From a virus: a stretch of DNA of 30,081 bases. The notes under the pieces were generated by a model. It had not been told where the DNA came from. It did not search any database and saw only the letters and a list, made by a program, of their open reading frames with translations. The position numbers were made by a program, and so were the translations under genes. The stretch covers positions 1 through 30,081 of the IMG/VR virus record IMGVR_UViG_3300045988_041245, one strand, 5' to 3'. How positions within the stretch are numbered: position 1 is the stretch's first letter; the number at the start of each line of letters is the position of its first letter. Below, piece after piece: positions 1 to 30,081 of the stretch.

Positions 1-77
1 TTGTCGTAGTACCCTACCTTGATTGTCGTAGTACCCTACCTTGATTGTCGTAGTACCCTACCTTGATTGTCGTAGTA
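1..77. repeat. 22-bp tandem direct repeat TTGTCGTAGTACCCTACCTTGA, 3.5 copies; identical to 30005..30081
   Basis: Read directly: three full units plus an 11-nt partial unit. The same 77 nt recur at the other end of the window. Each unit contains a small GTAG-N4-CTAC inverted repeat. Confidence 0.95.
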
Positions 78-101
78 GGCCTGGCCGCATAATCTGTCAC
101 C

Positions 102-144
102 ATACTCTAGAGGGATACTCTAGGGGATACTCTAGGGGATACTA
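102..144. repeat. 12-13-bp tandem repeat ATACTCTAG(A)GGG, about 3.5 copies
   Basis: Read directly: atactctagaggg / atactctagggg / atactctagggg / atacta. It starts 25 bp after the 22-bp array. Confidence 0.9.
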
Positions 145-151
145 AAAGTAA

Positions 152-174
152 GACGGCTCCCCGCTGGGAGCCGT
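152..174 (-). terminator. Hairpin ACGGCTCCC-N5-GGGAGCCGT; weak minus-strand terminator candidate
   Basis: Perfect 9-bp stem. On the minus strand it is followed by CTTACTTTTAG. No T-tract follows on the + strand. Confidence 0.3.
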
Positions 175-646
175 ATCGCGGTCCGGAGGCGAGCCAATCC
201 AAACCCCAAGGGATCGAAAGCCTAGAGCGATCGGATCCTAGCCTCGATAGCTTCGGGACTGCGGAGTGGAGCCATGGAATCTGACCTGATGCTTTCAAAG
301 CTCCTCCCATGGCTACGGGCATCGAGGTGGATGCCACCTGGTCTCGATGCTGCCCTTCGGGCCTTGGTCCCGATGCTCGGCCTGAATGGGCAAGGAGAGG
401 AGTCGGCCCGTGTCTGGCTTGGGTGGTTCTCTCACGTCTTGGTGTTCTCGATGCCTTTTCGGTGCTGTTTTGGGCTGGAACGTCACTTTTGTGCGTAAAT
501 GCCTTTCTGACGGGCTGTCGTGGGTGAGTCCTGACGAGTTATCGGGTTTGGCGTGTAAATCGGTCTGAGTGGCCTTTACGTGCGTTCTGGAGGCATGTGC
601 GATAAAAAGCGTGCGGGAGGAATGCCCTGGGATGCGTGGATGACGC

Positions 647-686
647 AAAAGAAAACCCCATCACGGCACGATGTGCTATGATGGGG
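647..686 (-). terminator. Rho-independent terminator-like hairpin on the minus strand
   Basis: About 13-bp interrupted stem (656-669/673-686). On the minus strand it is followed by TTTTCTTTT (complement of 647-655). No annotated minus-strand gene lies upstream of it. Confidence 0.5.
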
Positions 687-1152
687 TGAGTAATAATCGC
701 AAAATCCAAGTCTACCACATACATACTTGGGTGCGGAGGCACGACAACTCCCTAGCAATACCCCGGGCTCTAGGTTAATGGGGCGACCACCAAACCTGGT
801 TGATACACACGTTAGAGGTGCAGGTTCAACCGACCCAACAGACGATGGTGGAATAACCGGGGTGCCGACACCATCACATCAACGATGTAGCGCGATCTGC
901 TGGGGTATGCCGCACCAGTGGTAGTAATGCACCACCCTTATGACCGACGCCGTGCGAACGACCGACCGACGGAAACAGTCATGAAGCCTTAAAACGAAGC
1001 GTAAAAAACTTCGCTCTTAAGGCTTACTCTCTCTACCGGAGCTCGCTTCCTCCCTCAAGAAACTCTTCATGGCGGGTGTTGGTTGAGGCGAGGGTTGGGA
1101 CGTAGCGTACGACATGCCTGGTTGGTTTGCTTCGATGTTCTTCGATGCTTCG

Positions 1153-1161
1153 TGGTATACT
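1153..1161 (+). promoter_or_regulatory. Extended -10 promoter candidate TGGTATACT
   Basis: TGnTAnnnT pattern 35 nt upstream of the ATG at 1196. Same class as the other + strand promoter candidates. Confidence 0.4.
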
Positions 1162-1195
1162 TGAGGTAACGCAACATTAAGAAAGGAATGCAGCA

Positions 1196-1441
1196 ATGAG
1201 CGTTTACGATACTATCAACGACACTCTCGTCGAACGGTATGGCGTCCACTTCAGTGAGGAAGGCGAGCAGAAGTCGAGGAAGTTCTTCTCGGGCTTGTGC
1301 TTGAAGTTCGGTGACAAGGAAGTTATCGAGGCATGGGACACCGCATGCAAGCATTACGACAATCCGGTGACCGCGCTTTCGAAGCTTGGAGGCATTCTTT
1401 ACAATCGCAGTCTCTTCAGCTCGTTCATCGAGGAGGCCTGA
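1196..1441 (+). CDS. Hypothetical early protein (81 aa)
   Basis: ATG preceded by GAAAGGAA. First ORF after the non-coding region. No recognisable motif. Confidence 0.6.
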   Translation: MSVYDTINDTLVERYGVHFSEEGEQKSRKFFSGLCLKFGDKEVIEAWDTACKHYDNPVTALSKLGGILYNRSLFSSFIEEA

Positions 1442-1443
1442 TT

Positions 1444-1752
1444 TTGAAGGATCTTCCGTCCATGCCTAAACTGGTCGATAGACTGGGGTTTTCTACGGCG
1501 GCCGTCTACGTCCAGCTCTACGACCTCTACCGGAAACAGAGGAGGCAGCAGGGTCACTATCATGACGGCTGTTATTGGGTTCGGATGCCATACGAGGACT
1601 TTCCCCGGATGTTCCCGGAACTGCCAGCAGTCATCGTCTCCAAGGCCCTCAGAAAGCTTGAGGATGAGCGTCTGCTCAGAATGGTCCATTACGGCCGCCT
1701 CAGCTGGTATACGACAACTCGAATACGTCGGCGTGTCGTCCAGAAAACGTGA
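1444..1752 (+). CDS. Winged-helix-like DNA-binding protein (about 102 aa)
   Basis: In-frame TTG 7 nt after GAGGAGG (1430-1436); an alternative ATG lies at 1462. The sequence LGFSTAAVYVQLYDL...VSKALRKLEDERLL looks like a wHTH. I trimmed the start relative to track ORF 1333..1752. Confidence 0.55.
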   Translation: MKDLPSMPKLVDRLGFSTAAVYVQLYDLYRKQRRQQGHYHDGCYWVRMPYEDFPRMFPELPAVIVSKALRKLEDERLLRMVHYGRLSWYTTTRIRRRVVQKT

Positions 1753-1820
1753 TACACTAGAGACATACGCCATGTGACGTGCCCTACCGCTCACGTGGAG
1801 GACATTAATCACATGGCATG

Positions 1821-1876
1821 AATCCCATTGATTGCCACCGGGTAGGGCCGGTAGCAGTCAGTGGGATTTACTTTTA
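1821..1876 (+). terminator. Compound stem-loop followed by TTACTTTT (terminator/attenuator candidate)
   Basis: Outer stem 1821-1830/1859-1868 (10 bp, one G.U), inner stem 1837-1841/1848-1852, then a T-rich tail. It lies between the wHTH gene and the replisome organizer. Confidence 0.4.
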
Positions 1877-1892
1877 ACATGAGGTAAACATC

Positions 1893-2729
1893 ATGTCAGC
1901 AATCAACGACAACAACTTCATCTCAATCCAAGGATGGATGCGCACCCGCCTCAATCTCAAAGGCAACGAACTACTCATCTACGCGCTCATCTACGGCTTC
2001 TCACAGGACGGCAACTCAAGATTCACCGGCAGCCGAAAGTACATCGCCGAATGGTGTGGTTGCTCGCTTGACACCGTTGACAGGTCACTCAGCTCACTCG
2101 TAGGCAAAGGATTCCTCGCCAAATACCCACACACGGACCAGAACGGCAGCCGAGTCGTCGACTACTCCGCCATCCTGACGGTAATCGAAGCCGCCCCGGC
2201 TCACGCAGCCGCTCCGACAGCCGCACAAACCACGACTCCCCCACAGGCTCCGACACAGGCCCCATGGGCCAACACTACGAACGCAACCACCGAACAGTTC
2301 CAGACACCGACCTACGAGCCCCAGCCGCTCCTAGCCGAACCGGAACCAAAACCACAGCCAAAAAAGATACGCAAAGCCAAAAGCTTCGACGACATCATCG
2401 ACGCCTACACCAGAGACTCGACGACCAAGGAACTCCTCGGGCAATGGCTCCAGAATCGCAAAGCCAAGCGGGCCGCAATGACCGACGGAGCCATCAAAGG
2501 CAACCTCGACAAGCTCGACAAGTGCGCACAGGCGAGCCGCATGAACGTCAACGACTACCTCTCCGAGGTCATCTGCCGCGGCTGGGGCTCATTCTTCCCT
2601 ATCAACAACTACCAGCGCACCGGATACCAGAAGCCACAGCCACAGCCACAGCCAATCCAAAGCACCGCAGTCACCGTGTTACCAGACGGCCATGTCGCCG
2701 AATGCACCCCAGAAAACGGATGGTTCTAA
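1893..2729 (+). CDS. Replisome organizer / DnaD-like replication initiation protein
   Basis: N-terminal HTH (NELLIYALIYGFSQDGNSRFTGSRKYIAEWCGCSLDTVDRSLSSLVGKGFL). Pro/Thr/Ala/Gln-rich linker. C-terminal DnaD/replisome-organizer-like domain (LLGQWLQNRKAKRAAMTDGAIKGNLDKL). Sits immediately upstream of the DnaC-like loader. Confidence 0.7.
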   Translation: MSAINDNNFISIQGWMRTRLNLKGNELLIYALIYGFSQDGNSRFTGSRKYIAEWCGCSLDTVDRSLSSLVGKGFLAKYPHTDQNGSRVVDYSAILTVIEAAPAHAAAPTAAQTTTPPQAPTQAPWANTTNATTEQFQTPTYEPQPLLAEPEPKPQPKKIRKAKSFDDIIDAYTRDSTTKELLGQWLQNRKAKRAAMTDGAIKGNLDKLDKCAQASRMNVNDYLSEVICRGWGSFFPINNYQRTGYQKPQPQPQPIQSTAVTVLPDGHVAECTPENGWF

Positions 2730-2731
2730 CA

Positions 2732-2772
2732 CGACACGCCAAAAACACAATATCAACAACACGTGATATAAC
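2732..2772 (+). promoter_or_regulatory. CGACACGCC motif + ATATCA-N8-TGATAT + extended -10 candidate TGATATAAC
   Basis: CGACACGCC at 2732-2740, ATATCA at 2750-2755, TGATATAAC at 2764-2772, 31 nt upstream of the ATG at 2803. Confidence 0.35.
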
Positions 2773-2802
2773 ATTATCGTAAATAAACAGAAAGGAATAA
2801 CA

Positions 2803-3648
2803 ATGAACACCAACCTCATCGAGACCATGGCCCGAGAAGCAGGCCAAAACAGCCACTACGAAGAAGGCGACTACCTCAGCGAAGACGGCCTCCTCATGTG
2901 CGGCAAATGCCACACGCCAAAGCAATGCCGTTTCATCGCCACATGGGACGGCAAGGAGAAGAAACCATACACGCTCTGCGATTGCGCACGCGAACGCCGT
3001 GACGCCGAAGAACAGGCACGACAGGCGCAAACCCTCCGCATCGAAGTGAACAGGCTCCGCAAACTCGGCTTCCCCGACAGCGAAATGGCCGACTGGACAT
3101 TCGCCAACGACGACGGAACCGACCCAAGGACCACGAGCATCGCCCGCAAATACGTCGACAACTTCGACGAAATGAAGAAACGCGGCAAAGGACTACTCCT
3201 CTACGGTACCGTCGGCACCGGTAAGACATACGCGGCAGCCTGCATCGCTAACGAACTCATCGAACAAGGTCGCCCTTGCCTCGTAACCAACTTCGCACGA
3301 ATCACGAACACCCTCCAAGGAATGTTCGAAGGCAAGCAACGCTACCTCGACGACTTCAACCAGTTGGATCTGCTCGTCATCGACGATCTGGCCGCAGAAC
3401 GCGACACGGCCTACATGAACGAAATGATCTTCAACATCATCGATTCGAGGTACCGGAGCGGCAAACCGCTCATCGTAACAACCAACCTCACACAATCCGA
3501 ACTGACAGCCCCGGCATCCGTCGACAGACGCCGCGTCTATTCACGACTATTCGAAATGTGCGTCCCAGTCGAAGTAAACGGCATCGACAGGCGAGGAAAG
3601 AAACTCAACGACGACTCGGCCGATATGAAAAGACTCCTCGGCCTCTGA
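2803..3648 (+). CDS. DnaC/IstB-like AAA+ helicase loader
   Basis: Walker A GTVGTGKT, Walker B LLVIDDL, and SGKPLIVTTNL. N-terminal CxxC...CxC cysteines. Confidence 0.85.
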   Translation: MNTNLIETMAREAGQNSHYEEGDYLSEDGLLMCGKCHTPKQCRFIATWDGKEKKPYTLCDCARERRDAEEQARQAQTLRIEVNRLRKLGFPDSEMADWTFANDDGTDPRTTSIARKYVDNFDEMKKRGKGLLLYGTVGTGKTYAAACIANELIEQGRPCLVTNFARITNTLQGMFEGKQRYLDDFNQLDLLVIDDLAAERDTAYMNEMIFNIIDSRYRSGKPLIVTTNLTQSELTAPASVDRRRVYSRLFEMCVPVEVNGIDRRGKKLNDDSADMKRLLGL

Positions 3649-3657
3649 TAGAACCAA

Positions 3658-3690
3658 GGCGACACGTGCGAAAAGCGTGCCGCCTTTTTT
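3658..3690 (+). terminator. Rho-independent terminator
   Basis: Stem GGCGACACG/CGTGCCGCC (one A.C mismatch), 9-nt loop, T6 tail. Starts 10 nt after the loader stop codon. Confidence 0.75.
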
Positions 3691-3698
3691 GTTCCCCT

Positions 3699-3729
3699 CG
3701 GCGTGTCGCATCTCGTAACCGGGTATAGT
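3699..3729 (+). promoter_or_regulatory. CGGCGTGTCG motif + -10 candidate TATAGT
   Basis: CGGCGTGTCG at 3699-3708, TATAGT at 3724-3729, ATATCA at 3735-3740. Upstream of the ATG at 3785. Confidence 0.4.
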
Positions 3730-3784
3730 GTTAAATATCAGGCAAGGGAAACACCAAGCCACAGAAAAGAAAAGGAAACCAAAA

Positions 3785-4084
3785 ATGAGCAACCACACAC
3801 CCCTGAAAACCTTATTCGCCGCGCTCCACGGAAGCCTCCCATACGAATACGACGAGAAATACTTCAACGGCTCAGGACTGGAAGACGCCATCATAATCAG
3901 CAAAACAAGCTCGGAACGCTACATATACATCACCGCAAACATGCCCGACGACAACGCCATCTTCGACCTGACCCTATATGGCGACACCATCGACGACGAC
4001 CCAATCGAAATATGCCAATGGGACCCCGACGACCCGGACCTCACCCTCACGGCCCTCATCGCCCACATCGAAAAAACTCTCTGA
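3785..4084 (+). CDS. Small acidic hypothetical protein (99 aa)
   Basis: ATG preceded by GAAAAGGAAACC. Asp/Glu-rich (DDDPIEICQWDPDDPD). I trimmed the start relative to track ORF 3728..4084. Confidence 0.6.
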   Translation: MSNHTPLKTLFAALHGSLPYEYDEKYFNGSGLEDAIIISKTSSERYIYITANMPDDNAIFDLTLYGDTIDDDPIEICQWDPDDPDLTLTALIAHIEKTL

Positions 4085-4101
4085 CAAGAAAAGGAACAAA
4101 A

Positions 4102-4392
4102 ATGAACCTCGAACCGAACGCATTCACCACCGAAATTTCCAACACGCTAGCCGCCACCGGGAAAAACTACTTGGTAGAAACCATCAACCTCGTCGACAGC
4201 GAGACCTCATGCGAAATTACCAAACACGGCTCAACCAGGAAACTGTACATCACACCAGTCGAAGACGGCCTAATCGACATGGTCCTATTCAACGAAAAAG
4301 GAATCGCACTCGCAACATGCACACTATTCGACAAAAACGACTTAAACATCACCACTGAGGAACTCACGAACCTCATCACACTCTGCTTCTAA
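4102..4392 (+). CDS. Small hypothetical protein (96 aa)
   Basis: ATG preceded by AAAAGGAAC. It is the C-terminal part of track ORF 3703..4392, whose upstream part is Arg/His/Pro shadow sequence. Confidence 0.6.
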   Translation: MNLEPNAFTTEISNTLAATGKNYLVETINLVDSETSCEITKHGSTRKLYITPVEDGLIDMVLFNEKGIALATCTLFDKNDLNITTEELTNLITLCF

Positions 4393-4408
4393 AAGAAAAG
4401 GAAACATA

Positions 4409-4858
4409 ATGGGCAAAAAAACAAAAGAACCAATCATCGTCGACCTCAACGACGAAGACATCATGAGCTGGATCAACGAACTACGCAAAAGCCAACCATC
4501 AGCCAAAGAACGACGCAAAATCAGCGACTACAACTACTACCACCGCCACAAGGAGGAACGCGCCGAAGCAAACAAGAAATGGAGGGAAGAACACGCCGAA
4601 CAATACGCGGCAAAACAAAAGGAATACCACAGCAAGCCAAAAACCCTCAAGAAAAAAAGAGAGGCAGCCAAGGAACGATACCATACCGACAGTGAATGGC
4701 GTGAGGGAATGCTCGCCAGACAGAAAGCCAGATACCACGCGATGACCCCGGAACAAAAAGCCGAATACACCCGGAAACAAACCGAACGAGCCCGCATCCG
4801 ACGAGCCAAAGCCAAAGCGTCAAAAGCCGAAAACGAAAACAAGAGGGACCAGTCATGA
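4409..4858 (+). CDS. Highly charged Lys/Arg/Glu-rich protein with a reiterated (K/R)x(R)YH motif
   Basis: RBS AAAAGGAAAC. Motif reads YYHRHKEE, KEYHSKPK, KERYHTDSE and KARYHAMTPE at roughly regular spacing. Confidence 0.6.
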   Translation: MGKKTKEPIIVDLNDEDIMSWINELRKSQPSAKERRKISDYNYYHRHKEERAEANKKWREEHAEQYAAKQKEYHSKPKTLKKKREAAKERYHTDSEWREGMLARQKARYHAMTPEQKAEYTRKQTERARIRRAKAKASKAENENKRDQS

Positions 4859-5226
4859 ACGATAACGTGAACCATCCAAAGCATTACGCCGGCCGTAACA
4901 TCGGCTACGAATGCATCGACCTCGCACAACACCAGACATTCTGCGTCGGCAACGCGATCAAATACTTATGGCGCTACAAGGACAAGGGAAACCCAACCGA
5001 AGACCTGAAGAAAGCGTTATGGTACGCACGCCTCGCCCAGAAGAAGCTGGAACCCGTATACACAGAGGTAGGGGACTGCGAATCGATCTTGTACCTCCTA
5101 GTCGACTCCACAGCCGGGAACGAGCGCTCCGCATGGGTCGGGCTGACCTTGAACGACTGGCAGCGGACGGTGGAAGCACTCGACGAAATGATAAAGGAGA
5201 CACGAAATGAAGAGCAAGTTGGTTGA
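4855..5226 (+). CDS. DUF3310-family protein
   Basis: NHPKHY...ECIDL...GNAIKYLWRYKDKGNPTEDLKKALWYARL matches the DUF3310 signature. Its ATGA start overlaps the previous stop. Confidence 0.7.
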   Translation: MNDNVNHPKHYAGRNIGYECIDLAQHQTFCVGNAIKYLWRYKDKGNPTEDLKKALWYARLAQKKLEPVYTEVGDCESILYLLVDSTAGNERSAWVGLTLNDWQRTVEALDEMIKETRNEEQVG

Positions 5227-5383
5227 AATACCGATCGAACAACTGGCGATCGAACACTACCTATTCGACTTGGAATATCCAATCGAAAAAGTCAGCGAAA
5301 TATTAGACGTGGACAAAAACCTCGTCAAAGAAATTCACGACAAGTACATTAGATCGTCCATACCAGGAAGGAGCAACAAATGA
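5207..5383 (+). CDS. Small HTH-like protein (58 aa; below the ORF-track cutoff)
   Basis: ATG 5207 preceded by AAAGGAG. My own translation: MKSKLVEIPIEQLAIEHYLFDLEYPIEKVSEILDVDKNLVKEIHDKYIRSSIPGRSNK. Confidence 0.45.
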   Translation: MKSKLVEIPIEQLAIEHYLFDLEYPIEKVSEILDVDKNLVKEIHDKYIRSSIPGRSNK

Positions 5384-5550
5384 AGAAAACATCGAAAGAC
5401 CAGATCATCAAATGGTATGAGGACGGGCTGACGATCAACGAATTCGCCCCACTCATCCCGCAGTATTGCAGACAGGAAATTGAGGCCGTCATCAAGGAAT
5501 ACGAGAAGGACAGGGCATGGGCTCGAGTAGCAACATCCTTACTGCATTGA
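5380..5550 (+). CDS. Small HTH-like protein (56 aa; below the ORF-track cutoff)
   Basis: ATG 5380 in an ATGA overlap with the previous stop, preceded by GGAAGGAG. My own translation: MKKTSKDQIIKWYEDGLTINEFAPLIPQYCRQEIEAVIKEYEKDRAWARVATSLLH. Confidence 0.45.
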   Translation: MKKTSKDQIIKWYEDGLTINEFAPLIPQYCRQEIEAVIKEYEKDRAWARVATSLLH

Positions 5551-5613
5551 TACTCGTGCTCACCATGCTCGTCGCCTACAGGAAACGATGAAAGCTGAAA
5601 TATAAACGGTCTT

Positions 5614-5664
5614 ACGGCGTGTCTCATCAACGTGGCACGCCGTTTATGATATATTAGACATATC
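5614..5664 (+). promoter_or_regulatory. Hairpin CGGCGTG-N14-CACGCCG + extended -10 TGATATATT inside the palindrome TGATAT-N7-ATATCA
   Basis: Read directly: stem 5614-5620/5635-5641 and palindrome 5646-5651/5659-5664. About 85% identical to the module at 9280..9330. Upstream of the ATG at 5705. Confidence 0.55.
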
Positions 5665-5704
5665 AAGCAAGAAAGCTTGGACGACAAAAACGAAAGGAAA
5701 CCAA

Positions 5705-6061
5705 ATGCACAACGTAACCGAAACCCAGGCTAAAGCAATGATGCACACCATCGATGTCCGCCTCGACCAGAAAAGCCACTACGACACCGGCCACACACCA
5801 AAAGGCACCATCTACCACGTCGGCGACCACAAATACGTCACCCTCGACGACTACTCCCAAGCCTTCGAAGACTACGAATGGGCCCACAACGGAGCGGAAT
5901 GGGCATGCTACATCTACACTCTCACCAAAAACAACCCGGAACGCCTATGCTTCTACCTACAGGCATACAACATCGGAGGCATGGAATCCCTCGAAGCCAT
6001 CTACAACAACGTCACCGAAGAAACAATGATGACCGTCGTTTACCCGATCTACAAGCACTGA
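5705..6061 (+). CDS. Hypothetical protein (118 aa)
   Basis: RBS GAAAGGAAACC. First gene after promoter module B. Confidence 0.6.
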   Translation: MHNVTETQAKAMMHTIDVRLDQKSHYDTGHTPKGTIYHVGDHKYVTLDDYSQAFEDYEWAHNGAEWACYIYTLTKNNPERLCFYLQAYNIGGMESLEAIYNNVTEETMMTVVYPIYKH

Positions 6062-6089
6062 CCACCAACACCAAGAAAGGACCCCACAA

Positions 6090-6683
6090 ATGGAAAACAA
6101 CAACCTCAACAAGAAATTCATGCGAGTCCTCAACGAAGTCCCGAACTTCTCCACGGACGAGACAGCCAACGCCGGCAGCCGCACCTACAAGTACCTCAAC
6201 CTCGCCACCCTCCTCAAGAACATCAAACCCATCTTCGAGAAGAACGGCATCGCATTCTCTCAGAGAGTCACGTTCGACGGCACGGGAGACGGACGGCAGA
6301 CCCTCGGCACCGTCGAAACCATCATCTTCGACGAAAACGAACAGCAGACGGTCTGCGAATACCCATTCTTCGTCACCGGAGACCCGCAACAGGTCGGCAG
6401 CGCCATCACATACGCCCGCCGATACAGCCTTACCACCGTGCTCGGCATCTTCCCGGACAAGGACGACGACGGAGGATACGCCAAACAGCAATACGACACG
6501 GCAGGCAGGCCCATAGGAGCCGACCAGTACGCCATGCTCGTAAAGGCGATGGACACACATTCCATCCCCGGCGAAGCACGCGGCGAATTCATCTCAGGCA
6601 CTTTGAACCGGCCGGTCAAAGGCTGGGGGGGAATCACCCAAGCCGACCTAGCCAAGCTTATGGAAGCCATCAATAGGATGTGA
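6090..6683 (+). CDS. erf: Erf-family single-strand annealing protein
   Basis: YKYLNLATLLKNIKPIFEKNGIAFSQ and GSAITYARRYSLTTVLGI match the ERF superfamily signatures. Adjacent to an exonuclease gene. Confidence 0.7.
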   Translation: MENNNLNKKFMRVLNEVPNFSTDETANAGSRTYKYLNLATLLKNIKPIFEKNGIAFSQRVTFDGTGDGRQTLGTVETIIFDENEQQTVCEYPFFVTGDPQQVGSAITYARRYSLTTVLGIFPDKDDDGGYAKQQYDTAGRPIGADQYAMLVKAMDTHSIPGEARGEFISGTLNRPVKGWGGITQADLAKLMEAINRM

Positions 6684-6685
6684 CG

Positions 6686-6716
6686 AAAACCCCGGTATTA
6701 CCCGCCGGGGTTTTCT
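6686..6716 (+). terminator. Rho-independent terminator
   Basis: AAAACCCCGG-N9-CCGGGGTTTT directly after the erf stop codon. Confidence 0.75.
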
Positions 6717-6729
6717 CATACCCGTGGTG

Positions 6730-6781
6730 CGACACGCCGGCGTACCCACTCCACACCACGTGTGATATAGTAGAAATATCA
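6730..6781 (+). promoter_or_regulatory. CGACACGCCG motif + extended -10 TGATATAGT inside the perfect palindrome TGATAT-N7-ATATCA
   Basis: CGACACGCCG at 6730-6739. Palindrome at 6763-6768/6776-6781. 21 nt upstream of the ATG at 6802. Confidence 0.55.
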
Positions 6782-6801
6782 ATACAAGAAAGGAAACGGT
6801 A

Positions 6802-7707
6802 ATGAAAATCATCAACCTATCACAAACCCACAACACCCAAGCATGGCTCAACGAACGCCTAGGCCGCATCACCGGCACCAAAAGCAGCAGCCTAGCCCTA
6901 GACCACTACCAGCAAACCGACACCAAAAAAATCATCAAATACCGGGACAAAGCACTCGAACAAGCAAAAAAAGCAACATCGAAAGACGAGACCGAAGAGC
7001 ACTTCCGAACGGCACTAAAATACGACGAACTACTCACCGAAACCGAAGCAAAAAACAAACGCCTCAAAGTCGGCATCGACTTCTGGAAATTCCTCGCCGA
7101 AACCATGGCCGAACAGCCAGACGGAGAAAACCCCATGGAACGCGGCCACAGGCTCGAACCGGAAAACATCCGACTCACCCTCCAACAACTCGGATACAAA
7201 GAAAAAGACTGCATCACCGACTGCGGCATCTGGGAAAGCGACGAAGACAATCGAATCGCATGCAGTCCAGACGCCTACGAAAACTCAGACAATCCAACAT
7301 GGGCCATCGAATGCAAAAGCCTCGGAAGCGCCTACCACCTCCAAGCCGTCATCCCATGGATGGTCCACTCACAGCGCATCCGCCAACGAGAAATACCGGG
7401 AAACCTCGCCGACGCAGCCGCACAAATCCTCCCCCCAACAGCAACAAGCCTCAAAGCCACCAACATGGACTTCATACCGGACACATACAAAGCGCAAGTA
7501 CTCCAATACTTCGTGGTCTGCGACACGCTCAAAACACTCTACTTCAGCATGTACGACCCACGCGTATACGGAAACGCACGACACCAAGTCATCCCGATAC
7601 GCCGAACGGAAGTCCAACCACTCATCACCGAACACAAACGCAAACAACTCAACACATTGCGCATCATCGACATCATCACCGAAGCCACAGGAGCAACATT
7701 CAAATGA
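6802..7707 (+). CDS. YqaJ-type (lambda Exo-like, PD-(D/E)XK) recombination exonuclease
   Basis: N-terminal QAWLNERLGRITGTKSS (YqaJ signature). SPDA...IECKS catalytic D...ExK motif. Paired with erf. Confidence 0.7.
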   Translation: MKIINLSQTHNTQAWLNERLGRITGTKSSSLALDHYQQTDTKKIIKYRDKALEQAKKATSKDETEEHFRTALKYDELLTETEAKNKRLKVGIDFWKFLAETMAEQPDGENPMERGHRLEPENIRLTLQQLGYKEKDCITDCGIWESDEDNRIACSPDAYENSDNPTWAIECKSLGSAYHLQAVIPWMVHSQRIRQREIPGNLADAAAQILPPTATSLKATNMDFIPDTYKAQVLQYFVVCDTLKTLYFSMYDPRVYGNARHQVIPIRRTEVQPLITEHKRKQLNTLRIIDIITEATGATFK

Positions 7708-7973
7708 CAATCGACACCATCCTCAACAGTCCTGACATCTACGTCCTCTTCGACGGCTGCCCCACATGCGGACCAGGAAACGCGGCCTTCCTCGACTCAT
7801 GCCGCACGACAGCACAATACATGTGGAAACAACTGCAAATCGTGCCATCCGGGAGCCAAACCGCCACCCTCATCCGCACCATCGCAAAAAACCAAAACAA
7901 GCCAATCAAATACCCACTGATACTGCTCGACGGAACAATCCACTACACGCCGGCCGAACTCATCCAAAAATAA
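7704..7973 (+). CDS. Glutaredoxin/NrdH-like thioredoxin-fold protein (89 aa)
   Basis: ATGA overlap with the exonuclease stop. IYVLFDGCPTCGP (CxxC) and KYPLILLDGTIHYTPAELI resemble a glutaredoxin fold. Confidence 0.5.
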   Translation: MTIDTILNSPDIYVLFDGCPTCGPGNAAFLDSCRTTAQYMWKQLQIVPSGSQTATLIRTIAKNQNKPIKYPLILLDGTIHYTPAELIQK

Positions 7974-7987
7974 CGAAAGGAACCCCA

Positions 7988-8320
7988 ATGTACCACACCA
8001 ACGACCCACTGGAACAAGACATCCTCAACCTCTTCGAGGAAGATAAAGTCCACGTGAACGCGATGCGCCGATTCTTCAAGGACTCCATATGCGACTACCT
8101 CGACGACGACCCGGACAACCCCGAACACGAAGAAGCCGCATACCGATTCTTCGACAAGTGGTACCGCAGCATCCGCAAGGCAATCTGGACAAGCGGAGCC
8201 ATATACACCCTCGAACACCACGGCACGCCACACGAGGAAGCCCAAAAAGAAGCCACCACCACATACAGCAAAGCCTACTGGAAACACGACCAGAAACGCA
8301 GGAAAGGAAACCCACAATGA
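7988..8320 (+). CDS. Hypothetical acidic protein (110 aa)
   Basis: ATG preceded by GAAAGGAACC. I trimmed the start relative to track ORF 7766..8320. Confidence 0.55.
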   Translation: MYHTNDPLEQDILNLFEEDKVHVNAMRRFFKDSICDYLDDDPDNPEHEEAAYRFFDKWYRSIRKAIWTSGAIYTLEHHGTPHEEAQKEATTTYSKAYWKHDQKRRKGNPQ

Positions 8321-8652
8321 AAACCGAATGGTGGACAGCCGTCATCACAACCGGACTCACAAGCGGATACGCGACCACAGTCAGCCAACTTTCCACCGGC
8401 CCCGGCGACATCTTCGCTAAGCTACGGAAAAAGCTCACCGACAAAACCGAAAACGCAAGCAATGACCTCACCCGCAGTCTTGGCATGCTCGCCTACTGCG
8501 GATGGTGCCTCAGCCCCTACGCGACACTGCCGGTATGGGCTGCGACAGCGAAGATCCACCACATCCACTTCGGCATCAAATGGCTCACCGGATGGGCCGT
8601 AGCCACAAGCATCGCAGCCTACTACAGACACCAAGCAGAAAGCAGACTCTAA
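8317..8652 (+). CDS. Membrane protein, DUF1360-like (111 aa)
   Basis: ATGA overlap, RBS GGAAAGGAAACC. Hydrophobic segments and YCGWCLSPY resemble the DUF1360 C-x-W-C motif. Confidence 0.45.
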   Translation: MKTEWWTAVITTGLTSGYATTVSQLSTGPGDIFAKLRKKLTDKTENASNDLTRSLGMLAYCGWCLSPYATLPVWAATAKIHHIHFGIKWLTGWAVATSIAAYYRHQAESRL

Positions 8653-8936
8653 TGGACACTCCGAAAATCCACGCACTCACGCTCCTCCGCCTCGCAGGGA
8701 AACCAATCACCCAGGAACGACTGACCGACATGGCCGAAACGGTGAAATACCCCGACACGCCACAAAGCCTAAGAAGCCGCATAACCGAACTCGAACGGTC
8801 AGGGCACGTCCACCGCGTCGACCGAAACGGCATCAGCAAACACAACCGGCCATGCTGGAGATGGCAACTCACCAAGAAAGGCGACGAACTCATGCAAGAG
8901 CTCTTCGACACCACGACACCGGACAAAAGAAAGTAA
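8652..8936 (+). CDS. Winged-helix DNA-binding protein (94 aa)
   Basis: TAATG overlap with the previous gene. LTLLRLAGKPITQERLTDMAE...RSRITELERSGHVHRV looks MarR/ArsR-like. Confidence 0.55.
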   Translation: MDTPKIHALTLLRLAGKPITQERLTDMAETVKYPDTPQSLRSRITELERSGHVHRVDRNGISKHNRPCWRWQLTKKGDELMQELFDTTTPDKRK

Positions 8937-8943
8937 GGGAACC

Positions 8944-9270
8944 ATGGCAACGAAACCATTCACCGTCACCATCAAAGACGAAAAGGTCACAGTACACCAG
9001 AACCCATATACAGGAGCCTTCTACCGCATCCTCCCCGATGGGAAACATACCACGGTCAGCTACCTCCTCATCAGAACCCGGACGACAGCCATCCAACGGC
9101 TCAAATATTGGCGAAACCGGTACGGGTACACCCAAGCCGAACTCGCCAAACTGGTCCACGTATCCGGCCCAACCATCATCATGATGTGGGAAAACGGCCT
9201 AAGACATCCACGTAAGGAATACCGGCAGCGAATTAACGCCGAGCTCGGCGGCGATGTCTTCTTCGAGTAA
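8944..9270 (+). CDS. XRE-family HTH regulator (Cro/CI-type HTH in the C-terminal half)
   Basis: RNRYGYTQAELAKLVHVSGPTIIMMWENGLRHP is a typical HTH_3 motif. Confidence 0.65.
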   Translation: MATKPFTVTIKDEKVTVHQNPYTGAFYRILPDGKHTTVSYLLIRTRTTAIQRLKYWRNRYGYTQAELAKLVHVSGPTIIMMWENGLRHPRKEYRQRINAELGGDVFFE

Positions 9271-9279
9271 CTCATCCTA

Positions 9280-9330
9280 CGGCGTGTCGCACTATCGTGG
9301 CACGCCGTTTATGATATGATAAAAACATCA
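9280..9330 (+). promoter_or_regulatory. Hairpin CGGCGTG-N14-CACGCCG + extended -10 TGATATGAT and imperfect palindrome TGATAT-N7-ACATCA
   Basis: Stem 9280-9286/9301-9307. TGATAT at 9312-9317, ACATCA at 9325-9330. Near-copy of the module at 5614..5664. Confidence 0.55.
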
Positions 9331-9369
9331 ATCAAAAAGATTGGCACAACACAAGAAAGGACCGAGAAA

Positions 9370-9642
9370 ATGGAAACCATCAACTACCTCACCACCCTCA
9401 CCCACATCCTCTCCACCCAGCCGAAAGCCGCCGACATCCTCGACGAACACGGCCTCGGCCTCGAAACCACATTCGGGTGCATCGGAATCAACGACTTCGA
9501 CAGCTTCATGAAACTCTACGGCCTCCTCAACACCATCGAAACCGTCGAAACCACCACCATCAGCACAATCGACGAAGACGAAAAAGGATACGGTTTCACC
9601 GTGACCAGTCCAATCACCATCCACTTCTTCCACATGAAATAA
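9370..9642 (+). CDS. Small acidic hypothetical protein (90 aa), apparently monocistronic
   Basis: ATG 9370 preceded by AAGAAAGGACC. The ATG at 9316 lies inside the promoter module, so I disfavour it. Flanked by its own promoter module and the 9661..9701 terminator. Confidence 0.55.
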   Translation: METINYLTTLTHILSTQPKAADILDEHGLGLETTFGCIGINDFDSFMKLYGLLNTIETVETTTISTIDEDEKGYGFTVTSPITIHFFHMK

Positions 9643-9660
9643 CCACCCAGAACATACAAA

Positions 9661-9701
9661 AACGCCCCGCAGACGGCCGGACAAGCCAAACGCGGGGCGT
9701 T
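9661..9701. terminator. Terminator hairpin between convergent genes, stronger for the minus strand
   Basis: AACGCCCCGC-N21-GCGGGGCGTT. An A-rich run on the + side upstream gives a U-tract for the minus-strand transcript. Confidence 0.6.
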
Positions 9702-9718
9702 ACCATATCAGAGGCAGA

Positions 9719-10039
9719 CTAGCGGCTCACACCGGCATAATGCACGCCGAACAAGCCAGCCACGCCAGAACCAACCAACGCACAAGCACCGCCAACGACC
9801 GCAACCCACGACGGGACACCCGGCACAGCACTCACCAAGCTTGCGACAGCACCGGCAATACCCACCAGCCCGGACACCAAATACGCCCAACGACGAGTCT
9901 CAGCATCAAAAGCCGGCACATAATTATCCGACCCATCCGCACACTCGTTCGTGACCATGGTCTCCGAAGTCGGCTCACCAGTCAACACATCATCAGCTAA
10001 CACTGCATGCTTAGCCATAAAATCAATCCTTCCAATCAC
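9719..10039 (-). CDS. Holin-like membrane protein (two C-terminal TM segments)
   Basis: GTGA overlap with the endolysin stop; an alternative ATG lies at 10018. Hydrophobic runs WAYLVSGLVGIAGAVASLVSAV and WVAVVGGACALVGSGVAGLFGV. Sits downstream of the lysin. Confidence 0.6.
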   Translation of the reverse strand: MIGRIDFMAKHAVLADDVLTGEPTSETMVTNECADGSDNYVPAFDAETRRWAYLVSGLVGIAGAVASLVSAVPGVPSWVAVVGGACALVGSGVAGLFGVHYAGVSR

Positions 10040-10878
10040 TTGAAGATAATACCGTTATTAAGCCGCTTCTGGAATTCCATAACAGCCTGAGACGGTGCCG
10101 GACTGATGATACCATCCCCCGGGAAACCGTTCATCTCCATGAGGAAACGATGAATGAACTCCGGCCCGGCATTACGTGGACGATCCGTGATCCCGAAACG
10201 CTGCGACATCCACTCAACCCAATCACTACCAGAAGTACCCTCCTCCAAACAGGCGATATTCTGATTCTCCAAACAACGGATCTGCCCGGACATGACACCA
10301 TCAACCGACGTGCCAGCAACCTCCTGGGCCCTACGCATCGTCAAAGGACCCCAAGACCCATCGACCTCAAGCTTAGTCACAGACTGCGTGGCCGGCTGAA
10401 CAGGCACCGGATTAGACGGAGCCACCAAACCACGAGACAAACGGTCCAAACGATCCAAATCATACGTTCCAGGACACTGCGTATTACAACAATCACGATG
10501 CCGAATCAACGGCAGATCACCATACTCGGCACGCAAATCACGAATCAACTGAGCAACAGTCAGGTAATCACCGTCGGACTGGCGTGGATTGCATTCGATA
10601 CCAATGCCCATATCATTGCCCTTCGAACGGACGCCCACACCGTCACCGGCATGCCACGCACGATCATCCGGATCCACGATACAAGCCACACGACCGGCCT
10701 CAACGACGTAATGCGCGGAAGCACGACGAACCGGACTGCACAAAGTCTTGACAACACCCTCGAACGTCGGATGCGTATTCGGGTCACCCCACCAGTGGAT
10801 CACAATATACTTGATCCCATACGGGCGACCACTCGCATAATTCGGACTATCATACTGGGTAATGTATTCATATGACAT
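10036..10878 (-). CDS. Endolysin: N-acetylmuramoyl-L-alanine amidase (Amidase_2/PGRP) with a C-terminal peptidoglycan-binding-like domain
   Basis: YIVIHWWG...ASAHYVV...AWHAG amidase_2 signature. C-terminal FPGDGIISPAPSQAVMEFQKRLN looks PG_binding_1-like. RBS AAGGAGAC. Confidence 0.85.
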   Translation of the reverse strand: MSYEYITQYDSPNYASGRPYGIKYIVIHWWGDPNTHPTFEGVVKTLCSPVRRASAHYVVEAGRVACIVDPDDRAWHAGDGVGVRSKGNDMGIGIECNPRQSDGDYLTVAQLIRDLRAEYGDLPLIRHRDCCNTQCPGTYDLDRLDRLSRGLVAPSNPVPVQPATQSVTKLEVDGSWGPLTMRRAQEVAGTSVDGVMSGQIRCLENQNIACLEEGTSGSDWVEWMSQRFGITDRPRNAGPEFIHRFLMEMNGFPGDGIISPAPSQAVMEFQKRLNNGIIFK

Positions 10879-10889
10879 TTTGTCTCCTT

Positions 10890-11039
10890 TCAGACAGTTA
10901 AAACATACCAGACGGTAAACAGAAAACGGGCGAAAGACGGCATACCAGTGACGGTCAAATAACCGGCCACCACCATAACCCCGACAAGAAACGACGACAA
11001 GAGGATAAGCAGAATGTTCTCAATAAATTCCTGACGCAT
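10890..11039 (-). CDS. Small two-TM membrane protein (49 aa), second holin/antiholin candidate; not on the ORF track
   Basis: My own translation: MRQEFIENILLILLSSFLVGVMVVAGYLTVTGMPSFARFLFTVWYVLTV. Its stop lies 11 nt before the endolysin ATG. No clear SD. Confidence 0.4.
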   Translation of the reverse strand: MRQEFIENILLILLSSFLVGVMVVAGYLTVTGMPSFARFLFTVWYVLTV

Positions 11040-11067
11040 ACCATCAGCATACCAAACTAACCTAAGA

Positions 11068-11073
11068 TAGACT
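11068..11073 (+). promoter_or_regulatory. -10 candidate TAGACT exactly 7 nt before the ATG at 11081 (leaderless geometry)
   Basis: No SD upstream of 11081. Same hexamer-N7-ATG spacing as at 26823 and 28608. Confidence 0.3.
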
Positions 11074-11080
11074 TAGCCTT

Positions 11081-11428
11081 ATGACCGAACTAATATCACC
11101 ACTCATCGGACTCATAGGCATCGCCGTAGGCGGCACCATCACATGGGCATCCACACGCCGCAACAACCTCACCACCGCCTACCAACATCTCGTCGAAGCC
11201 CAAGGCGAACTCAAAAAACAAATCGACGCCCAAGACGAAAAAATCAACAAACTCATCGAAAGCCGCGACGAACTCCAACACATCAACGACCTCGAAACCG
11301 GCTACATCCGCAGACTAGGCCACTGGCTAGCCCAATTCTGCGAAATAATCAAAGACAAGGAATTCCTTGCACGACACCCCAAACCACCCCTACCTGACGA
11401 GCTCCGCGACCGCATCTGCCCACTCTAA
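11081..11428 (+). CDS. N-terminal TM + coiled-coil protein (115 aa), opposite strand to all neighbours
   Basis: ISPLIGLIGIAVGGTITWA is a TM segment. QHLVEAQGELKKQIDAQDEKINKLIESRDELQHINDLE is coiled-coil-like. Followed by the bidirectional terminator. Confidence 0.6.
   Translation: MTELISPLIGLIGIAVGGTITWASTRRNNLTTAYQHLVEAQGELKKQIDAQDEKINKLIESRDELQHINDLETGYIRRLGHWLAQFCEIIKDKEFLARHPKPPLPDELRDRICPL
11090..11098 (-). promoter_or_regulatory. Extended -10-like TGATATTAG on the minus strand; candidate lysis-cassette promoter
   Basis: Reverse complement of ctaatatca, about 50 nt upstream of the ATG at 11039. A promoter is needed here because the late transcript meets a terminator at 11444..11475. 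Confidence 0.3.
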
Positions 11429-11443
11429 CCACCACAAGACACG

Positions 11444-11475
11444 AAAAAACCCCGGCATACAACCGGGGCTTTTCC
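11444..11475. terminator. Bidirectional rho-independent terminator
   Basis: A6-CCCCGG-N7-CCGGGG-CTTTT between convergent genes 11081..11428 (+) and 11481..12386 (-). Confidence 0.75.
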
Positions 11476-11480
11476 ATATG

Positions 11481-12386
11481 TCATACCGACCATGTCATAG
11501 TCGCACTGGTCCACACACCACTATCATACGTGATATCCTTGAAAGGTCTCACATACAAGCCCGTCCTATCCAGCTGGAAACCGCTATATTCAACACCGGC
11601 CCCAGGAACGTTCAAATCGTCAAAATGAGGCTTCACATAGTCCGGGAACGTGAGAATCTGACTCTTCGACCACGCGGTCGCATTCCATTTAGGCCCTCTC
11701 GTCGCCTTGACGGCAAGGCTGACGATATTACCAGACATCGAGCACTTATACCAGACACTCCAATCCTTATACCACTGACCATGACCCAACTGGACATCAG
11801 TCAACGACACCCAAGCATCATTGACACGACGATACCGCTGCCCAACACTCGTAACAACGGCCTCGACCCCGTCAACGGTCCAAATCTTGATCAACTGATT
11901 CCAAGTATCCACCTCAATCGTGCCGTCAACATGGATCTTCGGAGCCACGTCAGACACGACACCAGCCGTGACCCTAGCTATAACCAAACCATTGATCTGC
12001 GCGTCGGGCGTACTGGCATCCCACGACTGCAACCATGCGCCCGGAGTCTCACCCTGAGACAAACTCGGATCGTAAGCCGCGACCACGATCTTATAATCCC
12101 CCGTAGAATCAGGCACGTTCACCGTCATAGGCTCCGTTATCGCATAAGTGTACGAGCCAGTCGCCGACCACGGGCGCAGGGTACCGCAATGAGGCTTAAC
12201 GGTGACAGTCAACCCGTCGATCGTCGACAACGGGGTAGGACTGCCATACCGGACACCCTGAACGCCACCGAAAGCGGAACCATCAGACGGAAACAGGAAC
12301 GGGTTCACAACATGCCGGTAATCATCAGCCGTGTAAGCTGGCGCTCCATTCAAAGCAGTCAAAGGATGCAACACAATATCACTCAT
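11481..12386 (-). CDS. Minor tail protein / receptor-binding protein candidate
   Basis: Last gene of the tail module, with RBS GAGGAA. No motif recognised, so this call rests on position only. Confidence 0.45.
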   Translation of the reverse strand: MSDIVLHPLTALNGAPAYTADDYRHVVNPFLFPSDGSAFGGVQGVRYGSPTPLSTIDGLTVTVKPHCGTLRPWSATGSYTYAITEPMTVNVPDSTGDYKIVVAAYDPSLSQGETPGAWLQSWDASTPDAQINGLVIARVTAGVVSDVAPKIHVDGTIEVDTWNQLIKIWTVDGVEAVVTSVGQRYRRVNDAWVSLTDVQLGHGQWYKDWSVWYKCSMSGNIVSLAVKATRGPKWNATAWSKSQILTFPDYVKPHFDDLNVPGAGVEYSGFQLDRTGLYVRPFKDITYDSGVWTSATMTWSV

Positions 12387-12406
12387 AAGTCATTCCTCGC
12401 AATCAA

Positions 12407-13078
12407 TCATTCAGACGTGGACACACCCATTTTACCTACCAAAGAAGATAGACGAGAAACCTCTGCCCTAAGCCCGTCCACCTCATTCATAGCCTCCTGG
12501 GCCAACCGTAAAGCGGCCACACTCAACCTCGGATAATCAACACCGGTCGGATTCCCGTCGGCATCATATTCGCAGAAAAACCCAAGCCCGGCATCATCCA
12601 AGTCCTCGGCAAGAAGCCCGATGACCGGCTGCGCGTCATCAAGCTTCAGATTCAGATCATCCTTGAACGTATACACTCTCCATTTCACCTGACGAAGAGC
12701 AACAACCGGGACGAACCCGTCAGCATCGTCGACATTCGCCACCGAATGCGTTGACGAACAGTCAACCCCCAACGTACCATCATAAAGACAATAAACCGGC
12801 TTCAGGGGACTCAACGAAAGCGGATTGATATACGCGTTCCGCACCCCGGTACCACCATGCGCCGGCACCACCACCGCATTCGACTCGCGATCGTCAGCCT
12901 GACTCTGCTCAGTAACCAACGATTCAAAATCCTTCTCAACGGTAGAAACACGTTCACCCAATCGACTGATGCTCTTACCGACACTAGCCCGCGACTCCCC
13001 CAGTTGGCGTCGGACATCCGCAAACTGGCGGGCGGTAGCATCAACCCCATCAAGCGAAAACCTGAACTTGCTTTGCAC
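12407..13078 (-). CDS. Tail fibre protein with a C-terminal S74-type intramolecular chaperone domain
   Basis: GTG start. N-terminal coiled coil. C-terminal VIGLLAEDLDDAGLGFFCEYDADGNPTGVDYPRLSVAALRLAQEAMNEVDGLRAEV resembles the peptidase S74 / chaperone-of-endosialidase domain. Confidence 0.6.
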   Translation of the reverse strand: MQSKFRFSLDGVDATARQFADVRRQLGESRASVGKSISRLGERVSTVEKDFESLVTEQSQADDRESNAVVVPAHGGTGVRNAYINPLSLSPLKPVYCLYDGTLGVDCSSTHSVANVDDADGFVPVVALRQVKWRVYTFKDDLNLKLDDAQPVIGLLAEDLDDAGLGFFCEYDADGNPTGVDYPRLSVAALRLAQEAMNEVDGLRAEVSRLSSLVGKMGVSTSE

Positions 13079-13087
13079 CAGAACCCC

Positions 13088-14200
13088 CTACTGCAATACA
13101 GGCGTGATAGTCCACACGCCGTTAAGATCAATCTCATATCCGACGACACGCGCCTCACCATGATCGAAACCAGCGAAACGACCACTATCATCGGCGACAA
13201 TCCACGCGACGACATCACCGGGCCTCCACTCCTCGTAAACGATCGGAGCGGCCAACAGGATCAACGTCATGCTTATGGTATTCGTACCATCCCGCAATTG
13301 CCTCAACGAAGCCGAAGCATGAGCATTCAAAGTCTCCTTCTGCGTGATACTCGACGACGGACGGACGATATGCTCTACGACGGGACGGTAAGACTGTTCG
13401 GCCACCATCGTGTCGGAACGCAACTGGTCTTCCCCAGTCGTAGACCCGACCGCCCACACAACGTTCGCGCCATAACCGGCCGTATAATCCTCCACGACCT
13501 TGAAAGCCGCCATCACGCTCTCATCAAACGTCGTAACCGGATCAATAGAACCTATCCGGTCCGCAACCGTCAAAACCGGCAGATACCTGCCACCATCATC
13601 AGACTCCCACGACGTACACCATTCCGGACCATTCTGCACGTTCGAAAGCTCCTGAAGAACACTCAACAAAGTCTTATCAGAAGACTCCTCATACGTCCTA
13701 TCACGACGAATGCGACTAGGAGACGCCTCTATCGAAAGCATGAACCGGTGGCCCTTAAGCGTACTCGACACAAGATCCTTCACTATCTCACACTGGTCAC
13801 GATTCGAATACGTATGATCCTTCACATACACGCTGTCGAGATAATGTTCGACAGTCGCCAAGGTAAGGGACAATCCACTGCCCTGCAACGTACGTTCACG
13901 TTTGACGACGATACCGCCCCACAATACAATCGTCCCCCGCACCAAGAGGATAGCCGTCCCATACGGGATCGTAGCCTCATTCCAATTGGACGGAACGTCC
14001 AACCACGGAAGCACCGCCGTTTCACTCGTCGTTTCCTCAAAACGGTACGAAAGCTTGGATATCTGCAAACCCGGGAGCTCAGCTAACACGTTCCCGCTAG
14101 TCAAAGACACGGCAAGGAACTGGAAGCCAGCGGCATCCCATATGACACGGCCCTTACCGAAAACAGAGGCTCCGTTCCACCCATTATCAGACAAACCCAT
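13088..14200 (-). CDS. Tail-associated protein (Tal / baseplate hub N-terminal domain type)
   Basis: 370 aa, immediately after Dit. The order TMP-Dit-Tal is typical of siphoviruses. Confidence 0.55.
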   Translation of the reverse strand: MGLSDNGWNGASVFGKGRVIWDAAGFQFLAVSLTSGNVLAELPGLQISKLSYRFEETTSETAVLPWLDVPSNWNEATIPYGTAILLVRGTIVLWGGIVVKRERTLQGSGLSLTLATVEHYLDSVYVKDHTYSNRDQCEIVKDLVSSTLKGHRFMLSIEASPSRIRRDRTYEESSDKTLLSVLQELSNVQNGPEWCTSWESDDGGRYLPVLTVADRIGSIDPVTTFDESVMAAFKVVEDYTAGYGANVVWAVGSTTGEDQLRSDTMVAEQSYRPVVEHIVRPSSSITQKETLNAHASASLRQLRDGTNTISMTLILLAAPIVYEEWRPGDVVAWIVADDSGRFAGFDHGEARVVGYEIDLNGVWTITPVLQ

Positions 14201-14216
14201 GGCATTCCTCCCCTTT

Positions 14217-15107
14217 TTACAGATACGCCGGATAGAACGAGACCGTCATGCGAGCCGAACCCGAATGCTCACTCGCATTGAAACCCCAAACATTCAGACC
14301 GGGTTCCGCCTGACTCCACTCACGACGCCTGACCCGGCCACGAGCGTGATCAGTCCCATCAATCAGAATCTCATGAGTCACACCGTTGATCGTCGCATAA
14401 TGGCCACTACCAAGACTCACATCAAAAGCAATAACATGCCCACTCCCGACATGCGATACCTGCGGATTCACGACCGGCCCGTCAATACGGATCATCACCG
14501 GACTGGGAGCCGTACCAACGTTATTCAATACCACCTGACCGGTCACGGCCTTCTCACTCCATATCCAAGACGACAAGGAGCCACCAGCCTCCTCAAAATG
14601 ATAGGGGAACAGCATACCGCCCAACGAACTCGGCAGTCCCGTAACATCGGACACCGAATCCAACCCATACAGGTACGGGCTCAAAGACGTTAACCCAACA
14701 CTGAAACGGAGAATATTCACCCCAGCCCATTTGATCAATGGTGCGGACGCGGACTGCCATACCCGTACCTGACGGGCAACATCACCCAATCGTGCGGTTA
14801 ACAGCATCCCGCCAGTGTCCAACACGCTTTTGAACGCATTCCACGACGTGACACATGATTCCGTGCACCGTCCGATGATATGACCCTCGATCGTAATGGT
14901 CCGTCCTTGCAAGCATGGCAGATTAGCATACCAGCCGTCCGACATGGCCTTTTCACTCGTCTGCAACGTGGAAGCGACACCATCAAATAAGCCGGACACG
15001 TCCTGAAAAGTCACATGCCATTCACAACCATGATCATCCACCCCATACAAGGGGAAACCGTTTAACGTCAACCGGATGTCACGAGAGTCAATCGGAAAAA
15101 AGCTCAT
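14217..15107 (-). CDS. Distal tail protein (Dit)
   Basis: 296 aa, directly downstream of the tape measure gene, with RBS AGGAG. Confidence 0.6.
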   Translation of the reverse strand: MSFFPIDSRDIRLTLNGFPLYGVDDHGCEWHVTFQDVSGLFDGVASTLQTSEKAMSDGWYANLPCLQGRTITIEGHIIGRCTESCVTSWNAFKSVLDTGGMLLTARLGDVARQVRVWQSASAPLIKWAGVNILRFSVGLTSLSPYLYGLDSVSDVTGLPSSLGGMLFPYHFEEAGGSLSSWIWSEKAVTGQVVLNNVGTAPSPVMIRIDGPVVNPQVSHVGSGHVIAFDVSLGSGHYATINGVTHEILIDGTDHARGRVRRREWSQAEPGLNVWGFNASEHSGSARMTVSFYPAYL

Positions 15108-15125
15108 AAGACTAGACTAGCTCCT

Positions 15126-17177
15126 TTACACGTAAGAGAAATTAATCATACGAATCGTTTCACGGGCAGCCGCCATCGGATCCGACGTGTTGACCGTAAT
15201 AGGAGCCGACACTCGAGGCCCATTAATCGCGTTCGCCAGGACCGGCGATGAGACAGGAAGACTCGCCGGACCATTCAACAGACTGTTCGGCATGATATCC
15301 GCAACCATGCGTTGGACAGGATTTACGGCCAGGCTCATGTTCGCTTCCACGCCCTTACCCAAGCCGGCCGGGATCATCTTGCCTACCTCGTCACGGAATA
15401 CGCGGGACGGGGAATGAATGCCCAAAGCGCTTTTGGCTGCGCCCACGACATTGGAAGCCGCGGATTTGGCCGCGTTCACGGCCGCGCCGATCGCATTCTT
15501 AATGCCGTTGACCAAACCCATGATGATGTTCTTGCCCGCGTCCAACAGCCAATTACCGGCTCCGTTGAACGCGCCCTTGATCTTACCGCCGATACCTCGC
15601 ACAGTGTTCAACACATTGTTGACACCATTCGACACGGTACTGGTGATACCGTTCCACGCACTGGAAGCCAATCCCTTGACTGCATTCCACAAGCCTGACC
15701 ATGTGCTGCTAATGGCGTTCATGACAGATGAGATGACACCGGAAATGGCGTTCACGCCAGCCGTCACAATATTCTGAATACCATTCCATACCCTGACCGC
15801 AATGTTCTGAATCCCCGTCCAGACACCGTTCCAGTTGCCTTGTAAAGCCGATAACACGGTAGTGATGATACCGTTGATAATATTCATTACCGTGGTGACC
15901 ACCGTCTGAATGAAAGGAAACACTGCGTTGATAATGTTTTGGAGCTCAGTTCCCCACACTTGGAATTGCTGTTGAATCACCGGTAGGACCGTTTGGAACA
16001 CTGCAGCCATGTTATTGATAACCGGTGTGAGAGTCCTCATGATAGTTCCCACGATCTGCGTAAGATTCGCGACCAGAGACCCCAACACCGGCATCAAAGC
16101 TTGGAACGCGGCACCCAGAACAGGCATGATCGCACTGCCCAAATGCTGCAAGGCTTGAATGAAAGGCTGCAACGCCGGAAGCAGTTCACCGGAGATAGCC
16201 TGCCCAACCGGAGCAAACGATGTCTTGAAAACATCCCCGATCTGGGATAAGGCTGGGCCAGCTGACGATACGAGCCCCTTGAAAAGGTTAGGTAAGCTAC
16301 CGATACCCTCAGCGAACACGCTCATGCCTTCGGTCAACGGGCCTTTGAACGCGTCCAGGATTTGCATACCGACGTTCACGACGGATGCTTCCAAATTACC
16401 CATCGCACCTTCGATAGTGCTGGTACTGGTCGCGGCTTCCTTGGCCGCGTCGGTCATACCCAAGTCCATGATGGCCTGATTGAATTCCTCGGCGGTAATC
16501 TCACCCTTGGCCATCGCATCACGAAAGTCACCCGTGTACGCGCCGTTCTTCTTCATGGCTTCCTGCAGCTTACCTGACGCGCCTGGAATAGCATCCGCTA
16601 CCTGATTCCAGTTTTCCGTGGTGAGCTTGCCAGCACCAGCGGTCTGAGTGAGTGCCAGGCCGAAAGATTTGAAAGTATCCTTGTTACCACCCGCCACTGC
16701 GTTCAGGTTACCGGCCGCTTCGGCTAGGTTCGCGTAATTGTCGACACCGTTCGCGGCTAACTGTGCTGTGGTGTTGCGAATGTCGGACAGGTCGTACACG
16801 GTCTGGTCCGCATACTTCTGCGTCGAAGCGGTCAACTGGTCGATAGTTGAAGTGTCCAAGCCGGCAAAGGACAGTGTGCTCGCGAATTTCTGGGCCGAAT
16901 CGGAAGCCTCGATGATATCACCGCTAAGATCCGAGATAGCATCCAAGGCCATGCTGACACCGGTAGAAACCAAGCCACCCATCGCTCCGGCGATAGCTGC
17001 GAATTTACCGGTACCGCCGGAAGCCTTGGCGGATGACTTGTCTACTTCCTCCAAACCATCACCCGCTTGACGGGCCGAGGTTTCGATTTGCCGGCTACCA
17101 TCTTGAATGGTTTTAACGCCGGCTTCCCAATCCGAGGTATTAATTTCAGCGTCGAGTGTGAGTGTGCTGTCCGCCAT
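15126..17177 (-). CDS. Tape measure protein
   Basis: 683 aa. Ala/Gly/Val-rich helical repeats (NAISGVISSVMNAISSTWSGLWNAV...). Sits after the chaperone pair. Confidence 0.85.
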   Translation of the reverse strand: MADSTLTLDAEINTSDWEAGVKTIQDGSRQIETSARQAGDGLEEVDKSSAKASGGTGKFAAIAGAMGGLVSTGVSMALDAISDLSGDIIEASDSAQKFASTLSFAGLDTSTIDQLTASTQKYADQTVYDLSDIRNTTAQLAANGVDNYANLAEAAGNLNAVAGGNKDTFKSFGLALTQTAGAGKLTTENWNQVADAIPGASGKLQEAMKKNGAYTGDFRDAMAKGEITAEEFNQAIMDLGMTDAAKEAATSTSTIEGAMGNLEASVVNVGMQILDAFKGPLTEGMSVFAEGIGSLPNLFKGLVSSAGPALSQIGDVFKTSFAPVGQAISGELLPALQPFIQALQHLGSAIMPVLGAAFQALMPVLGSLVANLTQIVGTIMRTLTPVINNMAAVFQTVLPVIQQQFQVWGTELQNIINAVFPFIQTVVTTVMNIINGIITTVLSALQGNWNGVWTGIQNIAVRVWNGIQNIVTAGVNAISGVISSVMNAISSTWSGLWNAVKGLASSAWNGITSTVSNGVNNVLNTVRGIGGKIKGAFNGAGNWLLDAGKNIIMGLVNGIKNAIGAAVNAAKSAASNVVGAAKSALGIHSPSRVFRDEVGKMIPAGLGKGVEANMSLAVNPVQRMVADIMPNSLLNGPASLPVSSPVLANAINGPRVSAPITVNTSDPMAAARETIRMINFSYV

Positions 17178-17180
17178 CGT

Positions 17181-17507
17181 TTATTCCTTCCCGAGTCGGT
17201 CTAATATCTGACTGATTCGTTGGTCTCCGTGTTTGCTGAACGCGCTTGTCAGGCATTCAAAGGTGAGGCGGTATTGTTCAGCCAAGCGAATGTTGTGAAT
17301 ATGTCGACCTTCTTTGACCAGGCTGAGCATGAGACTTGGTGAAATGTTGTTTTCGAGCGCGTCCCGGACAGCCGCCCACCCATACAATGTGCCAAGCTCG
17401 GCAAGGATACGGGAGGACGGAGCCGTCTTGTAGGAGGTTTCCGTCCTCTTGTATTTGCTCATCCGCTCTTTTTCTTCTGGAGTGATGAGCTCGTCCCATG
17501 ACTTCAT
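17181..17507 (-). CDS. Tail assembly chaperone, second ORF (T-like position)
   Basis: Lies between the G-like ORF and the tape measure gene. In the same frame as 17511..17864, separated by TAA plus one codon. Confidence 0.55.
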   Translation of the reverse strand: MKSWDELITPEEKERMSKYKRTETSYKTAPSSRILAELGTLYGWAAVRDALENNISPSLMLSLVKEGRHIHNIRLAEQYRLTFECLTSAFSKHGDQRISQILDRLGKE

Positions 17508-17510
17508 GGA

Positions 17511-17864
17511 TTATTCGCCCTTGATGCTGATGTTGAGGTTTTCGCTCATGAGTTTGCAGAGGGCTGTCATCGCCCGATAGTAGGCGAGGTCGCTACGCTG
17601 TTTGGTTTGGATCATCCATTCGTTGAACGCGTTACTGGGGGTCATGAGGTTGGCTACGAGCGGGAAAATGATGGTTTCCGCGGCTTCCAGGGTTTCCCTG
17701 GTCATTTTACCGGTGGTGAGCTTATCGATGGTTTCCGCATTGTCAAGGATGGTGAGGAGGTCTTTCGATCCGAGGGGTCGCATGGTGTAGACGATGCCAT
17801 CGAGTTTGACAGTGAGAGTACGGAAAGACTTGCGGGTGTCGATGTCGAGGATTGGTGTTGCCAT
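17511..17864 (-). CDS. Tail assembly chaperone (G-like)
   Basis: 117 aa, between the major tail protein and the tape measure gene, with RBS GGAG. Confidence 0.6.
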   Translation of the reverse strand: MATPILDIDTRKSFRTLTVKLDGIVYTMRPLGSKDLLTILDNAETIDKLTTGKMTRETLEAAETIIFPLVANLMTPSNAFNEWMIQTKQRSDLAYYRAMTALCKLMSENLNISIKGE

Positions 17865-17937
17865 TGCTTGTGCTCCATTCGATCGTGTTGTATCATGGTG
17901 ACTGGTTCCTTTGGTTAGGAGACCATGTGAATCAGCG

Positions 17938-17974
17938 TCCGTCGTGTTCTTTGCCTTTCTTTCACGACGGGCGC
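17938..17974 (-). terminator. Hairpin after the major tail protein gene (attenuator candidate)
   Basis: CCGTCGTG-N16-CACGACGG. No clear U-tract. Confidence 0.3.
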
Positions 17975-17989
17975 ATTATTTTATGCTTA

Positions 17990-18814
17990 TCAGGCTGCCA
18001 CGTTGAAGTTGACGACAGTCTGCACGGATCCGGATTTGAACGTGACGGTACCGGTACCGACCTTCTTCAACGTGATGTTCCATGTGCCGTCGCCATTGTC
18101 GGAAGCTTCGGCCAGTCCTTCGGCGGCTACGGTGGCGGTGATGTCACCGACCGCACCGTTCGGGAAAGCGGTCACGTTGATTTTCACTGTGTCGTTTACC
18201 TTGCCGGTGATGTTGGATGGCATGGCTTTTAATTCAGTGATTTTACTTTCATCTGGTTTGATGGAGCCGGTGGTCTCATCGTAGTGGCTTGGGGTGTTCA
18301 GGTCGAGTTCGCCCATGATGACTGCGCCTTCGCTGCCGGATGCCATGGTGCCGGAGAGTGTGACGATGAATGGGTCGCTGAGGCTGACTTTGAATTCGCC
18401 GCCTGCGCTGATGAGGGCGTTGGGGATGCGGAAGTCTTGTGCGCTGGATTGGCCGTCGCAGACGTTGTGGATGATGATGTCTCGTGGCGTGTTGCTGATG
18501 CATTCGTTGCCGCCGAATCGGACTTGTCCGGTTTCGCTCATGTTGCCGCTGATGACTCGTTTGAATGAGGCGTTGTGGTAGAGTTCGGGGAATAGCATGC
18601 CGAGGAATCGTACGCTTGGGCAGATGATGTTGAGTTCGAAGCTGAGTTCGTCGTAGCTGCCGTTTGGTACTTTGATGGTGCCGGATTGTGAGGCGATTTC
18701 GGTGGTGCTTGGGGTGAGGGTTATGGTGCCGACTTCGTCTTGGATGTAGTCGGGTGGGATGATCATGTCGTCGATGTAGACGGTTTTTTTGCCGATGAGT
18801 GGGTATGATGCCAT
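17990..18814 (-). CDS. Major tail protein with a C-terminal Ig-like (Big_2-type) domain
   Basis: Position, plus C-terminal ITGKVNDTVKINVTAFPNGAVGDITATV...GTGTVTFKSGSVQTVVNFNV. RBS GAAAGGAC. Confidence 0.7.
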   Translation of the reverse strand: MASYPLIGKKTVYIDDMIIPPDYIQDEVGTITLTPSTTEIASQSGTIKVPNGSYDELSFELNIICPSVRFLGMLFPELYHNASFKRVISGNMSETGQVRFGGNECISNTPRDIIIHNVCDGQSSAQDFRIPNALISAGGEFKVSLSDPFIVTLSGTMASGSEGAVIMGELDLNTPSHYDETTGSIKPDESKITELKAMPSNITGKVNDTVKINVTAFPNGAVGDITATVAAEGLAEASDNGDGTWNITLKKVGTGTVTFKSGSVQTVVNFNVAA

Positions 18815-18851
18815 TTTTGTGTCCTTTCGATGATTGTTGGCTGTGTCTATT

Positions 18852-19277
18852 TTACAGTGTGGTGGGGTCGAGTTTGTAGTCGATTTGGAAGCGAATGCTT
18901 TTGATCCAGTGGCCTTCGTGGTCGATGGCGTCTAGGTCGATGGCTGTGGCGGGGTGGGTGCGGATTGACTGGTAGGTGATGTTGGTGATTGGTTGGCATG
19001 TGAGTTGGCAGTAGTGGGGGAGTTTGTTGTTGATGTAGTGGAGTAGTTGGAGCATGCGTCGGCCTTGGGTGAGGACGTTGTCGTATCGGCTGCTGATGGT
19101 GATTTGGTCGGTGTAGAGGTCGCCGTTGATGTCGACGGTGTTGGCGTTGACCCAGATTCCTTCTTGGTTGGTGACGGTGCCGGTGTCGAGGACGGGGCTG
19201 GTGCCGAAGAAGAGGTTTTGGCCGTAGGTGCCGTAGCCTTCGTTTTGTAGGGTCATGCATATTGCGAGGTCTATCAT
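18852..19277 (-). CDS. Tail terminator / head-tail joining protein
   Basis: 141 aa, directly upstream of the major tail protein gene. This call rests on position only. Confidence 0.5.
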   Translation of the reverse strand: MIDLAICMTLQNEGYGTYGQNLFFGTSPVLDTGTVTNQEGIWVNANTVDINGDLYTDQITISSRYDNVLTQGRRMLQLLHYINNKLPHYCQLTCQPITNITYQSIRTHPATAIDLDAIDHEGHWIKSIRFQIDYKLDPTTL

Positions 19278-19286
19278 GGTGTGTCC

Positions 19287-19607
19287 TTAGAGGTTGAAGT
19301 AGGTTTTGATTTTGTTGTTTGCTGTGGTGGCGGCGCGTTCCAGGTATCTGGTGGTGTTTGGGTGGAGGCGGTTTTCGTGTTCGCGGATGCGGGCGTAGGG
19401 GACGCGACTGTTGCCGAATGTGATTCGCCAGTGGAGGGTGTTGGCTTGTTGGAAGCGGCCGCTGTTGCGGAGGGCCCCGGTTTTGACTGGCGCGTTTTGT
19501 CGGGCCATGCGGAGGATGTCGGTCATCATGCGTGTTCCGCCTTTGTTGAGTTGTTGGGTGGAGAGTTTGCGGGTCCATGATGCGGTGGTTTTGAGTTGGT
19601 AGCTCAT
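19287..19607 (-). CDS. HK97 gp10-like head-tail joining protein (106 aa)
   Basis: ATGA overlap at 19604-19607. ARQNAPVKTGALRNS resembles the gp10-family motif. The upstream part of track ORF 19287..19742 is His/Arg/Pro shadow sequence. Confidence 0.55.
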   Translation of the reverse strand: MSYQLKTTASWTRKLSTQQLNKGGTRMMTDILRMARQNAPVKTGALRNSGRFQQANTLHWRITFGNSRVPYARIREHENRLHPNTTRYLERAATTANNKIKTYFNL

Positions 19608-19972
19608 AGGTTGGTCCGTCCGTATGGGTGGGCTGTGATGGTGATGAATGTGGTGGTGCCGGTGGTCATGTCGTCTCCTCGGCTGGCTTGTTCGATTTGG
19701 TAGGTGCGGCCGTTGGTGAGTGTGAGGATGAGGTCGGGCCATGCTTCCATGTCGGTTTTGAGGTTTTCGGGGAGGGTGTCTGGTTGGATGTGGAAGCGTC
19801 GGGTGGCGATACGGCTTGCGTATTCGGAGGGTTGGTTGGTTTGTGTTGAGTGTTTGATGATAACGTTTAGGGTGGCGAGTTTTATGTTGTCGAGGCCGGG
19901 TGCCGTGTATTTCCAGAGAGCGGCTGACTGGACTTGGTTGGGGAAGAGTAGGAATGGGTCACAGAATGACAT
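19604..19972 (-). CDS. Head closure / head-tail adaptor protein
   Basis: 122 aa within the connector gene series. This call rests on position only. Confidence 0.5.
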   Translation of the reverse strand: MSFCDPFLLFPNQVQSAALWKYTAPGLDNIKLATLNVIIKHSTQTNQPSEYASRIATRRFHIQPDTLPENLKTDMEAWPDLILTLTNGRTYQIEQASRGDDMTTGTTTFITITAHPYGRTNL

Positions 19973-20612
19973 GATCGTTGCCTCCTAGGTCTTGTTCGTT
20001 CATCCACCATGGGAGGTCGTAGTGGGGGGTTGGCATGGCGAGGATCCCTCCTGTTTCGGGTTTAATTGGGCAAACACTCCAGTGGGATATTAGTGCTTTG
20101 TATGGGGCGAGGGCGTGTTCGAGTGTGGTTTGGCTGTTGGTGGCATAGGTGACCGATACGTCTTCGATCCGTTTTGAGGTGATGCTGTCGGTTCGGTCGG
20201 CTATCGACTGGTCGGCTTGGATGATGGCCGCGAGTATGTTGACGAGTGGGGCCGGGAGGCGTTTGAACCCGTGGGTGCCGTTGACGAGGATTTTCGTGCC
20301 GGCTGGGTATACGTCGTTGAGGGTTATAGTGGTCGCGTATTGTGTGGCTGGTGATAGTCCGTCGTCTTTGTCGTAGTTGACTTGGTATCCGACGCCGGAG
20401 GAGCCTTCTGGTTCGATCGACCATATTCCTGAATACCATGATGGTAGGGCGACGCGTCTGCCGTCCCGGTCGACGGTGGTTGTCAGGTTGATGGTGGATT
20501 CTTCTAGTGTGTCCACGCAGAGCATGTTGACTAGGTCGGCGAGTGCGGCGTTTTTCCATGTCTTGTAGGCGGTTTCGCCGACTTGGGTGATGATACTGTC
20601 GTCGATTATCAT
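19959..20612 (-). CDS. Head-tail connector (gp6-like N-terminal domain with a C-terminal extension)
   Basis: ATG 20612 preceded by GGAGGAAAA. First gene after the capsid-module terminator. Confidence 0.5.
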   Translation of the reverse strand: MIIDDSIITQVGETAYKTWKNAALADLVNMLCVDTLEESTINLTTTVDRDGRRVALPSWYSGIWSIEPEGSSGVGYQVNYDKDDGLSPATQYATTITLNDVYPAGTKILVNGTHGFKRLPAPLVNILAAIIQADQSIADRTDSITSKRIEDVSVTYATNSQTTLEHALAPYKALISHWSVCPIKPETGGILAMPTPHYDLPWWMNEQDLGGNDHVIL

Positions 20613-20635
20613 TTTTCCTCCGTGAATATATGAAA

Positions 20636-20667
20636 GGGTCCTACCGTCAATTGTAACGGTAGGACCC
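20636..20667 (-). terminator. Perfect 12-bp-stem hairpin after the capsid / collagen-like genes
   Basis: GGGTCCTACCGT-N8-ACGGTAGGACCC, followed on the minus strand by TTTCATATATT. Confidence 0.6.
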
Positions 20668-20689
20668 AATGCTGTTTATTGGCTGGTTA

Positions 20690-20980
20690 TCAGTCGGATT
20701 CTTTCATCAGTCCTGCGCCGATCAGGGCGTTTACTACCTGCTCTACCGTGCCAGTGGTCGGGTCTACGTGAGAGGCCTTGGTGATCGATGCAGCGGGACC
20801 AGCGGGACCAACGGGACCAGCGGGACCAGCGGGACCAACGGGACCAACGGGACCAGCGGGACCCTGACCCATAGTCACGGGTTGGCCTTCTTCGTCCACG
20901 AAGTTGATAACCTTTACGACGTTCAGGTTATCCTCGTGTAGGGCTTTGCTGCCGATTCTGGCGTACATTTCAGCGTTCAT
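20690..20980 (-). CDS. Small collagen-like (Gly-Pro-X)8 protein; head decoration/fibre candidate
   Basis: GPAGPVGPVGPAGPAGPVGPAGPA flanked by non-repetitive N- and C-terminal domains. Lies between the capsid and connector genes. Confidence 0.7.
   Translation of the reverse strand: MNAEMYARIGSKALHEDNLNVVKVINFVDEEGQPVTMGQGPAGPVGPVGPAGPAGPVGPAGPAASITKASHVDPTTGTVEQVVNALIGAGLMKESD
20794..20865. repeat. Eight tandem 9-bp units GGGACCA(G/A)C encoding the collagen-like tract
   Basis: Read directly. Confidence 0.9.
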
Positions 20981-20996
20981 TGGGGAATCACCTCAC

Positions 20997-22805
20997 TCAG
21001 GCCTTCGGCTTGATGACCACTGCGGACTTCTCCGCGTCCAGGCCGCCGCCAGCGTAGATCTCCTGCAGATATTCGTTGGTGTTGGTCTGGAGCGCGAAGT
21101 TCGTGAACGATTCGACGGAAGTGTCACCGACGAGCGCGTAGTGGGAAGCGGACATGACCACACCGGCCACCTTCTTGTCGTCTTCCGCGGTCCACCATTC
21201 CGGGGTGATGATCTGGGAAACGCCGAGTGAGCGGGCGAGCGTGTCGTCACCGCCGAGGGCGATGAATGAATTGCCGTTCGCGTCGGCGCTCATGAGCAGA
21301 TCGGCTACGGTGTCCGCGTTGCAGACGAGTACCTTGTTGCCCTGCGCGCGGACCATGTGGGAGGCCTTCACGAAGCCCATGAGCGGGGTTTCCTCGCCGA
21401 GCGTGTAGGAGCGGGCGAACTTCGTACCAGCCCAGTCGGGAGACTTGTCGGCTGCATCGGTGGTGATGGCACGGAAGTGAGCCATGTCTTCGTAGCCGCC
21501 GAGCACAACCTGACGTTCGATGGTCTGGATGATGTAGTTCGGCAGTTCGGAAAGGATGTATCGGAGCAGTGCGCCCGGCTTCTGCGTACGACGGATGTCA
21601 CCCTTGTTGAGGGTGATGTACTTGTACGTGTAGTCGGCGGTGAGTTCACGCTTGACGAAAGACGTGGACTGTTCCTTCTTCTTGGTGCCGTAGGATGCGA
21701 CCGGATAACCGTGTGCGCGGGTTTCGTCGGTCAGGCCGAGAATATTGCCGCCGATGGTGAGACGGTCCATACCGGTCTTGCGGAAGAGGTTCCATAAGCC
21801 GGAACCTCGCGTGTTGAGCGCGTCGCTGATGGTGGTGATGGCTTCGGTCGGGATGAACTTGTCTACGTTGGCCGTGTCGACGCCAAAGGATGCGGTGCCA
21901 GCCATGTTGCGGGACACGATGTCGGCCCACTCCTTGTGGAATGCTTCGACGCCCTTGTTGTCGTTGTCGATGAGGGTGCGTTCGAAAGCGGCCATGGCGT
22001 CCGGGGAGTCGAGCCACGTTTCACGGGAGTGGGAGAAAGAGGCGACACCGGACTGCTTTGCCTCACGGTTGGATTTGTTGATGATGACAAGCGGACGCTT
22101 ATTGGTGGACTGGGAGGGTTCTTCCGGTGATGTCTGTCCCTGGCTGGTCGAGTGGTCGGTCTGGTCGTCGATTGCTTCAGTGATGTCGGATACGGCGTCG
22201 GTCATGATGTCGGCGACGGACGAGGTGAGGGTTGCGGCCTCGTTGGGGTCGAGCTTGAACTGGGCGACGGTGCGTGCCAGCTTGGTCATGAGTTCATTGT
22301 CCATGGTGTCTCCTTTTCGGTTGTTGATTGAGGTGAATGCGGCTCGGGGATCGGCTCCACGATAGACGACGCTGATTTCTACCAGTTCGCCATTGTGGAT
22401 GATGCCGTCTTTGCCGGGCTGTCTGTTGAATTCGACGGTGATGCTGAAACTGTTGGTGAGGCATCCGTCGGCTGCGAGCTGGCGGACGCGTTCCCCGTTG
22501 TCGACTTCGCTGAGTTTTGCTTCGGCCATGAGGCCGGCGTCGGTCATCCAGAGGCGGGTGATGGTGCCGGCTTGAGCCTCGACTGATGGCATGTGGTCGA
22601 TGAGGAGGGGGAGTGAGAACCTGTCGGAATCATTGAGGTCTGACACGAGTTTCAAGGTCCCGTCGATGAGTGGGGCTTTGAGCGTGTCGAGGTCTACTGT
22701 GAGTCCGCCGCACATTACCTTGCCTGAGTTGGCGAGGAATGTGAGCATACGGCCCTTGGTTTCAGTGGTACCGCCGGTGTGGGTGAAGCTCTTTCGAGTG
22801 GTCAT
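20997..22805 (-). CDS. Prohead protease - scaffold-like linker - HK97-fold major capsid protein fusion
   Basis: The N-terminal ~170 aa carry S78-type protease-like motifs (PLLIDHMPS, SFSITVEF). Next comes an acidic/helical linker (DNELMTKLARTVAQFKLDPNEAATL...). The C-terminal ~330 aa are capsid-sized. There is no separate protease or scaffold gene. Confidence 0.7.
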   Translation of the reverse strand: MTTRKSFTHTGGTTETKGRMLTFLANSGKVMCGGLTVDLDTLKAPLIDGTLKLVSDLNDSDRFSLPLLIDHMPSVEAQAGTITRLWMTDAGLMAEAKLSEVDNGERVRQLAADGCLTNSFSITVEFNRQPGKDGIIHNGELVEISVVYRGADPRAAFTSINNRKGDTMDNELMTKLARTVAQFKLDPNEAATLTSSVADIMTDAVSDITEAIDDQTDHSTSQGQTSPEEPSQSTNKRPLVIINKSNREAKQSGVASFSHSRETWLDSPDAMAAFERTLIDNDNKGVEAFHKEWADIVSRNMAGTASFGVDTANVDKFIPTEAITTISDALNTRGSGLWNLFRKTGMDRLTIGGNILGLTDETRAHGYPVASYGTKKKEQSTSFVKRELTADYTYKYITLNKGDIRRTQKPGALLRYILSELPNYIIQTIERQVVLGGYEDMAHFRAITTDAADKSPDWAGTKFARSYTLGEETPLMGFVKASHMVRAQGNKVLVCNADTVADLLMSADANGNSFIALGGDDTLARSLGVSQIITPEWWTAEDDKKVAGVVMSASHYALVGDTSVESFTNFALQTNTNEYLQEIYAGGGLDAEKSAVVIKPKA

Positions 22806-22814
22806 GTCACCCTT

Positions 22815-22997
22815 TCATTCGGTAGTGGTGATGTTGTCGTGAACGTCCTTTGGGGGCTTGTGTTCAAGTCCCCATAATAGCATGATGTGATATTCCAGTA
22901 GGCTTCTGCAATTTGGGCATTTGAGCGTCACGTCGGTATCGCGCTCGCATGAGCCTAGGTAGCGGCCGCATTTCCGACAGTGGATGTCGTATGTCAT
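22815..22997 (-). CDS. Com-like zinc-ribbon protein (60 aa)
   Basis: MTYDIHCRKCGRYLGSCERDTDVTLKCPNCRSLLEYHI has a CxxC-N17-CxxC arrangement like phage Mu Com. RBS GGAGGA. Confidence 0.5.
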   Translation of the reverse strand: MTYDIHCRKCGRYLGSCERDTDVTLKCPNCRSLLEYHIMLLWGLEHKPPKDVHDNITTTE

Positions 22998-22999
22998 GG

Positions 23000-25090
23000 T
23001 TAGTCCTCCACTACTTCGTAGTCTTCGTAGCATCGGCAGTTCGGGTGCCCGTTTGGCGTGGTCATGTTTTCGAAGTTGTTGACGTAGGTGTGGTCGTTTA
23101 CTTCGATGCTTGCTCCGGTTGGCAAGTAGGTGTGGTCGAGCCCGATGGTGGTGCCTTCCATATGCTTGCAGAAGTCGCACGTGTTGCCGTCTCCGGTGGT
23201 GCGCCATACCTTTTGCAGTTTGACTCCCAAGGTTTCGCTGAGGTTACGGGCGCTGTACAGACTGCCGAGCCTTTGGGCTTGGACGGTTTCGCATCGTGCG
23301 ATGAGTTCAGCGTGTTCGTTGCCGAACTGGGTTAGTTCGTTGCGTAGTCGGTGTGCGTCCCACTGTTCCGCGTCGGCTCGGGTGAGGAGGTCGAGGGTTT
23401 TCGCGGTGATTGTCTGGGAGGACGTGTTGGCGATTGTTTCCAGGTGGTCTAGGTATGCGGTCTTCACGTTTGATGGGAGGTTGGCCCAGTCGTAGAGTTT
23501 CTGCCAGTCGGTTTGCGTGTAGCCTTGCACTTCGACTGCGATGGGGTTGTTGGGGTGGGTTTCGGCCCATGCGGTGATGACTTGTTCGAGTTTGAGTCCG
23601 GTTTTGCGGGCGTAGTTGGTGAGGTGTTTCATGAGGTCGTTTTCCACGTCGTTGATCCACTGTTGGCCGATGGTTTTGAGGTCGTCGCGGAGTCCGGCCT
23701 GTGAGCGTCGGGTGTGTTGGATGACACGGTTTACGTAGGTGCGGGTGGCGGTTAGGAGGTGTGGTTCGGTTGGTGTGTCGTTGGCTGGTTTGGCGGCTTT
23801 TGTGGTGTTTCTTGCGGATGGGAGGGGTGTTGCGTCGGGGGTGTTCGGGTGGAGGTTGAGTCGTCGGTATGCGTCGGGGAGGTTGAGTGCTTCGACTGCG
23901 CTTTCGACGGTTGCGCCCATGTTGATGAGTTGGATGAGGTTGTTGATGCGGATTTGCTGGGTTTCCGCCTGTACTTTTTCGACTTCGGTCTGTGCGGGGA
24001 GGTCGAGGGTGAAAGTGATGCCGTAGCCGAGGCCTCCGGTGATGCGGTCGAGTTCGAATTGCCATTTGTCCCAGACTGTCATGCAGAGGGGTTTGAGGGT
24101 GTTTTCGATGAATGCGCGTTCGGCCATTTCGGCGTTGGCGTAGGTTTGGCCGTTGTCGATGCCTCGGATGATGTCGGGGACTGCGAGCGCGTTGGCTAGG
24201 CGGTTGTTGACGACATCGTTGACCGTTTGCAGGTCCAGGCTGTCGTTGGAGTTTTGGAATGGGACCCATACGAGTTTGCTGGTTTGGCTTGGCTTGTGGG
24301 TGAGGGGGTCGACGGGGATCATGTTGTAGGCGATGCCGTTGTTGTTGCCGGCTCCGCGGAATGTTTCTTCGAGGCGTGCGCGGTTTCGTTGGAAGTCTTC
24401 GGCGTTTTCGGAGACGATGCCGAGCATGCCGGCGGGTACGGCGTTGTTGCCGAAGAAGCCGCGTTCGTAGTCGGCGATCATGTCGTCGACGTTGGCCCAT
24501 TTTTTGATGGTCATGGCGGGGCTTATTCCGCGGGTGGGGTCGTCGGGGTGACGGCTGTAGCTTAATGTGATGGTTTCGTTGCGGGTGAATTCGTATGGGA
24601 GGGTTCCGTTGCCGAGGTCCATGGTTACGCGGTGGTACCAGTCTGAGCGGGTGTCGTTGTAGACGCGGCTGTTTGACGGTAGGAGGGTGTAGCCGGTGAT
24701 GTTGTCGGGGGTGATGGTGCCGCCGGGTCCCTCGGTGGTCCAGATGAGGATGTCCACGTGTGATTGGGTAAGAATGCCGGAGGCGATGAGTTTGAGGAAT
24801 TCGAGGCAGCTGTATGTGTCGTTGGGGGCGTATAGGGCGCTTAGTGCGGGTGGTGCGGGGTCGAGACGACGGCCGTCCGAAGTGACGGCGTAGGGTATGA
24901 CGGTGCTGAAACGTTGTGCGATGGCGTTCACGTAGGGGAAGACGTTGTCGTACGTGTCGTGCATTGGGATGTTGTTGCCGCCGATTGTCTGCCAGGTGTT
25001 GCCTCCGGCTGGGGTCGGGGTCGTGTGGGGTGCGTCGGCGCGTCCGAAAGCGTTCGTGAAGCCTGAACGTAGGTTGCTTAGAATGGTCAA
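23000..25090 (-). CDS. Portal protein fused to a MuF / SPP1 gp7-like head morphogenesis domain
   Basis: 696 aa with a TTG start. The N-terminal ~420 aa are portal-like. The C-terminus carries the MuF signature (NTCDFCKHMEG...GHPNCRC). Confidence 0.75.
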   Translation of the reverse strand: MTILSNLRSGFTNAFGRADAPHTTPTPAGGNTWQTIGGNNIPMHDTYDNVFPYVNAIAQRFSTVIPYAVTSDGRRLDPAPPALSALYAPNDTYSCLEFLKLIASGILTQSHVDILIWTTEGPGGTITPDNITGYTLLPSNSRVYNDTRSDWYHRVTMDLGNGTLPYEFTRNETITLSYSRHPDDPTRGISPAMTIKKWANVDDMIADYERGFFGNNAVPAGMLGIVSENAEDFQRNRARLEETFRGAGNNNGIAYNMIPVDPLTHKPSQTSKLVWVPFQNSNDSLDLQTVNDVVNNRLANALAVPDIIRGIDNGQTYANAEMAERAFIENTLKPLCMTVWDKWQFELDRITGGLGYGITFTLDLPAQTEVEKVQAETQQIRINNLIQLINMGATVESAVEALNLPDAYRRLNLHPNTPDATPLPSARNTTKAAKPANDTPTEPHLLTATRTYVNRVIQHTRRSQAGLRDDLKTIGQQWINDVENDLMKHLTNYARKTGLKLEQVITAWAETHPNNPIAVEVQGYTQTDWQKLYDWANLPSNVKTAYLDHLETIANTSSQTITAKTLDLLTRADAEQWDAHRLRNELTQFGNEHAELIARCETVQAQRLGSLYSARNLSETLGVKLQKVWRTTGDGNTCDFCKHMEGTTIGLDHTYLPTGASIEVNDHTYVNNFENMTTPNGHPNCRCYEDYEVVED

Positions 25091-25154
25091 TTTGCCTCGT
25101 TTCTAGGTGTGGTGTTCTATCGCACCATTCTACCGGCCGTAGGCTACTGGATGG

Positions 25155-26414
25155 TTAGCAGACCATAACGTCCCATGAGGGGAGTTGTGGTGGTTCGTAG
25201 CATGCGAGGAGTACGCTGTCGGCGAGGTCCGGGCTTCCTAGGTTCATGCTGTCCTTGTAGTCTTGTTTGCTTTCGATTTGCCGTTGGTTGCGGCTAGTGA
25301 TCTGCCATTTGCGGGTGGTGAGCTCGGTGGTGAGTTTGGCTAGGTCGGTGAGTTGTGGGTTGATGCTGAGGTTGGGGAGCATGGTAGCGAAGTCGAACCA
25401 TAGTTCGGATGCGACGTTCGGGTATTGTGGGTCTTTCGGTTTTCCGGCGTAGTTGATGCCGGTGGCTGGCAGTCCCCATGATTTGAGGAGGTCGGTGAGG
25501 CCTCCACCTACGCCTGTGTCGTCGATGCGAATGTCGATTGGGTGTTGTTGGGAGGCGCGGAGCCTGATTCTTTCGGCCGTGTCGACAATGCTTGAGTGCG
25601 TCCATGATTCAAGCGTCTCTATATGGTTGCCTTTTTTGATGGTGAGGGCAGTACGGTCGTTACCGTATCTGGCCACGTCGACACCGAATGTGGTCGGTCC
25701 GTCCAGTGCCGGTCGGCGTATGGCTTCGGCAAGCATGTCGTCGCTGATGAGCTGGTTGTCTGTATCCGCGTATGGCATGCCTAGCCAGACATGCCCGTAG
25801 TCCGGGGCTTGTCGGTCTGCTTCTACCATGGCTAGCACGTCCGGGCTTAGGAGTCTTTTCACGTCTTCGAAAGTGGTGTGCCAATGGCATGTCTGTTTGT
25901 GGCGTTCGATCGAGTCCGAGGTGACGAAGTAGGTCCATACCGCGTCATGGCTGGTGAGCGGGTTCCAGGTGAAGATCAGCGTGGAGTTGGTCTTGCGGAT
26001 GGTTGGGATGAGCGTGGTCAGGCTTGCGTGGCTGATTGTTTGTGCTTCTTCGACCCAGCAAACGTCTACGCCCTCGATGCTTTTGATGGATTGGAGGTTG
26101 TTGTGCAATCCGCGGAAGATGAAAGTGCTGCCGTTGATGTGGCTGATGCCGTCGCGAGTGGTTTCGAAGCCTTGCAGGCCGAATTTACGGATGGTGCCGA
26201 CGAGGAGCTTATGCACGGAGTCGGAAATAGAGTTTTGGAATTCGCGGGCGCAGAGGACGGTGATGGGCTGGCTGGCGGCACGGAGTATGAGGCTTTGTGC
26301 GACGGCGGTGCTTTTGCCGGAGGCTCGGCCGCCGGAATAACAGTAATAGCGATATGGTGGCGTCTCCGTGTGGAGCCACCACCATAAGTCGCGGTATGGT
26401 CTTGCTATCTGCAT
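25155..26414 (-). CDS. terL: Terminase large subunit
   Basis: Walker A GGRASGKS, C-terminal nuclease-sized domain. Sits upstream of the portal gene. Confidence 0.85.
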   Translation of the reverse strand: MQIARPYRDLWWWLHTETPPYRYYCYSGGRASGKSTAVAQSLILRAASQPITVLCAREFQNSISDSVHKLLVGTIRKFGLQGFETTRDGISHINGSTFIFRGLHNNLQSIKSIEGVDVCWVEEAQTISHASLTTLIPTIRKTNSTLIFTWNPLTSHDAVWTYFVTSDSIERHKQTCHWHTTFEDVKRLLSPDVLAMVEADRQAPDYGHVWLGMPYADTDNQLISDDMLAEAIRRPALDGPTTFGVDVARYGNDRTALTIKKGNHIETLESWTHSSIVDTAERIRLRASQQHPIDIRIDDTGVGGGLTDLLKSWGLPATGINYAGKPKDPQYPNVASELWFDFATMLPNLSINPQLTDLAKLTTELTTRKWQITSRNQRQIESKQDYKDSMNLGSPDLADSVLLACYEPPQLPSWDVMVC

Positions 26415-26433
26415 GGGTCCAGTCTATGTGTTT

Positions 26434-26823
26434 TTACTGGCTGTCCTTGTTGTTTCCGGGGTTGTCGTCGAAGACTTCGAGCGTGATGTGTGGTGGTTCG
26501 TAACCGGTGACGCTCACGTCCGTGGATTGACGGGCCTTGCCGTCGAGCCGGTCGATGTAATCGGCCGCGACTCTCGGATCCTTGGATGCGTTAAGGATGT
26601 GTCTGATGGCGATTTTCTGGACCATGGTGAGACTTGGGTCTTTGATCCTTTCGTTGAATTCTTCGGCGGTGAGTTTGCTGAATTCGCGGATCCACCGGGT
26701 TGGGCTGGTGTCTTTGGTCCATGAGCCTCGATCCTGGGGGCGGTCTTGGAAGCCGCCTTTGCCTGTTGGGTTGCATGCTCCGCTGACGATTCTGCCGCGG
26801 CTGTCTCTCACTACTTCTGTCAT
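26434..26823 (-). CDS. terS: Terminase small subunit candidate (129 aa)
   Basis: Directly upstream of terL. I trimmed the start to the ATG at 26823, because the upstream part of track ORF 26434..27042 overlaps a terminator and another gene. Confidence 0.55.
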   Translation of the reverse strand: MTEVVRDSRGRIVSGACNPTGKGGFQDRPQDRGSWTKDTSPTRWIREFSKLTAEEFNERIKDPSLTMVQKIAIRHILNASKDPRVAADYIDRLDGKARQSTDVSVTGYEPPHITLEVFDDNPGNNKDSQ

Positions 26824-26830
26824 ACTTCCA

Positions 26831-26836
26831 ATTATA
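26831..26836 (-). promoter_or_regulatory. TATAAT hexamer exactly 7 nt upstream of the terS ATG; late promoter candidate
   Basis: Minus strand reads CAGATATAAT-TGGAAGT-ATG, immediately after the terminator at 26849..26877. Confidence 0.4.
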
Positions 26837-26848
26837 TCTGGATATGGA

Positions 26849-26877
26849 AACGCCCCTCCGGGTTTGGGGGGGGCGTT
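26849..26877 (-). terminator. Terminator hairpin containing a G8/C8 homopolymer
   Basis: AACGCCCC / GGGGCGTT stem. G-run at 26866-26873. Separates the early-right operon from terS. Confidence 0.5.
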
Positions 26878-26882
26878 GCTTG

Positions 26883-27020
26883 TTAGGAGAGTAGGAAGAT
26901 GATCAAGAGCTTCATGAGGGCGACGGTGCTTGTTATGCCGAGGATTGTCACGGCCGTAAGGAGGAGGTAGGCGGCGATGGTGCCTAGCTTGTAGCTGATC
27001 GGATGCTTTTTGGGATTCAT
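26883..27020 (-). CDS. Small single-pass membrane protein (45 aa; not on the ORF track)
   Basis: ATG 27020 preceded by AGGAAAGGAAC. My own translation: MNPKKHPISYKLGTIAAYLLLTAVTILGITSTVALMKLLIIFLLS. Confidence 0.5.
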   Translation of the reverse strand: MNPKKHPISYKLGTIAAYLLLTAVTILGITSTVALMKLLIIFLLS

Positions 27021-27035
27021 TGTGTTCCTTTCCTG

Positions 27036-27488
27036 TCACCATTCGTTGTTATAGAACTGTGCGTACGGGTCTGGCTGGTTGGTGTTGCCCCAGTTTGCGG
27101 CCTGTTGCTGGGGTGTCGGCTGTTGTGGCGTGGACTGCTGGGCCTTGGCTTTCTTCAGGACTAGGCTGATGGTTGCGTGTTCGATGATGAAGTCGGTGCG
27201 GGGCTGGTTGTTTCGGTCGGTGCCGGTCTGCCATTTCAGGTCGCCTTCGACGCGTACCGGCGTGCCCTTGTGGAGGGTTTGAATGTAGGTGTCGGCGAGA
27301 CGCTGATCGTATTCGAAGATCGTTGCGAACATGGTGTCGTGGTCTACCCACTGTCCGGTCTGCTTATCCTTGTGGCTTCCGTTGGCGGCTACTCGGAGGA
27401 GGAGGTATGTGGTGCCGTTCTTGGTCTGCTTGGGTTCCGGTTCGGCGACCAGGCGGGCGGAGGGGAGAATGATGTGCGGATCGTTCAT
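27036..27488 (-). CDS. ssb: Single-stranded DNA-binding protein
   Basis: OB-fold pattern (LVAEPEPKQTKNGTTYLLLRVAAN...FATIFEYDQRLADT...GTPVRVEGDLKWQ) with a Gln/Pro-rich tail. ATG 27488 preceded by AAGGAAAGGAC. Confidence 0.8.
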   Translation of the reverse strand: MNDPHIILPSARLVAEPEPKQTKNGTTYLLLRVAANGSHKDKQTGQWVDHDTMFATIFEYDQRLADTYIQTLHKGTPVRVEGDLKWQTGTDRNNQPRTDFIIEHATISLVLKKAKAQQSTPQQPTPQQQAANWGNTNQPDPYAQFYNNEW

Positions 27489-27511
27489 TGGTGTGTGTCC
27501 TTTCCTTTTGG

Positions 27512-28318
27512 TCAGTGGATGGTATTTTTGAGGGCGTTTGTCAGGGTGGCTTCTCCTAGACGCTTGTGGAGGAGGGCTAAGCCCTTGCGGGTGATGCGCA
27601 CGGCCGGGGGGAAAGCGAATTTCGTGCCGTCTGCTTTGGTGCCGTGCTTTTGGGACATGACCATTACGAGATGTCCGGCCATGCAGTGGCGGGCGGTGGC
27701 GTGCCATGAGCCATTGTGCTTGTAAATCCAGCCGTTGGCTGCCATCCATTCGCGTAGCTGCTTTTCGCTGATGGGAGTGCCTGAGTTAGAGAGGACCTTG
27801 GAGGCGTCGCGGACGAGTAGTCGGTCTTCCACGTCGGTGAAAGTGTCAAGGGCTTGAGCTTTTGGCTCAAGTTCCTTGATTTGCGCGTCTTTGGCCTGGA
27901 GCTGCTGGTTCTTGAGGTCGATGGTCTTCTGCACGATGAGTACGGCCTTCGCGAGAATGTTCTCGTACGAGTCCGTTTCGGCTGTCGGAATGTAGCCGCC
28001 TGTCTTACGGATAGTCGGGAGCACTTCGCGGGTTACCCACCTTTTGAATTTCTTTGCGGTCGGCAGCTTGGATGAGAGTACTAGCGAATAGAGGCCGGAT
28101 TCGTTGACTAGCCAACCTCCTCGTTGTCCCAGACTCGATAACGATCCGTTATTGAGTTTGTCTTCCGGGTCGACATGGTCGCTGATTGCTTTGCTGGCGT
28201 TTGTATAGTGAAGTACGTCGCAGATGTCCTTGGCGACGAACCAAGGTTCGCCAGTTTCGTCGGTCAGGATGCGCAGTGGCGAGTCGTTGAAGTTGAAGAC
28301 CTGGATTTCAGTATTCAT
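27512..28318 (-). CDS. Antirepressor-type protein (Bro-N domain + KilAC/ANT-like C-terminal domain)
   Basis: FNFNDSPLRILTDETGEPWFVAKDICDVLHYTNASKAI...GLYSLVLSSKLPTAKKFKRWVTREVLPTIRKTG matches Bro-N. Confidence 0.8.
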   Translation of the reverse strand: MNTEIQVFNFNDSPLRILTDETGEPWFVAKDICDVLHYTNASKAISDHVDPEDKLNNGSLSSLGQRGGWLVNESGLYSLVLSSKLPTAKKFKRWVTREVLPTIRKTGGYIPTAETDSYENILAKAVLIVQKTIDLKNQQLQAKDAQIKELEPKAQALDTFTDVEDRLLVRDASKVLSNSGTPISEKQLREWMAANGWIYKHNGSWHATARHCMAGHLVMVMSQKHGTKADGTKFAFPPAVRITRKGLALLHKRLGEATLTNALKNTIH

Positions 28319-28428
28319 GGGAATGTCTTTCTTTTGTTGTGATTATGTAGGTTGTTTTGTTTATTGTGGTGCTAGTTAAAGGGGCGCCTGGATCGGGTAT
28401 CCCTTTAAAACAGCTGGATGGTCATTGG

Positions 28429-28608
28429 TTATTTGTCGGACGTGCACCCCTTCTCGTCGGGGATGACGTTCGGGTCGAGGAAGTAGCATCGGCCGACCTT
28501 GACTGCGTGGAGTCGTCCTTCGCGGATGAAGCGGCGGACGGTCTGGATGTTGAGCTTCCAGCGGGTGGCGTATTCGGGGACTGTTACGGTGTAATTTTTA
28601 GCGTTCAT
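28429..28608 (-). CDS. Excisionase-family / MerR-like HTH DNA-binding protein (59 aa)
   Basis: YTVTVPEYATRWKLNIQTVRRFIREGRLHAVKVGRCYFL. I prefer the ATG at 28608, which has no SD and a -10 hexamer 7 nt upstream. Confidence 0.65.
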   Translation of the reverse strand: MNAKNYTVTVPEYATRWKLNIQTVRRFIREGRLHAVKVGRCYFLDPNVIPDEKGCTSDK

Positions 28609-28615
28609 ACGCTTT

Positions 28616-28627
28616 ATTATATAACAG
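28616..28627 (-). promoter_or_regulatory. Promoter candidate CTGTTATATAAT on the minus strand, 7 nt before the ATG at 28608 (leaderless geometry)
   Basis: Read directly. Divergent from the + strand promoter at 28698. Confidence 0.45.
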
Positions 28628-28676
28628 TGTGTATTGAGTGGCAACTCGTGTCACGCTCGTTCGTAAGTCGGATTAT

Positions 28677-28716
28677 CGGCGTGTCGTGCGATTGGTATGA
28701 TATAGTTTAGATATCA
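28677..28716 (+). promoter_or_regulatory. CGGCGTGTCG motif + extended -10 TGATATAGT inside the perfect palindrome TGATAT-N7-ATATCA
   Basis: Motif at 28677-28686. Palindrome at 28698-28703/28711-28716. Upstream of the ATG at 28764. Confidence 0.55.
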
Positions 28717-28763
28717 CACAACGTTGGATCACATAATCCACATGAACAGAAAGGACAACGGAA

Positions 28764-28985
28764 ATGTGTGAACACAACAACAACAACAACAACAACGAGA
28801 ACGTCCAGCCGCAGGCCGCACCGCAGCCGATCATCATCAACAACGTAATGGGACAGTCGGACGACAGCAGCAAGAAGAAAGCCCCCGGCTTCATCAAGGT
28901 GTGCGTATACTCCATCTTCACCGGCGGCATCTACTTCTTCTACTGGCTTGTCAAGATGCTGAGCGGAGGATACCGCACCAAGTAA
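28764..28985 (+). CDS. Small membrane protein with an N-terminal Asn7 tract (73 aa)
   Basis: RBS GAAAGGAC. C-terminal hydrophobic segment FIKVCVYSIFTGGIYFFYWLV. Followed by a strong terminator. Confidence 0.6.
   Translation: MCEHNNNNNNNENVQPQAAPQPIIINNVMGQSDDSSKKKAPGFIKVCVYSIFTGGIYFFYWLVKMLSGGYRTK
28776..28796 (+). repeat. (AAC)7 trinucleotide microsatellite, in frame
   Basis: Read directly. Encodes N7. Confidence 0.95.
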
Positions 28986-29002
28986 CCTTCAGGCAGATAA
29001 GA

Positions 29003-29052
29003 TAATCCCCGTCCCTGGTCTTTCGACCGGAGGCGGGGATTATTATTATTAT
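29003..29052 (+). terminator. Rho-independent terminator
   Basis: AATCCCCG(T)C ... G(G)CGGGGATT stem followed by ATTATTATTATT. Confidence 0.7.
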
Positions 29053-29130
29053 TCAAGGAAAAGCAGCCAGGGAGGGAAACCAATAAAAACGCCCCGACGC
29101 TCATAATCCTACCACAAAAGGAGGCACTGA

Positions 29131-29541
29131 ATGGAAGTCATGCTGGATAACGGAGCGTACATGCCGTCCCGAGGCTACAGGACCGACGCGGGATTTGATC
29201 TGCGTACGCCAAAGGCTGTGACGGTGCCGGCGTACGGGAGCGCGATAGTCGATACGGGCGTGCACGTGGCATTGCCGTGTGGATGCGCCGGACTGCTCGT
29301 CAGCAAGAGCGGACTCAACGTCAAGCACGACATCACGAGCACCGGGCTCATCGACGAAGAATACACGGGCAGCATCGTGGTCAAGCTCTACAACAATGGA
29401 GGAGGGGATCATGTTTTCGAAGCCGGTGACAGGATCACGCAGCTGGTCGTGATCCCGGTGATCCGCGAGTCCTTGGAGCAGGTCTCCTCCTTCCACCCGA
29501 CGGAGCGTGGCGACAACGGCTTCGGAAGCACCGGGAGGTAA
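29131..29541 (+). CDS. dut: dUTP diphosphatase (trimeric dUTPase)
   Basis: AGFDLR, SKSGL, GLIDEEYTGSI, RITQLV and GFGSTG are the canonical dUTPase motifs. Strong SD AAAGGAGG. Confidence 0.9.
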   Translation: MEVMLDNGAYMPSRGYRTDAGFDLRTPKAVTVPAYGSAIVDTGVHVALPCGCAGLLVSKSGLNVKHDITSTGLIDEEYTGSIVVKLYNNGGGDHVFEAGDRITQLVVIPVIRESLEQVSSFHPTERGDNGFGSTGR

Positions 29542-29544
29542 TCC

Positions 29545-29880
29545 ATGTGGAGCGGACGGAGCAAATACCACGCAAAGCGTACTACCGTTGACGGCATTAC
29601 CTTCGACTCGAAGCGCGAAGCCGACCGGTATCTCGTCCTGAAGAGCATGGAAGAGGACGGAGCCATCGAGAATCTTCGACGGCAGGTGCGCTATGAGCTC
29701 GTACCGGCCTTCGACGTGGACGGCAGGCATTACCGGCCGGTCTATTATGTGGCTGATTTTGTATACCGCGAGAATGGCCATGAGGTCATCGAGGACGTGA
29801 AAGGCATGAGAACGGACGTGTATAGGCTCAAGAGCAAGCTCGTCGCGTACCGGTATGGGATGAACATCAGGGAGACGTGA
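29545..29880 (+). CDS. DUF1064-family PD-(D/E)XK nuclease-like protein
   Basis: SKYHAKRTTVDGITFDSKREADRY...YVADFVY...IEDVKG...YRLKSKL matches the DUF1064 pattern. Confidence 0.7.
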   Translation: MWSGRSKYHAKRTTVDGITFDSKREADRYLVLKSMEEDGAIENLRRQVRYELVPAFDVDGRHYRPVYYVADFVYRENGHEVIEDVKGMRTDVYRLKSKLVAYRYGMNIRET

Positions 29881-29899
29881 CGGCTTAGGAGAGGGCATG

Positions 29900-29952
29900 G
29901 CCCCGGTCAGTCTTGGAGGAGGATCCTTCGGGCTGACCGGGGCTTTATTTTT
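29900..29952 (+). terminator. Rho-independent terminator
   Basis: GCCCCGGTCAG-N22-CTGACCGGGGC followed by TTTATTTTT. Confidence 0.8.
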
Positions 29953-30004
29953 AGCCATTCTCGACGAGTGAGCGGTAACCGCACAGTCGGGAGACCTAGC
30001 CTCG

Positions 30005-30081
30005 TTGTCGTAGTACCCTACCTTGATTGTCGTAGTACCCTACCTTGATTGTCGTAGTACCCTACCTTGATTGTCGTAGTA
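30005..30081. repeat. 22-bp tandem repeat, 3.5 copies; identical to 1..77
   Basis: Read directly. Confidence 0.95.

What the first reader, a model, noticed from the sequence alone, without database searches (positions are those of the whole stretch)
1..144. Genome closes inside a 22-bp iteron-like array of unresolved copy number, followed by a second 12-bp array
The first and last 77 nt are identical, and each consists of 3.5 copies of TTGTCGTAGTACCCTACCTTGA. Identical ends indicate a circular or terminally redundant assembly. Because the overlap lies wholly within a tandem array, the true copy number is at least 3.5 and is unknown.

A 22-bp period equals two helical turns, so bound proteins would all sit on one face of the helix. 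This is the classic iteron geometry.

Twenty-five bp downstream is a second array, ATACTCTAG(A)GGG x3.5. Both arrays lie between the terminator of the dut/DUF1064 unit and the ORF-free region. They are about 1.8 kb upstream of the DnaD-like organizer and DnaC-like loader genes.

Candidate roles are a replication origin bound by the organizer or wHTH proteins, a pac/TerS recognition site, or a centromere-like site.
Basis: partly seen in the sequence, partly recalled or inferred. Interest (0 to 1): 0.65.

Follow-up and report, generated by a model that had tools for sequence, protein, structure and literature searches.

The report
Iteron-type replication origin of gut phage
The repeats at the contig ends are most likely the binding sites of this gut phage's own replication initiator, so probably its origin of replication. 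This is a familiar kind of element, the repeat number cannot be read from short-read assemblies, and the genome also shows an unexplained, extreme strand bias centred on this spot.

Summary
Bases 1-77 equal 30005-30081 and are 3.5 perfect copies of a 22-bp unit. A 12/13-bp array (x3.4) follows at 102-143.

The 77-nt overlap is an assembler k-mer closure of a 30,004-bp circle, not a physical terminal repeat. A de Bruijn simulation shows a cut exactly at this vertex only if the array has at least 4.5 copies. An independent assembly of the same strain shows 1.5 copies, and resolved relatives carry 3 cores. The copy number is therefore unresolved.

About 25 related ~30-kb gut phages (Umezonoviridae/Namikivirus; predicted Bifidobacterium host, non-lysogenic) carry 22-23-bp arrays at the same place, with different sequences. 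Array type tracks only the N-terminal winged-helix domain of the DnaD-like initiator (1893-2729): AMI 0.87, against 0.13-0.14 for that protein's C-terminal part and the loader. Flanking genes and TerS show no association by pairwise identity. The initiator's C-terminal tail tracks the DnaC-like loader type.

Best reading: a lambda-O/P-like iteron origin (confidence about 0.65). A pac site and a centromere are rejected.

Caveat: an extreme strand asymmetry, independent of gene orientation, is centred on the arrays. By the canonical rule its sign would place a terminus here.

The parts
29900..29952 (+). Intrinsic terminator ending the dut-DUF1064 unit. It forms the left wall of the pocket that holds the arrays.
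   Evidence: Perfect 11-bp inverted repeat GCCCCGGTCAG/CTGACCGGGGC followed by TTTATTTTT. It is conserved in all relatives.
29980..29993 (+). Single degenerate forward iteron-like unit (CCGCACAGTCGGGA).
   Evidence: It resembles the D-type units CCGCA(C/A)AATCAGGG found at the same place in relatives. This was judged by eye; on its own it is weak.
30005..30081 (-). 22-bp array, same DNA as 1-77. It holds 4 cores TTGTCGTAGTA. Read on the - strand the unit is TCAAGGTAGGGTACTACGACAA.
   Evidence: The reverse complement shares AATC..GGTAGGG with D-type iterons of relatives that have the same initiator type.
1..77 (-). 22-bp array: the duplicate copy of 30005-30081 created by the assembler's k=77 closure.
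85..98 (+). Single forward iteron-like unit CCGCATAATCTGTC, followed by CACCATACT. It corresponds to the last unit of D-type arrays in relatives.
   Evidence: GCCGCAAAATCAGTCACCATACT in 057166, 080525 and 117572.
102..143 (+). 12/13-bp array ATACTCTAG(A)GGG x3.4. It is a candidate unwinding element or second protein site.
   Evidence: It is present in all relatives with type I or III initiators. It is the local minimum of duplex stability, at the 98th percentile genome-wide.
153..174 (-). G+C-rich hairpin, terminator-like on the - strand. It forms the right wall of the pocket.
   Evidence: It is conserved in relatives. It is the most stable duplex in the neighbourhood.
175..630 (.). Conserved non-coding stretch next to the arrays; function unknown.
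   Evidence: Column identity is 75-80% in 14 relatives. No ORF is conserved in frame or length.
1893..2177 (+). N-terminal winged-helix domain (residues 1-95) of the initiator. It is the proposed iteron reader.
   Evidence: Pfam HTH_36 E 4.5e-10 and DnaD_N 2.4e-4. The AlphaFold model has pLDDT 80-90 with the helix/wing order of a winged helix. The best PDB match is the DnaD N-domain 2V79. The domain co-varies with array type.
2178..2729 (+). Rest of the initiator: a disordered linker, a four-helix domain and a C-terminal tail (...DGHVAECTPENGWF) that matches the loader type.
   Evidence: PHROG 'replication initiation O-like' E 6.8e-23. Model. Tail motif against loader type.
2803..3648 (+). DnaC/IstB-like AAA+ helicase loader.
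   Evidence: phrog_50 E 1.1e-58. Pfam IstB_IS21 E 1.4e-11.

Best explanation
The 22-bp array is the iteron part of the phage's replication origin, together with the two single iteron-like units beside it and the 12/13-bp array.

Proposed mechanism:
1. The N-terminal winged-helix domain of the DnaD-like initiator (1893-2729) reads the iterons. Their 22-23-bp spacing puts them on roughly one face of the helix.
2. The bound initiators help open the adjacent, less stable 12/13-bp repeat region.
3. The initiator's C-terminal tail recruits the DnaC-like loader (2803-3648). The loader puts the host helicase on the DNA.

This is the modular logic of lambda O/P and of iteron plasmids.

What is shown:
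- The repeats are real and unique.
- Their place and period are conserved in about 25 relatives, while their sequence changes.
- The sequence type tracks only the initiator's N-terminal domain.
- The initiator's tail tracks the loader type.

What is inferred:
- Physical binding.
- Unwinding at the short repeats.
- That replication starts here.

The 77-nt identical ends are an assembly closure. The true copy number in this sample is probably at least 4.5. It differs between assemblies, with 1.5 to at least 4.5 copies seen or implied. Resolved relatives have 3 cores.
For: Conserved architecture:
- All ~25 relatives carry arrays of 2.5-4.7 copies with a 21-23-bp period, 100-500 nt after the DUF1064 stop. 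The arrays fall into several unrelated or related sequence types.

Specific co-variation with the initiator's N-terminal domain (residues 1-95):
- Same-array-type pairs share 83.6% identity (minimum 74%). Different-type pairs share 31.9% (maximum 65%).
- DUF1064 lies about 125 bp from the array and gives 81.8% against 81.6%. g81, g149, dut, Ant, TerL, TerS, DnaC and the initiator's own C-terminal part also show no separation.
- Adjusted mutual information is 0.87 (0 of 5000 permutations reach it). It is 0.14 for the initiator's C-terminal part and 0.13 for DnaC.
- Every array type maps to a single initiator type.
- Finer scale: the three genomes with the wing 'QNGSRVVDY' share the core GGTAGGG.

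Link from the initiator to the loader:
- The C-terminal tail motif ENGWF goes with loader type 1. The motif ..CVF goes with loader type 2, without exception.
- This includes the window, whose tail matches its loader although its central domain is of the other type.

Nature of the protein:
- HTH_36 and DnaD_N.
- 'Replication initiation O-like'.
- Best fold match is the DnaD N-domain; the plasmid RepA NTD 4PQL is also listed.
- Public databases name relatives 'Replication initiator protein A'.

Setting:
- The arrays sit in a transcription-free pocket between convergent terminators.
- The 12/13-bp array is the least stable duplex locally and is followed by a very stable hairpin.
- The arrays sit at the midpoint of the 3.3-kb skew-neutral zone. 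The opposite skew pole is diametrically opposite and gradual, as expected for a passive terminus.
- 75% of coding length is co-oriented with forks leaving this point. This follows from the gene map.
Against: - No binding or replication data exist. All evidence is comparative.
- By the canonical rule (leading strand G/T-rich; cumulative GC-skew minimum marks the origin), the skew puts the origin near 16.4 kb and the terminus near 0.6-1.7 kb. That is the opposite of this reading.
- The sharp onset of skew is at about 1.75-1.9 kb, not at the arrays.
- The A type (window) was grouped with the D type after the initiator types had been seen. The similarity of reverse-complemented A to D is moderate: 11/13, shuffle p about 0.01, and only against two of four D arrays.
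- The 12/13-bp array is 50% G+C, so it is not a classic A+T-rich unwinding element.
- No iteron-like operator was found upstream of the initiator gene.
- Organizer-type initiators usually have their origin inside their own gene.
Confidence: 0.65

Rival explanations
1. The arrays are bound by the initiator but are not where replication starts. They would act as a terminus or fork barrier, or as a copy-control (handcuffing, incA-like) site. The origin would lie elsewhere: near 16.4 kb by the canonical skew rule, or in or next to the initiator gene at about 1.8 kb.
For: - The amino/keto asymmetry at four-fold sites has the sign expected if forks converge on this region.
- A 3.3-kb plateau of zero skew with sharp edges, centred on the arrays, is what a two-sided fork trap would give.
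- The window has iterons in both orientations.
- The sharp skew onset at about 1.8 kb has its antipode at about 16.8 kb, the centre of the gradual switch.
Against: - The region near 16.4 kb lies entirely inside the tape-measure gene. It has no non-coding DNA, no repeats and no iteron-like word.
- The switch there is gradual over about 3 kb, unlike an origin.
- The initiator links the arrays to a helicase loader. That is the function of an origin.
- The skew is far stronger than canonical replication skew, so the canonical sign rule may not apply.
Confidence: 0.2
2. The arrays are a packaging recognition site (pac or cosB) read by the small terminase. The contig ends would then reflect physical genome ends.
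For: - Several contigs of relatives also end inside this array.
- Repeated sites are typical of TerS recognition.
Against: - The contig ends are exactly assembler k-mers. Other relatives close at arbitrary unique places, or break in an unrelated collagen-like repeat.
- TerS (about 26434-26823) is uniform across the clade and does not co-vary with array type.
- The arrays are 3.2 kb from TerS and in a different transcription unit.
Confidence: 0.04
3. The arrays are a centromere-like partition site of a plasmid prophage.
For: - Tandem direct repeats in a non-coding pocket.
- No integrase was found.
Against: - No ParA/ParB or other partition protein was found in any ORF scanned.
- The family is reported as non-lysogenic and enriched in virus particles.
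- No close relative was found in 185,579 species-representative genomes.
- The co-variation is with a replication initiator.
Confidence: 0.03
4. The repeats are slippage products without function, and the arrangement at the ends is only an assembly artefact.
For: - Perfect copies suggest recent expansion.
- Copy number differs between two assemblies of the same strain.
Against: - Position, period and number of units are conserved across about 25 diverged genomes. The sequence changes in step with one protein domain.
Confidence: 0.03

Closest known systems
ori-lambda with the O and P proteins of lambdoid phages (from established knowledge)
   Same: - About four ~20-bp iterons in helical phase, then an easily opened region, then a palindrome.
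- Iteron sequence differs between relatives and tracks the initiator's N-terminal domain.
- The initiator's C-terminal part is matched to the helicase loader.
- PHROG labels the protein 'replication initiation O-like'.
   Different: - In lambda the origin lies inside the O gene. Here it lies 1.8 kb upstream, in an intergenic pocket between terminators.
- The loader here is a DnaC/IstB-type AAA+ protein, not lambda P.
- The easily opened region is a 12/13-bp repeat of 50% G+C.
- The window's main array is inverted relative to the flanking single units.
RepA_N-type plasmid initiators of Gram-positive bacteria (e.g. pSK41 RepA) and the DnaD N-terminal domain
   Same: - The winged-helix N-domain is structurally closest to the DnaD N-domain (2V79, E 4.8e-4). 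The plasmid RepA NTD 4PQL is among the matches.
- The initiator binds iterons.
- Public annotation of relatives reads 'Replication initiator protein A (RepA) N-terminus'.
   Different: - Pfam RepA_N was not among the families matched at E<=0.01.
- Those plasmids have the origin inside the rep gene.
- This is a 30-kb tailed phage with its own DnaC-like loader.
Iteron plasmids (R6K with 22-bp iterons, RK2 with 13-mers in the unwinding element, pSC101, P1)
   Same: - Direct repeats of about 22 bp next to short 12-13-mer repeats in the least stable stretch.
- Rep specificity is private to each replicon.
   Different: - No inverted half-iteron operator was found at the initiator's promoter.
- There is no evidence for copy control.
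- The protein family is different.
Replisome organizers of Firmicutes phages (SPP1 G38P, lactococcal P335-type Rep proteins) with DnaC/DnaI-like loaders
   Same: - Gene pair of organizer plus loader.
- The organizer binds repeated boxes at the origin.
- Erf-type annealing protein and SSB are present in the same genome.
   Different: - In those phages the known origins lie within or directly next to the organizer gene.
- The host here is predicted to be Bifidobacterium.

Membership tests
Iteron-type replication origin | Three or more direct repeats of about 17-23 bp at helical-phase spacing in non-coding DNA | tested here: met
   At least 3.5 copies of 22 bp in the window. Relatives have 2.5-4.7 copies of 21-23 bp.
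Iteron-type replication origin | Repeat sequence is private to the replicon and matched to its initiator's DNA-binding domain | tested here: met
   Pairwise identity of the initiator N-domain separates same-type from different-type pairs completely (minimum 74% against maximum 65%). The control proteins do not separate. AMI 0.87, p<=2e-4.
Iteron-type replication origin | Physical binding of the initiator to the repeats | not testable with these tools
   Needs EMSA or footprinting.
Iteron-type replication origin | Adjacent easily melted (A+T-rich or 13-mer) unwinding element | tested here: inconclusive
   The 12/13-bp array is the local stability minimum, at the 98th percentile genome-wide. However it is 50% G+C. 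Type II relatives have CATATATAT at this place.
Iteron-type replication origin | Strand-composition switch of origin polarity (leading strand G/T-rich away from the origin) | tested here: not met
   A switch is centred here, but its sign is that of a terminus under the canonical rule.
Iteron-type replication origin | Initiation of DNA synthesis mapped to the site, or autonomous replication of the cloned site | not testable with these tools
   No read data or experiments are available.
DnaD-like / RepA_N-like initiator (replisome organizer) | N-terminal winged helix of the DnaD-N type | tested here: met
   Pfam HTH_36 scores 39.6 bits (cut-off 25). DnaD_N scores 21.7 bits, below its cut-off of 27. 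The AlphaFold wHTH spans residues 8-95. The Foldseek top hit is 2V79.
DnaD-like / RepA_N-like initiator (replisome organizer) | Match to the Pfam RepA_N model | tested here: not met
   RepA_N is not among the families with E<=0.01. The name is given only by public annotation of relatives.
DnaD-like / RepA_N-like initiator (replisome organizer) | Encoded next to, and matched with, a helicase loader | tested here: met
   The DnaC-like gene lies 74 bp downstream. The tail motif tracks the loader type.
DnaD-like / RepA_N-like initiator (replisome organizer) | Origin repeats inside the initiator's own gene | tested here: not met
   Only short coding low-complexity repeats (periods 6 and 9) occur in 1893-2729. 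The co-varying arrays lie 1.8 kb upstream.
pac/cos site read by the small terminase | Site within or next to the terminase genes and matched to TerS | tested here: not met
   The arrays are 3.2 kb from TerS. TerS is uniform and does not co-vary.
pac/cos site read by the small terminase | Physical genome ends at the site | not testable with these tools
   Needs reads. Contig ends are explained by assembler k.
Physical direct terminal repeat | Terminal repeat independent of assembler settings and at the same place in relatives | tested here: not met
   The overlap equals a common assembler k-mer size (77). Relatives have overlaps of 55, 99 and 141 nt at arbitrary places. A second assembly of the same strain runs straight through the site.
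Plasmid-type centromere (parS) | Partner ParA/ParB-type genes and a plasmid-prophage life style | tested here: not met
   No such domains were found. The family is reported as non-lysogenic. No close relatives were found in bacterial genomes.

The most novel reading that the evidence does not exclude
These phages carry an extreme amino/keto strand asymmetry that ignores gene orientation. At four-fold sites the + strand is 5-9% T over 1.9-15 kb and 10% A over 17.5-28 kb. The asymmetry is symmetric about the iteron arrays.

One possibility is that the arrays are the origin. The asymmetry then has the opposite sign to every cellular replicon, which would imply an unknown replication-linked mutational regime. 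Examples would be low-fidelity lagging-strand synthesis or exposure of the leading-strand template.

The other possibility is that the canonical sign holds. The initiator-bound iterons would then act as a fork trap or terminus, and replication would start inside the tape-measure gene.

Either outcome would be new for tailed phages.
Probability: 0.2. Interest if true: 0.8.

Novelty: new member of a known kind. Interest (0 to 1): 0.45.

Why it matters
- It gives a testable origin and initiator-specificity map for Umezonoviridae. This is a prevalent human-gut phage family known only from metagenomes, with Bifidobacterium as predicted host.
- The natural swaps of iteron type, N-domain type and loader-matching tail are ready-made specificity experiments.
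- Practically, these genomes should not be reported with a fixed repeat number, and the 77-nt 'terminal repeat' should not be read as a physical end.
- The strand asymmetry could make the polarity of replication, and its mutational footprint, directly measurable in an uncultured phage.

Tried and rejected
- Exact search for the 22-bp unit in IMG/VR found no match. A search in JGI metagenomes also found none. A relaxed pattern found one relative with a resolved 3-core array.
- Rfam and tRNA scans of the window found nothing.
- DNA search of the phage collection gave only a tiny match to Bifidobacterium phage BlindBasel1. That phage has TerL at 50% identity but lacks both the arrays and the strong skew.
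- An unbiased association of ORF clusters with array types was noisy. Its top real hits were initiator ORFs. Two initiator ORFs were first picked in the wrong frame and then corrected.
- I looked for an iteron-like operator upstream of the initiator gene. A genome's own arrays and its own upstream region share no longer words than cross-genome controls do, so this was rejected.
- TerS N-terminal variability turned out to be an over-extended ORF call. The real protein is about 129 aa and uniform.
- A search for prophage or plasmid copies in species-representative genomes found only distant terminases.
- A sequence search of the initiator against PDB gave nothing significant. Fold search was needed.
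- A literature search on strand asymmetry in phages found nothing specific to this family.
- Transcription-linked explanations of the skew were rejected. The - strand tail genes and the - strand head genes have opposite coding-strand composition.

Full report
**Observation.** The first and last 77 bases of the window are identical. Each consists of 3.5 perfect copies of TTGTCGTAGTACCCTACCTTGA. With up to three mismatches the unit occurs nowhere else, and shuffles give no matches. Twenty-four bases downstream lies ATACTCTAG(A)GGG x3.4 at 102-143, also unique. The periodic stretch begins exactly at 30005 and ends exactly at 77. A degenerate half unit precedes it.

**What the identical ends are.** I stitched 17 complete relatives from overlapping loci. 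Their terminal overlaps are 55, 99 or 141 nt at arbitrary unique places in four contigs. In three contigs the ends lie inside this same array position, and in three others inside an unrelated collagen-like 9-bp repeat. These are assembler k-mer closures of circular paths, and breaks occur at perfect repeats.

I simulated a k=77 de Bruijn graph of the window's circle.
- Arrays of 77 nt or less give no branching vertex. A cut at exactly this point would then be a 1-in-30,004 coincidence.
- Any array of 99 nt or more gives exactly one branching vertex, and it is identical to the window's 77-nt ends.
- The source sample therefore most likely has at least 4.5 copies.

An independent MEGAHIT (k141) contig of essentially the same strain runs through the site with only 1.5 copies. 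It is 100% identical over 2185 nt and 99.955% over 6696 nt. Its 33 nt is the minimal path for small k, so this may be a collapse or real variation. Close relatives with imperfect copies resolve to three cores. The ends are not evidence for a physical terminal repeat.

**What the genome is.** It is a 30,004-bp circle.
- + strand early genes lie at 1196 to about 9270. They include a DnaD/O-like initiator at 1893-2729, a DnaC-like loader at 2803-3648 and Erf at 6090-6683.
- - strand genes run from 28930 down to 9719. They include an anti-repressor, SSB, TerS, TerL, portal, a protease-capsid fusion, the tape measure, tail genes and an amidase.
- dut and DUF1064 lie on the + strand at 29131-29880.
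- No integrase and no partition genes were found.

The initiator is 72% identical to that of Namikivirus ikeda (Umezonoviridae). That family (VC_18 of Nishijima et al. 2022, PMC9448778) has 113 members. Its mean size is 30,099 bp and its G+C is 0.546. It is scored non-lysogenic, with CRISPR-predicted hosts Bifidobacterium and Coprococcus. No close relative was found in species-representative bacterial genomes.

**Comparative anatomy of the locus.** In all ~25 relatives examined, arrays of 2.5-4.7 copies with a 21-23-bp period follow the DUF1064 terminator. Their sequences fall into types.

| Type | Array sequence |
|---|---|
| B | CTCAAAATGAGGGTGG.. |
| C | palindromic TCGATACCTAGGTATCGA.. |
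| D | GCCGCAAAATCAGGGTGG.. |
| III | degenerate CTGTAAAAT.TACAG |
| A | the window's type |

A short-period array or A+T run follows, and then a G+C-rich hairpin. In the window the pocket is closed by a + strand terminator (29900-29952) and a terminator-like hairpin on the - strand (153-174).

Read on the - strand, the A unit and its variants in close relatives (CGAAAATCAAGGTAGG) resemble D units (CGCAAAATC..GGTAGGG). Single forward D-like units flank the window's array at 29980-29993 and 85-98. The window therefore appears to carry the same iteron family in inverted orientation. This similarity is moderate (11/13, shuffle p about 0.01) and I noticed it after seeing the protein types.

**Which protein goes with the arrays.**

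| Initiator N-terminal type | Array type | Genomes |
|---|---|---|
| ..CSLDTVDRSL.. | A or D | 7 |
| ..CSMATIDRTL.. | B | 9 |
| unrelated MKYT.EGFSQ.. domain | C | 4 |
| ..CSM(K/R)TVDNT.. | III | 4 |

- For residues 1-95, pairs of genomes with the same array type share at least 74% identity. Pairs with different types share at most 65%.
- No control protein shows any difference. The controls were DUF1064 (125 bp from the array), g81, g149, dut, Ant, TerL, TerS, the DnaC-like loader and the initiator's own C-terminal part.
- Adjusted mutual information with array type is 0.87 for the N-domain (0 of 5000 permutations reach it). It is 0.14 for the C-terminal part and 0.13 for the loader.
- The small wHTH protein 1444-1752 is shuffled independently of array type.
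- TerS is really about 129 aa (26434-26823) and is uniform.

Conversely, the initiator's last ~15 residues come in motifs (..ENGWF..CVF) that track the loader type without exception. This includes the window, which is a mosaic.

The AlphaFold model shows a confident winged helix at residues 8-95, a disordered linker, a four-helix domain and a disordered tail. The best PDB match is the N-domain of B. subtilis DnaD, and a plasmid RepA N-domain is also listed.

**Mechanism proposed.** Initiator N-domains occupy the iterons. The neighbouring 12/13-bp repeats open; they are the least stable duplex locally, at the 98th percentile, and are followed by a very stable hairpin. The initiator tail then brings in the DnaC-like loader with the host helicase. 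Binding, opening and initiation are inferred. The co-variation and the modular pairing are shown.

**The conflict.** The genome has an extreme strand asymmetry that is not tied to gene strand.

| Region and genes | + strand composition at four-fold sites (A/C/G/T) |
|---|---|
| 1.9-9.3 kb, + strand genes | 0.31/0.44/0.16/0.09 |
| 9.7-15.1 kb, - strand genes | 0.37/0.40/0.19/0.05 |
| 17.5-28.3 kb | 0.10/0.13/0.54/0.23 |
| genes between 28.6 and 1.85 kb | symmetric |

- The 3.3-kb neutral zone has sharp edges and its midpoint lies at the arrays. The opposite switch is gradual (15.3-18.2 kb, inside the tape-measure gene) and diametrically opposite.
- The pattern is conserved in all 17 complete relatives. 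It is weak in a more distant clade and absent from BlindBasel1.
- The signature (C to T and A to G on one strand) is that of single-strand deamination. By the canonical rule, forks would converge on the arrays.
- Against that reading: the other pole has no non-coding DNA or repeats, its switch is gradual as for a passive terminus, the bias is far stronger than canonical replication skew, and the arrays are tied to a helicase-loading protein.

I therefore keep 'origin' as the best explanation at about 0.65, and 'initiator-bound site that is not the start point' at about 0.2. A coverage (marker-frequency) profile would decide.

**Comparison and novelty.** The locus works like ori-lambda with O/P and like iteron plasmids. 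The protein belongs with DnaD-like / RepA_N-like organizers by fold. It does not match the Pfam RepA_N model, and unlike those systems its origin is not inside its own gene.

This is a new member of a known kind, in a phage family for which the searchable literature gives no replication data. The arrays themselves are of moderate interest. The strand asymmetry is the unusual feature.

Noticed in passing
whole window; arcs 1850-15000 and 17300-28550; neutral zones 28550-1850 and 15000-17300: There is an extreme amino/keto strand asymmetry that ignores gene orientation. Coding-strand AT skew at codon position 3 is +0.4 to +0.9 in early genes, and +0.2 to +0.8 in the - strand genes of 17.5-28.3 kb. 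It is -0.6 to -0.86 in the - strand tail and lysis genes. The poles are diametrically opposite and are conserved in 17 relatives. The asymmetry is weak in a sister clade and absent from Bifidobacterium phage BlindBasel1.
   Followed up: partly
window 175-630: A non-coding stretch is conserved as well as the genes (75-80% column identity in 14 relatives), with no ORF conserved in frame or length. The RNAalifold energy is lower on the + strand (-56.5) than on the - strand (-22.9). A TCGATGCT motif recurs (339-351, 365-377, 443-455, 1134-1150). Relatives carry TTCGATGCTT as 2-3 tandem copies.
   Followed up: partly
window 640-1100: This stretch is absent from the 13 relatives that were aligned, so it looks like an insertion. 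A 15-bp-arm hairpin at 655-687 is followed on the - strand by a T-rich run and looks like a terminator.
   Followed up: no
window 2682-2729 and 2803-3648: The last ~15 residues of the initiator (..DGHVAECTPENGWF here, ..KNCVF in others) track the type of DnaC-like loader in all genomes compared. The window's initiator is a mosaic: its central domain is of one type and its tail of the other.
   Followed up: yes
window 20791-20863 (ORF 20690-20980, - strand): A collagen-like 9-bp repeat (CAGCGGGAC x8) lies in a small tail-fibre-like ORF. Three contigs of relatives break inside the same repeat, so its length is probably also unreliable in assemblies.
   Followed up: partly
window 11367-12536, 12857-14086, 13902-14693 (+ strand): Long open frames run antisense to the tail genes and have no family matches. 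They are probably by-products of the skewed composition, and gene callers could mis-annotate them.
   Followed up: partly
window 26434-27042 (- strand): The ORF upstream of TerL is over-extended. Relatives show the conserved protein starts at MTEVVRD (about 26823), giving about 129 aa. It has no Pfam or PHROG match and is called TerS by position only.
   Followed up: partly
L252 2143-2185 against window 30005-30081: A MEGAHIT k141 contig from another ENA assembly is the same strain (1 mismatch and 2 gaps in 6.7 kb). It carries 1.5 instead of 3.5 copies of the 22-bp unit.
   Followed up: yes
window 20997-22805 (- strand): A single 602-aa ORF matches both head maturation protease and major capsid protein families. 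It appears to be a protease-capsid fusion.
   Followed up: no
loci of contigs 023566 (L073) and 040056 (L078/L134), first 600 nt after DUF1064: Two relatives carry two different 22-bp arrays in tandem (types C and B) but only the type-B-matched initiator. The C array looks like a relic of module exchange.
   Followed up: partly

Follow-up and report, generated by a model that had tools for sequence, protein, structure and literature searches.

The window analysed here (the whole stretch of DNA, 30,081 nucleotides) is a circular phage genome of about 30 kb, as its ends overlap. The phage belongs to a siphovirus-like group with a TerL-type terminase, and about 33 relatives were found, all of them in human-gut assemblies; a metagenome protein scan gave 14 loci that mostly duplicate IMG/VR contigs. 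Its TerL is 50% identical to those of the Bifidobacterium phages BlindBasel1 and BlindUri1, the nearest cultured relatives, which have only TerL in common with it. An earlier note on this DNA had pointed to a stretch of about 1 kb (145-1150) that holds no credible gene, and on the circular map this was borne out for the whole interval from 29881 through 1195. The proteins encoded around the gap are a dUTPase, a DUF1064 protein, an 81-aa ORF (ORF81), a DnaD-like and a DnaC-like protein. The following features were located between them:

29897-29945, plus strand: hairpin and T-run after the DUF1064 gene, kept in relatives with stem changes
1-77, no strand assigned: 22-bp direct repeat array (TTGTCGTAGTACCCTACCTTGA x 3.5), identical to 30005-30081
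102-143, no strand assigned: 12-bp direct repeat array (ATACTCTAGGGG x 3.4), with GATACT or CATACT in each unit
146-645, plus strand (putative): module A, non-coding, 77-84% identical to relatives, G/U-rich on the plus strand
152-174, no strand assigned: G+C-rich hairpin of 9 bp, at the left end of module A; folding energy about -18 kcal/mol on either strand
647-1063, minus strand: conserved core of RNA-B (module B), about 420 nt, from a 5' GUUUCUUGAGGGAG at ~1063 to past the terminator U-tract at ~647
655-687, minus strand: predicted intrinsic terminator hairpin of RNA-B, then the U-tract UUUUCUUUU at 654-646
1064-1130, minus strand: variable stretch of 60-190 nt that separates the RNA-B core from the early promoter, differing in length and sequence among relatives
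1131-1161, plus strand: putative early promoter region with two direct TTCGATG(T/C)T (1131-1149) and an extended -10, TGGTATACT (1153-1161)

The gap is framed by signals that belong to its neighbours. On the left, the hairpin with the T-run is likely, from its form, to terminate the plus-strand operon upstream, and the non-coding block is bounded by it on that side. On the right, the region 1131-1161 would act as an early promoter: it is followed by the ribosome binding site GAAAGGA at 1181-1187 and the ORF81 start at 1196, and GTGGTATACTT is conserved in nearly all relatives. Two repeat arrays adjoin the gap, as had been described. Since the identity of 1-77 with 30005-30081 is the overlap of the circular contig, the copy number of the 22-bp repeat may be under-assembled; the type of this array differs between close relatives. 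At the position of the 12-bp array, which looks iteron-like or operator-like, three array types occur among relatives. It is suggestive that these types match, tentatively, the clusters formed by the N-terminal part of the DnaD-like protein (8 loci typed).

Open reading frames within 145-1150 are all short and overlapping, have an odd composition and lack ribosome binding sites, and neither of the two that we tested matched Pfam. A conserved coding frame was looked for in 23-28 relatives and none was found. Gap runs were multiples of three in 2 of 280 cases in module A and in 24 of 495 in module B, and variable columns were spread evenly over the codon positions (78/85/89 in module A, 74/73/77 in module B), that is, there is no 3-nt periodicity. 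The region 145-1150 is non-coding. Small or unusual proteins such as those of a 111-aa minus-strand ORF (313-648) or a 74-aa ORF (274-498) could be proposed from the 60-140 stop-free codons in individual sequences, but with no frame conserved and indels overwhelmingly outside multiples of three the chance of this is practically negligible.

The earlier note had read the gap as one element of about 1 kb, and this part of its interpretation did not hold. Module A (146 to ~635-645) is present in nearly all relatives of the window phage's own lineage (lineage 1). Module B (~640-1145) occurs in about 20 of about 33 genomes, while the others carry ~55 nt in its place; about 40% of the lineage-1 genomes lack it. 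A second, more distant but related phage lineage (lineage 2) has module B only, without module A, and a natural A+B deletion variant (L063) exists. As A and B are independent in occurrence, the gap is not one element. At least four parts (the two repeat arrays, module A and RNA-B) form a mosaic there, which corrects the picture of a single giant RNA. The density in helices claimed for the gap likewise applies to one part of it. By single-sequence folding energy against dinucleotide shuffles it stood for 645-1130 (z -3.4 on the minus and -2.4 on the plus strand), but not for 146-645 (z about -0.5 on both strands).

Covariation is present, but confined to the right-hand ~420 nt. A large structured RNA had thus been proposed rightly for this part, but not with the extent, the strand and the single-element form given to it. 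RNA-B folds into 19 consensus helices, which were mapped onto window coordinates; long-range helices close the fold at 1061-1056/754-749, 1035-1031/817-813 and 912-909/830-827. In an alignment of 23 sequences (A7), the basis of our pair counts for RNA-B, 97.9% of the cells in the 102 consensus pairs are paired. Double-sided changes were found at 30 pairs, where shuffles yielded 15.1±1.9 (0/500) and slid controls 4-7; as the A7 sequences come from one narrow phage group, cell counts do not equal events, and several covarying pairs may reflect few events. The covariation score was 0.208 versus 0.04-0.07, and column-shuffled alifold gave z values of -7.6 on the minus and -8.8 on the plus strand. 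Four helices illustrate the fold:

844-875, minus strand: helix 14 (875-869/850-844) with the nested hairpin 868-865/860-857
786-800, minus strand: helix 16 (800-797/789-786)
1026-1017/992-983, minus strand: helix 4, an invariant 10-bp helix that contains CUUAAG and encloses helix 6
1012-1009/999-996, minus strand: helix 6, a variable hairpin with 3 of 4 pairs changed on both sides

The clearest compensatory changes were seen in helix 14, where GAUGGUG/CACCAUC is replaced by GGCAGUG/CACUGCC. Four of its seven pairs show double-sided changes, carried by 9-10 of the 23 sequences, and 99.4% of the cells are paired. Helix 16 changes from CGACCA/UGGUUG to CGGCGA/UCGCCG and to CGGUGA/UCACCG; here three of four pairs are changed on both sides in up to 10 of the 23 sequences, with all cells paired (100%). 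A helix at 983-991/1016-1024, which had been picked out by eye, proved to be real and is the invariant helix 4, whose inner hairpin covaries. In lineage 2 this inner stem is wholly swapped (CUACAGGC..GCUUGUAG) and pairing is retained. A search for additional covarying column pairs, as pseudoknots would produce, returned only lineage-correlated singletons and the unaligned helix 727/719. With covariation beyond the controls and no conserved frame, module B is a structured non-coding RNA.

The hairpin at 656-686 had been noted as one that is followed by a U-rich tract on the minus strand only, with a non-coding minus-strand transcript as a possible consequence. The hairpin is real (-22.4 kcal/mol, z -5.1), and UUUUCUUUU follows it on that strand alone. 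Its stem is helix 19, with 13 pairs, 4 of them changed on both sides, and its U-G wobbles would be C-A on the plus strand: 17 wobble cells can pair only on the minus strand versus 2 only on the plus strand. Judged by sequence, 655-687 together with UUUUCUUUU has the form of a Rho-independent terminator on the minus strand, and a minus-strand non-coding transcript that ends there is the best reading. Outside the terminator, 14 cells can pair on the minus strand alone and 8 on the plus strand alone, so that this count of G-U versus A-C cells in helices common to both strands is decisive for the terminator only, not for the core; the alifold z values fail to separate the strands of module B as well. 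Scanning both strands of the window and of the lineage-2 locus with a promoter consensus revealed no promoter. The variable stretch 1064-1130 is rich in C on the minus strand (in G on the plus strand), carries CUCAC/GTGAG-type repeats and is absent in lineage 2; possibly the promoter and the 5' leader of lineage-1 RNA-B lie within it.

Lineage 2 offers a second view of the same RNA. RNA-B is about 81% identical between the lineages, whereas the proteins common to both are 32-63% identical. RNA-B changes its position in the genome and is better conserved than the proteins surrounding it. In lineage 2 its neighbours are an HNH-like and a holin-like gene, to both of which it is antisense; the packaging module (HNH-like, TerS-like, TerL) adjoins it, and about 9 kb separate it from the dUTPase-DUF1064-ORF81-DnaC block, in which the spacing between DUF1064 and ORF81 is only ~143 nt. 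A -10-like hexamer (TATCAT or CATAAT) is found 2-5 nt upstream of the conserved RNA-B 5' end, and a 16-bp hairpin plus U6 marks the 3' end, which a scan flagged as terminator-like (16 pairs + TTTTTAATGT). The suggestion in the earlier note of a replication-control or immunity RNA, here next to the repeats, is weakened by this location between lysis and packaging genes.

Phage morons are autonomous promoter-gene-terminator cassettes placed between conserved phage genes. RNA-B shares with them its own terminator, its presence or absence among close relatives and its different insertion sites, two of which were found; a promoter is represented by the lineage-2 -10-like hexamer only, and in that lineage the cassette is oriented against its neighbours. 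It differs in that its cargo is a structured non-coding RNA, not a protein gene, and no integrase was seen among the proteins scanned. We infer that RNA-B is an autonomous, mobile and dispensable moron-like non-coding RNA cassette, and it may serve as an example that phage morons can consist of RNA only.

Module A behaves differently from RNA-B. Double-sided changes were found at 9 pairs, which is within the range of slid controls (4-10), so there is no compensatory support for this module. The helices 268-277/307-316 and 491-503/571-583 stand as conserved inverted repeats, but show no double-sided changes, and pair 500/574 within the latter is a U-C mismatch in the window itself. The helices proposed to be plus-strand-specific are located here and are therefore left with no compensatory support. 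A two-tier hairpin at 319-350 is broken in several relatives by GCATGGAG or GCAAGGAGG variants. The plus strand stands out in the column-shuffled alifold (z -6.3 versus -2.2 on the minus strand), while 146-645 of the window taken singly folds no better than its dinucleotide shuffles (z -0.52 plus, -0.41 minus), and G and C are strongly asymmetric between the strands. A cUUCGg hairpin at 352-362 occurs as GCAC..GUGC, a compensatory variant, in L046 and as UACG in L044. Module A further contains CTCGATGC motifs at 319 (inverted), 343 and 447. The recurrence of TCGATGC that had been noted is a genuine enrichment (13 copies in the window versus 5.9±2.4 expected, 4 of the 13 within 319-1148), but the copy at 366 is not conserved among relatives. 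The plus-strand alifold signal and the cUUCGg hairpin with its one compensatory variant hint that module A is, most likely, a plus-strand RNA or leader; it would be G/U-rich and structured and would start near the 12-bp repeats.

The earlier note had left the RNA class open, naming GOLLD and ROOL among others. Rfam 15 assigned the sequence to neither of them and to no other family: there was no match at gathering score in the whole window, and the searches gave three chance-level matches each (E 0.9-7, far below the gathering scores). ROOL (RF03087) was not detected at E<=10 in positions 1-1900 of the window or in a lineage-2 locus (L106). The GOLLD model (RF01998) did not match either, and the conserved core of RNA-B has about 420 nt, as opposed to more than 800 nt and a conserved 3' domain in GOLLD. 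Group I and II introns, RNase P RNA, tmRNA, 6S RNA, raiA and OLE were not recovered (Rfam 15; ARAGORN for tmRNA), and ARAGORN found no tRNA or tmRNA gene in the whole 30-kb genome. HEARO or omega-RNA, the companions of IscB or TnpB nucleases, gave no Rfam match, and the proteins that flank the gap are the dUTPase, DUF1064, 81-aa, DnaD-like and DnaC-like ones. In the literature, no description of RNA-B was found.

ROOL and GOLLD are ornate large RNAs of phages and prophages (Weinberg et al. 2017, PMC5737381; Kretsch et al. 2025, PMC12286853), in which they are typically located beside tRNA islands (PMC12286853). RNA-B resembles them as a phage-encoded RNA of several hundred nucleotides with many covarying helices and no partner protein gene, and as an accessory RNA that is best read as stand-alone and trans-acting. 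It is smaller, however (~420 nt versus ~580 nt and >800 nt), matches neither covariance model and is not near tRNAs, its neighbours being DUF1064 and ORF81 or the HNH-like and holin-like ORFs; it is limited to about 23 gut-phage contigs of two related lineages, and no pseudoknots were found. With phi29 pRNA (RF00044), RNA-B shares that it is a phage-encoded structured non-coding RNA and, in lineage 2, lies beside the packaging module. It does not match that model in Rfam, is 2.4 times longer, and its carriers are siphovirus-like phages with a TerL-type terminase; being absent from many relatives, it cannot be an essential part of a packaging motor. Origin-associated or primer RNAs include ColE1 RNA II and, in some phages, non-coding ori transcripts. 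Their counterparts here would be the predicted structured transcript that adjoins iteron-like repeats and replication genes in lineage 1, and the G-versus-C asymmetry of module A. But RNA-B is dispensable, being missing from many lineage-1 genomes, and in lineage 2, at ~9 kb from the replication region, it is not linked to it, so an obligatory link to an origin does not exist.

BLASTN of 1-1250 against GenBank phages gave zero matches, and nhmmer with module A and module B profiles found nothing in BlindBasel1. A scan of genome contigs with a module-A 18-mer revealed no prophage copy and no host; its four matches in unrelated taxa were dismissed as chance, since the similarity did not extend, and the same applies to module-B 17-mer matches in L034 and L036. 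A gapped pattern search gave 42 matches, about 20 of them due to chance, and the only new true homologues were L096 and L104-L106. In a third pattern search, no additional lineage appeared.

We consider it probable that the gap consists of two independent accessory non-coding modules and that the right-hand one is a stand-alone structured RNA gene. The modules would have been inserted beside the repeat arrays, with the DUF1064 gene on one side and the early replication operon on the other, and minus-strand transcription of RNA-B would run from ~1063, or in lineage 1 from a point further upstream, to the terminator at 687-646. From the gene anatomy we infer an accessory role in trans: RNA-B, folded and stable, may bind or sequester some macromolecule of the host or the phage in the course of infection, and would then resemble the ornate phage RNAs ROOL and GOLLD and be neither a cis-regulator nor a replication element. 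An alternative at the level of DNA, with a replication origin or regulatory region made of iterons, CTCGATGC binding sites and ssi/pas-like inverted repeats, is suggested by the two adjoining repeat arrays and the DnaD-like and DnaC-like genes downstream, by repeat types that appear to track the initiator N-terminal type, by the enriched TCGATGC, two copies of which abut the early promoter, and by the inverted repeats of module A, conserved in sequence and free of covariation. For module A a DNA-level role fits equally well, given its TCGATGC motifs and the iteron-like repeats alongside. As an account of the gap it is unlikely, since the 30 compensatory pairs, G-U intermediates and 19 helices of module B are the signature of a folded single strand; module B also carries a putative Rho-independent terminator with a U-tract, and its lineage-2 copy between the HNH-like and holin-like genes is not by replication genes. 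Module A, for its part, is missing from lineage 2 and from deletion variants and is thus not essential.

A single long plus-strand RNA or leader, which corresponds to the large ornate RNA or complex cis-element of the earlier note, would start at the 12-bp repeats, cross both modules and continue into the early operon, where it might govern ORF81 and the replication genes, for example through antitermination or at the level of translation. It would explain why the consensus-fold signal of module A is specific to the plus strand and why the alifold z of module B is as strong there (-8.8). No plus-strand terminator lies between A, B and the early genes, and CCUCC-type anti-SD-like sequences are present on the plus strand at ~1047-1057. 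We nevertheless hold this to be distinctly unlikely: A and B occur independently, full pairing of the hairpin 655-687 is limited to the minus strand, where its U-tract is found, and a conserved extended -10 promoter separates B from ORF81. Lineage-2 module B, antisense and far from the early operon, even has its own -10-like box and U6 terminator. The same displacement bears on a cis-acting or antisense regulator of the lytic switch or of immunity. P1 c4 and P4 CI are small processed RNAs complementary to target sites in the regulated leader, and RNA-B, back-to-back with the early promoter in lineage 1, could by analogy be transcribed divergently from it and control early expression or superinfection. 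The proteins scanned, an incomplete survey of the genome, included no CI-type repressor or integrase, and the phage has an Ant-like gene (27512-28318). Against this, RNA-B with its ~420 nt and 19 helices by far exceeds the known antisense immunity RNAs in complexity, is absent from about 40% of the lineage-1 genomes, lies away from the early promoter in lineage 2 and matches neither C4 nor related families in Rfam, which makes such a role very improbable.

The stand-alone RNA gene that we favour for module B is a previously undescribed RNA family; its covariation is strong and its anatomy as a gene is clean. To our knowledge, few structured bacterial or phage RNAs exceed ~400 nt (rRNAs, RNase P RNA, tmRNA, group I and II introns, OLE, GOLLD, ROOL and HEARO). 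Large structured RNAs have proved to be ribozymes, cores of ribonucleoproteins or, recently, self-assembling RNA cages. Given this track record and its own conservation and mobility, RNA-B is a concrete candidate for structure determination, and also for function tests on anti-defence, ribosome capture and packaging. It is carried by phages of an important human-gut genus, related to Bifidobacterium phages. That it founds a class of its own, made up of large structured phage RNAs that stand alone and spread as non-coding morons, is conceivable, though on the unlikely side; such a class might act by catalysis, by self-assembly into a particle of RNA alone, as ROOL and GOLLD do, or by high-affinity capture of the ribosome or a defence factor.

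Two smaller features lie in module A. A hammerhead-like CUGACGAG at 532-539, spotted by eye, was dropped because no Rfam ribozyme matched. The hairpin 152-174 at the left edge is terminator-like on the minus strand, with the tail CUUACUUUUA; alternatively, it could be the 5' stem-loop of a plus-strand module-A RNA. Some relatives have an A/T-rich hairpin (GAAAGAAAGAU..AUCUUUCUUUC) in its place, and in the deletion variant L063 the 152-174 hairpin directly follows a truncated RNA-B.

The first 77 bases of the window are identical to its last 77 (1-77/30005-30081), so it represents a circular genome of ~30,004 bp. On the circular map, a gene-free gap runs from 29881 to 1195. Features of the genome, inside and outside this gap, are:

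14.2-28.3 kb, minus strand: structural and packaging module (tape measure, protease-capsid fusion, TerL, Ant-like protein)
20997-22805, minus strand: protease-capsid fusion gene
29131-29541, plus strand: dUTPase
29545-29880, plus strand: DUF1064 protein
left end of the gap, after DUF1064: hairpin and T-run
1-77: 22-bp array, 3.5 copies
102-143: 12-bp array, 3.4 copies
1196-1441, plus strand: 81-aa ORF (ORF81), after the gene-free block
between ORF81 and the DnaD/HTH_36-like gene, plus strand: 102-aa ORF
1893-2729, plus strand: DnaD/HTH_36-like protein
2803-3648, plus strand: DnaC/IstB-like ATPase

The host is probably a gut Bifidobacterium, since TerL is 50% identical to that of the Bifidobacterium phages BlindBasel1 and BlindUri1 and the relatives stem from human-gut metagenome assemblies. 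A pattern scan of genome contigs found no prophage copy.

As the earlier note had it, the gap holds no credible gene: the ~1,050 bp to the right of the 12-bp array contain short overlapping ORFs only, and the two longest ORFs of the gap had no Pfam match. Protein-anchored and DNA-pattern scans recovered ~33 related genomes, in which the gap resolved into module A (146-645) and module B (~1063 to 647 on the minus strand, with a core of ~420 nt, RNA-B). A conserved open frame or 3-nt periodicity, which together the note had named as speaking against its reading, was seen in neither module in the alignments of relatives; variable columns were evenly distributed across the three codon positions, and alignment gap runs were a multiple of three in 2/280 cases (module A) and 24/495 cases (module B). 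Judged by sequence, both modules are non-coding.

The note had proposed a single element of ~1 kb, which the relatives contradict, since modules A and B are separable parts of a mosaic. The DUF1064-ORF81 spacer measures 493-1,701 nt; module A (146 to ~635) is present in nearly all relatives (77-84% identity) and module B (~640-1145) in ~20, with ~55 nt in its place in the others. One locus (L063, on the same contig as L070) is a natural variant without all of module A and most of module B. Its deletion (intergenic, ~395-415) reflects recombination between short AAGCCTT..AAGGCTT repeats, one at the beginning of module A and one in RNA-B helix 4, and the remnant joins the RNA-B 5' end to the left-edge hairpin. 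In five relatives (L038, L046, L047, L059 and L078), the left part of module A (~146-330) lies in a tandem duplication of ~345 nt that extends the spacer up to 1.7 kb.

Module B is a structured RNA whose fold is kept through covariation; the earlier idea of a structured RNA thus held there and not in module A, where covariation did not exceed controls. Compensatory changes were abundant in the alignment by eye, and RNAalifold gave 104 consensus pairs with 19 sequences and 102 with 23. In the 23-sequence alignment, standard pairs filled 97.9% of cells (30-52% in slid controls), although all sequences belong to a single narrow phage group and the cells outnumber the independent events behind them. 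Thirty pairs were changed on both sides, versus 15.1±1.9 in column shuffles (0/500 reach 30) and 4-7 when partners were slid by 1-3 columns. The covariation score was 0.208 (0.04-0.07 in slid controls), and the consensus fold energy lay 7.6 SD below column-shuffled alignments. At least one double-sided change occurred in 13 of 19 RNA-B helices, including:

875-869/850-844, minus strand: helix, GAUGGUG/CACCAUC to GGCAGUG/CACUGCC
800-797/789-786, minus strand: helix
936-930/923-917, minus strand: helix
1012-1009/999-996, minus strand: inner hairpin
742-739/734-731, minus strand: small hairpin

An extra helix, CCAAGU/ACUUGG (~727/719; a variable inserted hairpin), was seen but aligned badly, and a search for extra covarying column pairs detected no pseudoknot in RNA-B. 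Among the helices previously picked out by eye, 656-686, 983-991/1016-1024, 268-277/307-316 and 491-503/571-583 are real and conserved, whereas the 'two-tier' hairpin at 319-350 is not kept in relatives. Likewise, 'dense in helices' describes the right half (645-1130; z -3.4 minus, -2.4 plus) but not the left (146-645; fold energy z ~-0.5 on either strand).

In the window, hairpin 687-655 is followed by UUUUCUUUU on the minus strand only. Its variants pair via U-G on the minus strand, where the plus strand would give C-A, and cells pairable on one strand only numbered 17 minus versus 2 plus. Outside the terminator the same test was weak (14 minus versus 8 plus), and the module-B consensus-fold z was similar on both strands, so the window alone does not settle the strand. 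A second lineage does. Four contigs of 35-37 kb (L096, L104, L105, L106), recovered by gapped-pattern scan and nhmmer, carry module B without module A. Its neighbours there, an HNH-like ORF on one side and a small holin-like membrane ORF on the other, are both encoded on the opposite strand. A hexamer recognised by eye as promoter-like, TATCAT or CATAAT, stands 2-5 nt upstream of the conserved 5' end GUUUCUUGAGGGAG, and the module ends with a 16-bp hairpin and U6. This is the predicted anatomy of an autonomous gene oriented as the window's minus strand. A minus-strand non-coding transcript ending at 656-686 had been raised as plausible, and both the terminator and the lineage-2 anatomy agree with it.

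L096 carries dUTPase-DUF1064-ORF81-DnaC homologues in the same order (2823-5545; 32-63% amino-acid identity), so the two lineages are related. Since its DUF1064-ORF81 spacing is only ~143 nt, lineage 1 (the window and its close relatives) has gained the whole block of repeats and both modules by insertion. RNA-B is found at 12645-13066, ~9 kb from the homologous genes, and thus at different sites in the two lineages. Its core is ~81% identical between them, well above the expectation from the shared proteins, and therefore under strong constraint or recently transferred.

The covariance-model search that the note had proposed for GOLLD, ROOL and others placed RNA-B in no class: across the window, none of the 4,227 models of Rfam 15 reached its gathering threshold, and a search at E<=10 of 1-1900 and one lineage-2 locus gave chance-level matches only. 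This excludes membership in GOLLD, ROOL, HEARO, raiA, OLE, group I and II introns, RNase P RNA, pRNA and C4. ARAGORN detected no tRNA or tmRNA in the window, and our literature search found no published description of RNA-B. Like ROOL and GOLLD, it is phage-borne, large and ornate, without partner gene or assigned function (PMC5737381, PMC12286853), but it is smaller, lacks tRNA linkage and is restricted to ~23 contigs of gut phages. Its gene anatomy resembles that of a phage moron with RNA as cargo.

Genome comparison thus presents RNA-B as dispensable, with a predicted minus-strand terminator and two different genome positions. We propose that it would be transcribed from its own promoter, accumulate as a stable RNA and be trans-acting, with a partner from either host or phage. 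Its orientation and own terminator make a cis-leader role less likely, and its lineage-2 site weakens the link to replication that its position in the window had suggested.

Module A is as conserved as its neighbouring genes, which argues that it is functional. RNAalifold gave 96 pairs on its plus strand; 9 were double-sided, each in 1-2 sequences (4-10 in slid controls), and the percentage paired equalled shuffle expectation. Variation was nearly all one-sided (G-C to G-U, or A-U to G-U), which a G/U-rich strand trivially tolerates. On the plus strand the consensus fold surpassed column shuffles by 6.3 SD, against only 2.2 SD on the minus, and the cUUCGg hairpin 352-362 had one compensatory (GCAC..GUGC) and one UACG variant. 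Tentatively, module A would be transcribed as a G/U-rich RNA or leader on the plus strand, beginning close to the 12-bp array, in whose units GATACT occurs. Alternatively, it may act at the DNA level: its CTCGATGC sites are similar to the two copies directly beside the early promoter, and it adjoins iteron-like arrays, the type of which appears to follow that of the DnaD-like N-terminus. Hairpin 152-174 may form the 5' stem-loop of a plus-strand RNA or act as a back-up terminator on the minus strand. The window is enriched in TCGATGC (13 copies versus 5.9±2.4 expected), with 4 copies within 319-1148.

Upstream of module A, the repeat arrays vary in sequence between genomes with conserved flanks (relatives L001-L065). 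Although the genomes are otherwise close relatives, each array occurs in several unrelated types, the short one in three (GGGATACTCTAG, TAGATACTCTAG, CTACTAGACCCTT). In the eight typed loci, array type agrees with the cluster to which the N-terminal (HTH) part of the DnaD-like protein belongs, which suggests iteron-initiator specificity pairs. The circular overlap is exactly the 22-bp array with its 3.5 copies; the break in the contig probably fell within this array, and the true copy number may therefore exceed the assembled one. Just upstream of the DnaD-like gene are single degenerate copies of both motifs (GATACACTAGAG, 1752-1763; GTGCCCTACC, 1779-1788) and a 21-nt inverted repeat (1821-1841/1848-1868) that leads into TACTTTT. 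Possible roles of these elements (1752-1875) are autoregulation and attenuation or termination.

Between the RNA-B core and the back-to-back early promoter of ORF81, lineage 1 has 60-190 nt of variable sequence, C-rich on the minus strand; an RNA-B promoter was not located in this lineage. The stretch at 1066-1130 and in relatives is hypervariable, plus-strand G-rich and made of GTGAG/GGGT-type short repeats; the DNA there may be prone to slippage, or to G-quadruplex or R-loop formation. The early promoter region (1131-1161), recognised by eye, has two direct TTCGATG(T/C)T copies, 9 bp apart, at the expected -35 position, and downstream of them a conserved extended -10, TGGTATACT. Since its GTATAC core is palindromic, it could also serve a back-to-back RNA-B promoter.

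A perfect tandem repeat of eight 9-bp units (CAGCGGGAC, 20791-20863) lies immediately downstream of the gene for the protease-capsid fusion. It falls inside a putative 96-aa ORF (20690-20980, minus strand) and, if that ORF is a gene, would be in frame, with three codons per unit.
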